Assembly (NCBI GenBank): GCA_964036045.1
Contig: OZ038379.1
Location: 8,122,001 to 8,186,000 of the forward strand
From: Eutreptiella sp. 'Long Island Sound 2002'
Lineage: Eukaryota; Protista; Euglenida
Length of the DNA: 64,000 nt
Reading direction: 5' to 3'
Shown here: one piece after another, positions 1 to 64,000 of the stretch
Numbering within the stretch: the first letter of the stretch is position 1
How the letters are laid out: every line of letters begins with the position of its first letter
The notes under the pieces: generated by a model
The model's input: only the letters and a program-made list of their open reading frames with translations
Told to the model about the DNA's origin: nothing
Databases searched by the model: none
Made by a program: the position numbers and the translations under genes

Positions 1-779
1 CCACTCTCCAGTGCGCCAGTGTCGCTGTCCAGGGGCATGGGGGCTCCCGGCTCCGCCGTGCCTCCTTTTTTGCAAGTGGTGCGCGTCTTGGAGGGGGTTT
101 CATGCGCATCCTCTGCTGACCTCTTGTGTCGCAGATCGTGAAACTGACAGCGCCCGCATCAGCCTGCAGGTCAAATGAGGTGACCTCAGTACCCCACACT
201 AGCGTCATTCCGTACTGCAGGACGTCAATGTACTTCTGAGGGTCAGCCGATGAGGCTGACACCCCCCGTGCCTCGTGGTACGAACGGGCCAGCAATGAGG
301 CCGACCAGGGGCCCACCTCCGCGCCCCAGCCAGCGACCCCTGCCATAGACCCCTGCCAAAAGCACCTCGAGGCGGTGCTGTTGTGGTACCATGCGGGCCA
401 TCTAGGGGGTTTGTATGACAAGAGCCCAAGCCTTGGCTTTTCAGGGGGGGTATCGTCCTTGAGACGCAACCAGTCCCAAGCCCCTTCGTTTTGTGTTGAG
501 CTCTTCTCCCGCCTGTGCCCCCCCCCCCTCGGAAATTACGAAAGGGTGCACTCAGCAGGAAGGGGGCTGAAGCCCTGACAGAAGGGGGGTTGGGGAGGGG
601 GGGGCAGTGTAGGGGCCCCGTGCATGGTGGTAGAACTTGTGTTACCCTGCTGCACTACGCAACGTACAGTTGTGGGCAGGTAGAACCATTGATTCCCTCG
701 GGATGAGATCCTTGGAGTGGAGCGGACCAATGATGCATGGAACCGCCACCGCACCCCTGCATGAAAATGTTGTGCAGTA

Positions 780-2203
780 GCGCAAAAGTCCCAAATTAAT
801 ACGGTCCCTACGCCTACTGTAGCTTGGACAAGGCCACAGCTTCTGCGCAACACATACAACTACCAACACACACGTGAGTGAACGCATGGTATGAGTGCAC
901 CTTCACGTCCACCCACTTTCCCAAAGGCATGCAAACACACGAAAGTGTTTGAAACATAAATTTCAGGTTCACACCAATGTTCTGACACGTGCAGAAATAT
1001 CTCCAATATCTCCTGTGGCATACATTTGTGTCTGAATGACAAGAGAAATCAACTCTGACAGAGGGCACTTGCACAGAAACAACAGAAGAGCACAGTAAAA
1101 CCACCTGTTTCCAGAAGAAATGTCAAAATGACGTTCCCCCCCAGGGGGGGGGGGAGATTGCAAGGATGGGGAGATTACAAGGGGGGGTAAGGTAACAGTT
1201 GCAGCAACCCGTTTGCTCTCGCAATGGGGGGTAGAGGTACCTCGGCGGGTATCTGAATGAACTTTGATTTTGAAATCTTCAGTAATTGTTGAGTGTTTGC
1301 GCCTCAGGTCACCAAAGCCTCACACAGCGGTGTGCACACATCCCTCCAGCGAGATGCAGGAAACCGAAAATTTTACAGTGTTGCCAAAGGTATTGTGCCT
1401 CAAGATGTGCATCAACACATCAAATTGACCAGGGAGGCATTTGTTTTTGGTTCACAATGCAAATGCAAAGCGCAGTCAATCACATTGTTGTCAATGCCAG
1501 TACAGCCTCTTTTTTTGGTTCTGCCCTGCCAGTGCCTGGCAAGCTATCAACAGAAACTCGGCTTGAACATCTTTGGGCATGACTCAACACAGCGGTCCTG
1601 AGATCAAAAGCATGAGTGTTTGCTGTTGGGCTGTGAAAAGCCCATTGTGGAGGCTGTTGGCTTGCACCAGGTCCTGCCTTTACAGGCTGATAATATGTCG
1701 TACATTCCATGCTTACCTGTTTTTGCACTGCTTGGCCCATCCCTCCGCCCTCAGGAACAAAGAACGAACAAGTGAAGCACGTGCAGTGCACACGTGTCAC
1801 AACTGTTGCATTACAACTGACGCAAGCCAGCACTAGCAACATGCAACACACATACACACACATGCGCACACACACACACTTGTGCAGGAACAGACAAACA
1901 CAACCACCCAGTTTGGATACACGTGGATGATGGTTGGACAACAGACACAACGAGCAACAGTCTGTCAGTTGCAAACATGTCACACCAGTGATGGTGTCAT
2001 GAAGTCATGAGGCTAGGCGCCTGTCTGAAGCAACGGAGCAAAAGAGAGGTCCTGTGCCATAGGTGTGCATGCGGGAGCCCTGTTGCTCATTGCTTGACCA
2101 TTGAGGAGGAGAGAGGCTATGGCATTGCGGTCATACTTACAGTCACCACACGGTGTGCATGTACGAGAGGGCAACTAGCCCAATGCCATTGAAGAAGCAA
2201 CTA
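780..2203. repeat. Composite dispersed repeat made of MITE core plus internal modules; recurs at ~2570-3600, 33880-34330, 46740-48070 and 50330-52320
   Basis: Near-identical blocks such as CAACACATACAACTACCAACACACACGTGAGTGAACGCATGG and GCCTCAAGATGTGCATCAACACATC recur many times, and the same short ORFs reappear in the ORF track. No recognisable protein. Confidence 0.85.
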
Positions 2204-2279
2204 CCCCCCCCCCCCCCCGCCTGTAAAAGCTATGCAAAAGTCCCAAATTAATACGGTCCCTACGCCTACTGTAGCTTGG

Positions 2280-2568
2280 CCATAGAACAGTGGAAAGTTC
2301 AGCAATAGGTCCCCACCGACAGACCTACGCCCTCAATCAGCAAGTATCACGCGGCAGAGCCGCGACACACATTGTCCCATCTGTCCAGCGAAGCGCCTCA
2401 GCTCATCCTTGGATACGGCGCCAGAGGCGCCGCCACAGTTCGCCGGATAGGTCAGGTCGCCCTCCCTAACCCTCAGCAGGAACTGGGTTGAGCTGGCTGG
2501 AACCTCTGAAAGTAAAAACCGCCCCCCGTGTCGACCGCTACGATGAACCCCCAGCGGCCTGCCCACCG
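2280..2568 (-). mobile_element. 5'-truncated 289-bp copy (3' end only) of the L1/Tx1-like LINE at 11309-15668
   Basis: Closely matches 11309-11600. Flanked by the 12-bp direct repeat ACTGTAGCTTGG (2268-2279 and 2569-2580). Confidence 0.9.
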
Positions 2569-3154
2569 ACTGTAGCTTGGACAAGGCCGTAGCTTCCGCG
2601 CCACACATACAACTACCAACACACACGTGAGTGAACGCATGGTATGAGTGCACCTTCACGTCCACCCACTTTCCCAAATGCATGCAAACACAAGAAAGTG
2701 TTTGAAACATGAAACTTCAGGTTCACACCAATGCTCTCATAAGTGCAGAAATATCTCGAAAATGAGAAATATGCCAGTTCAAGTGATCCAACACTCAGAA
2801 GAAATGTGTCCATGACTCTATGTAACCGGCTTGTGGAGGAACAGACAAACACAACCACCCAGTTTGGATACACGTAGATGATGGTTGGACAACAGACACA
2901 ACGAGCAACAGTCTGTCAGTTGCAAACATGTCACACCAGTGATGGTGTCATGAAGTCATGAGGCTAGGCGCCTGTCTGAAGCAACGGAGCAAAAGAGAGG
3001 TCCTGTGCCATAGGTGTGCATGCGGGAGCCCTGTTGCTCATTGCTTGACCGTTGAGGAGGAGAGAGGCTATGGCATTGCGGTCATACTTACAGTCACCAC
3101 ACGGTGTGCATGTACGAGAGGGCAACCAGCCCAATGCCATTGAAGAAGCAACTA

Positions 3155-3604
3155 CCCCCCCCCCCCCCCGCCTGTAAAACCTACGCAAAAGTCCCAAATT
3201 AATACGGTCCCTACGCCTACTGTAGCTTGGACAGGGCCGTAGCTTCCACGCAACACATACAACTACCAACACACACGTGAGTGAACGCATGGTATGAGTG
3301 CACCTTCACGTCCACCCACGTTCCCAAAGGCATGCAAACACAAGAAAGTGTTTGAAATATGAAACTTCAGGTTCACACCAATGTTCTCATAAGTGCAGAA
3401 ATATCTGCAAAATCAGAGCTATGCCAGTTCAAGTGGGCAAACACTCACAACAAATGTGTCCATGACTCGTCACCAAACCCATGTCTTATGTGGCTGCACT
3501 ACATTTGGCACCGAATTAAATTGGGTCCCAAATGAATACGGTCCCTATGCCCGCTGTAGCTTGGACAAGGGCGCAGCTGTTACACGGGGGGGGGGGTGAG
3601 GGGG
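3155..3604 (+). mobile_element. MITE-like element: C-run/TIR, core, spacer, core, TIR/G-run
   Basis: TA-C(n)-GCCTGTAAAACCTACGC at the left end and GCGCAGCTGTTACAC-G(n) at the right. The core AATACGGTCCCTA(C/T)GCC..CTGTAGCTTGGACA is present near both ends. Confidence 0.7.
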
Positions 3605-3960
3605 TCCTATGGGGTTCCCCGGAGATTTGTCCGGCCACACCCAATATTCCCACAGAGGGGGCAGGGCTTCCAATCTCAGAAATCCAGAATACCCCAGTTG
3701 TCACGCAAATGTGGAGAACACACAGGGGTCCTGTTGGAGCACTCACACCCAATCAAGTGCAGTGTGGGAAGTGTTCGAAAAGTGAAACCAAGCGTGTGCA
3801 GCATTCACCCAGCCCCCGAAAGGACGAAGGAGAGCAGCACAAACGACGCTCGGAAAAGGAACACTGGCGCAGAGACTCATGACTCCTGATCCTAAAGGAG
3901 GCACAATTACTGCTCGAGACACCAGTTGGATCCAACCTCTCTTTATTTTTTTCGTACCCT

Positions 3961-4100
3961 CCCCCCCAACCTTGTCCTTCCCCACCCCAGGGAAGACGGT
4001 CCCCCGCCACCCCCTGGGGGACGGTCACCAAGTGACGGTCCCCCACCACCCTCCGGGGGACCGTAGTACCGCCGTACACGCACACTGTGGGGCACAGAAA
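3961..4100 (+). repeat. Left arm of a second C-run MITE-like family with repeated GACGGTC motifs
   Basis: Homologous to 5699-5830 and 44645-44790. Confidence 0.7.
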
Positions 4101-5025
4101 TTGCAGCAGAAGACGAAATAACACAGCATAAAAAACGTTGGTGTGCAGAGCTTGTCACAGTGACAAATGAAAGCAAGTAATGCAACAATATGCAAATCAT
4201 GCGCGCGCTCAATGGGCTGCCAATGTAATGAAATTTACTCCTTGACTCGCTAGGTGTAGAATTTCTTTGTCCTGCTCCATTTGACCTTGAATTCTTGAAT
4301 GTGCTCACCACTTTCCACAGGAATGCTTTGGACAGCACCCTTGGGCGGTGGCTTGGCCCTTTTGGGATTCACCAAGTCACGGTCCCCCGGCCCCCCCTGG
4401 GGAAGGACAAGGGGCGGGGAAGGACAAGGGCCACCGGTTTCTTCTTCCAGTCAGCCCAGCTTCAGGGAAGTCCGCAAGGATATGGCAGTTGTCCCACAGC
4501 ATACACTCGTGACAGATTTCAAGGTCCAAATAGACGTCCCACCACCCTGGGCGGTCTGTGGCATCCCACACAGAACAACCGATGTTGTACTTTACCTGCT
4601 GCCATTAAGGTCCGGTCATACCGCCCAAGCACTTACGAGGCACACGCAAGTCTTAGAACAAAACAAAACATTGGACACACGGCTTCTGGAGACAATCCGT
4701 GTGGTTTTGCAATGCTTTGTGTCAACGAATGCACATGCGGTACAACAGCTTCCCCTGGTGACCTATCTGTTGTTCATTCATTCATTGACAGGGCATTTTC
4801 GCAAAAGGTGCCACCCAGATCAGTCCAATTTCTGAACCCAGAACACCGAGTTGGAACTGCATGCAGACACAGTGTTTGGAGTCACACTGCATAGATGATT
4901 TTGAAGTTTCCCGTTGTCTCGAGTTTCCGAAAAGGTTTCCTGTATATCACCTGGCCGCTTGGCGTGGCATGACCAATGCATGATGCATTTGGCGAATGCT
5001 TTAGATACTCAAGGCACCCCATTTA

Positions 5026-5139
5026 CCCCCCTGCCCCCCTCTTGCGAGAGCATCGCCCTTGTCAGCGTGACAGCAGGGGTTGTTTCTGTCAAAATTCGGG
5101 TCTTTAGTGTTGCTCTTGCAAGGAGGGGGGGCGGGGGGG
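5026..5139 (-). mobile_element. Minimal ~115-bp hairpin MITE, a diverged relative of the main family
   Basis: TA then C-run and CTTGCGAGAGCA ... TGCTCTTGCAAGGA then G-run. Its reverse complement aligns with the main core and with 9825-9895. Confidence 0.7.
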
Positions 5140-5698
5140 TTCCTGGGGCACACTTCCCTTGTGAGGCTGTCCCTCTACACTGTGTATAGCGACATTTGAT
5201 CCAGGATCATGTGGCGAGCACAATTGGACACAGCGTGTGCCAGACAAAAAAGAGAGGTAAGATCCAACTGACAACTCGGACAGACCGGCATGTCTGATCA
5301 TTACGGACCGTGGCATAGCCATGATTCCGCTCCCCAGATGGGGCCGTACATTGGACTGGCAGATGTACCCTCCCCGCCGCCAAGGCTGAGACTGGGAGGG
5401 TGGCATGAAGGCTGTGTGTTCGATGTTTATTTGTTTTTTGTGTTCCAGCGCTAGGCGTGAGCAGCAGCCCCTCATCGATATTGATTGTAGGCAACTTCAA
5501 TCCCATGCTTTTTTAATCCCAGGGTACACTGTGTGTGTTGTGCACGTCGAGCTCTGACCTAAAACCTCATTTCGTAAAACAAATGCAAACATCATGATTC
5601 CAAACATTTTCGGTTGGCGGGCCTTGCACCCAAAGTTTTGAATTCTACGGTTTCTCACCAACCCCATGTTGCTTGGCCAAGGAACCTGGGGGGAAACA

Positions 5699-6295
5699 CC
5701 CCCCCCCCTTGTCCTGCCCCACCCCAGGGAAGACAGTCCCCCGCCACCCCTTGGGGGACGGTTGCCAAGTGACGGTCCCCCAACCCCCCTGGGGGACCGC
5801 ACTACCACCATACACGCACATTTTCAGGCACAGAAATTGCAGTGCAAAACGAAAGAATAATGTGGAAGGACTGTCTTGCCTTCACGCTCATAAGAGATGC
5901 AGTGATGTGCATCACTGTGCTCTGAGTATCCAACGACCTGCGCCAAACAGGTTCCCCTGTGTAGCGGATGAACATGACATTCGTCCCAGGGGTAAACATG
6001 CTTGTGCTGTCAAGTTCCATTTCAGCAAAAGTGAGCAACATGTCCTGCCAAGAGTACAAAGGATACAAGTGGCAGTGCCTCACAAAACAGTCACAAACCC
6101 ACACAACAACACAGTGAGCTGTAACAAAAAAATTTGTGTTGACCAAGTGACGCCCCCCCCCCCTGGGAAGGACAATGGGTGGGGCAGGACAAGGGCCGCA
6201 CGCAGGCCCAAGAGCGCTCGACACATGCACGTCCTGGTGTGCATATGCAGCAATGTTCGGCAGTTGCTCACACACAGGACAAAGGGGGGGGGGGG
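5699..6295 (+). mobile_element. MITE-like element with C-run/G-run termini
   Basis: C(n)TTGTCC at the left and GGACAAA-G(n)-TA at the right. Homologous to 44645-45101. Confidence 0.65.
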
Positions 6296-7149
6296 TACCA
6301 ACATAAGAAGGGAAGGCATCCTTAGGATTGTCCCAGTTGCGTCATCAGAGAGCCCACCAAGTCAGCTCCACAGAGCCCCCCCTGCCCGCACTCGGGAACA
6401 CAATCTGTGCACAACCAGAAACACCAGATTGTGCATATCTAGAATGCTTTAGTCACAAGGATGCCAACAACGGAAAAATAAAACGCATTTTCACAGACTA
6501 AGCCTGAGAACAGAAATAGAACAGTGAATTCTACGCTGCATTTCGGGACCTGCAACGTTTGGCAGTTGCAACATGCAAGATGGAAATTCCCAACCGTCTG
6601 ACAAGGCCAACCAACCTCACCAAGAGCACTGACATCCATTCCTAACCCCAGCCTTTTGCCCTGGCAGGCAGAGACCCTCGGCTGCAAGCAGAAGCAGACA
6701 TATCACTACCCTGAGCACTGGTGCAGAACTTCTAACAATTTCGTCCTTCAGCTGCAAAAACCCATCCCTTGGAACAATGACAATCCATTTCTTAAAATGT
6801 ATTTACAACAACGTGACTGAGTGGAACAGCAGGTCAACACATGCTTCACCAAATGAAACTTGCGATCCTAGATACACAAACACAGGGATATTATCAAGAT
6901 GGAGGGCACTACTGCTGCCAGCTGCTCCAAGGACCTCCAAGTTTTTGCAACAGAGGGGTGCGTTGCATACTTGCATCAACTACCTCAGACCTACAACAGA
7001 GGGTTGCTTACACTAAACAGATTTACCCTCCCCAAAGGAGCCCCCTAAGTCGACCAGAGTGGACCACAAACCTTCCCTACAAAGCACGCTGTATAAGTCG
7101 AAGTAGCTGAATTCAACAACAACCTGTGTCAAGCATGTATTGGCTAATA

Positions 7150-8720
7150 AATAACTTGGTCCCCACAAGTGTGGGCATCAATACATTCATCACAATAATG
7201 CTCCTGGCGCTCACCACACTGTGATGATGGAGCGCTTCTGACAACACAACGCACACACATCTGCCTCATCCTCTCCCTCATCTTGCGTGGCGGTTGAGTT
7301 GCTTTTATTAGTCCACACATGAGGCAGGACATGGTCCCATGGCCCATAAGGAGGGTGAAAGACCTGCCTCCAAATGCAAAATTGCGTGAAATGCAACAAA
7401 ACACGCACGGACTGGTGCAACTCGGTAGGGCCACCACGCCACATGTTCCTAACTAAACCCCAATGCCACAACTGTCCAAACAAGTGCTCAATGTGTGCCC
7501 TATACCACCCATGCACATCATAGTACGATTGTTGCCGGGCCGTCAAAGTTCCATTCTTTCTTCCAATGAATGGCACAATGACATGAATCCGGCCTTTGGG
7601 GGAATGTTTGCCCGGCGCGCGCGCTACTTTTAGACTATGTTCCCCCCGAAGAGCCCCCAAGCACACCCCTTGGAAACGCCCTTAGAATTAGGTGACCCAA
7701 ACTGCCCCAGCTCAAGAAAGTTGCAAACTGGGGTACACAGTACCACTCTCGCTCCTTTAAGGGCGGTCTTGGTCAACACCTTAGCAAGTTGGGAGAATGG
7801 GGGGTTAGGATAGCACAACCGCATCGATCTCCAGTAGAAGCGATAGGCGTCATTGAGGTATCGCGAACAGTAGAGCTGCATCATAACATTGGTCCCACAA
7901 GTGTGGGTGTCAATACATTCAGTACAATAGTGCTCCTTACACTCATCCCAAACTACAACGGTGGAGCGTTATGGCAACACAACACACACACTTCTGCCTC
8001 ATCCTCTGCCTCATCTTGCGTGCCACAACCGAGCAAACGGCTGCTCAATGCGTGCCCTATACCACCCGTGCACGTCATTGTAACACTGTTGGCGGGCTGT
8101 CAAAGTGCCATTCTTTCTTCCAATTAATGGCACAATGACATGAATCCGGCCCTTATAAGCACCATCATGGCCCCCAACTTCGAAATCAAAGAAATCACCT
8201 CGGGTACGAGAAGGTCCATACCCATCCCAAATCTGCTGATGTCCCGGGGGCCAAGGGGCAAATCCATATAATGTTGCCCAACATATCAACGGCAACAGTC
8301 CACCGGTAGGGCACGGGTCAAAAAAGATGCCCGGCGCGCTAACGTTCCCCCTTTATCAGCGCCATCATGGCCCCCAACCTCAAAATCAACGAAATCACCA
8401 CGGGTAAGAGACGGTCCATACCCCTCCCAGATCAGAACATATCGGCAGATGTCCCCGGGGCAAAGGGGCAAATCCATTCAATGTTGCCCAACATAATAAC
8501 GGCAATAGTTACCTTGTAAACATAACAAAAAGGTCTAAGGACGCAAGGGGCAAAAACTAATGCTCTACAGCGGATATGCGCATACAAGGGGGCTGGATTA
8601 CCTTTTTGAGTGACATGCACAACAACACACACAAACGAAGATCGGCCCGGTTTCCTCAATAGCACCGGAAGGCCGAATCGAAGACAAAGGACGGTTAGGT
8701 TCCCTGTAGGTACTGAAACC
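7150..8720 (-). pseudogene. Fragmented DDE_Tnp_4 (PIF/Harbinger/IS5-like) transposase, interrupted by a related element
   Basis: Translated pieces YKVTIAVIMLGNIEWICPFAPGTSAD, GGHDGA(Y/D)KG and YNDVHGWYRARIEQ / YRAHIEHLFGQLW match the DDE_Tnp_4 pattern K.Q...D..G.I....PGS..D / D.GY.G / N......R..IE..FG.L. A Cys-rich C-terminal remnant follows. Frameshifts and stops are present. Confidence 0.75.
7598..8351. mobile_element. Non-autonomous Harbinger-like element, ~13-bp TIR, 3-bp TSD (TTT)
   Basis: Left end GGGGGAATGTTTG, right end CTAACGTTCCCCC, TTT at 7595-7597 and 8352-8354. Carries internal transposase remnants. Confidence 0.8.
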
Positions 8721-8826
8721 ACCGAAGTAGAGCTCGGGATGGCCTTGGGTTACCTGGAGGTACTATCTTAGCACTTGCCCCTAGAAGCGATCAACGTAGA
8801 TGCTCTGGCTGCCTTTGTCACTCAGC

Positions 8827-9075
8827 ATGGCTACATAACCCCGGCCGTCTAGGGGGCCCACATGTGGGCAGAACGGCTACATCACCCCTGCCTTCTCGGG
8901 GGTCCCCATGGTGGGGAGAGATCAATATGGCATCACCCCTGCCATCTCGGGGTCCCCATGGTGGGGAGAGATCAAAATGGCTACATCACCGCTGCTTTCT
9001 TGGGGTCCCCATGGTGGGGAGAGATCAATATGGCTGCATCACCCCTGCCTTCTCGGGGTCCCCATGTAGCGGAGA
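8827..9075 (+). repeat. ~52-bp minisatellite, about 5 units, each with a short hairpin
   Basis: Unit ~ATGGCTACATCACCCCTGCCTTCTCGGGGTCCCCATGGTGGGGAGAGATCAAT. Related units at ~16965-17060. Confidence 0.85.
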
Positions 9076-11593
9076 AAAGAGGGATGGAAAATGGGTAAAA
9101 GTGGGTGACAATTCAAATATGCCACATCCAAAATGCATAAGAAGCAAAAAAAAAAACCCGGTATGGAACAAAAAACTTGTGGAAAGGGGCATTCTCCATA
9201 TCCCCAACCGTAAAGGCCGTGCAAAAAGCGTGGATTACGGCTCCGTATCAAAAATGGCCCAAAAACATGCTTGGCGTGCACCCAGCGCGCTGCCACTCCC
9301 CAGTAGGGTTGATCCGCAAAATATGCAATGTTCTCCAAATCATCAAGCTTCATCCCATTGGGAAAATATGCAGCCTGTGTGGCTTGCAGAATCTTCTCCT
9401 CAGGGATACAAGGAGTCATCGCTAAAAGGGGCACCTGCAAAAAAGAGAAGAAGAAAGCACAACACCACCACCCATTATCAAAAGAAAAGTGGAAGTGACC
9501 CCCCCCCTTGTGACTCATTGGAGATGAAAAGATAGCGCTATCACAACCGTGCCTCCAAAAAGCTGCCCTGGATTGAGATTATTGTTGCTCGGAGTGCATG
9601 CACGTTATCTTACAAAATGGCCGCTTGAAATGTAGCCCCCCTCCCTTGTAAAAGGTACGCAAAGGTCCCGAATTAATATGGTCCCTGCGCCTACTATAGC
9701 TTGGAAGGGGGGGGGGGGTCCTGAAACAGCCCCACTACAAAAACACGGCTCGAAGATCGGAGGAATCATATGCGTTTGTAGTGAAAAGACGTTGTCTGGG
9801 TTGTGTATTTACCACCACCACCCCTTGCGAGAGCAACACTAAAATCCCCAAATTTGACGGAAACAACACCTACTGTTGTTCTGACAAGGGCGTTGTGCTC
9901 CCAGGGCCATGATGTCATGAACCAATAACCAGCATGATCCCCTCATGCCAGACTTACTCAGTTGTTCTCGCATCAGCGGCGAGGGAGGGGGCGGCACACT
10001 GGGACATGCACGGAAAAATAGCGCTACAAAGTCTGAAATAGCACACGGGGCCTCATCCTGGCGAAGTGGAATCTGGTGATAAAAGAAATGAAACAGTTCT
10101 TTCAGCAGAGCATGAAATGTTAATTTTCAAGGCTCGAGACACAGAGTGTTGATTTGACTGGACCATCCCTTCAACCACTGCACAGAATTACAACGATTAC
10201 AAAGTACAGTCTGAAAAATGGGACGGAGGAATGATATGCATTGTTCTGGAAAGACATTGTCAGGATTGTGCATATACAATTGGGACCGTGGAGGAAAAAA
10301 CGGGCTCTAACTCCTGACAACGAACTACCCCAAAGACAGACTTTGATGACACATCATAAGAACGTGAAATGAAAAAATTATGACGTAGGACAATGGAACA
10401 AGAAATGGATGAATGCTAAACGACTAACATACCAACCTGCATCCTATGGGCCAGTCCGAATGCAACAGCTTTCCACAGCAAAGGGCTCATTTGTCGTCCT
10501 CTCATATTGGACCAGGCTGCTCAAAGCGGTTTCGGGTTTTCGCTTTGACTTCCTGCCTGGGTTTCGAATTTTTTTGGACACATTTATGGGGATTGAGGGG
10601 ACACGGCTCAGACCAGGCAACCAGAACAGGTCAAAAAAAGACCCGATTTGAGCATTGGGTTGGGGCACCGAGTCCTGAACCACAGGGACAGCCTGCTGGC
10701 GGAGTCTCCGTGTTGCTTGTCAGAGGCTGCAGGACTGGATGGGTCTTAGTTTTACATTTTGCCTTTGAGGGGGAAGCCTCAAACTCTGCTTAATTTGGCA
10801 CCGGGCCATTGACAGTCTGCAGCCAAGATCAAGATCTGAGAGGAAGGCGCCCAGTCGCGAAATGCTCCTGTTGTGAGGGGGGAAAGCCCTTTAAGCCGGA
10901 GCTGGGCTCAGGAAGGTGAGTCCCACCTGGACCTCTTTTTATGGTACCCCCCACTCCCCCTTGTAATAGCTACGCAAAAGTCCCAAAATAATACGGTCCC
11001 TATGCCCACTACGCAAAAGTCCCAAAATAATACGGTCCCTATGCCCACTGTAGCTTTGACAAGGCCGTAGCTTGCATGTACCCCATACATGGTGGGCTGG
11101 TGCAAGAAAGGGGAATTTCAGGCACAAATATCCCCAAAATTAGAGCTATGTGGGTTCAAGTAGGTAAACACTCACAACAAATGTGTCCATGACCCTATAT
11201 AAGTGGCAAAATTGTCACCAAACCCATGTCTTATGTGGCCGCACTACATTTGTACCAAATCAAATCAGGTACCAAATTAATACGGTCCCTACGCCCGCTG
11301 TAGCTTGGCCATAGAACAGTGGAAAGTTCAGCAATAGGTCCCCACCGACAGACCTATGCCCTCAATCAGCAAGTATCACGCGGCGGAGCCGCGGCACACA
11401 TTGTCCCATCTGTCCAGCGAAGCGCCACAGCTCTCCTTCGGATACGGCGCCGGAGGCGCCGCCACAGTTCTTCAGGATAGGTCAGGTCGCCCTCCCTACC
11501 CTCAGCAGGAACTGGGTTGAGCTGACAGGTACCTCCGAGACGAAAATAAAACCACCCCCCGTGTCGACCACTATGACGAACCCCCAGCGACCT

Positions 11594-11657
11594 GTCCGCC
11601 GGGTTTCGAACCCACGACCCATGACGTGGGAGACAAGCGTGTTTCCGATATGCTACC
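11594..11657 (-). ncRNA. Degenerate tRNA-like segment (box A/box B) in the LINE 3' UTR
   Basis: Box A-like TAGCATATCGG (11645-11655), anticodon-loop-like CTCCCAC (11626-11632), exact box B GGTTCGAAACC within 11601-11613, followed by GGCGGA as in tRNA-Val 3' halves. The acceptor and anticodon stems do not pair, so this is not a functional tRNA. Confidence 0.5.
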
Positions 11658-11889
11658 GTCCGATGTGCTGTGTACCGGCCGTGGGAACCACCAGATCTCT
11701 CCCCCCCCCACCGACCCCAGCGGTTGCTGCTGCGGTATGCACTTAGTGCAGACCTTCAAGGCGGAAATGCCCGGTGGCGTGCCCGTCGACCTCGCCACCG
11801 ACCGTGGCTTGGGAGCCACGCGTGTTTCTGGTATGCTCCTCCCCCGTTGTTGCCCCGTGCTCCAGAGGCGCCACTGGCACCCCTCCGTC

Positions 11890-12981
11890 TCAGGACTCGA
11901 TCCCCCTCCGCCGCCTCTTCCTGCTCTCACTCACGTCCGTACTGAACCCATCACTGTCACTGTCCCACGTCCCCCGCAACCGCGTGTCACTGACATCCGT
12001 ACTGAATGACATGTCTTCCGAGCTGGACAGAAAAACGTCTTCGTCGTCCGACGTTGACGATGCGGTCGAACTGCCGCTTGACGTCCCCCCAGAGTCCACC
12101 TGTGACCCCAGGTCCCGGTCGGACACTTCTGCCATGGGCTCCAGCCCCAATGCATCCCACTCCGTGACTCGGCGTCGTTTGGATAGGGGCAGCAGGTTAT
12201 AGGGGTGCAGCTCCCGGCCCTGCCCCGCAAGTTCATCGGCTGCCTCATTACCGGCCACCCCGAGGTGCGATGGCACCCAGCGGACCTGTAACTTGTCCCC
12301 CGCCTCCCCGCGAAGCCAATCAATGTGCTCCCACAAGTCTCTGTGCCCCACCTCCCCTGACGACGTGCGCCACCCGTGCCTCTTCCACTTGTCCGTCCAC
12401 ACTGTGATTGCCTTAAAAATGTATTCGGAATCCACCACCACCACCATCCGCTCCCCCGCCTCCTGACTGAGCATCGCATGTAGCACCCCTCGCAACTCCC
12501 CCCTGCTGATACTCTGTCGCTCATGAGCTGGCACGTGCGCCCGAAAATTACGATTACTGTTGTCCCCGAACCAAACCCCGTACCCTGCTTGCATCCAACC
12601 TCGGACGCGTTTCGCCGAGCCATCCGTGTACACTATGACCCACCCCTCACCCGACATCCCCTCTAGTTCCGCCAACAAAGAACGTTTGTGGTTACCCCAC
12701 TTTTCCTCCTTTAACTTCAGCGGGTCTGGTCGCGCTGACGGCAGCTTGGCCGTCGTGGGGGCTTGGGGCGCCCTGTGGAACATCGTCTTATGGTCCGCCC
12801 AGCTGTGGAGCTGTGCTATCAAATGGCGCAGATCGACTCGACTGCACGACATGTTGCGCTCCCCCCTCCAGATTTCCAACACACCCACCCAAACAGCTAC
12901 AAACTCCTCCAACGAAACCTGCCGATGCCGATACTTCACCTCGCACCGCAGCTTCCACTGCGCACGCAGGCCTGCCCACAA
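11890..12981 (-). CDS. RNase H domain of the LINE ORF2 C-terminus, with an acidic Ser/Asp tail and a basic end
   Basis: YTDGS ... SRGELRG ... VDSEY ... WKRHGWRT..G.VGHRDLW ... WVPSH.GVAGNEAADELA; the four acidic catalytic residues are present. Confidence 0.9.
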   Translation of the reverse strand: MWAGLRAQWKLRCEVKYRHRQVSLEEFVAVWVGVLEIWRGERNMSCSRVDLRHLIAQLHSWADHKTMFHRAPQAPTTAKLPSARPDPLKLKEEKWGNHKRSLLAELEGMSGEGWVIVYTDGSAKRVRGWMQAGYGVWFGDNSNRNFRAHVPAHERQSISRGELRGVLHAMLSQEAGERMVVVVDSEYIFKAITVWTDKWKRHGWRTSSGEVGHRDLWEHIDWLRGEAGDKLQVRWVPSHLGVAGNEAADELAGQGRELHPYNLLPLSKRRRVTEWDALGLEPMAEVSDRDLGSQVDSGGTSSGSSTASSTSDDEDVFLSSSEDMSFSTDVSDTRLRGTWDSDSDGFSTDVSESRKRRRRGIES

Positions 12982-13043
12982 AACGAGGCCCTGCGTCGTC
13001 TGCAGCGACAGCAGAGGTTCCTCCAGCAGAAGCCTGCTGGGCT

Positions 13044-13616
13044 CTACTGCTCCCCCCCCCCCCCCTGCGCCAGGCCAAACGCCTTTCTCACCGTATCAAA
13101 CATAAATGCCGAGAAGTAGCACCGCTTCAGCGTGTGCGCGTGGTCCTCCACCCGCCCGCACTGTGGACACAGCTTACCCCCCAGCCGCTCCATGCGAGCG
13201 CCAACTGGCAGCTTGCGCCACAGAACCCTCCGTATGAAATCCAAATCCCATTTGGGGAGGTGTAGGCGCCCAAACACACGCCATACTTCCTCAGGCTGAC
13301 GGGCCTCGTGGCGCGTGCGCTGCTGCATGGCCAAAAGGGTCCGTCGCTTCGCCCACTGCACCGACCAATTATCCACCGGGGGGGTCGCCGGGACCGCAAA
13401 ATTGGGTTCGTACATCCCCACCACCCTCAAAGCCGACTCCTCATAGATGGCACGCCATGTGGGGGCCACAGTGCCTAACAGCTGGGGTGGTATCTTGGAC
13501 CCCGAGATGAGGTCACACCAGCGCAGCACCCCCCTCCGGTGCAGTGCCGGGCAGTAGTAGGTCAACCAAACCTTATTACGAAAGAACACACAGTGCCAAA
13601 CGCCCAAGGACCACAA
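13044..13616 (-). CDS. zf-RVT-like segment of LINE ORF2; frameshifted from its neighbours at G/C homopolymer runs
   Basis: LWRKLPVGARM...CPQCGRVEDHAHTLKRC matches the L1-type CCHC region. The frame breaks coincide with homopolymers near 13625-13660 and 13050-13065. Confidence 0.75.
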   Translation of the reverse strand: MWSLGVWHCVFFRNKVWLTYYCPALHRRGVLRWCDLISGSKIPPQLLGTVAPTWRAIYEESALRVVGMYEPNFAVPATPPVDNWSVQWAKRRTLLAMQQRTRHEARQPEEVWRVFGRLHLPKWDLDFIRRVLWRKLPVGARMERLGGKLCPQCGRVEDHAHTLKRCYFSAFMFDTVRKAFGLAQGGGGEQ

Positions 13617-13617
13617 T

Positions 13618-15668
13618 TCATGCAGGGGGGGGGGGAGCCGGTGCCCCCCCCCCCCCCCGTCGAACCACCGAGTACGCCTTCACGGTACCCTGCAAAAAGG
13701 TAGGCTTGGGCAGATAGGCTTGGCTGGCTAGCTGTAGATAGGGAAGAAACGCCGGTTCCAGCACCAACCCCACTCGGTCGGCCCACCCCCGGAACGGCCG
13801 CGCATGTTGTTCTGCCAACGACGCTGGCCGTACCACTGCCTGAACAAACGTTTGGCTGTGTACCCAGGTCGCGCACATACCCAATCCTACCTGCCCCAGA
13901 CCCCCCTCCGCCGGAGGCAGAGCCAAGATCGGCATCGTGAGATGCCAGTTATTAATGTCCAGTGCCGCCCTGTGGACCATGTTTAGTTGCGCCACCACAT
14001 GCTCCGTTGGAGCATAGGCCCGTGCAGTCAAGTAGACCACTGGGGCTATCCACGTAGCGAACAGATACGCCCGCTCCTCCATTCCCAGTGGCAACGTGGC
14101 CAGGGTGCGTGCCCGCGCCAGCATTTTTGCGACCACGGGTGCGTATGCACCAGCCGCTGTCACATTACCCAACTGGATGCCCAGGTACTTGAGTTGTTCC
14201 TTCACCGTCAGCCCCGCCAACGTGGCCGGCCGTGGGGCATCTGGGTCCGAACACTTGACTACCGCATACGTTTTCGAAAAATTCACCCTCAGGCCACAGA
14301 AATACCCAAACACCTGCAGGACATACAAAACCGCCCTCAGATCGGCCACCTGTTGCGGCCCCCGCCCCGGCAGCGCCAACAAAATATCATCTGCGTATAG
14401 CAGCACCACCACATTAACATGCAACCGTTTGAAATCAAAAATCAGTAGGACCGTTATCAAGTCAAAAAGCAAGGGGGACAGTGGGTCCCCTTGTCGGATG
14501 CCCGAACGTGGGCTCAGCTCCACGTCGGCCACAAAGCCCCTCCCCACGCAAAATAAAACGGGCCCCGCCGACACTGACATCAACAAACCAACGTACGCCA
14601 AGGGCAACCCCAGGTGGATCAGGGTGACCCGCAACAGGGTGAAAGTTACCGAGTCATAAGCTTTCTGAAAATCCACCGCCACCATGATCTGGTCTGGCAG
14701 CCGCTCCCACTCTGCCCTGGCGTAGATTACATGGTCCAGCATCTGCCGCCCCGGCACGAAGCCTTTCTGACAGGGGGGGATCACCTGTGGCCACACGTCC
14801 GAGAGCTGCAACATCACCGTAGTGGTCACCCACTTTAGGCATACCTGCTGGAGCGCAATGGGTCTCATATCTTTGGGTTGTTCCGCCCCACAAAACTTAG
14901 GCAGGCACCGCATCAGAGAGACCGACCACTCCGCTGGCACCCCCCCCACCCTAAGGAAATCCTGCATGGCTGACAATAACCGCGGAGCAAAAACAGATGG
15001 AAACGCCTGGTATAGCTCCGCTGGTATACCATCCTTACCCGGTGTCGATCCCCCTTTAAGACGCTCGAGAGCCGCCAATACCACGTCCAGCGACAGTGGC
15101 TTCATAAGCAAAGGCAACGCCTGCAGGATTTTCGGGGGAATGGGTAGGGACCTTACATACCGCCAGCACTCCTCTTCGGTTACTGCATTCCCCGCCATGA
15201 CCCCCGCCCAATAGTCCCGCATAGCCTGTGCGATCGCCCGCACCCCGGTGTGTACCCCCCCCTGCGAGTCCCGAACTCGTGCCACGTGCTGTCGCTCTCG
15301 CAACTGCCGTACCAAGTTGTGGATGGTCCGCCGCCGATTTGCCTGACCTTGAACTCGCACCTCCCGCGGCTGTAACTGACGTTTTAGCCTATCACACATA
15401 TCCGATTTGAACATGGCCTCGCGCTGGTTCGCCAGCAAAGATACCAACAGCCCGTACCCCTCCCCCACCGACCTCGGCGAATATCCCAGCTCCTCTAGAT
15501 AGTCCAGTGCCCCCAACGCCAGTTTTACCGGGGTGCTCTCGCGTACCAGGCTATGCAGTTCCGTGTAACCCGAGGTGGGGTGCGCTTGGCGCCACTCACG
15601 AGCTTCCCGCTGCAGGAAACCCGTCACCCCCGCCCACCACTCCGTGGTCCCCAAGTCTCTCCCCAAGA
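13618..15668 (-). CDS. Reverse transcriptase, L1/Tx1-like, N-terminally truncated
   Basis: QKGFVPGRQM, VDFQKAYDSV, GIRQGDPLSPLLF, LYADD, GLRVNFSKT, KYLG. Confidence 0.95.
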
Positions 15669-16589
15669 CCCGCTGTAGCTTGGACAAGGCCGTAGCTAAT
15701 ACAAGGGGGGGAGGGGGGGTACTTTGTCTTTCGAAATTGGTTCAAAAGAGGGCACCAGGCGAGCGAGAGCCCCTCCAGAGGGGGACTTTCCACAGAGGTG
15801 TTTCGGTTAGTACACCGCATTACACGTGTCAATTTTGCGTGACCTGCATGTCTCTTGCGAGTGGGGGAGAGATGTGTGAGTGAAGTGTTTGTCGTCCTGC
15901 ACCCATCTGCCGCACGCCTGCAGAAGGGCGGAGGTTTCGGCAGAAGAACCCAAAGAGTTGCAACCACTTTGTTATCTGGCTCCCTCACCAGCCCGCAAAC
16001 CACTGGGAGAAGCAAATGTTCTGGAGAGGGGCTTGAGCAAGCCGGGGGGGGGCAGAAACATTTCACTGTGGGCGAAATTGGGCTATGACAGTGGAGCTTG
16101 GGCTTTTGCTGAAACATGGGGATGGACAAAGAGGCGGAACTGAAAAATTGTGACTTTCAGCAGAGGACGCCAAAGTGAGATGGTCGAACATCGCAATCGC
16201 CTTGCGTTCCATGGCACCCAAACTGCTGGCTGAGGGCCCCAAAGCATGGAAGTACTGTGCAATGTGCTACCACAGTCACAGAATGTGGAGCTGTATTCGG
16301 TTCCGCTGGTTTAGAGGGTTAGTTGGACGTGAACGTATCTGAATCACGCATTGAGCCCGGTCCCCGCTCGCTGACACACACACAAACACACGGATGCAAA
16401 AGCCCAGCAGAGGGGGAATGTTTGCCCCGCGTGTGCCCGGTGCGCTACTTTTCTATTAACTATCCCGACTTCAGCCCCAGATTTACCCTCTCATGAATAA
16501 GCCCCCCAAGTGGACCACGTTGGACTGCACACCCTCCCTACAAAGCACGTTGCATAATAAAGCAATAGCTGTGAATTCAACAACTCCAA

Positions 16590-16920
16590 CTGTCAATTGT
16601 ATTGTATTTAACAAACAGCATTGCTCCCACAAGTGTGGGTGTCGGTACATTCAGTACAATGGTGCTCTTCACACTCATCGCAAACTGCGACAGTGGAGCG
16701 CTTCTGACAACACAACACACACACTTCTGCCTCATCCTCTGCCTCATCTTGCGTGGCAGCCGGGTTGCTTTCATCAGTCCAAACATGACGCGGGACATGC
16801 TCCCATGGTCCATAGGGGGGGTTGCGGACTTGCCTGCGAATGCAAAATTGGGTAAAATGCAACAGAATACGGACTGACTGGTGCAACTCATTGGGGGAGC
16901 CACGCCAGATGTCCTAACCT
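16590..16920 (-). pseudogene. C-terminal remnant of the DDE_Tnp_4-like transposase
   Basis: HQSVRILLHFTQFCIRRQV..PPYGPWEHVP and CVLCCQKR...CDECEEHHCTEC are homologous to 7150-7450. Confidence 0.7.
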
Positions 16921-17105
16921 AAACCCAATGCCACAACCGAGCAAAGGGGGACAAAATCAGAATTGGCTGCCTCACCCCTGTCTTCTTGGGGGCCCAAAAG
17001 AGGGCGGAAATGCTGCGTCACCCCTGCATTCTCGGAGGTCCCCAACGAAGGGGACAAAATGAGATCTCAAAACCTACGGTAGGGGTAACAATGATGCCCC
17101 TAGTA

Positions 17106-17693
17106 CCCCACCCCCCCCCCCCCCCCTTGCGCAAGCACCAGCAAGGTCAGGAAAGTGACGGTCAGACCAGGTCCTGGTGCTTAGACAAGGCGGTGCAACC
17201 GCGCGACGCACGGCATCAAAAGAAAGCATGTCCCGAAAACCTGCCCATACCTCACCCTAACCACAATAGTCGCAACAGCGCGGTTTTGGTGGGGCTGTGG
17301 GGTATGGGGGCAACTCTGGGCGCTCCCAATTTTAATTCCTCGGTTGTGGAATCTTTCCCACGAGTAGAACGACTGATGAAATTGGCAGGCGCATGCTCAC
17401 CGGTGGACCGGATGTACGTGACAGCCAAGCCAGGGGTAACGACATTAGTCATGGCTGAAAATCACACCAAAACAAAGAGCAGTGGGGGGCAGTAACAAGC
17501 ACAATGTTGTTATGAGCAGGAGCACTCATCACAAGCATGAAACAGCCCCTCTTTCCCTCTACAATCGGCACACAATCACGCTTTGCCTACTTTCTGACCG
17601 TAAAAGCCGTGGTCAGAAAATTCGGTAAAAGTGACGGTCAGACCGGGTCCTGGTGCTTAGACAAGGCGTTGCTTGCGCAAGGGGGGGGGAGGG
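17106..17693 (+). mobile_element. TA-flanked MITE with C-run TIRs and a directly repeated core
   Basis: TA at 17104-17105 and 17694-17695. TIR C(n)TTGCGCAAGCA / TGCTTGCGCAAG(n). The core AAAGTGACGGTCAGACC(A/G)GGTCCTGGTGCTTAGACAAGGCG occurs near both ends. Confidence 0.8.
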
Positions 17694-17892
17694 TATCTCA
17701 AAGCATGGGTCTCTAGTACGGCCAGACACCCAAAGATTTTTTTTTTTTTGATCAAAAAGGCCAGTTCATAAGTGCCAGGGGCCACAGTGGACCAAGTTCG
17801 AAGTAAGATACAGATTTCGGCGAAGCCAGGGTATGCATACGGGCTGCAGCTCGTGACTGTGCCCCCATGGTTTCCCATTGAGGTTGGTGTAG

Positions 17893-20800
17893 TCATGTCA
17901 GTGGTACTTCCCACTCATTTGGGTCCCAGTGCGTTTTGTGGCGTTTCGGTAGCGGTTGTAACGGGACTTCCCACAAGGTGGGGTCCCAGTGCTCCCGCGG
18001 CCGCTTCCGTATCAGGTATATCGTCTGTCGGGCTGGTCGGGTTGTTTGCCAGTATTGTGTTGTCTTGTGTTTGCAGGCGTCTTGGTAGTACTGTGCCATG
18101 GCAGTCAGGTGTGTCTGCTGCTGCCACATGTAGGTCGCTTGTTGATGGTGCAGGTCAAGTAGTTTGGCAGTGCCTGCGCTCAGCCTCCAGTATCGGTCGT
18201 TGACCATCAGTAGCAGTTTTGCGTCAGTGTACCACATCCTTGTGTCGTCCTTCGCTTGTTCGTACCATTGCCTACGTATTTGGTATAGGTGTGCATGTGT
18301 GTCGTGCATTCGTTGTGTTTGTCTCTGTTGGTCGACTAGTTTTATGACAAGCCTGTGGTAGTCTGTTTTAGCCGTCAGTGCGTTGGTGTAGCCCATGTGT
18401 AGGGTGTGCAGGTGTTGTCTCGCCATCGCCTCCATGTGTGCTTTCTGGTATATGTCCCGTGCTTGCTGTGCGTGTTCATTTGCCAGCCTGTCTGTGGTCG
18501 TCTTGTACTGTTCCCACCGCTGTGTGTCAACGTTGAGGCGCTGACGTTTCTTTATGTGGTCGTCTGCCCCTGTGTTAGTGGCTCGTGCGACGAACCATGC
18601 CACTGCCTCACTATCGCCCGCGTTGCGTGCATCTTGTAACCATTGGCCGGGATCGATTGGGTCAGCCGTTGCGACCTCGGCCTTACGTTTGCGTTTCGCG
18701 CCGCACCACGTGGGCGCCCCGACTTGGTTCCGTAGGTTTCGGGGCGTTTCTCGCGGCGGAAGTGCCTGTGCCATGTATTTGGTGAGCCACAGGGGCGACG
18801 GTGGTTGTTGTGGTGTTGGGTCGGCGTACTTCCGTCTTAGTGTTTGGACGGACTGTATCATGCGAAACTGGAACAGGCCCACCTCCGTTCGCAGTTTGTG
18901 TCGTTCCGCAGTGGGTATGGCGTCGACGAGGGATAGTGGTATGAGCAGCCTGACACAGAGCCATAGTTCTTGGTTGTCGGCCGCTTGCAGCCATTGGTGC
19001 GTGTATGGGGCCCAATCAGTCCAGCTCTTGCGCCACAGGTCCCAGAAGTCGCTCCAGGCAGGACAGTAAGCCAGTTTTGACTGCACCGATGCTCCGTGTT
19101 GGTGGCCACACTGGGAGCAGAGGCGGGATGTCCGTTCCCAGGGGGCGCCCATTCCCCACCAACGCACTTGCCCCCACAGCCAGGGTGTCCACGCGTTCCG
19201 TCTGTAGTGCTTCATGGGGAGCCAGCTCACCCAGTGTACGTCTGGTGTTTGTTTTTGTCTACGCACTTGCATGATCCATGCCTTGGCAGGCGTGGGCATG
19301 ATCTGTCCTGTGATGACAATATCATGGGGTTGTGGTTGTTGGGAATCCATGGGCAGGTTGTCGCCCATATTGGCGAGGACGTCAGAGTGGTTGTTCCCCT
19401 GTATGTCCTGGTAGTCTTTATACGTGGTGGCTTGTTCTAGATTGCGGTGCCCTGGTGTCCATCGGATCGTCAGTCGTTTTGTGGTGGAGTTGAGGTACCC
19501 TATGTCGCGGTAGTCCTGGTCCTTGACCACTCCTTTGCGTTTTATAGGTGTGGCCTTCACCACACTCTGGTTGTCTAGTATAATGTCGTCTCCTGGCTTG
19601 GCCAGCTCTGAAGCTAAGGCGCAAGCGATCGTTTCGGCCCGATAAACCTGTTGTGGCCGGTGCACCCGGAAGGCCGAACGGTATGTTCCGTTGTAGATGC
19701 CCCCTCCCGCTCGTCCGTGTCGTTTCGACCCGTCTGTGTACCACCGGGTGGTGGTGGGTTCTCCTGTGTAGTGTATGGTGATCCCGTGGAGTTTTTGCTG
19801 GTGGGGGAGTGCCTGACAAACCTCATGGGTTTCCTCAGGGGTTGGCTCCTCTGGAGGGTTCATCCACCTGTAGTCCAAGCGGTTGGTAGCTGGCCGTGTC
19901 TTCCCTGTATGCGTCTCCTGGTCCTCCTCTGAGCTCTCCGAGTCGTAGAGTCCCGCGGACAAGGGTCGGTGTTGTCGGGGTTGGGATATACGCTGACCCA
20001 CCGTGCCCCCTAGGGCTCGGACGGCGTCTATGTATTTATATTGGGTTGCGGTGAGTTGTTGTGTAGGGCCGGTGCGCTGCAGTTCCTGTTGGCCAATTGT
20101 GACCCACCGGGTGATGTAGGACCACCACAGCTGGCGTAGGCCAAGTCCCCCGTGACTGAGGTTGGTAGTCAGCCGGTGTTTGTTCATTTGTTGTTCTACC
20201 CCGGGTGTATCCCTGATGAACTGCAGCAGTATGTCGTCCCAGTGCGCCATTCGTGTCCTATTTCCGAGGAACAGTCCCCTGTACGTCCAGCGGCGGATAA
20301 GGACGGCGTTGATGATAGCCACCTTTTCGTAGGCGTTGAGCGGCAGGGTCCTGTATGCCGCTACGTCGTGGTGTAGCTGCGTAGTGACCATGTCCCATGC
20401 TGTGTCTTCTTGTGTGGGGTGGGCAAGCACATGCCCCAGGTTAGTCATTATAGGTGGCCGCACGGGGATGAGCTGATGCCGCCACGTGATGGGCGTTAGG
20501 TCGTAGTCCTTAGCCCAGTGGCACACTTCAGTTTTGTCCTTGTTGAAGCGTAACCCCATTGTGTGGGCCACGTCGTGGAGGGTATCCAGGGTGTGCAGCA
20601 ATGCTTCCTTGGTGGGCGCACGCACAGCTATGTCGTCAACGAACACGTACAGTCGGGCTCCCGGGCATCGTTCCATGGTTTCACGTAATAGTATGTCGTA
20701 GTAAAGGAGAAATAGTGTTGGGGAGAGGGGGCACCCCTCCTTCATACCCCTGGTGGGTCGTATGGGTAGGTCCTTTCCGTGTAGGGTTAGTACGGCCGGT

Positions 20801-23031
20801 GTATGCTGGTATATTTCCCCCAACATCCGTATGATGTTTTCTGGTGCCCCTGCCTCCTTGACGATCCCAATCAGCATGGGTCGGGGGACTGAAGGAAAAG
20901 CTTTGGCCACATCAAGTAGGGCCACGTACCCGTCCTCAACGTGCAGGTCTTTTAATAGTTTCGTGGCTAACGTTGTGGTGTTTCGGCCCTGTGTGGCGCC
21001 GTGTTGTATGTCCAATAGTCCCGGGGTCAAGGCTCCCGATATACGCGTCAGGAGGAGGCGTGTGAGTATACTATATATGGCCGTGGATACGTAGATTGGC
21101 CGGTAGTTTCGTGGGTCCTGGGGATCCTTCTTTTTATAGATGAGCACTACCCTGGACTGCAGCCAAGCCACTGGGATGTGCTGTCCGTTCCAGACTGCAA
21201 CGATTGCCTGGTATAGTTGCCGCTGCACGTGGTCCGGTAGGTGCCGGAGCAGGTGTGGGGGGACACCGTCAGGTCCGGCAGATTTGTTCTTTGGTGCCCG
21301 AAGGCACCGCAAGTACTCCTCGTATGTGGGGGTCGTTGTGTTCCACGTGCGGTGCCGTACATGTTTCCGTATGAGTTGCCGGCACGCGTCTTCGTCGTAT
21401 GTTGGGTCGCCCGCAAAGTGGTTGAGTACGTACTGTGTTCCTCCTATTGGGGGCTGCGGTGTGTCCTGGGCTATGAGTCCAGTGCGCCATCTCTTGACCA
21501 TTTTATAAAAATAGCCCGATTTGTGCACTGCCGCTCGGCGCAGTTTGCCGATTTGTCTCCGTATGTGTTGCTCTTGTATTTCCCCGTACTCTCGTAACCG
21601 TGTTTTGGGGTCCGTGGTTTCCGACCAGCTTGCGGTGGTCGCTGTCTTTGTGCGCGTGGGTCGTCGTGGCCGCGCCGCGTGCGCTATTGCAGACAGGATC
21701 CGCCGTGCCGTGTGTAGGGGTGGGTCGTTGTTTGTTATGGGTAGTGTGGATATGGTGTTAGCAAACCGTTGAAATTGTTTTGTATACCACTTCGCGACTG
21801 TGGGCTGTGGTTTTCTGCGTGGTGGGTCGGGGACCCCTATCCTCCATCGGACCCCAAGCAGGACCAAAGCATGATGCGATATGGGCATTTGTATGGTGTC
21901 ATAGTAGGTCCAGGGTATGTTCGGTATTTGTTGCCTAATCAAGATGGCGTCTAGTCGACGTGGGCGTCCATGCCTAGGGATGCGGGTATAGTATTGCCGG
22001 GGGTCCGGGGGTTGGCTGCTAGCATGCAAAGGGTCCAGGAACACTCCGCTGGCCAGGTCTTCCTGCCACGGGCGTGTCGGGTTGGGTGACCAAATGTCAT
22101 CGTTGTAGTCCCCCATAATGATGTCGTATGGTCTCAGGGACTGCAGAAATAGGTCTACCTCTTGTTTGTCCTGTTGGTTGAATTTGGAGTACACACACGC
22201 AATGGTGCGGCGGGGGCTGTTTGGGAGCTGTATCCTGATGGCCCCTGCCAAACCGTTGGGTGAGTATAACGTTTCGAGTATGTGGGGGACCACATCGTTG
22301 CGGACAATGAAAGCTATCCGTGGTTCGGTCCCAGGCGCAGCGTAGCACTTGTAGTCGTTGCTGAGTGCTGTTGTGGCTGCCTCTGGTTTAGGGAAACCTG
22401 GGTGATACTCCTGGATGCCGCATAGGTCGATACGGCACTGGCTGATTAGGTGGAGGGTATTGGCCCATCGTTGTAGGCTGACGGATCCCTGTGCTCCTTG
22501 TATGTTCCAGGAGGCCAGTTTCATGTCGTGGTCCTTCGCGGTGGTTGCGTCGTCTAGACTGTCATACCGTCGATTGGTGTTGACCACCAGGTGTTGAGCA
22601 TACTCCTCAATGTCAAGCAACGGTATGGGGGGTCCCCGCACATCCCGGCATCCCCGCCGGAGCTGATATATCCTACGGTGCCCGGGGTTGGGGTGCACAT
22701 CTCCGCATTGGAGGACCCAGTTAGTGTTATACCGCGTGTTATATGGGCTGGTTACCGTGGTGATCGTGACAGGTGCATGGTAGCGGCATGGCGCTGCCGT
22801 GATTGGGGCGGTCGGGGTGTGGAAGAAACAGACGATATAGAGGAGGAGTAGGCCTGGCTGCCATATACGGTAACTATGGGGGTTGGGGCCCCGTGCGTAA
22901 CCGTGCCGGTGCCGTAACGGCGGGGTATATCGTCTGCGGACCCTCCGGTTCACGGGGAGTAGATATACCGGCCCCTCAGTATGCGTGGGGGCCAGGAGTA
23001 GGAGGAGGGCCATAATGGCGATGCAGGGCAT
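17893..23031 (-). CDS. Pol ORF: hydrophobic leader, 2A-like motif, APE endonuclease, RT, RNase H, CCHC, helical C-terminal extension (1712 aa)
   Basis: EN: SWNIQG, GIQE, MGDYND, RLDAIL, SHH (canonical SDH). RT: YRPI, LLDVAKAF, EGCPLSPTLF, FVDD. RNase H: YTDGS, AET, LDNQ, WTPGH, GNNHSDVLA. Zn finger: CSQCGHQH...C. Confidence 0.95.
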   Translation of the reverse strand: MPCIAIMALLLLLAPTHTEGPVYLLPVNRRVRRRYTPPLRHRHGYARGPNPHSYRIWQPGLLLLYIVCFFHTPTAPITAAPCRYHAPVTITTVTSPYNTRYNTNWVLQCGDVHPNPGHRRIYQLRRGCRDVRGPPIPLLDIEEYAQHLVVNTNRRYDSLDDATTAKDHDMKLASWNIQGAQGSVSLQRWANTLHLISQCRIDLCGIQEYHPGFPKPEAATTALSNDYKCYAAPGTEPRIAFIVRNDVVPHILETLYSPNGLAGAIRIQLPNSPRRTIACVYSKFNQQDKQEVDLFLQSLRPYDIIMGDYNDDIWSPNPTRPWQEDLASGVFLDPLHASSQPPDPRQYYTRIPRHGRPRRLDAILIRQQIPNIPWTYYDTIQMPISHHALVLLGVRWRIGVPDPPRRKPQPTVAKWYTKQFQRFANTISTLPITNNDPPLHTARRILSAIAHAARPRRPTRTKTATTASWSETTDPKTRLREYGEIQEQHIRRQIGKLRRAAVHKSGYFYKMVKRWRTGLIAQDTPQPPIGGTQYVLNHFAGDPTYDEDACRQLIRKHVRHRTWNTTTPTYEEYLRCLRAPKNKSAGPDGVPPHLLRHLPDHVQRQLYQAIVAVWNGQHIPVAWLQSRVVLIYKKKDPQDPRNYRPIYVSTAIYSILTRLLLTRISGALTPGLLDIQHGATQGRNTTTLATKLLKDLHVEDGYVALLDVAKAFPSVPRPMLIGIVKEAGAPENIIRMLGEIYQHTPAVLTLHGKDLPIRPTRGMKEGCPLSPTLFLLYYDILLRETMERCPGARLYVFVDDIAVRAPTKEALLHTLDTLHDVAHTMGLRFNKDKTEVCHWAKDYDLTPITWRHQLIPVRPPIMTNLGHVLAHPTQEDTAWDMVTTQLHHDVAAYRTLPLNAYEKVAIINAVLIRRWTYRGLFLGNRTRMAHWDDILLQFIRDTPGVEQQMNKHRLTTNLSHGGLGLRQLWWSYITRWVTIGQQELQRTGPTQQLTATQYKYIDAVRALGGTVGQRISQPRQHRPLSAGLYDSESSEEDQETHTGKTRPATNRLDYRWMNPPEEPTPEETHEVCQALPHQQKLHGITIHYTGEPTTTRWYTDGSKRHGRAGGGIYNGTYRSAFRVHRPQQVYRAETIACALASELAKPGDDIILDNQSVVKATPIKRKGVVKDQDYRDIGYLNSTTKRLTIRWTPGHRNLEQATTYKDYQDIQGNNHSDVLANMGDNLPMDSQQPQPHDIVITGQIMPTPAKAWIMQVRRQKQTPDVHWVSWLPMKHYRRNAWTPWLWGQVRWWGMGAPWERTSRLCSQCGHQHGASVQSKLAYCPAWSDFWDLWRKSWTDWAPYTHQWLQAADNQELWLCVRLLIPLSLVDAIPTAERHKLRTEVGLFQFRMIQSVQTLRRKYADPTPQQPPSPLWLTKYMAQALPPRETPRNLRNQVGAPTWCGAKRKRKAEVATADPIDPGQWLQDARNAGDSEAVAWFVARATNTGADDHIKKRQRLNVDTQRWEQYKTTTDRLANEHAQQARDIYQKAHMEAMARQHLHTLHMGYTNALTAKTDYHRLVIKLVDQQRQTQRMHDTHAHLYQIRRQWYEQAKDDTRMWYTDAKLLLMVNDRYWRLSAGTAKLLDLHHQQATYMWQQQTHLTAMAQYYQDACKHKTTQYWQTTRPARQTIYLIRKRPREHWDPTLWEVPLQPLPKRHKTHWDPNEWEVPLT

Positions 23032-23045
23032 GAGGAACAGGCACC

Positions 23046-23522
23046 TTACTTTTTCCCTTTGCCCTGCAGGTTTTTTGGCGGCCCCTTTCCTTTCCCCTTG
23101 TGTCTGTTGTCCACGGTGAAGGCAGCCGTACTGTCTGCTTGTTGTGTGGATTGCGGCGATGCAGGTGCTGCCTTCTTCTTTTTTGGTGGTGGCGTTGTTT
23201 TTGTGGGCGTTTTCTGTGGTGTCTTGTTGTGGGCCTTGGTTTTCTGTGCTGGGTGTGACTGCCGTGCGTGTGTTGTGGTTAATTTTGCCGGGTTGTCTGG
23301 TTGCTGGACGGGGGTTTCATCCGTGTCCGTGGTGGCCATATTTGGGTGGGTGTCTGATGGGGTGTCGTCGTTAGTGGTATGGCCGAGTTCGTTCAGGATG
23401 GCCTCGTCCCAGTCTTCCACGTTGATGGGTTCCGGCTCTGCGAACAGCTGCTTTTCCCTGTTGATTTCCTTGATGACGCGTTCAGTCATCATGTCTGAGC
23501 CCAGTTGTTTCCCTGCCTTCAT
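23046..23522 (-). CDS. 158-aa acidic/basic low-complexity ORF just upstream of pol
   Basis: ATG-started ORF with the element's A/C-rich bias. It overlaps the upstream stop as ATGA and ends in an A_AAA_AAC heptamer plus a stem-loop. Confidence 0.6.
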   Translation of the reverse strand: MKAGKQLGSDMMTERVIKEINREKQLFAEPEPINVEDWDEAILNELGHTTNDDTPSDTHPNMATTDTDETPVQQPDNPAKLTTTHARQSHPAQKTKAHNKTPQKTPTKTTPPPKKKKAAPASPQSTQQADSTAAFTVDNRHKGKGKGPPKNLQGKGKK

Positions 23523-26500
23523 TCGTCTCCTGAAGGCACGTCGTCGCCCGTTTCCTGCGGCATTTTGTGCGCGAGCATCTGGTCGATGCGCTCTGCCGCC
23601 TGTGTGTCCGTGTTGTCATCTCCTAGCGTGATGTGGACGTATTCACCGGGTGCCACTCCGATGTATTGTCCGGCACTGAGGGCCACTGCCGTGGCGTGCT
23701 GGTATTGGAGGGAGGCGTAGGTGCAGCCCGCGTCGCTCCACATGTTGGGTTCCGGCTTCCAGCTGGTCCAGCATCCAAAGAATGATGCCACGACTTTCGC
23801 CGTGTCGTCTCCTGCGCCCTGTGTCCACCCTACGAACACCGTCGTGGTGTCGTGTCTAGTCGGTTTTGGCGGTCGCTTGATGTCCCTAGAGCGGCTCGTG
23901 GACTGTGTCCAGTTGTTGCGGTTGAGGATGACGTTGGTCATCACGTGGACCAGTTCGTAGCTTTTCATGCCCTTTAGTAGTTGGGCAATCAAGCGTCGGT
24001 CTGCGTCTGGGTGGAATTGTACCAGTAGACGGTATGAGTCCACTGGTCGGAACCCCTTGAGGAAGGATGCAATGCTCCTTCCTAGCTCGAGCTGTTCCCT
24101 GTCCAGGTCGTCCAGTATCTCCTGTACGGACGTTATTCTGTCTTCTTTGTGTTCCGTGTATTGTTGTCTCAGTATATACAGGCTCTCATAGTCCGTTTCG
24201 GTGAGCTAGTAGGGTCCAGGGTTGCCGGCGTTTTCCTCCTCTTGTTTTATGGTCTGCAGTGCTTGTGTCAAGCGAGGCAGCAATTGCATGGGCAGGTGTA
24301 GTCTCCAGGCGTGCGACCCACTTTGTCCCGCGGTGTGTTCGGATGCGCACTTCCACCGAAAAGTGTTGTGGGGGTCTTTGCTTGCTATGGTGGATGCGAC
24401 GTCAGACTGGTGGCCCTTGATCCGTTTCATAAATGCGTCTCGCGTCCTAATGCCCGTTTCTGGTGGGCACTCCACTACGATTGTAGTCTTGGCCGGTTCT
24501 GGTTGTAGTGTGTCTGTGCGGTCTTCCGGTCCCACTTGTATGGGTGTGCCCTTCGTGAGTGCTTATGTTTTGTGCGTGGGCTCGTGTCCCATCTTTATGG
24601 TGTTGTCCAGGTGGAGGACCATGATGGGTTTGGGTTGTAGGTGGTCGACCATAGTTTCGTGTTCCGGGGACCACTTGCGCACGGGGAATTTGTCGAATTG
24701 GTATACGCCCCTTACATAGCGGGCCAGTTTGCGCAGGGGGGCGCGGTGGAGGCAGTCCATGCGGTAGGTTTGTAGTGCTGTAATGTCTTGGCGGTCCGCC
24801 TCGTAAGCCAGGATCAGTTCCTTGGCCCCCGGGTCGCCGAGTGCCCGTAGGACTTGGTCAACCCGTTCGTCCTCGCTTCCGCCCCATTCCGTTTGTATGG
24901 CGGCGCGCTGCATGCGTCGTTCATGGTTGCGGCGGGTCCCGGTTGCCTGTGGCAGTAGTAAGTATGTCTTGTTCCGGATGTCTGGGTTCCCTTGATGGTC
25001 GGCTTCCGTGTGTACTGTGTATTGGTGTGCTTCGGCCATCTCGGATACCGTGTGTATACCGTCAGAGTCTGCCTCATGCCTCACCGTCATGACGTCGCGC
25101 AGTTTGTGTTGCGCACACAGAGGGAGTTGGTAGGTGTTCCTGTCATACCATACCCCTTCCTGTGTTTGCCTCCTGATGTGCTCTGTGGTCACTGCACGGT
25201 TTGGGTGCTTTGTTAAGTAAGTTTTTAGTCTGGTTTGTGCGTCGTACACAACTGATGCTTTCAATGTGTCTTGCTCTGCTGTAGTCATTGGTTGTTGTGA
25301 CGCGCCTGTGTTGAGCTTTACGAGTTCTTCTATAAGCTGGTATTCCGTAGGTGTGTGTATGGGTAGTTTGTCCAGTGGGTTGTTGCCGTCTTCGTGGAAT
25401 GTGTATGCCTGTGTATCCTCTTGGGGTGGAGGGGGGACGTAACTAAGCCCTTCGGTGTGTTGGTCAGGCGGTGTGCTAGGTTCCCCATTCTGGGGGGGTT
25501 CCCGCTCAGTGGTATCCTCTGGTGGGGGGTTTGAGGTTGACTCCAGGATGTCCGGGTTTTCCATTTCGTCCCCTTGGTCTTGCACACCAGTGTGCAGTCC
25601 GGACGTGTGTCTTTCGTAGTTTTCTGCCAGGGTGCGCACAAGTCCATGGGGCGGGGCGTTGCTATCCGGGCCTGGGTTTGGTTCCACATCACCATCCTGC
25701 GTGGCATCCGGCACCCATTGGGTGTGTTGTGGGTAGACCACGTCTGGGGTAACGGATGTGACCCTGTCATGGCGCACGTCCGATGGGTGGTCGGGTGGCA
25801 CCCAGTCGGTGGTGTCATACTCCAGGAGCAGGTCGTGTTGCAAGGGTTGGACCAGAAAGAGCCAGTATCGTATGGATACGGCCATTTGGAAGCCCTCCCT
25901 CGTGCCCGTGAGGACATGCAGTCTGTGTCTTGCGATGTGGTAGTATGGGAGGTCAGTCCTGAGGTGTACCTCCCACAGTTGGCCTGTTGTGCTAGGTAGC
26001 CTCCTCCACACGTTGTATGCCAAATGCACTGGCGGGTTGGGAGTTGCGCTGTGATCCGTGTATGTGAGGAGTCTGTTGTTGTAGATTTGTATGTGGAAAT
26101 ACACATATGTTGGGTCATCCGGGGGTGGGGGGGGTATCTTTGGTTGCAGAGTGCCGCGGCACAGTGGGCATCTTAGCAGTCGTGGGTCGTTGGCGCAGTC
26201 CTGGCACAGCCTGTGCCTGGGGTCGCAGCTCAGGTGTGTATCCGCGGGGCTGTCCAAGCATACGGGGCAGTCCTCTAGGGCCCGTCCACCGTCATCCGTG
26301 TTCCACGAGTGTTTGTGCACGTCGTCGTTGGGCTGGCGGGGTGGTGGTGCCGCCAGCAAGAGCGGTGGCAGAGTGTTGTGCACCTCAGTCCCCATGTCCC
26401 CCAGCGGTGTGGTCTGGGCTGTGCGCTCCACTGCGGGTGTGGTTGGTCCGGGGTTGGGCTCTGTGTCTCCGTCTTGAGTCGGGTCGTGGACCCAGCTCGT

Positions 26501-27793
26501 TGGTCTCGGGTAGGGGCGATTGCGTAGGCGTTGTGTTCCGCGGATCTTCAAGCGTGGTGAGTCACCCATGACTTGGTCAGTGGTGTCTTCATATGTCCGT
26601 TTCATGCGTAGGTTTCCTTGGTTCCCGGGGGGGTGTTGCTCGTCCCAGTGAGTCGTGCTCTGGTGCCTTTTGGGTAGTGGTTGGTGGGTAGGTTCCCCGT
26701 CCGCCTTTCGTTTGTGGTGGTTATATACCAGCGTTGACGATTGATGCTCCCGGTTCGCCATGGGTACGTGGTCTGCGCGCCTCCGTTTTTGTCTAGGGGG
26801 AGTGTTGTCCGCGGTGCGTTTGCGTAGCATCCTAGGTGTTTGGTACATATGTGGTGTGTCTTGGTTGTATCGCGTGCGTTTCGCTGAGGGTGTTGATGGG
26901 CTGGGACCGGGGTTAGGTTCGACATCCCCGTCGCTTGTGACGTCGCGTAACCATCCGTCCGGGGTGTCCTCCACGGTCGGTCGGGGGCCCGTCTCGTGTG
27001 GTACTGGTGTGTGGCAGGTTTGCGAGGTGGTGGCCGGTATGGCCTGTTGCCAGGATTCTTGTCGTGGGTATAAGGGGTCTGGGGACATCACGTTGTAGAG
27101 TCGCCGTGGTACCACGTCTGGGGTATCCGGTTGGTGTATGGCAAAATACTTGCATGTGGTGCAGCGGAAGTACACAAAGTCGGCCATGTTGCATCGGGGA
27201 CAAACTACATCGATGGCTGTGGTCATGTTTAATCCTATCGGTGAGTGGTGTTTTTGTGTTTTTACAGTCAACTCGGAAGTTTCCAAGGGGGCGGGTCGTG
27301 GTGTGCCTGGGTCATGTACCCCTTGCACCAGGGGTGCCTCTGGTGATGGCACCTCCAATGTGCCATGTGTGGTAGACGGTTCTGCACATGGAGCGGGTGT
27401 GTTGTGTCCTAAGGGAGGGGTGGATGCGCGCCGCTTTTTTTGCAGTGCCTCTGTGAGTGCCTGTGTCGCGTATTTGTATAGTTTAGCGGGGTAGTGGGGG
27501 TTGGAGGCCGTTTCGATCTCGCTAGCCAGCCGGGTGACCATCTCTCTGTGCTGGGGGGGGGTGTCGTTCCCTGTGGTCTGCGCATCTTCAGGCCCCGGGT
27601 TCTTTTCGTTTGCAAAGGCGGAGCACAAGAACACTGCACAGAACTTGGGACTGCAGTACAATGTATCACCAAGACCGGCGATGCCGGCGATAGAATGCTG
27701 ACCCTGCCCTCCAAGAGAGCCATGGCTGCCCGCATATAAAGCGGACGCAGTCCCTGCGCACAGCGGGCAACGGACGAGACTGACACAACACAA
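23519..27793 (-). CDS. Polyprotein with three 2A/StopGo motifs, a C4 Zn ribbon and a RING-HC; one reading frame broken by two in-frame stops
   Basis: Track ORFs 24563..27793, 24206..24535 and 23519..24043 share one frame and are separated only by TAA (24563-24565) and TAG (24206-24208). DGD(V/T)EPNPGP at 26903-26932, 26444-26473 and 25667-25696. The true start codon is uncertain. Confidence 0.8.
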
Positions 27794-28036
27794 GTACCTG
27801 GGAACGAAAAAGTCACCCCCTCAACATGTCAGACTGCCGCCACCTGAGACGGTGATCATGCTGGACCCAACCACACGCAACCATGGCACCCAATAAAGGG
27901 CGGGGTGCAGCATGCAACCCCCCCAGACAAAACTAGACACGGTTGGGGTCCGGTGGGCGGACGGCCGAGCCCAAAAGCGGTGCGGCCGCCGTGGGTGGGT
28001 GGGCGAGAAAAGACAGAAAAACTGCCTAAGAAAGGA

Positions 28037-29638
28037 CACTGCACAGAACTTGGGTATTCATTCTCCGCCGCAACCCTCCCTGCCCCCCCCCCCCCAGCCC
28101 TAGCCACGCACTGGTGCCATCAGGAACCCGCTGGGCATAGCGCCGCCGGGGAACCTGAAGGGTTGAAACTGAGTCCTAAAACCCCTCTGAGTCCTAAACC
28201 CCCCCCCCCCCAACCCATAAAACTCCCCATGGGCCTTAGGGCCGGCACCGCAAGTCAAGACAGCCAAAGCGACGGGCGATACGGGCTGTATGCTCCCGGA
28301 CCCACACACGGTGATGGCGACACAGCGGCAACAGCATCGAATCCGTCAGCGCCGAGTAGGGCTGCAGGTGGGCGCCCGGCTGCTCTGCAGCCAAACGGCC
28401 ACGGCGCCGGGCGCAACTCAGCCAAGCCGAGGCTCACTCAGCAACTCAGCAACGAACCAAGGTCCATAACACCGGCCTTAGGGCCAACACTGCAGGTAGC
28501 CAGATGGGGCTTTGGCTCAACAAATTGCTTACGTTGGCGGTGCTGGTGCCGCGACTGTCATCGCTGTTGGTCCCGTTGCTATCAACGCCAGTGCTCGAAG
28601 CATCCACGACTTCAGAGGGCGTGTGGATCGCGTCGCGCATCGAGAGGGCGGCGGCGAGCAACATCTGCGCCAGTCCTTCAGCGCTGACGCTGCCAGTGCC
28701 GCTGCTCATGTTCCCGCTGTTGCCAATGCCAGTGCTCGAAGTTCCACGCCTGCAGGTGATGTGGCGACATAAAGGCAACCACATCGCTGTTGCCACCGCC
28801 AGAACTGCTGGTGCCGCTGCTGCTGCCGCCAGCGTCACTGCTGCCTGCTGCTGCCGCGGCTCCCAGAGCTGCTGGTGTTGCTGGTGCCAGTTTCACCGCT
28901 GCTGGTCCCGCTGCCGCCAACGTCGGGTGTTGATGCTCCTACCACTGCACATGGTGACGGCGATAGAGAGGCAACACCACTGTTGCCGCCGCTGCTGCAG
29001 AGCTGCCAACGCGGGTGCTGGTGCTGCCAGTGTCACTGCCCCGGCGGCGGTGGTGAAGGACCCGACCGAGCGCAGCGTCAAACCGTCGTGCGCAAGCGTC
29101 TCCAGCGCAGGGGCCCTCTGCAGCGACGCAAGCAGGCCGCACTGCATGTACTGCACCGCAGCGTCGAGCCCGTCGTTGAGCTCCTGCAGGTCCGTTGCCG
29201 AGAAAGCCTGGGCGGGCGCGTCCACCTCCGTCTTGAAGGCCGCCACCGACTGCGCCACAACCTCCGTCGTGCCGTTGGCCGTGAGCTGCAGGACTGCCAC
29301 AATGTCTGCGACCAGCGTGGCGACCTCGGAGGAGCGGCTTGAGCCGCAGAACCATGTCCACGGCGCACTCGACATTGTGCACGACCGCCGGCAGTAGCGC
29401 CGGGCCCCGCCCCGCGTCCGCCAGGGCCTTGACCTCGGCGACGGCGGGGGTCAGGCCCACGAGCACCGCACTCTCGACGGTGGCCAGTCCGTGGTCCCTT
29501 CTCAACCCCCGCGATCTGCTTCATGCGGTCCAGGAAAGGAGCCGCAGCACCCGCTTGTCGCCTCAGCATGCTGACCCGCCGGCACCGGCCCTCGGGCCCA
29601 TGGGGAGAGGGCAGAACACTACCCCCCCCCTACAAATT
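28037..29638 (-). other. GC-rich cassette inside the LINE, between 28-bp direct repeats, with frameshifted Ala/Ser/Thr/Gly-rich coding remnants
   Basis: Direct repeat at 28009-28036 and 29639-29666. Inverted repeat at 28225-28250 and 29580-29605. ORF pieces 28893..29375 and 28446..28838. Composition differs visibly from the flanking G/T-skewed sequence. Confidence 0.55.
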
Positions 29639-29655
29639 AAAGACAGAAAAACTGC

Positions 29656-32600
29656 CTAAGAAAGGAAGCGCAAACAAAAGTTGAAACGAGGTTCAACTAG
29701 TGATATCACCGTCGACCGTGCGGTCCCGCAACAACCCAATGAGGGCGGGGGGGTGTCGTCGATTGTTGGGGGGTGCCTGCCTAGATGGTGGGTCGCAAGG
29801 CAGTTCCTCTCCCATGAGGGGGGGGGGGGGTGTCCCGAGGGGTAGGGGGGTTCCTCACGATACTGTGGCAATAGCATGAAGGGATCTGATCCAGGAAATG
29901 CGTGTATTCTGGTCATTGTCGCAGGTGCCTGTCCAGTCCGATGCCCGTCGGTCGGCACCTGCGCGGCGTCCCCGCGTACTGATGGCCGGTTTGGGGCCAT
30001 ATATGACATTCCTGTCTGGTTATCGTGTACTGCCTGTCGCTGGTCAGCAGACTGGGCATTACCGGGGGCGTCGAGCGCGCCCACACCGGTGTGTAGAGCG
30101 GGAGAGTAGGCGGTGGCCAAGGGCCCAGCCGGGTAGGTGCCAGTAGCGCCTGCCATCCCCACGCATGGTCGGCAGGCGGGCACGTTCACACGGCCCGTCG
30201 CTTTCGCAGCCCGTTGCCTGTCTGTCTGGCCCCGCGCTGTTGATGGCCGGGTTGGGGCCATATATGACATTCCTGTCTGGCTGTCCTGTGCTGTCCGTTG
30301 CTGGTCAGCACGCCGAGCATCACCGGGGGCAAAGAAAGCGCCCACGCCAGTGTACCCGGATAAATAAACTGCGGCCTGGTAGGCAGTGGCCAAGGTCCCG
30401 GCCGAGTGGGTGCCAGCGGCACCAGTCATTAGCGTGCATGTCTGAGGAGCAAAATCCTTACGGCCGACTTGCCACCGTGCGGTCACCGTGCGGTCGACGC
30501 GGTCCGTTCCAGGTTGTCCGTTCCCGCTGTTCACTGTGGAGAATGGCGCAAGGCAGGTGTTGGGAAGGTAGCCACAGTCTAACGCTGTTCCCCTCATGCA
30601 TATGTATGCACATACCAGCACATCAGGTGACGCGGTATCTCGTTGATCAGGGGGTGGAATGGTGGGGATGTTGGGGATGGCCGTCCCCAGTTCCCCCTTG
30701 TGGGTCCTGGGTCGGCGCCTCCTTCCTCGCGGCTGCCGGGGGGGTGCCTGCTGTTCTTGCTGTGCGGCCACCACGTCCCAGCCTCCAGTGAAGGGGAAAA
30801 CCCCAGCCTGTCCCCAGCCGGATGGTTCCGGTCCCTGTTCTGGTGCCTGCTCTGCGTGTGCATCGTGCCACGGTGCCCTTTCCCCGTGGATCTGAGGGGG
30901 TCCGGGCTGGTGCACGGGGTGCTGGTCTGGTGCGTCCGGTGTGTAGTACACTTGCTGGTGCTGTTGTGAGTGCCCCGCTACCGGCGCCGACTCCGGAATC
31001 GGATAGACAACACTGTCCGTTGGTAGTTGGCGGGGGGCATGCGGGTCCGCCAGTGGTCGTGTGCGATCCCTTGAGAGCCACATGTCCAGATATCCCGTTG
31101 CCGGTTCGGCATCTGTGCGTCGCTGCATCGGTGGCTCGGTTCGCAGGATCTCGAGCGCAGCTGCATTCTGCTCGCTGAACCTGGCCCAGGTTCCTGAACT
31201 GTCCTCTGGCAGTATGTGCTGTCCATGGCGGTCGACGACTACCCGATACTGCACCTGTGGTTCGTGCTGTGTCTGTGGTACATACAGTGGTTCACTGTGG
31301 TACACCGGCTGCGCCGCCGTGTGTTCCATGCGTGTGGCTGCCCGGTATTGCACCTGAGGTTCGTGCTGTGTCTGTGGTACATGCAGTGGTTCACTGTGGT
31401 ACACCGGCTGTGCCGCCGTGTGTTCCATGCGTGTGGCCGCCTGCTGTGGGAGGGGCTGTCGGTTTACGTCCCTGTGTCCCTGTTGGAGGGCAGGGACCGC
31501 ACATGGCACCTCCGGGCTGTGAGGATTGCGGTAGAAACGCAGCGGTTCAGCCACAAAAGTTGGGGGGCAGAGGGGTGGGTGTTGAGGCTGCTGTCCGGGT
31601 TCTTGCAGGGAGACTTGTCGTTCCCCTTGGCGCGTGTCGATGCTCACGCAGTAGCGTCGTCGTGCCTGTGGTTCCGCCTCGCCTTGTGACGGTTCTGCCT
31701 GGGTGCGGGCTTGGTCACTGTGTCTGTCAGCGCTGCGCTGTGGCGCTGGGGCCTCAGGCGTCACGGTTTGCTGTGGTTGCTGGATCGACCGGCAGATTCC
31801 TGCTACAGAGTCCGCAAGGGACGTCATGGCCCGCAGGGCCTGGGTGAGTTCGCCCTTGGAGCTGCGCTTCCGGGACTTTTTCCGTCGGCTGTGGCTGTCA
31901 CTGTCGCTGTCGCTGGTGCTGTCACTGTCTGTGTCTCTCCGTGACCGTCTGCCTCCCCCCTTCAGACCCACCAGTCGCAACGTCAGGTGGATGGGTCCGG
32001 TTGTGGTCGTGGTCGGGGTCGGGTCGTGGTCTCCGAGCGGCTGTCCTTGGTAGAACAGCCGCTGGTGTTGCGGTGGGGGTAGGTGTGGCGTGAGGTGATG
32101 GAGGGCATGTTTGATGCCCTTGACTGACCCGGTTGCCGGAAGGCAAACCGGGGGTCCGGCGCCGCTCACGATCACCGACCTACAGCGCCACGCAGGGTGG
32201 GGTTGGGAGGGGGGGGTGGATCGATGTGAGAACGCCGTGTTGCGGCAATTCCTAGTTCGCGAGCAGTGCGGTGTATGCGATGGCAACGGTGTCACATGCA
32301 ACACAGGGTGTATGCCCGGTCGTCGGTGCAGTTCCTGCGCAGAAAACTGCGCAGCGGTTACGGTGTGGTTTGGGTAGTGACACGGACGGGGAGCAGGGCT
32401 CCGCACCGTCGTTATGGTTGGCATTGTTGGCGGGGAGCGTCGCTCCGCTCCGCCGTTGGCCATTCCGTAGCGTGTCGTGATGTTTTGGTACGTTGTCTGG
32501 TTGGTGGTGTTGGCTGGCGGGTAGCAGGGCTCCACTCCGCCGTCTCCGTTGTGTAGCAGGAGCAGGATGATGTGTGTCATCAATCCTATGTAGCACAGAG

Positions 32601-33588
32601 GTCGTGGCCTCCATGAGGTCGTTTTGTTGAGTCGTACAGTGGCATGCCAGGGGCGGGGAGCGAGGCTCCGCACCGCCGTTGTGTTGTTCTCTGTCCTGTC
32701 GGTTGTGTCCGGCGGTTGGTTGTCGGTGTTTGGGCGGGGAGCTGAGCTCCGCACCGCCGGTTGGATGTTTGGGTGGGAGGCATACCTGGCTCGCGGCGGT
32801 GCGGCATCCGGCAGTCTCAGGCCATCCAAACGGCGAGCGTCTGCGTTACCGACGTCCATAGTTGACGGGCCGACGTGGTACGCGGTCGTACCAGTGACTC
32901 CTTCGACAGAGGTTCGTCCATCCGATCCCACGGCGGCAGGTACGTCAGTCGGGACGTTCGGGTAGATCTCTGCCAATTCCGGGTCATAATGATTCTCCAT
33001 AGTCCCGTAGACTCCGGGGTACTCGTCAGATGCGTTCTCGTTGACCTCTGTGGTCTCAGCCATGTCCATCACTTCGCCGACATCCCCAGCGTTGCGCAGG
33101 GCAGAAGTGTCGGGGGCATACTTGATATCCTGGCTGGTGGCCGTCTCCATGATTGCCTGTCGTTGTTCGGCATCGTCAATCTCTGTCCTCGGGACGCCCG
33201 ACTTGTCGATGAAATCGTCTATCGCTGGGTCAAAGCGGGTGTACTTGATCTCGTTCCCCTTCTGCGCAGTGATGGTCCCGGGATCGTCAGAGAGGCCCAA
33301 GGGGTTGAAACGGTTGGCCAGGTTGTCGGCTGCTTGGTCGATGATATCGCTGGAGTCCTCAGTAGTGGCGCAGGCCTGCACGTAGTTGTCCAGCATGGCG
33401 ACAGTTGCTGCTCTCATCGGAGTCGAAGGGGTCAGAAGTGGAGCGGTGAGCGTACCAGTAACTCCTTCGACAGAGGTGCGTCCATCCGATCCCACGGCGG
33501 CAGGTATGTCGGCCGGGACGGTCGGGTAAATCTCTGCCACCTCCGGGAGGTGCGGCATTGCATTCTGCCCCACGTTGGGGTCTTCCAT
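29656..33588 (-). CDS. ORF1 of the giant element (1310 aa), repeat-rich, with an internal ubiquitin-like domain
   Basis: The first ATG lies 17 nt downstream of the SL. Ubl-like stretch VKGIKHAL...PPPQHQRLFYQGQPL...IHLTLRLVGLKGG at ~31954-32178. Several internal duplications. Confidence 0.75.
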   Translation of the reverse strand: MEDPNVGQNAMPHLPEVAEIYPTVPADIPAAVGSDGRTSVEGVTGTLTAPLLTPSTPMRAATVAMLDNYVQACATTEDSSDIIDQAADNLANRFNPLGLSDDPGTITAQKGNEIKYTRFDPAIDDFIDKSGVPRTEIDDAEQRQAIMETATSQDIKYAPDTSALRNAGDVGEVMDMAETTEVNENASDEYPGVYGTMENHYDPELAEIYPNVPTDVPAAVGSDGRTSVEGVTGTTAYHVGPSTMDVGNADARRLDGLRLPDAAPPRARYASHPNIQPAVRSSAPRPNTDNQPPDTTDRTENNTTAVRSLAPRPWHATVRLNKTTSWRPRPLCYIGLMTHIILLLLHNGDGGVEPCYPPANTTNQTTYQNITTRYGMANGGAERRSPPTMPTITTVRSPAPRPCHYPNHTVTAAQFSAQELHRRPGIHPVLHVTPLPSHTPHCSRTRNCRNTAFSHRSTPPSQPHPAWRCRSVIVSGAGPPVCLPATGSVKGIKHALHHLTPHLPPPQHQRLFYQGQPLGDHDPTPTTTTTGPIHLTLRLVGLKGGGRRSRRDTDSDSTSDSDSDSHSRRKKSRKRSSKGELTQALRAMTSLADSVAGICRSIQQPQQTVTPEAPAPQRSADRHSDQARTQAEPSQGEAEPQARRRYCVSIDTRQGERQVSLQEPGQQPQHPPLCPPTFVAEPLRFYRNPHSPEVPCAVPALQQGHRDVNRQPLPQQAATRMEHTAAQPVYHSEPLHVPQTQHEPQVQYRAATRMEHTAAQPVYHSEPLYVPQTQHEPQVQYRVVVDRHGQHILPEDSSGTWARFSEQNAAALEILRTEPPMQRRTDAEPATGYLDMWLSRDRTRPLADPHAPRQLPTDSVVYPIPESAPVAGHSQQHQQVYYTPDAPDQHPVHQPGPPQIHGERAPWHDAHAEQAPEQGPEPSGWGQAGVFPFTGGWDVVAAQQEQQAPPRQPRGRRRRPRTHKGELGTAIPNIPTIPPPDQRDTASPDVLVCAYICMRGTALDCGYLPNTCLAPFSTVNSGNGQPGTDRVDRTVTARWQVGRKDFAPQTCTLMTGAAGTHSAGTLATAYQAAVYLSGYTGVGAFFAPGDARRADQQRTAQDSQTGMSYMAPTRPSTARGQTDRQRAAKATGRVNVPACRPCVGMAGATGTYPAGPLATAYSPALHTGVGALDAPGNAQSADQRQAVHDNQTGMSYMAPNRPSVRGDAAQVPTDGHRTGQAPATMTRIHAFPGSDPFMLLPQYREEPPYPSGHPPPPSWERNCLATHHLGRHPPTIDDTPPPSLGCCGTARSTVISLVEPRFNFCLRFLS

Positions 33589-33605
33589 GGACGAAGAAAT
33601 AGCAC

Positions 33606-33633
33606 CGAAAAAAAAATAGACACTCAGAAAGTG
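33606..33633 (-). other. Euglenid spliced-leader exon sequence
   Basis: Reads CACTTTCTGAGTGTCTATTTTTTTTTCG. This matches the Euglena-type SL ACTTTCTGAGTGTCTATTTTTTTTCG (recalled from memory) with one extra T; the extra 5' C fits the longer AC-start form I recall for Eutreptiella. Confidence 0.9.
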
Positions 33634-34649
33634 ACGGCCAGACACCCAAAGAGCTGCACTGCGCTAAGCGCGCCCCCTTAGTGCACCCCCTGAAAGGTCA
33701 CTGGTGGGACACGGGTCAAAAAAGATGCCCGGCGCGCGCCCGGCGCACTAACGCTCCCCCAGAAATGCAGAAAGAATACCTCAAATCTGGGCTACAAGCG
33801 CCCAGGATGGCCATGGGAAAGCAGCCTGTGAGCAGACCTAACTGGTGAATGGGGGAGCCTCTGGCTGTACTCCCACCCCCCCCTTGCCCCTGTAAGACCT
33901 ACGCAAAAGTCCCAAATTAATACGGTCCCTACGCCTACTGTAGCTTGGACAGGGCCGTAGCTTCCACGTAACACATACAACTACCAACACACACGTGAGT
34001 GAACGCATGGTATGAGTGCACCTTCACGTCCACCCACGTTCCCAAAGGCATGCAAACACAAGAAAGTGTTTGAAATATGAAACTTCAGGTTCAGACCAAT
34101 GTTCTCATAAGTGCAGAAATATCTCCAAAATCAGAGCGATGCCAGTTCAAGTGGGCAAACACTCACAACAAATGTCTCCATGACTCTATGCAACTGACAA
34201 ATTCGTCACCAAACCCATGTCTTATGTGGCTGCACTACATTTAGTACCGCATTAAATTGGGTCCAAAAAAAATACGGTCCCTATGCCCGATGTAGCTTGG
34301 ACAAGGGCACAGGGGGGCAGGGGGTACCCATGGGGTGGCCTTCCTTCATCACCAGGGGATGCATCCAGACAGCCCAGATGGAGGGGAATGTCTGTCCAAC
34401 CCATGGGCTATGCTCCTAAATGTGCAAAAAGGGAAGCCAACTGCTTGTAGGGGATCGGCTCCGCCAGCACATCAGGGGCTGGCGGACCCAGTATGTCAAC
34501 AGGGGGACAAGCCAGAGGAAGGGCTTAAGGCGAGGGGCAGGAAACAGGGACAACTGCAGTGTGCCATACCCATCCCTGTGGGGGTTGGCGGCAGATATCG
34601 GGCGTACAGCCCTCATGCTGTCCAGTGGGACCAGCAGTAAGCTAAGAAG

Positions 34650-37600
34650 CAGGAATCCACGTGCCCTGCATTGCAAGGCGTTCGCAAGATAATCAACGCG
34701 CAGGTCTCGGATCCTCAAATGCTTCACAGGGAGCTGCTCTCCTCCTTCTGTGTTGTTGTGTGCTCCGTCATGCACCCCCAGGGGCGTGGCACAAGCCCAC
34801 AACAACGCCACAACTACGAGAAGGCGCGGTACGTGGCATGGTTTCATCAGTTCTCGGCGTGTCACCCTCCACCCGAAGGTGACAACTCGGGTGGGAAGAA
34901 ACGGCTTGGACAATTGGGCAACAGCAGACCAGGGGATGACAGGCTGGAACGGGGAACTGCAGCAGAGCCAGAGGGGTCAGCGTTGAAAGGTCTCTGCCAG
35001 GGTGATGGAAGAGGTCCCACCCTCCCTGCGAACACGCTCCTGGCTCCCTGCATCCAATATCCCGTACTGCCATGCCCATATCCTTGAAGACTGGATGGCA
35101 CCAAGGAAGAATGAAACTGAAGCTGATGCAGGCGGCCTTCCATCTGGATTGAGGAGGGGTTGCTGATCCAACAACCCGAGAAACAGACGGGTGGACGGGC
35201 TGTTTGAGAGGTTTAGTTTGGACCACACCTTCCGGGGAATGCCGCAGGAAACAGATCTCTCAAAGCCATGACTCTTCGGGGTCACACATTGGAAGATACT
35301 TGGAGAGCGGGGAGATTGTTGACCAGAGGAGCCGTCAACCCTTTGATGTATGTTCCAATGCACCCGTGTGAAAGAAAGGGAGGGATCAACCCAAGGAGCT
35401 GACCACCTGTTGTTCCAATGCAGACCTGCTTGTGTTGCTCTTCGCTCTGGAGTGGGAACGTGGTGCTCCAGGTGAAGCAGCAGTTGTCGTGATGTGCATC
35501 TGCCATCCAGAGACAGAGAGAATCCGTGGACAACCCTGTCATACGGTGGTGATTCTGATTTTGCCGCTGGAGATCCTGTCTCCAGTCCATTTCCAGCACG
35601 AATCACAGGGCGCCACCTGCAAATGCAGGGGACGCTGTTGTCTGTGTACAGAGCACCGTGCAATGCGGTGCCACACCGCGTGCCGGTTCACACAGCAGTC
35701 AGCGCAATGGCTGCTGCGGAGATTAGTTTGAAGTAGAAGCGTAACACGCTTGTCACTGACATCCTGCCCCTTGCTGCAGATTTGCACCCACCCGCCCATG
35801 ATGCAGTATATTGTAAGGTATGCACCTGACATCAGAACTTTAAGAAGTTTTTGGCATACACTCGACCACAAAGATCAGCATGCCGATAAGCCCCTTCAAC
35901 AGATTGAAAGGTTTCTGGGGCCATGATTACGCACTTTCAGGCATGCTGTTCTACTTGTGTGATTGTAGAAAATCACAAGAAGCAAGAATCCACGTGCCCT
36001 GCATTGCAAGGCGTTCGCAAGATAATCAACGCGCAGGTCTCGGATCCTCAAATGCTTCACAGGGAGCTGCTCTCCTCCTTCTGTGTTGTTGTGTGCTCTG
36101 TCTAGCACCCCCAGGGGCGTGGCACAAGCCCACAACAACGCCACAACTACAAGAAGGCGCGGTACGTGGCATGGTTTCCTCAGTTCTCGACGTGTCACCC
36201 TCCACCCGAAAGTGACAACTTGGGAGGGAAGAAATGGCTTGGACGATTGGGCAACAGCAGACCAGGGGATGACAGGCTGGAACGGGGAACTGCAGCAGAG
36301 CCAGAGGGGTCAGCGTTGAAAGGTCTCTGACAGGGTGATGGAAGAGGTCCCACCTTCCCTGCGAACACGCTCCTGGCTCCCTGCATCCAATATCCCGTAC
36401 TGCCATGCCCATATCCTTGAAGACTGGATGGCACCAAGGAAGAATGAAACTGAAGCTGATGCAGGCGGCCTTCCATCTGGATTGAGGAGGGGTTGCTGAT
36501 CCAACAACCCGAGAAACAGACGGGTGGACGGGCTGTTTGAGAGGTTTAGTTTGGACCACACCTTCCGGGGAATGCCGCAGGAAACAGATCTCTCAAAGCC
36601 ATGACTCTTCGGGGTCACACATTGGAAGATACTTGGAGAGCGGGGAGATTGTTGACCAGAGGAGCCGTCAACCCTTTGATGTATGTTCCAATGCACCCGT
36701 GTGAAAGAAAGGGAGGGATCAACCCAAGGAGCTGACCACCTGTTGTTCCAATGCAGACCTGCTTGTGTTGCTCTTCGCTCTGGAGTGGGAACGTGGTGCT
36801 CCAGGTGAAGCAGCAGTTGTCGTGATGTGCATCTGCCATCCAGAGACAGAGAGAATCCGTGGACAACCCTGTCATACGGTGGTGATTCTGATTTTGCCGC
36901 TGGAGATCCTGTCTCCAGTCCATTTCCAGCACGACTCACAGGGCGCCACCTGCAAATGCAGGGGACGCTGTTGTCTGTGTACAGAGCACCGTGCAATGCG
37001 GTGCCACACCGCGTGCCGGTTCACACGGCAGTCAGCGCAAAGGCTGCTGCGGAGATTAGTTTGAAGTAGAAGCGTAACACGCTTGTCACTGACATCCTGC
37101 CCCTTGCTGCAGATTTGCACCCACCCGCCCAGGATGCAGTATATTGTAAGGTATGCACCTGACATCAGAACTTTAAGAAGTTTTTGGCATACACTCGACC
37201 ACAAAGATCAGCATGCCGACAAGCCCCTTCAACAGATTGAAAGGTTTCTGGGGCCATGATTACGCACTTTCAGGCTTGCTGTTCTACTTGTGTGATTGTA
37301 AAAAATCACAAGGAGCAAGAATCCACGTGCCCTGCATTGCAAGGCGTTCGCAAGATAATCAACGCGCAGGTCTCGGATCCTCAAATGCTTCACAGGGAGC
37401 TGCTCTCCTCCTTCTGTGTTGTTGTGTGCTCCGTCATGCACCCCCAGGGGCGTGGCACAAGCCCACAACAACGCCACAACTACGAGAAGGCGCGGTACGT
37501 GGCATGGTTTCCTCAGTTCTCGACGTGTCACCCTCCACCCGAAGGTGACAACTCGGGAGGGAAGAAATGGCTTGGACGATTGGGCAACAGCAGACCAGGG

Positions 37601-38520
37601 GATGACAGGCTGGAACGGGGAACTGCAGCAGAGCCAGAGGGGTCAGTGTTGAAAGGTCTCTGACAGGGTGATGGAAGAGGTCCCACCCTCCCTGCGAACA
37701 CGCTCCTGGCTCCCTGCATCCAATATCCCGTACTGCCATGCCCACATCCTTGAAGACTGGATGGCACCAAGGAAGAATGAAACTGAAGCTGATGCAGGCG
37801 GCCTTCCATCTGGATTGAGGAGGGGTTGCTGATCCAACAACCCGAGAAACAGACGGGTGGACGGGCTGTTTGAGAGGTTTAGTTTGGACCACACCTTCCG
37901 GGGAATGCCGCAGGAAACAGATCTCTCAAAGCCATGACCATTCGGGGTCACACATTGGAAGATACTTGGAGAGCGGGGAGATTGTTGACCAGAGGAGCCG
38001 TCAACCCTTTGATGTATGTTCCAATGCACCCATGTGAAAGAAAGGGAGGGATCAACCCAAGGAGCTGACCACCTGCTGTTCCAATGCAGACCTGCTTGTG
38101 TTGCTCTTCGCTCTGGAGTGGGAACGTGGTGCTCCAGGTGAAGCAGCAGTTGTCGTGATGTGCATCTGCCATCCAGAGACAGAGAGAATCCGTGGACAAC
38201 CCTGTCATACGGTGGTAATTCTGATTTTGCCGCTGGAGATCTTGTCTCCAGTCCATTTCCAGCACGACTCACAGGGCGCCACCTGCAAATGCAGGGGACG
38301 CTGTTGTCTGTGTGCAGAGCACCGTGCAATGCGGTGCCACACCGCGTGCCGGTTCACGCGGCAGTCAGCGCAAAGGCTGCTGCGGAGATTAGTTTGAAGT
38401 AGAAGCGTAACACGCTTGTCACTGACATCCTGCCCCTTGCTGCAGATTTGCACCCACCCGCCCAGGATGCAGTATATTGTAAGGTATGCACCTGACATGA
38501 GAACTTCGAGAAGTGTTAAG
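34650..38520. repeat. Tandem array of about three 1333-bp units
   Basis: The marker AATCCACGTGCCCTGCATTGC recurs at ~34654, 35987 and 37320, and the ORF-track entries repeat with the same period. Confidence 0.95.
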
Positions 38521-39067
38521 CATATACTGGACAAAAAAGCCCTTGGAGTGTGGGCTTGATCAGCAGCTCTAGCGAATGGATCGCGGTTGCAAGCCATCCA
38601 ACGGTGGTTGGACGCCAGCCGACGGTTTTGGCAGTGGTGAGAGACCGACCAATGGGAGGTTTGACCTTTCGGCACAAACACGACCGGAGGTTCAATGAAC
38701 GAAGGCTGCGGCTTCAGCCGCCTGTTTCACCAGCATGGGAATCCTGTACAACGGGCTTGACTGGCAACGGCTCCCACCGCCCGCAAATCAACCTGCGGCT
38801 CGAAGCTGCGGTTGCAACTTCTCCACTGCAGGAAACAAGTGGCGGTCGATAGCAATCAGAGGAACTTTCAGTGGTCGAGCAGCTGCACAAAATGCAATAA
38901 TGCTGGTTCAAGGCTGGTGCTGCTGGGGCACTGCGACATGTTTAAAAAGGCGACGCAGAGTTCCGCCGGGAGGGCAGACGGCAGAAAGCAGGTTCCATCT
39001 CCCGGGATACGAAAACAAGCGGCAGGCCTGTAATCGCAAGCAGGAAAGGGTGAACACCCTCGCCCAA

Positions 39068-41968
39068 TCACTCAGGGACGTTGCAGGCGAGGGTGCATTG
39101 GAGCAAAGCCCTCTCCCACTTTACACTCATCATTTGAATCCCGCAGAACTTTTCTACCTCCGAAACGGTTCCCATTTCCTCCCGCTCCAGGATGTTCACA
39201 ACGACCACATGGGCCATCTGGTTCAGCGCACAGCACCGGCCCGCGCGCTGCGCGTACGTAATGCTGTTGGGAGGCAGACCCAAATTGATTACGACGGCGA
39301 CGTTTGACATGCTTACGCCGCGGGCCAACGCATCCGAGGCAATGAAAATCGAAACGGTCGGCGCGCTGTACTCGGTCACGTTCTCACGGTGTGTGTCGAC
39401 CGGCACATATTTCTCTTTTAAGTGTTGGTCGAGGGCCTTACGGCTGGCGACGCTGCAGAAAATCAGCACCCGGCCCGACAACACAGCGTCGCAGATTTTG
39501 TCGACCAAGTTGACCTTCTCGTCCAAATCTGCCACACTGACGACCAGATGTTCGATGTCCGGCGCCACAAGCGAGCCAGCCTCGATGTACTTGACGTCCT
39601 TCATATGCTTTGCCACAAAGCTTTCGACATGCGGGGTACGCCGCGCACACAGCACAGCCCAGTTCATCTTCTCTGGCAGCATTGCAACCAATTTCGGGAT
39701 CAACAGATGCTGCAGGATGGCATCGGCTTCGTCCAGGATGGTGAGGGTCACGGTATCGGTCCGCAACACACCTCTTCTTATCAAATCATACAATCGTCCA
39801 GTGGTTGCAACGACCACAGCCTTGCCTCCATTCTCGAAGCTCTTGACACTGTCGCGGACCCTCGTCTTGCCAACCAAAAGGCAGCATCTTTCGCGTGCTC
39901 CACGTCCGCTGCAAGCGCTCTCTCCCAGCTTTAGGACGAGCTGGTGAGTATACTGTGCAAGTTCTCTCGTGGACGCCAGCAAAAGCGCCTGAGGAACGTT
40001 CTCATTCCAATTTACGAGCTGCATCGCAGCAATCACGCACGCGGAGGTCTTGCCAGTGCACGGGTGCAGCTCCGACACGACGACGTTGTGCCGCTGCAGG
40101 ATGCAGGGCATCACCTCGCTCTGGATCGGGGTGGGCTGTTCGTAGTTCAGCTTGTACACCGCCTCGGTCAACCACGACGACAGGCCCCAGCAGGAGAAGG
40201 CACCGATGAAATGGCCATTCCAGCCGTATCTGCCCGACTCTTGGGAGCGCTTCGATGAACCAGAGCCCGACGACCAGTACCCGCTGTCGCTTCCAGTCTC
40301 CTCCTTCCACTCGGCGGGGGAGTCCCCTGACTCGTTAGAGTCGCCATTCGCAGCGGTGGGGGAATCAGGTCTGGTAAGACACGCGAAGGCAGCAACCAGC
40401 GCTTTGTCTAGGGGCTTCTCCGTGCTATGCGAATTGGAGTAGTTCACTGCCTCCTCCATCTTGCACTCCGGGTATGGAAGAGTTTCGCTGTGGTGCACCG
40501 CATCATCCTCGGTGCCGTTCTGGAAGCTAGCTGTCTGGACGCCGTCACCAGTGAGCTCCCTTTGAGCGGACGCTGCTCCGAGCGAGTTCAGCAGAGGTCC
40601 AATCAGGTTGTGCATAGGTTCTAGTGTCATATTAGAACGATGTGCAGCACGGTTGGTCACAGCTTCTGCGCGGCCAGTGTAAGCACGTAAGGATCGCGAT
40701 GAAATTTTCAACCCCTTTGACCCCTTGGATCTTTTGGACTGCTGGGAGACTTGGGAGCTTTCATAGCCTTGCGACCATTGAGAACCTTGGGAGGAACCTT
40801 GGAAATCGTGGGAGCCTTGCGACCCTTGAGAGCCTTGTGAATCTTGCGATTCTTGTTCACCAGTGTCCCCTTGCGAATCCCCGGAGCCTTGGGACTGTGA
40901 CTCTTGCGGAGAGTCCGGCGATGTGTCGCACATACCTTGTGGCAATAGGGGTGTGGTTGACGTCATAAAATCCAAGAGTTGGTGTTGATGAAAAGTTTGT
41001 TCTGCTTGAGCGTTCGCAACGCTCGCTTGTAGTGAGGACGTCGGCACAACTTGGGCCACCGCACTTTTCGTAGGAGTACAACGAGGTGCTGTGGAAAGCA
41101 CCGACGGGTGAGCGATGGGGAAACTCGCCATCTGTTGCGAAGAAACGGTGAATTGACATTCGGCACGTTGTAGGACCGAAATTCGGGCAAACTCCTGGTT
41201 CGGTGGCTGGTGGTTGGGTCCAGTTTGCTCTGACGTCGAAGGCGTGCAAGGAGGCGTGGATTGGGCAATTTGTCCTGCATGCCAAGGTGCAAGGTTGCTA
41301 GAAAAGCCAATCAACTGCGTCATTTGGCTTGGGTGGGGTGGAGCAAGGTTTTGGGGTTGGTCTTGCTGATAAACTCTTCGAGTAGGTTCAAAGTTTGGGT
41401 TCTGCAAAGAAGCGTTTATCATCGAAGACGATTGATTTGCAATTTGTTGTCGACTAAATTGGCCGTGGCCATATCCTTCGTGACCACCGTCGCCGTGGCC
41501 GTTGCCATTTCTAGCGAGGACAACCTCGAGTTGTCGAGAGAGACTATTGGGTCCAAGTTGCGATTGAAGCGACGAAGCTCGTTGATAATCGTTGAGTATG
41601 TCACGCGGCGTTGCACTTCGACCACCATTTGACGCGGCGCGGGGCGACGACGAAGTTGGGGGACCACCGCCGTTTAGCGTGCCATGGGGCGGTGTTTGGT
41701 GCACGGTTTGTGTGAAAGGTTGACGTTGCGAAGGATTAGGCCGGCTTGCAAATGCGTGATGGATCTGAAGGTCGACGCGGGCATCGGTACTCCTCTCGAA
41801 TGGAGATCCGCGAGATACTTGTGGTCTCTTCGAAGGAGTCTTCTTGCTTCCAACCTTTTGGGAGGAAGAGCTTGGGAGTCCGGCGATTGGCTTGAAGTTG
41901 CTTGGGACCGGCTTGAAGTTACTCAAATCATAGTACCCCGCTCCATCGTAAAAAACGTTGCGAGGCAT
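39068..41968 (-). CDS. Divergent DEAD-box RNA helicase-like protein (eIF4A/DDX6-like core) with a long low-complexity N-terminus, intronless, 966 aa
   Basis: Q motif YEQPTPIQ, TGKT, ASTRELA, ATTGRLYDLI, DEAD, LIFC, DALARG, YAQRAGR. A T8-AG acceptor lies 2 nt before the ATG. Confidence 0.85.
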   Translation of the reverse strand: MPRNVFYDGAGYYDLSNFKPVPSNFKPIAGLPSSSSQKVGSKKTPSKRPQVSRGSPFERSTDARVDLQIHHAFASRPNPSQRQPFTQTVHQTPPHGTLNGGGPPTSSSPRAASNGGRSATPRDILNDYQRASSLQSQLGPNSLSRQLEVVLARNGNGHGDGGHEGYGHGQFSRQQIANQSSSMINASLQNPNFEPTRRVYQQDQPQNLAPPHPSQMTQLIGFSSNLAPWHAGQIAQSTPPCTPSTSEQTGPNHQPPNQEFARISVLQRAECQFTVSSQQMASFPIAHPSVLSTAPRCTPTKSAVAQVVPTSSLQASVANAQAEQTFHQHQLLDFMTSTTPLLPQGMCDTSPDSPQESQSQGSGDSQGDTGEQESQDSQGSQGSQGSHDFQGSSQGSQWSQGYESSQVSQQSKRSKGSKGLKISSRSLRAYTGRAEAVTNRAAHRSNMTLEPMHNLIGPLLNSLGAASAQRELTGDGVQTASFQNGTEDDAVHHSETLPYPECKMEEAVNYSNSHSTEKPLDKALVAAFACLTRPDSPTAANGDSNESGDSPAEWKEETGSDSGYWSSGSGSSKRSQESGRYGWNGHFIGAFSCWGLSSWLTEAVYKLNYEQPTPIQSEVMPCILQRHNVVVSELHPCTGKTSACVIAAMQLVNWNENVPQALLLASTRELAQYTHQLVLKLGESACSGRGARERCCLLVGKTRVRDSVKSFENGGKAVVVATTGRLYDLIRRGVLRTDTVTLTILDEADAILQHLLIPKLVAMLPEKMNWAVLCARRTPHVESFVAKHMKDVKYIEAGSLVAPDIEHLVVSVADLDEKVNLVDKICDAVLSGRVLIFCSVASRKALDQHLKEKYVPVDTHRENVTEYSAPTVSIFIASDALARGVSMSNVAVVINLGLPPNSITYAQRAGRCCALNQMAHVVVVNILEREEMGTVSEVEKFCGIQMMSVKWERALLQCTLACNVPE

Positions 41969-41970
41969 AC

Positions 41971-41980
41971 CTAAAAAAAA
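41971..41980 (-). promoter_or_regulatory. Putative trans-splice acceptor of helicase copy A (same in copy B at 60848-60857)
   Basis: TTTTTTTTAG|GTATG: a pyrimidine tract and AG immediately before the start codon. Confidence 0.6.
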
Positions 41981-44644
41981 TTAGACATCCACAAGGTGAC
42001 ACATGGGACATTTCATTCGTGTGCGGTGGTCCCAAATGGTTTCGAAATTGGGCTGTCGAGGCTGAAAATGGGACAATAGATTGTGCACCACTTCTTGTGA
42101 AAGGACTCCAACCTTGCACCCAATGGCCAAACGAGGTGAAAAACACACAAAGAAGGTCGAACACATGCGAAACTAGGATATTTCATCATTGTGGGTGGTG
42201 GTCACAATATCGCAAAAATCGGTTTGGGAAGTTTCGTTTTTTGAGCTGTGAGGCTGAAAGGTTGGGTTTGGGCAATAGTTCCTTGGGAAGGACACTAATT
42301 CCTTGGGAAGGACCTCCCCCCCGGGCATCCAATGAAAAGATGGGGTGTAAAAAATACACCAAGGTCCCAAACCTGGTTTACAAGGGACATTTGATCATCG
42401 TGGCTACAAAATCAAAAAAAATCCCCATGGGTGCTACCCGTATTGACACCAAATGATGATGCAGCCCATTGCACACTCACCCAGGCCCCACTATGGCAAA
42501 TAGTGGCTGGCATAGGCCGGCTGTGGCTCTCAAAAGAGGCGTCTCCAAAGTGGCCCATTTCAAAACTTTGACCGCCGTCCGTTTTTAAATTTGGCCCCCA
42601 CTTTCTTTTCATGGAATGGGCAGCGGTAACATCGTTGTGTCGTTTTGCTTGCACAGTATTAATGCACAAAGATAGTCTCAAAGTCTAAAACCTTTCAGAA
42701 TTTGATGAACAACATGGATGGATTTTAAAAATCGTCCAGAACTATGGTATTTACTGAAGACAAGTGCACATTTTGCATGCAAGTTCCATGTGACGCAAAA
42801 CCGCAATGGGAACCTGCGCAAGCCAATTTTTAGCGACACAATTTTACTTTCCCTCTAAGGGGATGAATTATTTGCAAACAAATGCATGCACTAGGTACGT
42901 TTAGTACATTTAAATAAATTATTGACCCAGTTAAATGACAACCGCAACATGTATCTACACCGAACCAAAAGGTGCTTGAAGAGGTAGAATTCAAGTGTTA
43001 GCAAATGTGCATAAACAAAGGAAATTCGAAAAAAGATGCCAAATTGTCCCTCTCTTGTGCGTTGCCTTGTTTACCAGATTCTCAGCATTCTTGGCATGTC
43101 ATTCCACTGATATAACACATGGGTTCACTTGACACAAAATAAAATACAGACAGACACACTGTGCAACTCGAACGTAAACATATGCAGAGCTCTTCAAAGT
43201 TACCCTGAGTTGACGGGGATAACTTCACTACTTCCCTAGTTTCCTAATTCCTTGGGACTGCCCTCACTGTGTAGGGCTGTAGGATTTGCCCGTATTATCA
43301 GAGGTGTGGGGTCGAACCAATTGTGCTCACAGAAATCCCCCTCCCCAACCCGGGGAGTGTGGGGCTGCTTTGGTTTGGTTTCTTTCACTTGCAAAACAAC
43401 CTCAGTTTTGCGCTACAGCAGTTGGGGGGAGACCCACGAAAAACAGTGTAGGCTGCTGCTGAAACTGCACCTCAGGCTGCACAAAAGCAAAATCAACACC
43501 GCTACGAAAGCACCAAACCTCAAAAAAGTGCATTGATTTCAGTGTTGAAGAACATAGGGTCAAGCAAATGTACTAGACCATATTTTGCCTCTTGGTGAGT
43601 CACCGGACCATAGAACAACAGTTCTCAACAGCCAAACCTAAAGTGTACTCCACATCTGATGGTCTATCCAATGACCTCACTGCGTAGGGCTGTAGGATTT
43701 GCCCGTATTATCAGAGGTGTGGGGTCAAACCAATTGTGCTCGCAGAATTACTTGAAATTTCTTTTTCTAATGCTTAAGATTATGCTCATTATTCTCGCAT
43801 TATGCCAACTATGCTCAGCACAAGAAAAATAATATTTACAAATGTAGAACATGATTATGAAGATTTCTGTGTAAACTGGTGATTTGGGGCTATATTTTTT
43901 CAAAACGTGGATGCGAAATGGGGTGTGAAGTGTGCATATTGCTTGGTGACTCTTTTGTCTAAACACATAGGTCCCTCGCAATGTAGACAAATGAAGTGTT
44001 GTGAGTTATACTTGTTGTCCATTGTAGCAAGTTAAACTTGGGAGTGAAGCAACGGATACTCAGCTACCATATGACCCCCGTGTCACAGGCCATAGGTCAC
44101 AGCTCAAACCAGTGCTGAATGTTGCCTTGAGTTCACCCCTCAGGGCTATCGAATGTTTCATAGGCTGGTTCTCACCGCAGCAACTTGGGGGGGCCCCTTG
44201 TTGTCTGTTGTAACAGTCACGACTTTTGTCAAAGGGTCACTGAACAACCATGGAGTGAGGACATGGGTAATGACAAAAGACACATTTGCACTCCCGCAAG
44301 AAAGAATATGAATAAGCACACCGACAAACGTTGAGGATGTTCATTCTGCTGAAAATGTGTGGTGCTTGTTTTGTGTGCAGTTTTGTCCGTTCTCATTTGT
44401 TATGAGTGAACCCAGATGAAATAATCATAAGTACTAACCTGTTGTGTATGAATCCAGATGAAATATTAATACAACCTCAAAAAAGACGCATTTATAAAGC
44501 ATGTTTCTTAAGTTGGAGTGTGTTTGGAGTGGGCCGACACTTCTTTTTAAACAAGACTTCCAAGGTAAACATACCAATAGGTGGGCCGATAATGTGCAGG
44601 TACAGCAGAGCGCTGCGATTCATATTGCTGTATAAATATTTGTA

Positions 44645-45101
44645 CCCCCCCCCCCCTTGTCGTTCCCCACCCCAGGGAAGACGGTCCCCCACCACCCCCT
44701 GGGGGACGGTCACCAGGTGACGGTCCCCCACCCCCCCCCTGGGGGACCGCACCACCACCGTACACGCACATTTGCAGGCACAGAAATTGCACCATAGAAC
44801 GAAAGAATTCAGCATAGGATGTGTTCAAAGGGCTGCCAATGTACGGAGACCTACTCCTTGACCGGCTCGGTGTGAAACATCACACTTGTCCCAGGTTGTG
44901 CTATCAAGTTCCATTTCAGCGAAAGGGAGCAAAATGTCCTGCCTGCATGAGTGCAAGGGATACAAGCGGTAGTGCCCCACAACACAGTCACCCACACAAC
45001 AACACAATGAGCCGCAACGCAAAATTTTGGGTTGACCAAGTGACGCCCCCCCCCCCCCCGGGGAACGACAAGGGGGGGGGGACGACAAGGGGGGGGGAGG
45101 G
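44645..45101 (+). mobile_element. TA-flanked MITE with C-run/G-run TIRs
   Basis: TA at 44643-44644 and 45102-45103. TIR C(n)TTGTCGT(T)CCCC / GGGGACGACAAG(n). Confidence 0.8.
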
Positions 45102-48100
45102 TACATTGTTAGTTGGAACATGGAAGTTTAGAATTATAATGCGAGTTTTTGAAAATTCCATATGTTGCTAAAGAATCGCCTGTGAAATTCCACGCCGCGC
45201 ACCTTAGGGATTTTGCCGCCAACCAATTTCTGAGCCATGCATATTTGAAGAAAAGGTCTGTGAATAATGCGTGAAATTCAGAAATTCATACATGGAATGA
45301 AAATCAAAAAAATGCTGTTCCAAAGATGTGCAAAAACATAGAAAAGAGTCCTTTTGGGTGCACATTCAATTGAAAGGGGAAGATAAAAGTGTAAAACTTT
45401 GTGGATCTCATTCAGGATGGATTGATGGACATAGGTGTTCAATATTTAAACAAATTAAGATAGCTTAGCAAATCTACATCAGTGTGCAAGTTGCATTTAT
45501 GTTTGGAAATTCACAGAATTTCAGGATGTTTCTTTAAGTGAGTTTGCAAAGTGAATCGGGTTCAGCTCTTGTGGTGGCTTTAAGGATGATGAGATTGAAA
45601 TGAGATTATTTTAGAGTGCAAGGCTTTTGAGTCCAAAGTGAAACCAAGTGGAAAGTCAATTTTTCTTACTCGAAGAGAAATACACGAGTACACGTTGTTG
45701 CTGCAGTCCTTGCAGTGCGCTTGGTAGCTGGTTTTGCAAGTGCTTAGAACTTCCTTCAACCACGACTTGCACTTTCCTTTTCCCGCTCACAGGTCTCTTG
45801 TGAAGGGCGGAAGGAAAACCTGGGGATTATGGACAACACCAATACCTAGCTGAGTGGTATGCTAAATACGTCTAGCAGAACAGTAGTAGCGCTATTTCTG
45901 GAACACTATATAGTGTTCAATTAGACGTGAAGCTTGTTCCACTACACGTGAGACGTCCCGTGGAACAGTAGTAGGGCAAGCTAGATGCAACATCTTGTTC
46001 CACTAGACGTAAATACACTGTAATACACTATGTACAGCTATGTGTAATAGGCACATTGATTTGACTTTATGTGCATGTGCACGGCTGTTCTAATACATCC
46101 CGGGGGGGGAGGCAGGTGATAAAGGGCAAACTAGGACACGGTTGCAAACTTTGCAGAAACACGACCTATTGTTGCTCTCACAAGGGCCATGATCTCATTC
46201 AAATAATGCGCAAACTGCGAGATTGGTACCTTACCCCAACCTTGCGATCTCCCCCCCAATATCGTGATGGTTCCCCCCCAACGGGGGGGGGGGGGTCGCG
46301 AAATCAGGGTCCCCCCCGCTGGGGGGGAGGGATTGCACCACCAAACCATAACACTTCAGAACTGCAGCTGTGCATGCACAACACCAGTAGCGTGAATCAA
46401 AATGAACCATGATGTTACTTCTGTGCACGTGCCCTTTCCACAGGCACTGTGTGAAACTTCTTTTTACGACTCAAAACAACCTTGAGCTCCTGGACATGCT
46501 CAGTGGGCAATTCAGGTATAGGCTGAGGATTGGAAGACAAGGTAGGCTCTGCAGCTCAGTTTCCAGCCCTTCTGGCGGCTGATTTGGCTGGCTTGGACTT
46601 GACAAGCACCTTCAGTTGTTCGGGAATCTGGTCATGCTTGAGAACGTCACATGTAAAGTACAACTTTCCATCAAACACATGACGCTGTCCCTAAACCCCA
46701 CGGGCCACCCTGCAAGAGTGGGACCAAAGACGAATGCCTCTGGCATACATTTGTGTCTGAATGACAAGAGAAGTCAACTCTGACAGAGGGCATGAAACCA
46801 TGCAGGAAACCAGAAATTTTACAGTGTTGCCAGAGGTATTGTGCCTCAAGATGTGCATCAACACATCAAATTGACCAGGGAGGCATTTGTATTTGCTTCA
46901 CAATGCAAATGCAAAGCGCAGTCAATCACATTGTTGTCAATGCCAGTACAGCCTCTTTTTTTGGTTCTGCCCTGCCAGTGCCTGGCAAGCTATCAACAGA
47001 AACTCGGCTTGAACATCTTTGGGCATGACTCAACACAGCGGTCCTGAGATCAAAAGCATGAGTGTTTGCTGTTGGGCTGTGAAAAGCCCATTGTGGAGGC
47101 TGTTGGCTTGCATCAGGTCCTGCCTTTACAGGCTGATAATATGTCGTACATTCCATGCTTACCTGTTTTTGCACTGCTTGGCCCATCTCTCCGCCCTTAG
47201 GGGCAAAGAACCAACACGTGAAGCACGTGCAGTGCACACGTGTCACAACTGTTGCATTACAACTGACACAACCCAGCACTAGCAACATGCAATACACATA
47301 CACACACGTGCGCATACACACACTTATGGAGGAACAGACAAGGTTGGACGACAGACACAACGAGCAACAGTCTGTCAGTTGCAAACACGTCACACCAGTG
47401 ATGGTGTCATGAAGTCATAAGGCTAGGCGCCTGTCTGAAGCAACGGAGCAAAAGAGAGGTCCTGTGCCATAGGTGTGCATGCAGGAGCCCTGTTGCTCAT
47501 TGCTTGACCATTCAGGAGGAGAGAGGCTATGGCGTTGCGGTCATACTTACAGTCACCACACGGTGTGCATGTACGAGAGGGCAACCAGCCCAATGCCATT
47601 GAAGAAGCAACTACACCCCCCCGCCCCTGTAAAACCTACGCAAAAGTCCCAAATTAATACCGTCCCTACGCCTACTGTAGCTTGGACAAGGCCATAGCTT
47701 CTGCGCAACACATACAACTACCAACACACACGTGAGTGAACGCATGGTATGAGTGCACCTTCACGTCCACCCACGTTCCCAAAGGCATGCAAACACAAGA
47801 AAGTGTTTGAAATATGAAACTTCAGGTTCACACCCACGTTCTCATAAGTGCAGAAATATCTCCAAAATCAGAGCTATGCCAGTTCAAGTGGGCAAACACT
47901 CACAACAATGTGTCCATGACTCTATGCAACTGGCAAATTCGTCACCAAACCCATGTGTTATGTGGCTGCACTACATTTGGCACCGAATTAAATTGGGTCC
48001 CAAAGTAATACGGTCCGTATGCCCGCTGTAGCTTGGACAAGGGCGTAGCTTTTACACGGGGGGGGGGGGGGCTATGGTATTCCCCGGAGATTTGTCCGGC

Positions 48101-51100
48101 CACACCCAATCTTCCCACAGAGGGGGGCTTGCAATCTCAGAAATCCAGAAGTGATGGGCCATACCCCGGCTGTCACGCGAATGTGGAGAACACACAGGGG
48201 TCCTGTTGGAGCACTCACACCCAATCAAGTGCAGTGTGGGAAGTGTTCGAAAAGTGAGACTAAGCGTGTGCAGCATTCACCCAGCCATTCCAAAGTTCCA
48301 TTTCAGCAAAACTGAGCAACATGTCCTGCCAAGAGTACAAAGGATAGAAGCGGCTCACAACACAGTCACAAACCCACACAACAACACAGTGAGCTGTAAC
48401 AAAAAAATTTGTGTTGACCAAGTGACGCTCCCCCCCCTCCGCAGGGAAGGACAAGGGGTGGGGCTGGACAAAGGGGGGGGGTACCAACATAAGAGGTGAC
48501 ATCATCAGAGAGCCCACCAAGTCAGCTCCACAGACCCCCCCTGCACTCGGGAACACAATCTGTGCACAACCAGAAACACCAGATTGTGCATATCTAGAAT
48601 GCTTTGGTCACAAGGATGCCAACAACGGAAAAATAAAACGCATTTTCACAGACTAAGCCTGAGAAGAGAAATAGAACAGTGAATTCTACGCTGCATTTCG
48701 GGACCTGCGACGTTTGGCAGTTGCAAAATGCAAGATGGAACTTCCCAACCGTCTGACAAGGCCAACCAACCTCACCAAGAGCACTGACATCCATTCCGAA
48801 CCCCAGCCTTTTGCCCTGGCAGGCAGAGACCCTCGGGTGCAAGCAGAAGCAGACATATCACTACCCTGAGCACTGGTGCAGAACTTCTAACAATTTCGTC
48901 CTTCAGCTGCAAAAACCCATCCCTTGGAACAATGACAATCCATTTCTCAAAATGTATTTACAACAACGTGACTCAGTGGAACAGCAGGTCAACACATGCT
49001 TCCTCAGACCTACAACAGAGGGTTGCTTACACTAAACTTCCACAATACTGACAGAGTTGATGGCGCGTATCCACATTGGATTTGAAGATGGGGGGGCCAT
49101 ACTGCAGAAGAGGCCATATCCAATTGCACAGCAAACATAAGCAAAGCGCAACACAGATAACTCTACCGGAGAGCAAACACCCAGATCGCTACACCGTGCG
49201 CGGCAGCAGCATGTCAAATACAGGCAGTGCATGAGGGAACAAAGCGCAGAATCCGGCGGGGAAAAGGTGGGGGGGGAGGGGCATGGCTACAGCAGCCAAC
49301 ACACCTTTCAAACAGGAATGAATCCTGAACCAGAGGGTGATTGGAATCTCGTGAGGAAAGAAATGAAACAGACCCTCCCCTTACAAATAACCTCTCCTCT
49401 ACACCACAAGACAATGCACAATATCCACAAATACACGAAAACAAGTTCAAATCATTCATTGTGAGCAATGTGACAAACTGTAATGCGGCCGCATTCACTA
49501 ATTTGCAGCACGAAATTTGTCCTCCTACACCTTGCAAAAAAAATTCCATATGTTATGAACATAATGCGACAGTTTTTTTTTCCGCATGCAAGGCCCGGGA
49601 CCCCAACCCCCCGCGAAAATTTTTTCCAGGCGCGAATTTTTTTTCCGCCCCCCCCCTGTGTGTGAGTGAAGTGTTTGTCATCCTGCACCCATCTGCCGCA
49701 CGCCTGCAGAAGGGCGGAGGTTTCGGCAGAAGAACCCAAAGAGTTGCAACCACTTTGTTATCTGGCTCCCTCACCAGCCCGCAAACAACTGGGAGAAGCA
49801 AATGTTCTGGAGAGGGGCTTGAGCAAGCCGGGAGGGGGCAGAAACATTTCACTGTGGGCGAAATTGGGCTATGACAGTGGAGCTTGGGCTTTTGCTGAAA
49901 CATGGGGATGGACAAAGAGGCGGAACTGAAAAATTGTGACTTTCAGCAGAGGACGCGACAGTGAGATGGTCGAACATCGCAATCGCCTTGCGTTCCATGG
50001 CACCCAAACTGCTGGCTGAGGACCCGAAGCATGGAAGTACTGTGCAATCTGCTACCACAGTCACAGAATGTGGAGCGGTATTCGGTTCCGCTGGTTTAGA
50101 GGGTTAGTTGGACGCGAAAGACTCTCCCTCGCGCATTGAGCCCAGTCCCCACTCACCGACACACACACAAACGCACGGATGCAAAATCCCAGCAGAAATG
50201 CAGAAAGAATATCTCAAATCTGGGCTACAAGCGTCGAGGATGGCCATGGGAAAGCAGTACCTGTGGACACACCTAACCGGTGAATGGGGGAGCCTCTGGC
50301 TGTACTGCCCCCGTCCCCCGCTTGTCAAAGCTAAGCAAAAGTCCCAAATTAATACGGTCCCTACGCCTACTGTAGCTTGGACAAGGCCATAGCTTCCGCG
50401 CAACACATACAACTACCAACACACACGTGAGTGAACGCATGGTATGAGTGCACCTTCACGTCCACCCACTTTCCCAAAGGCATGCAAACACAAGAAAGTG
50501 TTTGAAATATGAGACTTCAGGTTCATACCCATGTTCTCATAAGTGCAGAAATATCTCGAAAATGAGAAATATGCCAGTTCAAGTGATCCAACACTCAGAA
50601 GAAATGTGTCCATGACTCTATGCAACCGGCTTGTGGAGGAACAGACAAGCACAACCATCAGTTTGGATACACGTGGATGATGGTTGGACCACAGACACAA
50701 CGAGCAACAGTCTGTCAGTTGCAAACATGTCACACCAGTGATGGTGTCATGAAGTCATAAGGCTAGACGCCTGTCTGAAGCAACGGAGCAAAAGAGAGGT
50801 CCTGTGCCATAGGTGTGCATGCAGGAGCCCTGTTGCTCATTGCTTGACCATTCAGGAGGAGAGAGGCTATGGCATTGCGGTCATACTTACAGTCACCACA
50901 CGGTGTGCATGTACGAGAGGGCAACCAGCCCAATGCCATTGAAGAAGCAACTACCCCCCCCCACCCCCTGTAAAACCTACGCAAAAGTCCCAAATTAATA
51001 CGGTCCCTACGCCTACTGTAGCTTGGACAAGGCCACAGCTTCTGCGCAACACATACAACTACCAACACACACGTGAACGCATGGTATGAGTGCACCTTCA

Positions 51101-52711
51101 CGTCCACCCACGTTCCCAAAGGCATGCAAACACAAGAAAGTGTTTGAAACATGAAATTTCAGGTTCACACCCACGTTCTCATAAGTGCAGAAATATCTCC
51201 AACATCTCCTGTGGCATACATTTGTGTCTGAATGACAAGAGAAGTCAACTCTGACAGAGGGCACTTGCACAGAAACAACAGAAGAGCACAGTACAACCAC
51301 CCGTTTCCAGAAGAAATGTCAAAGTGACGTTCCCCCCCTGGGGGGGGGGATTGCAAGGATGGGGAGATTACAAGGGGGGGTAAGGTAACAGTTGCAGCAA
51401 CCCGTTTGCTCTCGCAATGGGGGGTAGAGGTACCTCGGGGGGTATCTGAATGAACTTTGATTTTGAAATGTTCAGTAATTGTTGAGTGTTTGCGCCTCAG
51501 GTCACCAAAGCCTCACACAGCGGTGTGTACACATCCCTCCAGCGAGATGCAGGAAGCCAAAAATTTTACAGTGTTGCCAGAGGTATTATGCCTCAAGATG
51601 TGCATCAACACATCAAATTGACCAGGGAGGCATTTGTATTTGCTTCACAATGCAAATGCAAAGCGCAGTCAATCACATTGTTGTCAATGCCAGTACAGCC
51701 TCTTTTTTTGGTTCTGCCCTGCCAGTGCCTGGCAAGCTATCAACAGAAACTCGGCTTGAACATCTTTGGGCATGACTCAACACAGCGGTCCTGAGATCAA
51801 AAGCATGAGTGTTTGCTGTTGGGCTGTGAAAAGCCCATTGTGGAGGCTGTTGGCTTGCATCAGGTCCTGCCTTTACAGGCTGATAATATGTCATACATTC
51901 CATGCTTACCTGTTTTTGCACTGCTTGGCCCATCTCTCCGCCCTCAGGGGCATAGAACCAACGCGCAACACAACTACGAACACACACGTGAGTGAACGCA
52001 TGGTATGAGTGCACCTTCACGTCCACCCACGTTCCCAAAGGCATGCAAACACAGAAGGGTGTTTGAAATATGAAACTTCAGGTTCACACCCACGTTCTCA
52101 TACGTGCAGAAATATCTCCAAAATCAGAGCTATGCCAGTTCAAGTGGGCAAACACTCACAACAATGTGTCCATGACTCTATGCAACTGGCAAATTCGTCA
52201 GCAAGCCCATGTGTTATGTGGACCACATTTGGTACCGAATTAAATTGGGTCCCAAATTAATGCGGTCCCTACGCCCGCTGTAGCTTGGACAAGGGCGTAG
52301 CTTTTACACGGGGGGGGGGGGTACCCATGGGGTGGCTTCCTTCATCGCCATGGAATCCATCCAGACAGCCCAGATGGCCCGGCGCATGCCCTGAGCGCTA
52401 CCTTTGTATTAAGTATCCTGTATCTAGCCCCAAATTTATCCTCACCTAGGGAAGTCCGCAAAGACCGCAAACATTCCATGCAAAGCACGGTGCATAAGAC
52501 GAAAGATGAGAATTCAACGACACAAGATGTCAGTCCGACCATTTCCAACCACCACTCTTGCCATTATCATAAGCTTGAAGCAAAGGAGGGGTAAGATTCT
52601 TAAACACTGCAAGGAGGTACGCCAGATTGTTTGGTGAGGGAAGGGGGGGAACAGGTGCGGGTGGGGAATGGTCAATGCGCCTGGCGCGTGCCCGGCTAGC
52701 TAATACTTTTG

Positions 52712-55700
52712 TGTTGTTGTGTGCTCTGTCATGCACCCCCAGGGGCGAGGCACAAGCCCGCAACAACGCCACAACTACGAGAAGGCGCGGTACGTGGCAT
52801 GGTTTCCTCAGTTCTCGACGTGTCACCCTCCACCCGAAGGTGACAACTCGGGAGGGAAGAAATGGCTTGGACAATTGGGCAACAGCAGACCAGGGGATGA
52901 CAGGCTGGAACGGGGAACTGCAGCAGAGCCAGAGGGGTCAGCGTTGAAAGGTCTCTGACAGGGTGATGGAAGAGGTCCCACCCTCCCTGCGAACACGCTC
53001 CTGGCTCCCTGCACCCAATATCCCGTACTGCCATGCCCATATCCTTGAAGACTGGATGGCACCAAGGAAGAATGAAACTGAAGCTGATGCAGGCGGCCTT
53101 CCATCTGGATTGAGGAGGGGTTGCTGATCCAACAACCCGAGAAACAGACGGGTGGACGGGCTGTTTGAGAGGTTTAGTTTGGACCACACCTTCCGGGGAA
53201 TGCCGCAGGAAACAGATCTCTCAAAGCCATGACTCTTCGGGGTCACACATTGGAAGATACTTGGAGAGCGGGGAGATTGTTGACCAGAGGAGCCGTCAAC
53301 CCTTTGATGTATGTTCCAATGCACCCGTGTGAAAGAAAGGGAGGGATCAACCCAAGGAGCTGACCACCTGTTGTTCCAATGCAGACCTGCTTGTGTTGCT
53401 CTTCGCTCTGGAGTGGGAACGTGGTGCTCCAGGTGAAGCAGCAGTTGTCGTGATGTGCATCTGCCATCCAGAGACAGAGAGAATCCGTGGACAACCCTGT
53501 CATACGGTGGTAATTCTGATTTTGCCGCTGGAGATCTTGTCTCCAGTCCATTTCCAGCACGACTCACAGGGCGCCACCTGCAAATGCAGGGGACGCTGTT
53601 GTCTGTGTGCAGAGCACCGTGCCACACCGCGTGCCGGTTCACGCGGCAGTCAGCGCAAAGGCTGCTGCGGAGATTAGTTTGAAGTAGAAGCGTAACACGC
53701 TTGTCACTGACATCCTGCCCCTTGCTGCAGATTTGCACCCACCCGCCCAGGATGCAGTATATTGTAAGGTATGCACCTGACATCAGAACTTTAAGAAGTT
53801 TTTAGCATATACTCGACCACAAAGATCAGCATGCCGATAAGCCCCTTCAACAGATTGAAAGGTTTCTGGGGCCATGAAAATTACGCACTTTCAGATCGGA
53901 ATGTGGTGCTCCAGGTGAAGCAGCAGTTGTCGTGATGTGCATCTGCCATCCAGAGACAGAGAGAGTCCGTGGACAACCCTGTCATAGGTGGCAATTCTGA
54001 TTGTGCCGCTGGAGATCCTGTCTTCAGTCCATTTCCAGCACGAACAACAAGCTGCTGTCCGTGTGCAGAGCACCGTGCAATGCGGTGCCACACCGCGTGC
54101 CGGTTCACGCGGAAGTCAGCGCAAAGGCTGCTGCGGAGATTAGTTTGAAGTAGAAGCGTAACACGCTTGTCACTGACATCCCCTGCCCCTTGCTGCAGAT
54201 TTGCACCCACCCGCCCAGGATGCAGTATATGGTAAGGTATGCACCTGACATGAGAACTTTAAGAAGTTTTTAGCATATACTCGACCACAAAGATCAGCAT
54301 GCCGACAAGCCCCTTCAACAGATTGAAAGGTTTCTGGGGCCATGATTACGCACTTTCAGGCATGCTGTTCTACTTGTGTGATTGTAAAAAATCACAAGAA
54401 GCAAGAATCCACGTGCCCTGCATTGCAAGGCGTTCGCAAGATAATCAACGCGCAGGTCTCGGATCCTCAAATGCTTCACAGGGAGCTGCTCTCCTCCTTC
54501 TGTGTTGTTGTGTGCTCTGTCTAGCACCCCCAGGGGCGTGGCACAAGCCCACAACAACGCCACAACTACGAGAAAGCGCGGTACGTGGCATGGTTTCCTC
54601 AGTTCTCGACGTGTCACCCTCCACCCGAAGGTGACAACTCGGGAGGGAAGAAATGGCTTGGACGATTGGGCAACAGCAGACCAGGGGATGACAGGCTGGA
54701 ACGGGGAACTGCAGCAGAGCCAGAGGGGTCAGCGTTGAAAGGTCTCTGACAGGGTGATGGAAGAGGTCCCACCCTCCCTGCGAACACGCTCCTGGCTCCC
54801 TGCACCCAATATCCCGTACTGCCATGCCCATATCCTTGAAGACTGGATGGCACCAAGGAAGAATGAAACTGAAGCTGATGCAGGCGGCCTTCCATCTGGA
54901 TTGAGGAGGGGTTGCTGATCCAACAACCCGAGAAACAGACGGGTGGACGGGCTGTTTGAGAGGTTTAGTTTGGACCACACCTTCCGGGGAATGCCGCAGG
55001 AAACAGATCTCTCAAAGCCATGACTCTTCGGGGTCACACATTGGAAGATACTTGGAGAGCGGGGAGATTGTTGACCAGAGGAGCCGTCAACCCTTTGATG
55101 TATGTTCCAATGCACCCGTGTGAAAGAAAGGGAGGGATCAACCCAAAGAGCTGACCACCTGTTGTTCCAATGCAGACCTGCTTGTGTTGCTCTTCGCTCT
55201 GGAGTGGGAACGTGGTGCTCCAGGTGAAGCAGCAGTTGTCGTGATGTGCATCTGCCATCCAGAGACAGAGAGAATCCGTGGACAACCCTGTCATACGGTG
55301 GTAATTCTGATTTTGCCGCTGGAGATCTTGTCTCCAGTCCATTTCCAGCACGACTCACAGGGCGCCACCTGCAAATGCAGGGGACGCTGTTGTCTGTGTG
55401 CAGAGCACCGTGCCACACCGCGTGCCGGTTCACGCGGCAGTCAGCGCAAAGGCTGCTGCGGAGATTAGTTTGAAGTAGAAGCGTAACACGCTTGTCACTG
55501 ACATCCTGCCCCTTGCTGCAGATTTGCACCCACCCGCCCAGGATGCAGTATATTGTAAGGTATGCACCTGACATCAGAACTTTAAGAAGTTTTTAGCATA
55601 TACTCGACCACAAAGATCAGCATGCCGATAAGCCCCTTCAACAGATTGAAAGGTTTCTGGGGCCATGAAAATTACGCACTTTCAGATCGGAATGTGGTGC

Positions 55701-57400
55701 TCCAGGTGAAGCAGCAGTTGTCGTGATGTGCATCTGCCATCCAGAGACAGAGAGAGTCCGTGGACAACCCTGTCATAGGTGGCGATTCTGATTGTGCCGC
55801 TGGAGATCCTGTCTTCAGTCCATTTCCAGCACGAACAACAAGCTGCTGTCCGTGTGCAGAGCACCGTGCAATGCGGTGCCACACCGCGTGCCGGTTCACG
55901 CGGAAGTCAGCGCAAAGGCTGCTGCGGAGATTAGTTTGAAGTAGAAGCGTAACACGCTTGTCACTGACATCCCCTGCCCCTTGCTGCAGATTTGCACCCA
56001 CCCGCCCAGGATGCAGTATATGGTAAGGTATGCACCTGACATGAGAACTTTAAGAAGTTTTTAGCATATACTCGACCACAAAGATCAGCATGCCGATAAG
56101 CCCCTTCAACAGATTGAAAGGTTTCTGGGGCCATGATTACGCACTTTCAGGCATGCTGTTCTACTTGTGTGATTGTAAAAAATCACAAGAAGCAAGAATC
56201 CACGTGCCCTGCATTGCAAGGCGTTCGCAAGATAATCAACGCGCAGGTCTCGGATCCTCAAATGCTTCACAGGGAGCTGCTCTCCTCCTTCTGTGTTGTT
56301 GTGTGCTCTGTCTAGCACCCCCAGGGGCGTGGCACAAGCCCACAACAACGCCACAACTACGAGAAGGCGCGGTACGTGGCATGGTTTCCTCAGTTCTCGA
56401 CGTGTCACCCTCCACCCGAAGGTGACAACTCGGGAGGGAAGAAATGGCTTGGACGATTGGGCAACAGCAGACCAGGGGATGACAGGCTGGAACGGGGAAC
56501 TGCAGCAGAGCCAGAGGGGTCAGCGTTGAAAGGTCTCTGACAGGGTGATGGAAGAGGTCCCACCCTCCCTGCGAACACGCTCCTGGCTCCCTGCACCCAA
56601 TATCCCGTACTGCCATGCCCACATCCTTGAAGACTGGATGGCACCAAGGAAGAATGAAACTGAAGCTGATGCAGGCGGCCTTCCATCTGGATTGAGGAGG
56701 GGTTGCTGATCCAACAACCCGAGAAACAGACGGGTGGACGGGCTGTTTGAGAGGTTTAGTTTGGACCACACCTTCCGGGGAATGCCGCAGGAAACAGATC
56801 TCTCAAAGCCATGACTCTTCGGGGTCACACATTGGAAGATACTTGGAGAGCGGGGAGATTGTTGACCAGAGGAGCCGTCAACCCTTTGATGTATGTTCCA
56901 ATGCACCCGTGTGAAAGAAAGGGAGGGATCAACCCAAAGAGCTGACCACCTGTTGTTCCAATGCAGACCTGCTTGTGTTGCTCTTCGCTCTGGAGTGGGA
57001 ACGTGGTGCTCCAGGTGAAGCAGCAGTTGTCGTGATGTGCATCTGCCATCCAGAGACAGAGAGAATCCGTGGACAACCCTGTCATACGGTGGTAATTCTG
57101 ATTTTGCCGCTGGAGATCCTGTCTCCAGTCCATTTCCAGCACGACTCACAGGGCGCCACCTGCAAATGCAGGGGACGCTGTTGTCTGTGTGCAGAGCACC
57201 GTGCAATGCGGTGCCACACCGCGTGCCGGTTCACGCGGCAGTCAGCGCAAAGGCTGCTGCGGAGATTAGTTTGAAGTAGAAGCGTAACACGCTTGTCACT
57301 GACATCCTGCCCCTTGCTGCAGATTTGCACCCACCCGCCCAGGATGCAGTATATTGTAAGGTATGCACCTGACATGAGAACTTCGAGAAGTGTTAAGCAT
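52712..57400. repeat. Tandem array of the same unit, with a 1791-bp higher-order period (full unit plus deleted unit)
   Basis: ORF pairs 53881/55672, 52938/54729 and 54299/56090 are all offset by 1791 bp. Confidence 0.9.
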
Positions 57401-57944
57401 ATACTGGACAAAAAAGCCCTTGGAGTGTGGGCTTGATCAGCAGCTCTAGCGAATGGATCGCGGTTGCAAGCCATCCAACGGTGGTTGGACGCCAGCCGAC
57501 GGTTTTGGCAGTGGTTAGAGACCGACCAATGGGAGGTTTGACCGTTCGGCACAAACACGACCGGAGGTTCAATGAACGAAGGCTGCGGCTTCAGCCGCCT
57601 GTTTCACCAGCATGGGAATCCTGTACAACGGGCTTGACTGGCAACGGCTCCCACCGCCCGCAAATCAACCTGCGGCTCGAAGCTGCGGTTGCAACTTCTC
57701 CACTGCAGGAAACAAGTGGCGGTCGATAGCAATCAGAGGAACTTTCAGTGGTCGAGCAGCTGCACAAAATGCAATAATGCTGGTTCAAGGCTGGTGCTGC
57801 TGGGGCACTGCGACATGTTTAAAAAGGCGACGCAGAGTTCCGCCGGGAGGGCAGACGGCAGAAAGCAGGTTCCATCTCCCGGGATACGAAAACAAGCGGC
57901 AGGCCGGTAATAGCAAGCAGGAAAGGGTGAACACCCTCTCCCAA

Positions 57945-60845
57945 TCACTCAGGAACGTTGCAGGCGAGGGTGCATTGGAGCAAAGCCCTCTCCCACTTTA
58001 CACTCATCATTTGAATCCCGCAGAACTTTTCTACCTCCGAAACGGTTCCCATTTCCTCCCGCTCCAGGATGTTCACAACGACCACATGGGCCATCTGGTT
58101 CAGCGCACAGCACCGGCCCGCGCGCTGCGCGTACGTAATGCTGTTGGGAGGCAGACCCAAATTGATTACGACGGCGACGTTTGACATGCTTACGCCGCGG
58201 GCCAACGCATCCGAGGCAATGAAAATCGAAACGGTCGGCGCGCTGTACTCGGTCACGTTCTCACGGTGTGTGTCGACCGGCACATATTTCTCTTTTAAGT
58301 GTTGGTCGAGGGCCTTACGGCTGGCGACGCTGCAGAAAATCAGCACCCGGCCCGACAACACAGCGTCGCAGATTTTGTCGACCAAGTTGACCTTCTCGTC
58401 CAAATCTGCCACACTGACGACCAGATGTTCGATGTCCGGCGCCACAAGCGAGCCAGCCTCGATGTACTTGACGTCCTTCATATGCTTTGCCACAAAGCTT
58501 TCGACATGCGGGGTACGCCGCGCACACAGCACAGCCCAGTTCATCTTCTCTGGCAGCATTGCAACCAATTTCGGGATCAACAGATGCTGCAGGATGGCAT
58601 CGGCTTCGTCCAGGATGGTGAGGGTCACGGTATCGGTCCGCAACACACCTCTTCTTATCAAATCATACAATCGTCCAGTGGTTGCAACGACCACAGCCTT
58701 GCCTCCATTCTCGAAGCTCTTGACACTGTCGCGGACCCTCGTCTTGCCAACCAAAAGGCAGCATCTTTCGCGTGCTCCACGTCCGCTGCAAGCGCTCTCT
58801 CCCAGCTTTAGGACGAGCTGGTGAGTATACTGTGCAAGTTCTCTCGTGGACGCCAGCAAAAGCGCCTGAGGAACGTTCTCATTCCAATTTACGAGCTGCA
58901 TCGCAGCAATCACGCACGCGGAGGTCTTGCCAGTGCACGGGTGCAGCTCCGACACGACGACGTTGTGCCGCTGCAGGATGCAGGGCATCACCTCGCTCTG
59001 GATCGGGCTGGGCTGTTCGTAGTTCAGCTTGTACACCGCCTCGGTCAACCACGACGACAGGCCCCAGCAGGAGAAGGCACCGATGAAATGGCCATTCCAG
59101 CCGTATCTGCCCGACTCTTGGGAGCGCTTCGATGAACCAGAGCCCGACGACCAGTACCCGCTGTCGCTTCCAGTCTCCTCCTTCCACTCGGCGGGGGAGT
59201 CCCCTGACTCGTTAGAGTCGCCATTCGCAGCGGTGGGGGAATCAGGTCTGGTAAGACACGCGAAGGCAGCAACCAGCGCTTTGTCTAGGGGCTTCTCCGT
59301 GCTATGCGAATTGGAGTAGTTCACTGCCTCCTCCATCTTGCACTCCGGGTATGGAAGAGTTTCGCTGTGGTGCACCGCATCATCCTCGGTGCCGTTCTGG
59401 AAGCTAGCTGTCTGGACGCCGTCACCAGTGAGCTCCCTTTGAGCGGACGCTGCTCCGAGCGAGTTCAGCAGAGGTCCAATCAGGTTGTGCATAGGTTCTA
59501 GTGTCATATTAGAACGATGTGCAGCACGGTTGGTCACAGCTTCTGCGCGGCCAGTGTAAGCACGTAAGGATCGCGATGAAATTTTCAACCCCTTTGACCC
59601 CTTGGATCTTTTGGACTGCTGGGAGACTTGGGAGCTTTCATAGCCTTGCGACCATTGAGAACCTTGGGAGGAACCTTGGAAATCGTGGGAGCCTTGCGAC
59701 CCTTGAGAGCCTTGTGAATCTTGCGATTCTTGTTCACCAGTGTCCCCTTGCGAATCCCCGGAGCCTTGGGACTGTGACTCTTGCGGAGAGTCCGGCGATG
59801 TGTCGCACATACCTTGTGGCAATAGGGGTGTGGTTGACGTCATAAAATCCAAGAGTTGGTGTTGATGAAAAGTTTGTTCTGCTTGAGCGTTCGCAACGCT
59901 CGCTTGTAGTGAGGACGTCGGCACAACTTGGGCCACCGCACTTTTCGTAGGAGTACAACGAGGTGCTGTGGAAAGCACCGACGGGTGAGCGATGGGGAAA
60001 CTCGCCATCTGTTGCGAAGAAACGGTGAATTGACATTCGGCACGTTGTAGGACCGAAATTCGGGCAAACTCCTGGTTCGGTGGCTGGTGGTTGGGTCCAG
60101 TTTGCTCTGACGTCGAAGGCGTGCAAGGAGGCGTGGATTGGGCAATTTGTCCTGCATGCCAAGGTGCAAGGTTGCTAGAAAAGCCAATCAACTGCGTCAT
60201 TTGGCTTGGGTGGGGTGGAGCAAGGTTTTGGGGTTGGTCTTGCTGATAAACTCTTCGAGTAGGTTCAAAGTTTGGGTTCTGCAAAGAAGCGTTTATCATC
60301 GAAGACGATTGATTTGCAATTTGTTGTCGACTAAATTGGCCGTGGCCATATCCTTCGTGACCACCGTCGCCGTGGCCGTTGCCATTTCTAGCGAGGACAA
60401 CCTCGAGTTGTCGAGAGAGACTATTGGGTCCAAGTTGCGATTGAAGCGACGAAGCTCGTTGATAATCGTTGAGTATGTCACGCGGCGTTGCACTTCGACC
60501 ACCATTTGACGCGGCGCGGGGCGACGACGAAGTTGGGGGACCACCGCCGTTTAGCGTGCCATGGGGCGGTGTTTGGTGCACGGTTTGTGTGAAAGGTTGA
60601 CGTTGCGAAGGATTAGGCCGGCTTGCAAATGCGTGATGGATCTGAAGGTCGACGCGGGCATCGGTACTCCTCTCGAATGGAGATCCGCGAGATACTTGTG
60701 GTCTCTTCGAAGGAGTCTTCTTGCTTCCAACCTTTTGGGAGGAAGAGCTTGGGAGTCCGGCGATTGGCTTGAAGTTGCTTGGGACCGGCTTGAAGTTACT
60801 CAAATCATAGTACCCCGCTCCATCGTAAAAAACGTTGCGAGGCAT
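57945..60845 (-). CDS. Second copy of the divergent DEAD-box helicase-like gene (966 aa)
   Basis: The supplied translation differs from copy A only at PTPIQ vs PSPIQ. Confidence 0.85.
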   Translation of the reverse strand: MPRNVFYDGAGYYDLSNFKPVPSNFKPIAGLPSSSSQKVGSKKTPSKRPQVSRGSPFERSTDARVDLQIHHAFASRPNPSQRQPFTQTVHQTPPHGTLNGGGPPTSSSPRAASNGGRSATPRDILNDYQRASSLQSQLGPNSLSRQLEVVLARNGNGHGDGGHEGYGHGQFSRQQIANQSSSMINASLQNPNFEPTRRVYQQDQPQNLAPPHPSQMTQLIGFSSNLAPWHAGQIAQSTPPCTPSTSEQTGPNHQPPNQEFARISVLQRAECQFTVSSQQMASFPIAHPSVLSTAPRCTPTKSAVAQVVPTSSLQASVANAQAEQTFHQHQLLDFMTSTTPLLPQGMCDTSPDSPQESQSQGSGDSQGDTGEQESQDSQGSQGSQGSHDFQGSSQGSQWSQGYESSQVSQQSKRSKGSKGLKISSRSLRAYTGRAEAVTNRAAHRSNMTLEPMHNLIGPLLNSLGAASAQRELTGDGVQTASFQNGTEDDAVHHSETLPYPECKMEEAVNYSNSHSTEKPLDKALVAAFACLTRPDSPTAANGDSNESGDSPAEWKEETGSDSGYWSSGSGSSKRSQESGRYGWNGHFIGAFSCWGLSSWLTEAVYKLNYEQPSPIQSEVMPCILQRHNVVVSELHPCTGKTSACVIAAMQLVNWNENVPQALLLASTRELAQYTHQLVLKLGESACSGRGARERCCLLVGKTRVRDSVKSFENGGKAVVVATTGRLYDLIRRGVLRTDTVTLTILDEADAILQHLLIPKLVAMLPEKMNWAVLCARRTPHVESFVAKHMKDVKYIEAGSLVAPDIEHLVVSVADLDEKVNLVDKICDAVLSGRVLIFCSVASRKALDQHLKEKYVPVDTHRENVTEYSAPTVSIFIASDALARGVSMSNVAVVINLGLPPNSITYAQRAGRCCALNQMAHVVVVNILEREEMGTVSEVEKFCGIQMMSVKWERALLQCTLACNVPE

Positions 60846-63437
60846 ACCTAAAAAAAATTAGACATCCACAAGGTGACACATGGGACATTTCATTCGTGTG
60901 CGGTGGTCCCAAATGGTTTCGAAATTGGGCTGTCGAGGCTGAAAATGGGACAATAGATTGTGCACCACTTCTTGTGAAAGGACTCCAACCTTGCACCCAA
61001 CGGCCAAACGAGGTGAAAAACACACAAAGAAGGTCGAACACATGCGAAACTAGGATATTTCATCATTGTGGGTGGTGGTCACAATATCGCAAAAATCGGT
61101 TTGGGAAGTTTCGTTTTTTGAGCTGTGAGGCTGAAAAGATGGGTTTGGGCAATAGTTCCTTGGGAAGGACACTAATTCCTTGGGAAGGACCTCCCCCCCG
61201 GGCATCCAATGAAAAGATGGGGTGTAAAAAATACACCAAGGTCCCAAACCTGGTTTACAAGGGACATTTGATCATCGTGGCTACAAAATCAAAAAAAATC
61301 CCCATGGGTGCTAGGGTACCCGTATTGACGCCAAATGATGATGCAGCCCATTGCATACTCACCCAGGCCCTAGTATGGCAAATAGTGGCTGGCATAGGCC
61401 GGCTGTGGCTCTCAAAAGAGGCGTCTCCAAAGTGGCCCATTTCAAAACTTTGACCGCCGTCCGTTTTTAAATTTGGCCCCCACTTTCTTTTCATGGAATG
61501 GGCAGCGGTACCATCGTTGTGTCGTTTTGCTTGCACAGTATTAATGCACAAAGATAGTCTCAAAGTCTAAAACCTTTCAGAATTTGATGAACAACATGGA
61601 TGGATTTTAAAAATCGTCCAGAACTATGGTATTTACTGAAGACAAGTGCACATTTTGCATGCAAGTTCCATGTGACGCAAAACCGCAATGGGAACCTGCG
61701 CAAGCCAATTTTTAGCGACACAATTTTACTTTCCCTCTAAGGGGATGAATTATTTGCAAACAAATGCATGCACTAGGTACGTTTAGTACATTTAAATGAA
61801 TTTTAAATTATTGACCCAGTTAAATGACAACCGCAATATGTATCTACACCGAACCAAAAGGTGCTTGAAGAGGTAGAATTCAAGTGTTAGCAAATGTGCA
61901 TTAACAAAGGAAATTTGAAAAAAGATGCCAAATTGTCCCTCTCTTGTGCGTTGCCTTGTTTACCAGATTCTCAGCATTCTTGGCATGTCATTCCACTGAT
62001 ATAACACATGGGTTCACTTGACACAAATCAAATACCCAGGCACAAACAGACGCACTGTGCAACTCGAACGTAGACATATGCAGAGCTCTTCAAAGTTACC
62101 CTGAGTTGACGGGGATAACTTCACTACTTCCCTAGTTTCCTAATTCCTCGGGACTGCCCTCACTACGTAGGGCTGTAGGATTTGCCCGTATTATCAGAGG
62201 TGTGGGGTCGAACCAATTGTGCTCACAGACCTCCCCCTCCCCAACCCGGGGAGTGTGGGGCTGCTTTGGTTTGGTTTCTTTCCCTTGCAAAACAACCTTA
62301 GTTTTGCGCTACAGCAGTTGGGGGGAGACCCACGAAAAACAGTGTAGGCTGCTGCTGAAACTGCACCTCAGGCTGCACAAAAGCAAAATCAACACAGCTA
62401 CGAAAGCACCAAACCTCAAAAAAGTGCATTGATTTCAGTGTTGAAGAACATAGGGTCAAGCAAATGTACTAGACCATTTTTTGCCTCTTGGTGGGTCGCC
62501 GGACCATAGAACAACAGTTCTCAACAGCCAAACCTAAAGTGTACTCCACATCTGATGGTCTATCCAATGAAATACCAAGAACGTCTTCATGACAGGCATG
62601 GTCCAACTGATGGTCCAACCAATGATGCCAAACAGCTTAGGACGGAATGTCTAAGAACACCAACCTGTTGAAGGACAAGCCACCTTGATTTGGTGTGCAA
62701 GAGCTTCGACTCTTTGGCACAAATGGTAAATTGTAAACGGTAAATTTGCAAGCAAGCGCTCACCGTGTGTGTGAAACATGTCTACAAATGTTTCTCACGT
62801 GACTCAGTTTTGCGATGCACCATCATTGCACTAGCATTAGAAATTGCGAGGTCCCAAGTACACAAGTATCTCAGGTGCACTAAGCCGACTCCAAGCGACG
62901 TCGAATGCGTCAAAAATACCCAAAAACGTGTCGCCCTGGACCCCAAGTATCTGTCGCCGCACAGCTACAAGTCAACTCGACAAATCAACATACATGCAAC
63001 ATTGAAATCAAGAGACGGACCAGCAAGCAAGCATGAAACTCATTACTTCGAACTGGAATATGTGACTGCTTGTGAATTCCATGTTGCTCTCAGAAAAGTT
63101 GTCCACATTTCCTGAACGGACCTGAACGGAAAATTTTCGCGCTACCGCGAAATAGGATCGCACGACAGCCGTGCAACGCGATTTAGCCAATTTGAGCCAA
63201 TGCGTATAGGTTTGGGGGTTTTACACTGCGTTTTTGAGGAATTTAAAGGCCGTTAAGGTTTATCTCAACTATTTTTTGTGATGATCGCACTCGAAGCGTT
63301 TGATCCGTGTCGACCGAGTAAAACCCGTTCCGGTGTGTTCGGTCACGTTTCTCCAAGATTCGAGTCGTTTCGTGCCACACGTTTCTGTCGAAACCTCCCA
63401 ATGCACCTTTCTCACCCCTCATTTACAGTTGCGCTTC

Positions 63438-63698
63438 ATGGGTGATCGTTTGCAGCCAGCCACCCAAGCACTGTTGCTGAGCAGCATTGACAACCTTCTA
63501 GACAGCAACGCCTTGCTCTTTGCCCAGAACTGCCGTATTGCTGCCCAGAATTTGCCACTGCAAGGTGCACTTGAACATTCGTTGCAGCAGCACTTGCAGC
63601 AGCACCCGCCACCACCTGCCCAAGTATTTGAAACGCCAAGGCCGGATACGCACGCCCATTCATCAAAAACTCTTCTGCCGCTCCCTGACCGCCTATGA
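63438..63698 (+). CDS. Possible 5' coding exon of an unidentified gene
   Basis: A pyrimidine tract and CAG (63427-63428) lie 9 nt before the ATG. Gln/Leu/Pro-rich translation with no recognised domain. Confidence 0.3.
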   Translation: MGDRLQPATQALLLSSIDNLLDSNALLFAQNCRIAAQNLPLQGALEHSLQQHLQQHPPPPAQVFETPRPDTHAHSSKTLLPLPDRL

Positions 63699-64000
63699 GT
63701 GGGCCATTCTTAGTCGCACATTCCGCATTCGCCACCAAGAACACCACCACTTCTTCATTATATGTGCAGCCTCACATTCCCTCAACCTCTTTGTTCAAAA
63801 ACTACTCGTTGTAACGAGGACTGATACAATGGCTTGTAGTGCACAGGCGGTCTCTTCCCTTGGGTTTTCGTGGAACACTGCTCTTGGTTCCCTCACAGTA
63901 CGCATCACGGGGACTTCGGTAAACAGCTTTGGGAGGGACATAACCCTATTTGCTCCTAGTAGGCGCCACACCCGTTAACATGGGCTACGATCGTGGGGTC

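Follow-up and report, generated by a model that had tools for sequence, protein, structure and literature searches.

Within a 64,000-nucleotide stretch of euglenid DNA (the window), two 5'-truncated minus-strand copies of the same APE-type LINE, at 2280-2568 and 11309-15668, adjoin the sequence CTGTAGCTTGG at the same base. Across the window and the genome, the insertion point of the LINE is a single exact base within a ~17-bp motif. We put the probability at nearly nine in ten that this is a sequence-specific APE-type LINE that integrates by target-primed reverse transcription at one bond of YTGTWGCTTGG|ACAAGG, a motif abundant in the terminal or subterminal repeats of MITEs. Documented below are the junction and its target-site duplications, the consensus of the target, the evidence that the insertions were independent, and the domains that the LINE encodes. 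The original prediction, that the LINE targets one exact nucleotide of a MITE, holds for the exact base; the target itself is better described as a ~17-bp motif present in at least four MITE-like families, with a few sites apparently outside them.

Two insertions sharing one junction

As had been claimed, both insertions in the window read ...CTGTAGCTTGG|CCATAGAACAG at their 3' junction. Copy 1 (2280-2568, minus strand, 289 bp) is a 5'-truncated remnant, made up of the final 289 nt of the 3' UTR, and aligns to 11309-11601. It is bracketed by 12-bp plus-strand target-site duplications of the sequence ACTGTAGCTTGG, at 2268-2279 and 2569-2580, the right one being followed by the ACAAGG of the MITE. 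Copy 2 (11309-15668, minus strand, 4360 bp) is 5'-truncated inside ORF2, with two frame breaks, and carries at 15661-15668 eight extra bases that are absent from sibling copies; its duplications (CCCGCTGTAGCTTGG, 15 bp, plus strand) lie at 11294-11308 and 15669-15683.

The MITEs that received the two copies can be delineated on the plus strand. The left end of the first (2205-2279) includes a polyC run and a terminal inverted repeat as well as the left ('A') target motif, and stops at the nick; the same sequence is found in an empty copy at 3155-3230. The remainder of this MITE (2581-2829) has lost its right end at a local tandem duplication boundary; 2566-2818 matches 3216-3468 at 93%, and the following repeat unit begins at 2830. 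The second host MITE begins with TA and then polyC at 10945-10947, its left part (10947-11308) running through the body into the right ('B') target motif, as far as the nick, and its right terminal repeat (15684-15719) ends in polyG, with TA at 15720-15721. An intact empty reference MITE of ~440 bp (3155-3602, plus strand) has 32-nt inverted terminal repeats, an A site at 3220-3230 and a B site at 3554-3564. It offers a paralogous empty site, in that 2830-3129 is 99% identical to 1879-2178 and the MITE at 3155-3602 is without a LINE.

Given that local segmental duplications such as this last pair fill the window, and that LINE-bearing MITEs have been duplicated in the same manner at other genomic places, one might suppose that copies 1 and 2 represent one insertion, later duplicated together with its MITE. 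There is virtually no chance of this. The copies occupy two different repeat sites, the left (A) and the right (B), in two MITE copies; their duplications differ in sequence as well as in length (12 versus 15 bp); they are truncated to 289 and 4360 bp, respectively; and 263 of the 288 aligned bases of their common 3' parts are identical (91%), a divergence of 9%. A single origin is already refuted by the junction sequences, and the earlier statement that the two are not one duplicated event stands.

With at most one mismatch, CTGTAGCTTGG occurs 16 times in the window, always on the plus strand, against 1.1 occurrences expected by chance. Uninterrupted ...GG|ACA sites account for nine of them, in good agreement with the earlier estimate of about ten; two more are duplication copies in which the site is regenerated, another two are occupied, and the remainder are variants. 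A neighboring sequence, GCTTATACAAGG, is naturally unused as an insertion site. An Rfam scan of positions 1-17000 of the window returned no match, indicating that the target is not an RNA gene.

The target motif and the elements that carry it

An exact-match search of the 2.28-Gb genome with the 3' 24-mer of the LINE recovered 479 occurrences. CTTGG directly precedes the 24-mer in 435 of these (91%), where ~0.5 would be expected by chance, and is missing from the other 44 (9%); the full 11-mer CTGTAGCTTGG stands there in 208 (43%). With diverged copies counted, the LINE has roughly 1,300 3' ends in the genome. From a sample of 70 loci, in which every copy has the exact 24-base 3' end and older or diverged copies are not represented, we obtained 56 distinct left flanks, which yield the consensus YTGTWGCTTGG|ACAAGG. 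Positions -5 to -1 read CTTGG in all but one of the 56 (55/56), G is present at position -6 in ~90% and at -9 in ~93% of the distinct left flanks, and the ACAAGG to the right of the duplication is 87-97% conserved per position in the sampled flanks. The copies are thus not scattered in unrelated sequence; apart from the prevalence of CTTGG, most of those sampled lie in polyC/polyG inverted-repeat elements. Independent insertions accordingly share one junction, with a target consensus far beyond chance. Among the sampled copies the 5' truncation points vary from 41 to >1,800 nt, and the commonest duplication length is 15 bp (19/39). Tandem re-insertion into the regenerated site is seen at L028, L043-45 and L061.

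The sites CTGTAGCTTGGACAAGG, whether free or regenerated, number 6,428 exact occurrences genome-wide, against ~0.3 expected for a random 17-mer. The motif owes this abundance to several families of small elements, TA-flanked and polyC/polyG-ended, in which it forms a terminal or subterminal repeat, and hence the LINE seldom lands outside other transposons. Targets are found in at least four families of these inverted-repeat elements. They are ~100-440 bp in size, with inverted termini of 26-32 nt, and TA adjoins the polyC in 12/19 and the polyG in 13/18 of them. They show the terminal inverted repeats, small size, lack of coding capacity and high copy number of MITEs, and their TA flanks and inverted termini mark them, by sequence, as Tc1/mariner-like MITEs. 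In some families the LINE site lies inside the terminal repeat itself, where an insertion would sever the end of the MITE. However, the specificity is for the motif and not for MITEs as such, because ~3-4 of the 36 distinct sampled insertion sites appear to lie outside a MITE.

The association between LINE and MITE sequence is constant, as is its orientation, and this would also be expected if the CTTGG/MITE sequence were no target at all but part of a composite repeat, consisting of the LINE tail and a MITE piece, that spreads as a unit. Against this, the MITE sequence is duplicated on either side of the LINE and is contiguous in the empty copies, the flanks derive from at least four MITE families and apparently, in a few cases, from sequence of other kinds, and the LINE varies in length from copy to copy; we regard such a composite as extremely improbable. 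Only slightly better placed, and still highly unlikely, is a response of the LINE not to sequence but to the DNA structure of MITE ends, such as cruciforms formed by inverted repeats, or to their chromatin state. In its favor, the LINE and its targets are both concentrated in distal parts of chromosome C1, and the motif core CTTG-GA-CAAG is partly palindromic. Yet insertion is precise to a single base, with an invariant pentamer across different elements, including sites apparently outside MITEs, and re-insertion beside LINE sequence needs no more than 15 bp of target on one side.

The further suggestion that the LINE might hitch-hike on MITE movement found no evidence in its favor. Repeated LINE-bearing MITEs (L015-18, L052/54 and L067/68) have the same flanks outside the MITE and are therefore products of segmental duplication; insertion was independent at L041 and L067.

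Coding content and affinities of the LINE

By its sequence, the element is an APE-type non-LTR retrotransposon with reverse transcriptase (RT), zinc-finger and RNase H domains; it combines a LINE-type RT and an AP-endonuclease-like domain bearing the catalytic residues with variable 5' truncation, target-site duplications and no terminal repeats. On the minus strand of copy 2, we recognize the RT domain at 14170-14877 (Pfam PF00078, E 4.7e-23), a zinc-finger region (zf-RVT) at 13107-13301, the match being weak and under the gathering score (PF13966, E 0.0023), and the RNase H domain at 12214-12639 (PF00075, E 1.2e-26). These are followed by a 3' UTR of ~584 nt (11309-11892) that lacks poly(A) and ends in ...CTGTTCTATGG. 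In copy 2 and in seven of the nine sibling copies read, 584 nt separate the stop codon of ORF2 from the 3' end; in the other two the distance is 588 and 681 nt. Across the final 122 nt, 40 scored copies, copy 2 itself among them, show 100% identity; the predicted RNA fold of this segment is no more stable than that of shuffled sequence (z -1.3).

Sibling copies reach 5' to the ORF2 start and the last 200 aa of ORF1. Their ORF2, of ~1,550 aa, has the order APE endonuclease, RT, zinc finger and RNase H, the endonuclease domain being intact in them and absent from both truncated copies of the window. A single-sequence PDB search with the endonuclease region gave no true match, and the domain was therefore identified through alignment and predicted fold. 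In the sibling copies, all of the catalytic APE residues (N20, E57, D166, N168, D232, D255 and H256) align and are conserved, and the predicted fold of the N-terminal 280 aa (pLDDT 81) has the human L1 endonuclease as its best match (E 6e-14, TM 0.65-0.78); the PF03372 match in these copies is weak (E ~1e-3). The best PDB match of the RT is human L1 ORF2p (1.4e-28), with R2 at 7.6e-13, and its best named sequence matches are plant L1-type proteins at 24-33% identity; a word-based protein search gave five matches for the whole ORF2 and 520 for the RT core alone. Its nearest relatives thus suggest that the element is L1-like. Many copies are 96-100% identical. The ORF is open over 930 aa in six of 28 copies, indicating that the LINE is, or recently was, active.

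Plant L1-type LINEs show the same domain order of APE, RT, zf-RVT and RNase H, but they end in poly(A) and, to our knowledge, are not site-specific, whereas the euglenid LINE is site-specific and lacks poly(A). R1 and TRAS/SART are target-specific APE LINEs. Keno and Kibi/Koshi are others (PMC4494074). With all of these the euglenid LINE has in common a precise 3' junction and a defined nick site, tandem arrays where the target is regenerated, and a multicopy target whose occupation does the host no harm; instead of transposons, however, those elements target genes for rRNA or snRNA, telomeric repeats or microsatellites. The closer parallel is with Tx1L and Tx2L of Xenopus laevis, members of the Tx1 clade that insert into the non-autonomous piggyBac-type Tx1D and Tx2D, with a specificity attributed to the element's endonuclease (PMC4494074, citing Christensen et al. 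2000). These too are APE-type LINEs that use one defined site inside a DNA transposon, and the original proposal of an analogous parasite on a parasite in a euglenid is well supported. The present LINE differs in having a protist and not an animal host, a TA-flanked polyC/polyG MITE and not a piggyBac derivative as its target, and an ORF2 with an RNase H domain; the nearest named relatives of the LINE are plant L1-type elements. Distribution in animals characterizes the Tx1 clade (PMC4494074), and the host here is a euglenid.

In crocodilians, Tx1-Mar families and SINEU SINEs insert into Mariner-N4_AMi, and Tx1-9_AMi into Harbinger transposons (PMC4494074). Tx1-Mar resembles the euglenid LINE in its mariner-type non-autonomous target, its duplications of ~16 bp, its tandem insertions that sandwich a duplication, and the presence of several related LINE families with a common target. 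The crocodilian families, however, are old (85-91% identical to consensus), whereas the euglenid LINE has many near-identical copies and some open frames, and its motif is a terminal or subterminal repeat common to several MITE families. Further, no SINE partner was seen for it; the sole candidate, an extra segment after ~255-285 nt in L007 and L028, represents a variant 3' UTR from another LINE subfamily.

The transposon-targeting lifestyle has so far been described only for Tx1 elements, in frogs and crocodilians, and our literature search found no description of this LINE in Euglena. The extension of the lifestyle from vertebrates to a euglenid suggests that a 'safe landing site' strategy has more than one origin. 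More tentatively, and with somewhat less than even odds, an L1-like, RNase H-bearing lineage unrelated to the animal Tx1 clade may have independently evolved a ~17-bp-reading endonuclease, with several LINE subfamilies tracking the terminal-repeat motifs (CTGTAGCTTGG, GTGTTGCTTGG and others) of several co-resident MITE families. If so, LINEs and MITEs would be co-evolving in a protist, one parasite upon another, and the elements would still be active. As a young family with open frames, and a long defined target (~17 bp) that exists in thousands of natural variants, the LINE is useful material for understanding how an AP-type endonuclease gains sequence specificity. It also bears on the annotation of the very repeat-rich Euglena genome, ~33% of which is repeat sequence left unclassified (PMC11252322).

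A proposed integration mechanism

We propose that the CTTGG-reading strand is nicked after GG, and that its 3'-OH would then prime cDNA synthesis at the exact 3' end of the RNA, ...CUAUGG. Cutting of the second strand, usually 15 bp away (range ~9-17), would produce the target-site duplication. Most copies are 5'-truncated. The specificity probably resides in recognition of the motif by the endonuclease itself, possibly helped by base pairing between CTTGG and a CCAAG that read-through adds to the 3' end of the RNA. The benefit to the LINE may be a harmless landing site.

The pairing could instead be the main source of specificity, the transcript reading through its 3' end into CCAAG... so that the tail pairs with the nicked CTTGG-3' primer and only matching sites are productive. 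Since every copy stands before CCAAG, read-through transcripts would carry it; the element lacks poly(A), its junction is exact in all cases, and the five nucleotides of CTTGG are invariant while positions -6 to -11 vary. The invariant CTTGG could also stem from primer-template pairing and not from protein recognition, and the two mechanisms are not exclusive. As the principal determinant, however, RNA pairing seems fairly unlikely. ACAAGG, beyond the nick, cannot pair with the template and is nevertheless conserved. Moreover, copies with the same 118-nt 3' tail but different upstream sequence have different target spectra, 28/34 versus 2/7 of their sites being within one mismatch of CTGTAGCTTGG (hand-tallied counts; Fisher p 0.01), and this difference despite a common tail points to the protein.

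Two insertions with one junction sequence

Both minus-strand LINE insertions of the window have, read on the plus strand, the 3' junction ...CTGTAGCTTGG|CCATAGAACAG, at 2279|2280 and 11308|11309, confirming the identity that the original prediction had claimed for them. Copy 1 (2280-2568, 289 bp) is flanked by the duplication ACTGTAGCTTGG (2268-2279 and 2569-2580) and copy 2 (11309-15668, 4360 bp) by CCCGCTGTAGCTTGG (11294-11308 and 15669-15683); past each right-hand duplication the sequence resumes with ACAAGG..., as in uninterrupted copies of the target. The host repeat, a MITE of ~440 bp ending in polyC...polyG inverted repeats of 26-32 nt, carries two copies of the target motif in direct orientation: one lies 58 bp in from the left end (site 'A'), the other 21 nt ahead of the right polyG (site 'B'). 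Copy 1 sits in an A site and copy 2 in a B site, their shared 3' part is only 91% identical, and they are unlike in truncation point, duplication length and duplication sequence; hence they are independent insertions and, as had been proposed, not one duplicated event. The locus of copy 1 has an almost identical paralogue (2830-3129 = 1879-2178, 99%), in which the MITE lacks the LINE.

The 11-mer CTGTAGCTTGG, directly left of the junction, occurs 16 times in the window with at most one mismatch (1.1 expected), in agreement with the 'about ten' free sites reported earlier. All 16 are on the plus strand, and the outer flanks of the MITEs at 700-3640, 33830-34380 and 47570-52360 repeat and fall into two types; the window was therefore built by segmental duplication, local and in one orientation, and not by MITEs inserting independently. 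In the MITE hosting copy 2, 39 bp of the subterminal region are tandemly duplicated internally (10986-11049), and the A site (CTGTAGCTTTG, 11048-11058) is mutated and holds no LINE. A ~53-nt tandem repeat of four units at 8881-9089 (CATCACCCCTGCC.TCTCGGGGTCCCCATGGTGGGGAGAGATCAA...) bears no relation to the LINE finding.

Site specificity and the target elements

Counts of exact 3' ends and their left flanks across the genome (2.28 Gb, 2,317 contigs), in line with the check proposed with the original prediction, uphold the site preference: the exact last 24 nt of the LINE occur 479 times, preceded by CTTGG in 435 cases (91%; chance ~0.5) and by the 11-mer in 208 (43%), and CTGTAGCTTGGACAAGG is found exactly 6,428 times (chance ~0.3). 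Flanks were read for the 30 best-matching copies and for an unselected 40 places in genome order, with same-event repeats sharing outer flanks (L015-18, L052/54, L067/68) entered once each. CTTGG is present in 55 of the resulting 56 distinct left flanks, in a sample where every copy has the exact 24-nt 3' end; genome-wide, 44 of the 479 ends lack CTTGG. Farther left of the junction, G prevails at -6 (~90%) and -9 (~93%) and T at -8 and -10 (~80%) in these 56 flanks. In the 39 events whose 5' junction lay in the DNA read, A-C-A-A-G-G past the duplication is kept at 95, 97, 95, 87, 87 and 92%; the duplication measures 15 bp in 19 of them and mostly 14-17 bp in the rest. Truncation points vary between events from 41 to >1,800 nt. 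On contig C1 (201 Mb), all 20 LINE 3' ends fall either in the first 17 Mb or beyond 142 Mb; the free motif is far denser distally, and the central ~60% is nearly devoid of both.

At most sampled sites the target follows a general design of TA, polyC, TTGTATAAGCTACGCC ... GGCGTAGCTTATACAA, polyG, TA, with TA adjoining polyC in 12/19 and polyG in 13/18. Judged by their sequence, these elements show Tc1/mariner-like MITE features (inverted termini, TA duplication, 100-440 bp, thousands of copies), and the abundance of the motif is simply the result of their amplification. At least four MITE families carry LINE insertions: in the window's family the motif is subterminal (sites A and B), while in a family with polyC-TTGTCCAAGCAAC termini, and in others, it forms the terminal repeat (...GYTTGG|ACAAGGGGGGG-TA). 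An automatic criterion placed 25 of the 36 distinct events of the unselected set within such elements; of the other 11, read by eye, most lie in tandem LINE arrays or related families, and for ~3-4 (L035, L039, L049, perhaps L038) no surrounding MITE is apparent. The original prediction of a LINE targeting one exact nucleotide of a MITE therefore holds for the exact base within the motif, but since several families are hit and a few sites are apparently non-MITE, the specificity is for a ~17 bp motif, YTGTWGCTTGG|ACAAGG, rather than for one element.

Mosaic LINE subfamilies occur at L033, L038, L049, L053, L055, L061 and L066, with the last ~118 nt 92-96% identical followed, from +118, by an unrelated 3' UTR; they lie mostly at GTGTTGCTTGG-type, not CTGTAGCTTGG-type, sites. 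At L032 (G000:C1:6611276-6613196), ~+215 to +700 from the LINE junction, lies a LINE of another but related family. It uses the next motif copy (GGCGGTGCTTGG|) within that MITE end, 17 bp away from the site of the first LINE, and terminates in ...CCGTTTTATGG as against ...CTGTTCTATGG; the target and a terminal ATGG are thus common to several LINE families.

The suggestion that the LINE hitch-hikes on MITE movement found no example: at the sampled loci, no LINE-bearing MITE was seen at two places with unlike outer flanks, the flanks being common within each repeated set. Insertions in terminal repeats would split the last 10-20 bp off the MITE body, and hitch-hiking through them is unlikely; through A- or B-site insertions it is speculation.

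The LINE and its predicted mode of insertion

The minus strand of copy 2 encodes a reverse transcriptase (PF00078, 4.7e-23), an RNase H (PF00075, 1.2e-26) and a weak zf-RVT match in a frame broken twice; 584 nt separate the ORF2 stop from the 3' end, as in 7/9 sibling copies read, and the terminus ...CTGTTCTATGG lacks poly(A). The 5'-most 400 nt match ~47 genomic copies in which common sequence extends upstream, which establishes copy 2 as 5'-truncated with 8 extra junction bases (15661-15668; sense TCTTGGGG). A few bases downstream the LINE has the similar sequence ACTTGGGG, so a template jump or microhomology may have been involved in joining the 5' end. In sibling copies, ORF2 starts ~900 bp farther upstream than the 5' end of copy 2, preceded by an overlapping ORF1 seen for its last 200 aa, and 6/28 copies are open across all 930 codons available. 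The ORF2 N-terminus is a predicted AP-type endonuclease: the Pfam match is weak, all of N20, E57, D166, N168, D232, D255 and H256 align as catalytic residues, and an AlphaFold model (pLDDT 81, pTM 0.82) best matches human L1 endonuclease (E 6e-14). The reverse transcriptase is nearer human L1 ORF2p (1.4e-28) than R2 (7.6e-13) among solved structures, and its closest named relatives, at 24-33% identity, are L1-type proteins of plants that have zf-RVT and in some cases RNase H; we therefore provisionally call the element L1-like. Its 3' tail showed no fold beyond chance.

The cDNA strand (LINE antisense) is continuous with ...CTTGG-3', which places the first nick after GG on the strand CTTGG|ACAAGG. 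Primed by the nicked end, reverse transcription would start precisely at the 3' end of the RNA, with a second nick in the opposite strand at a distance of ~15 bp. The duplication restores a full target in its right-hand copy, explaining the tandem head-to-tail insertions (L028; L043-45; L061), which in turn imply that the primer side needs at most 15 bp. ACAAGG is kept although it cannot pair with the template, which argues for a protein reading the site, most simply the endonuclease, by analogy with Tx1L and R1-type elements. The perfect invariance of CTTGG may in addition stem from pairing with CCAAG at the end of a read-through RNA. LINEs with the same 118-nt tail but unlike upstream sequence also differ in targets (2/7 vs 28/34 within one mismatch of CTGTAGCTTGG; hand tally, Fisher p ~0.01), which, in a small sample, points to the protein.

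Comparison with known systems

Tx1 of Xenopus inserts in the non-autonomous piggyBac element Tx1D; in crocodilians, Tx1-Mar families and SINEU SINEs target Mariner-N4_AMi, with ~16-bp duplications and tandem insertions, and Tx1-9_AMi targets Harbinger elements (PMC4494074). The Euglena genome paper gives repeats in bulk figures only (PMC11252322), and our full-text searches found no description of the present element. It appears to work in the same way as the Tx1, Tx1-Mar and Tx1-9_AMi elements, but differs from them in its protist host, its RNase H, its young copies and a motif common to several MITE families.

Follow-up and report, generated by a model that had tools for sequence, protein, structure and literature searches.

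An abundant LINE retrotransposon of a euglenid carries a series of StopGo (2A) sites, four of canonical type in its first open reading frame (ORF1) and a variant site in its second (ORF2). With a probability of roughly three in four, as judged from the sequences of the element and its relatives, sites of this series partition the output of a spliced-leader-capped LINE messenger by StopGo, so that translation of the one messenger should be split into up to seven proteins. The occurrence of 2A/StopGo sites in LINEs is known, with one site per element; four canonical-type sites in ORF1 together with a variant site in ORF2 go beyond this. This is more StopGo sites than have been reported for any cellular gene in the literature searched, the largest survey having found at most three in any eukaryotic gene (PMC12338488). 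The original prediction described three serial motifs within the window, by which is meant the whole 64-kb stretch of DNA that was analysed. All three are present, and the total for the family is four canonical-type sites plus one conserved non-canonical site in ORF2.

The element and its copies

The features that define the element are as follows.

17737..33633, minus strand: whole LINE copy, 15.9 kb as found, ~13.8 kb without one nested insertion
33634..33652, minus strand: 5' copy of the target-site duplication, 19 nt; the identical 19 nt follow the poly(A) tail
17718..17736, minus strand: 3' copy of the target-site duplication, matching the 5' copy
17737..17749, minus strand: poly(A) tail of 13 A, the 3' end of the element
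33606..33633, minus strand: 5' terminus, the Euglena gracilis spliced-leader sequence plus one extra T
23046..33588, minus strand: ORF1, ~2,800 codons, with its ATG 45 nt after the element start
17893..23031, minus strand: ORF2, 1,712 aa with no interruption between ATG and stop; each domain is 83-98% identical to that of other copies
21931..22515, minus strand: APE-type endonuclease (Pfam Exo_endo_phos, E=5.8e-10, 39.7 bits, above the gathering threshold)
20506..21135, minus strand: reverse transcriptase (Pfam RVT_1, E=3.3e-25)
19369..19749, minus strand: RNase H-like domain (Pfam RNase_H, E=0.0012, 19.5 bits, below the gathering threshold)

The assignment of the motifs to a LINE, which the original prediction had made, is borne out by the presence of endonuclease (5.8e-10) and reverse transcriptase (3e-25) within one ORF, by the poly(A) 3' end, by the target-site duplications, by a common 3' end combined with variable 5' truncation, and by the absence of LTRs. 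The window copy is colinear with five others (L001-L005) at 92-97% identity. All share the 3' end, with tails of 8-13 A at the same point as in the window copy, while L002 and L005 are truncated at the 5' end. Duplications of 18-20 nt flank the window copy, L001, L002, L004 and L005, each copy having its own. The RNase H-like domain aligns to profile positions 4-137 of 141, and its homologue in L009, an element from an unrelated sample, gives E=5.4e-4; such a domain occurs in the I, Ingi, Tad and LOA groups of LINEs. The nearest reverse transcriptases outside the family are only 25-33% identical. The window holds a defective copy of what is best explained as a euglenid LINE of the APE-RT-RNase H type, abundant and active until recently.

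The letters at the 5' terminus match the published E. gracilis spliced leader (PMC6242988, PMC5654406). The same sequence opens L001, L003 and L004 directly after their target-site duplications, and in L004 it is present twice, 9 nt apart. Because full-length copies start with the spliced leader, the template for retrotransposition is taken to be the mature trans-spliced mRNA and the host to be a euglenid, which supports the original guess as to the host. Slamovits and Keeling reportedly described, in 2008, relic spliced leaders in retroposed dinoflagellate genes. The likeness lies in DNA copies that open with the host spliced leader, sometimes in tandem, as here in L004; the difference is that the retroposed mRNA is here the LINE's own, and the host a euglenid. 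No report of a LINE mRNA retroposed with its spliced leader in a euglenid was found in the literature searched.

StopGo sites

A six-frame scan of the window for NPGP or NPGH returned six occurrences, all on the minus strand and all inside the one LINE copy.

27590..27601, minus strand: remnant of m0 (EKNPGP), disrupted in the window copy; other copies read ...LLRDRTVDGDIEKNPGP
26903..26953, minus strand: m1, WLRDVTSDGDVEPNPGP, canonical core
26444..26494, minus strand: m2, StopGo-like, WVHDPTQDGDTEPNPGP, with Thr at core position 13
25667..25717, minus strand: m3, WVPDATQDGDVEPNPGP, canonical core
24212..24223, minus strand: NPGP in EEENAGNPGPY (NAGNPGP), within the last ORF1 product; not a StopGo core
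22678..22719, minus strand: m5, non-canonical StopGo-like, WVLQCGDVHPNPGH, in ORF2, reading GDVHPNPGH (NPGH at 22678-22689)

The three motifs of the original prediction are m1, m2 and m3, whose NPGP codons lie at 26903-26914, 26444-26455 and 25667-25678 in one open frame. The span first given for them (25667-26932) requires amendment, the Trp codon of the first motif lying 21 nt beyond its end, and the strand, which had been left unstated, is the minus strand. The core octapeptide is defined as (D/G/C/N)(V/I)ExNPGP (PMC12846837), a pattern that fits m1 and m3 (both DVEPNPGP) and the m0 of relatives (DIEKNPGP); it does not fit m5 (DVHPNPGH) or m2 (DTEPNPGP), which carries the non-canonical Thr at the V/I position that had been noticed at the outset. 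The occurrence EEENAGNPGPY was considered as a StopGo core and rejected, Ala standing in place of the essential Glu; the homologous region of L006 shows 93% identity to it, and that of L007 77%. In 300 composition-preserving shuffles the pattern D.E.NPGP did not appear (observed: 3), and E.NPGP appeared with a mean of 0.05 (observed: 4).

The ORF1 sites conform to a pattern of W/L-x-x-D-x-T-x-D-G followed by D-V/I/T-E-x-N-P-G-P. The Trp, Asp, Thr, Asp and Gly upstream of m1-m3 are in register with motif 4 of Li et al. (2026), which reads WV(R/K)DLTx[acidic]G before D(V/I)ExNPGP and a representative of which is near 100% active in vitro (PMC12846837), with the Leu of DLT replaced; the context of m0, which lies upstream of m1 and ends in DGDIEKNPGP in relatives, begins L-L-R-D. 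The likeness to motif 4 is thus strong but incomplete. The sites lie in frame inside long ORFs with coding sequence on both sides: m1-m3 in the open stretch of the window copy, m0 in frame with both its neighbours in P0002, P0004, P0006, P0007, P0009 and P0010, and the junctions read through in P0001, P0002, P0004, P0006, P0009 and the L004 ORF. The ORF2 site, m5, closes a leader of 117 aa, with 55 aa between it and the endonuclease.

ORF1 and its predicted products

Counted against intact reading frames in other copies, ORF1 of the window copy is broken by one nested insertion, two frameshifts and two in-frame stops. The polyprotein is therefore attributed to the family and not to this copy, having been pieced together from open frames that overlap between several copies. 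No uninterrupted ORF1 was found among the copies examined, in which the longest open stretches are 1,276, 1,186 and 1,095 aa and where the length limits of the protein search could hide a full-length product. Every junction is nevertheless read through in the uninterrupted ORF of at least one copy. The ORF1 stop lies 14 nt before the ORF2 ATG, in another frame, a spacing also found in L002, L004 and L005. The predicted products are, in order, P_N (~1,300 aa), P_A (229 aa), P_B (153 aa), P_C (259 aa) and P_D (~870 aa).

31951..32193, minus strand: possible ubiquitin-like domain within P_N, ending in a Gly run (weak profile match)
26906..27592, minus strand: P_A, 229 aa, pI 5.6 (acidic); its four-Cys zinc ribbon lies at 27152-27202
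26447..26905, minus strand: P_B, 153 aa, basic (pI 10.6, 18% K+R), no Cys
25670..26446, minus strand: P_C, 259 aa, with a C3HC4 RING finger-like stretch at 26159-26269
23049..25669, minus strand: P_D, core ORF1 protein, ~870 aa in intact relatives, broken in the window copy
23627..24181, minus strand: two predicted beta-alpha-beta-beta-alpha-beta units in P_D (structure model)

Apart from APE and reverse transcriptase, the domains score under the curated cut-offs or are drawn from a model of low confidence, and they are to be read accordingly. A ubiquitin-like domain in P_N is possible on weak evidence: the stretch matches part of the Pfam ubiquitin profile (E=2.3e-4, 21.3 bits against a cut-off of 25.4) and NEDD8 and ubiquitin chains in the PDB over nearly full chain length (E ~0.03). 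The zinc ribbon of P_A, which has only faint matches in Pfam, keeps its four Cys in 11-14 of 13-15 relatives at 50-95% identity. Domain searches with P_B returned no match, and its dN/dS against subfamily L006 is 0.27. P_C is RING-like, with ligands at the canonical spacing C-x2-C-x10-C-x3-H-x2-C-x2-C-x8-C-x2-C, of which all eight are kept in relatives while a non-ligand His is lost; Pfam zf-C3HC4_3 gives E=2.2e-4 (21.4 bits, cut-off 27 not reached), and the RING domains of SIAH1, cIAP and RING2 in the PDB give E from 6e-4 to 0.03. P_D is read through without a break in P0001 and P0005, and is the sole part of ORF1 with a homologue in L009. Its AlphaFold2 model has a mean pLDDT of 55, and the top Foldseek matches, which start at E=3.6e-4 and reach TM scores of only 0.2-0.3, are nearly all proteins with tandem RRMs; the two units are probably, though tentatively, tandem RRM-like RNA-binding domains, for which no match was found at the sequence level.

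The product lengths first proposed, 153, 259 and at least 368 aa, are exact for the window frame, the last as a lower bound on a protein of ~870 aa in relatives. The protein described as an N-terminal Zn-ribbon protein does contain the ribbon but is not N-terminal, since ~1,300 aa come before it.

Conservation and selection

The sites repeat one another at the protein level through different codons, as had been reported from the window alone: m2 and m3 share 14 of 17 residues, 12 of these via different codons, and 32 of 51 nucleotides. The proposal that this reflects selection on the protein is borne out by the comparison between subfamilies, in which the motif codons (n=98) show 45 synonymous and 13 non-synonymous differences while the flanks are 24-58% identical. 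In relatives of 31-56% identity the motifs exceed their 50-aa flanks, for example with 16/17 residues against 47% and 15/17 against 35%. Both m1 and m3 are present in six of six young copies, with 8 synonymous and 2 non-synonymous codon differences between the window and L006 for m1, and 9 and 2 between the window and L007 for m3. The Thr of m2 is kept in L006 (8 synonymous differences, 0 non-synonymous), and L008 reads DTESNPGP. The m5 site is identical in L001, L002, L004, L005 and L006 (5 synonymous differences from L006, 0 non-synonymous) and reads GNVHPNPGQ in L007. The order of the sites is the same in three older subfamilies.

The proteins between the sites show a different pattern. Their identity between subfamilies is 36-57%, against 60-93% for the core and ORF2, and their dN/dS is 0.27-0.51 against 0.08 for the core. 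All five sites are under purifying selection across subfamilies in which the intervening proteins have strongly diverged, and the modules are coding but fast-evolving. An ancestral ORF1 seems to have been extended at its upstream end, in this lineage, by the accessory modules; the L009 relative has the core only.

Relation to known systems

In published LINEs a single 2A-like site lies nearly always at the N-terminus of ORF2p, and the ~50 animal 2A LINEs of Odon et al. (2013), which belong to CR1, L2, Rex1, Crack and STR, have one site each, in all but one case in ORF2p, the lone ORF1 case being inactive (PMC3708506); the earlier statement that LINEs normally have at most one such motif agrees with this survey. 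The present element is like these APE-type LINEs, some of which carry an extra domain between 2A and APE, in its apparent use of a virus-like 2A for translational recoding, and unlike them in its serial array and multi-protein ORF1, neither of which is described there (PMC3708506). L1Tc of Trypanosoma cruzi and Ingi of T. brucei, as summarized from Heras et al. (2006) in PMC3708506, have an N-terminal 2A. They share with the present element a euglenozoan host, and m5 sits exactly at the position of their 2A; as far as that summary describes them they have one site, whereas the ORF2 site here is non-canonical (His14 and His19), and a very long ORF1 would be split into accessory proteins by another four sites of canonical type.

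Multiple 2A-NPGP sites are found in picornaviruses, among them the Paavivirinae and avihepatoviruses (PMC11512398, PMC13149134, bioRxiv 10.64898/2026.09.24.754024). The likeness to picornavirus polyproteins consists in several separated StopGo sites dividing one polyprotein into functional parts and in a common motif flavour, W-x-R-D-L-T-x-D-G-D-V/I-E-x-N-P-G-P, and the avihepatovirus polyprotein QUS52569.1 is matched through its five motifs. Homology does not extend beyond the motifs, however, and the element is a DNA-resident retrotransposon with APE, reverse transcriptase and RNase H and with no capsid or protease.

Among StopGo peptides the closest are motif 4 and the class B and hybrid A/B peptides, which share the N-terminal Trp, D-x-T-x-D-G, Gly11, Asp12 and Pro15; class B peptides depend critically on that Trp and on its register (Rao et al. 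2025, PMC12338488). The sites differ from motif 4 in having V, P, A or R for the Leu of DLT, Leu for Trp in m0, and in m2 Thr13, which the listed natural functional variants do not include. Thr at position 13 is absent from the enriched variants of Li et al., His at position 14 belongs to the rare variants that do function, and the only replacements at position 19 shown to work are Met and Trp (PMC12846837), m5 having His or Gln there; mutational scans of F2A and P2A allow only Ile in place of Val13 (bioRxiv 10.64898/2026.09.24.754024). The core departures of m2 and m5 (Thr13; His/Gln19) are therefore not among the variants proven functional, though both sites are under purifying selection. 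Chimeric StopGo contexts are often inactive (PMC12846837), and an FMDV 2A fusion in E. gracilis gave both activities (PMC8230907).

Proposed mechanism and alternatives

On the proposed scheme the LINE transcript would receive the spliced leader by trans-splicing, and ribosomes would translate this one capped mRNA. The nascent chain would be released after ...NPG, and the ribosome would resume at Pro, at three of the sites (m0, m1 and m3) and possibly at m2 as well. Separate proteins would result: P_N, which may be ubiquitin-like, the zinc-ribbon protein P_A, the basic P_B, the RING protein P_C and the RRM-like core protein P_D. ORF2 may shed its 117-aa leader at m5. In a host that caps each mRNA by trans-splicing, StopGo would provide a route to several fast-evolving accessory proteins from one mRNA. 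Separation at the sites is predicted here from their sequence and conservation.

The sites could instead act mainly as translational attenuators through stalling and drop-off, with a falling gradient of products along ORF1, ORF2p throttled and much of the product fused. In a 2026 screen most retrotransposon 2A-like peptides cut protein abundance instead of causing skipping (70% of those from ORF1p, 59% from ORF2p; bioRxiv 10.64898/2026.06.17.732966), most peptides from reverse-transcribing elements have mid-range activity in human cells and only 7.4% are highly active there, and m2 and m5 are conserved despite their non-canonical cores. This "reduction" class was, however, measured in human cells and not on the native ribosome, and m0, m1 and m3 combine perfect cores with an upstream context that closely resembles that of a class separating near 100%. 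The modules between the sites, moreover, are distinct domains with no similarity to one another, as fits separate proteins, and attenuation as the main role is accordingly considered unlikely.

It is less likely still that the motifs are inactive relics, with ORF1 forming one giant protein or leaving its processing to host proteases, which might cut behind the Gly run of the ubiquitin-like stretch, for instance. Several 2A-like sequences of Nematostella LINEs are mutated and were inactive when tested (PMC3708506), the activity of the present peptides is read from sequence, and a possible ubiquitin-like module is present; but the very large synonymous excess in the motifs while the flanks diverge speaks against relics, there being no reason to keep an inactive 17-aa string four times, and a protease domain was found in none of the products.

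Capture of an RNA-virus polyprotein fragment, with the upstream part of ORF1 being an endogenous viral element fused to a LINE, is very improbable. The motif class is typical of RNA viruses, serial sites dividing a polyprotein are a viral layout, and the sole non-family match of a 1,076-aa stretch is the picornavirus polyprotein QUS52569.1 with its five such sites. That match, however, covers five short stretches (E=1e-4) and does not reach beyond the motifs of ~22 aa, none of the modules has a counterpart among viral, capsid, protease or polymerase families, and in every copy the modules lie upstream of a LINE-type core ORF1 inside the same TSD-bounded, poly(A)-ended unit. Finally, the idea that misassembly, or open frames arising by chance in a decayed repeat, produced the array was tested and can be dismissed, for although the window copy is defective and the source assembly looks long-read, six independent copies lie on different contigs with their own target-site duplications, the older subfamilies keep the site order and the shuffles give no such array.

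Implications

The selected sites and the fast-evolving proteins between them point to a retrotransposon that expresses an accessory set (zinc ribbon, basic, RING and possibly ubiquitin-like proteins) in picornavirus fashion, and the trans-spliced template gives this a simple rationale, in that many proteins could be had from one cap and one initiation. Two conserved natural core variants, Thr13 and His14 with His/Gln19, would be classed as inactive by current rules and bear on how strict the motif is. The spliced leader on every full-length copy indicates that euglenids are a lineage in which retrotransposition and trans-splicing are coupled. A bolder and rather doubtful version holds that all five sites work in euglenid ribosomes, including DTExNPGP and DVHPNPG-H/Q, that one mRNA yields seven proteins, and that the RING protein and the ubiquitin-like module are used against or through the host ubiquitin system. 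If all five sites were active, the StopGo rule would be widened, in that residues other than Pro, Met or Trp could follow the skipped bond, and the element would be a retrotransposon that encodes accessory proteins on a viral scale and needs trans-splicing in order to propagate.

Serial StopGo sites in one open frame

Translation of the minus strand bears out the original observation of three serial StopGo (2A) motifs in one open frame, with successive predicted products of 153 aa, 259 aa and then at least 368 aa. A single open stretch of 1,076 codons on that strand holds all three sites.

StopGo sites in the open stretch of the window, 5' to 3'
26903-26953, minus strand: m1, WLRDVTSDGDVEPNPGP
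26444-26494, minus strand: m2, WVHDPTQDGDTEPNPGP, with Thr at position 13 (the V/I of D(V/I)ExNPGP)
25667-25717, minus strand: m3, WVPDATQDGDVEPNPGP

A six-frame scan of all 64 kb found NPGP or NPGH only inside one element and only on the minus strand, and the pattern D.E.NPGP, observed three times, appeared in none of 300 shuffles. The claim that the motifs use different synonymous codons also stands, with 12 of the 14 residues (out of 17) that are common to m2 and m3 being encoded by different codons. An NPGP at 24212-24223 (minus strand) does not have the Glu that such a site requires and was therefore not counted as a fifth one in ORF1.

The host element and its surroundings

The element that hosts the motifs is a LINE, as had been proposed, which is established by the APE endonuclease (Pfam 5.8e-10) and reverse transcriptase (Pfam 3.3e-25) domains of its ORF2, by an A tail, by target-site duplications and by the existence of 5'-truncated copies. 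An RNase H-like domain in ORF2 falls below threshold (0.0012).

The LINE in the window
33633 to 17737, minus strand: the whole copy, delimited by alignment with other copies, the tail and the target-site duplication
17893-23031, minus strand: ORF2, intact, 1,712 aa, downstream of the motif stretch

Relatives of the element recovered by protein search lie on many contigs of only one ENA assembly (ERZ25074135). Young copies at five fetched loci are 92-97% identical to the window copy and share its 3' end, which is a tail of A8-13 across copies; two are 5'-truncated, and every copy has its own target-site duplication of 18-20 nt.

Near the window copy lies a further ORF, of 689 aa, that encodes a reverse-transcriptase domain (13618-15687, minus strand; Pfam 4.7e-23); it has no DNA similarity to the LINE and is presumably another retroelement. 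There are also two regions, 34644-43674 and 52706-62570, within which 36788-43674 matches 55689-62570 at 98.4%. This segmental duplication, preceded by tandem repeats of ~1.33 kb whose own ORFs look non-coding, includes an ORF of 966 aa with DEAD-box helicase domains (39068-41968 and 57945-60845); the ORF has matches in the source assembly only. Several dispersed repeats of 0.4-1 kb, 89-98% identical, lie around the element (1-4000, 33760-34380, 46800-52400) and recur in the flanks of two young copies, L001 and L002. An Rfam search of the window gave no match.

The RNA template of retroposition

Straight after the target-site duplication, full-length copies open with 27-28 nt that equal the Euglena gracilis spliced leader, which was identified by a literature search with the window's own letters (PMC6242988, PMC5654406).

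Spliced leaders at copy starts
33606-33633, minus strand: the window copy
L001:8661-8687: young copy
L003:7578-7604: young copy
L004:7351-7376 and 7387-7412: young copy with two leaders, 9 nt apart
L008:3541-3566: older-subfamily copy

The leader could in principle be target DNA of a site-specific LINE, but this reading was rejected, because the target-site duplications enclose the leader and each copy has a different target; the leader is therefore part of the retroposed RNA. That copies start with it argues that the template of retroposition is a mature trans-spliced mRNA and that the host is a euglenid. The double leader of L004 suggests that a leader-bearing copy was transcribed, trans-spliced again and then retroposed. 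The literature searched contains no paper that links Euglena with leader-bearing LINEs.

Extent of ORF1 and of the site array

The array of which the three sites are part is longer than first noted, with a further site, m0, in other copies and a variant site, m5, in ORF2. The sequence EKNPGP at 27590-27601 (minus strand) is the tail of what in other copies is the full site m0, ...LLRDRTVDGDIEKNPGP. Upstream of m0 these copies carry a long protein matching the window ORF 29656-33645, which is thereby rejected as an unrelated gene and recognized as the 5' part of ORF1. ORF1 therefore begins at the ATG at 33586-33588 (minus strand), 45 nt from the 5' end of the element; it stops 14 nt before the ATG of ORF2 and has a length of ~2,800 codons. 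The site m5, WVLQCGDVHPNPGH, ends in NPGH, occupies ORF2 residues 105-118, 55 residues upstream of the endonuclease, and is identical in five other copies.

The window copy has an open ORF2 and a defective ORF1, in which the breaks are one nested insertion, two frameshifts and two in-frame stops. No uninterrupted ORF1 was found among the copies reached, but each ORF1 junction is open in at least one copy (predicted proteins P0009, P0006, P0002, P0004, P0001 and P0005 of other copies, the window stretch and the ORF of L004). The nested insertion (~2.1 kb, 63% G+C) has no relative in the rest of the window or in any of the nine loci fetched, and its ORFs have no Pfam match. Its sequence includes two exact direct copies of a 28-nt repeat, separated by 1.6 kb, as well as a pair of inverted 28-nt repeats and degenerate repeats of the GCTGCTG type.

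Copies with 92-97% identity elsewhere give no DNA alignment over the initial 0.7-1 kb of ORF1. Two kinds of start occur, M-E... in the window and L003 and M-P... in L001 and L004, and in the window copy two direct copies of a 97-nt repeat, at 33451-33547 and 32887-32983, bracket the variable start.

Unalignable ORF1 starts, from DNA alignment
32890-33588, minus strand: the window copy
L001:8721-9650
L004:7447-8200
L003:7612-8610

In the older-subfamily locus L007 (10163-10261), two canonical sites, …EDGDVERNPGP and …QDGDVEPNPGP, are just 29 residues apart, resembling the near back-to-back sites described in some RNA viruses.

Predicted products

Predicted products of ORF1, in order
P_N: ~1,300 aa, rich in Pro, Ala, Thr and Arg, with a possible, weakly supported ubiquitin-like segment
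P_A: 229 aa, with a zinc ribbon of four conserved Cys
P_B: 153 aa, pI 10.6, without a domain
P_C: 259 aa, with a C3HC4 RING pattern in which all eight ligands are conserved while a non-ligand His is not
P_D: ~870 aa, the core, whose conserved part may form two RRM-like units (low-confidence model)

P_N, P_A, P_B and P_D gave no match above threshold against Pfam and PDB sequences, and an AlphaFold2 model of 940 aa of P_D was unusably poor (pLDDT 36). The possibility that the modules are mutual paralogues was rejected, since their similarity is confined to the motifs (all else E>0.06).

The ORF2 leader that precedes m5 (117 aa; 22681-23031, minus strand) begins with a signal-peptide-like hydrophobic stretch and has a second hydrophobic run; it is 38-61% identical between subfamilies, with its final 14 residues kept. 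It recalls the sea-urchin 2A-like signal sequences, which give dual targeting (PMC4981915).

Comparison with known StopGo systems

The premise that LINEs normally have at most one such motif agrees with the survey of Odon et al., in which each of ~50 LINEs has a single 2A-like site, placed in every case except one at the N-terminus of ORF2p (PMC3708506). Rao et al. report a maximum of three sites per eukaryotic gene and of six in viruses (PMC12338488). An exhaustive profile search gave a single match beyond the family, to an avihepatovirus polyprotein and through its five motifs alone, and no paper in the literature searched connects Euglena with NPGP or describes such an element in Euglena.

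In their residues, the sites of the euglenid LINE strongly resemble motif 4 of Li et al., in which WV(R/K)DLTx[acidic]G precedes D(V/I)ExNPGP and whose representative is close to 100% active in vitro (PMC12846837). Chain separation is likely at m0, m1 and m3 and possible at m2 and m5. The Thr at position 13 of m2 is absent from the functional rare variants listed by these authors, which include His14, Met19 and Trp19 (PMC12846837), and scans of two viral peptides found only Ile to be tolerated in place of Val13 (bioRxiv 10.64898/2026.09.24.754024). In human-cell screens many retroelement peptides are weak or lower abundance (for the latter, bioRxiv 10.64898/2026.06.17.732966).

Selection on the sites and origin of the modules

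Older subfamilies at 31-56% identity were found in the source assembly by exhaustive profile search, and the order of the sites is the same at three of their loci. The protein-level selection that had been proposed for the motifs is supported by this comparison: of the differences counted between subfamilies over 98 motif codons, 45 are synonymous and 13 non-synonymous, and the motifs are far better kept than their 50-aa flanks (for example 16/17 versus 47%). The two divergent sites behave in the same way, with 8 synonymous and 0 non-synonymous differences in m2 and 5 and 0 in m5. The accessory modules have a dN/dS of 0.27-0.51, compared to 0.08 for the ORF1 core, and identities of 36-57%, compared to 60-93% for the core and the ORF2 domains.

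The sole relative found outside the source assembly, L009, is a 7.5-kb contig from an unrelated sample, JGI metagenome 3300061547, with no NPGP anywhere along it. Its ORF2 has the APE-RT-RNase H layout, and the 670 aa of its ORF1 find a counterpart in the P_D core alone, at 29-38% identity. Because this relative consists of no more than the core ORF1 and ORF2, the accessory modules look like a lineage-specific extension, each module being held apart by a conserved site.
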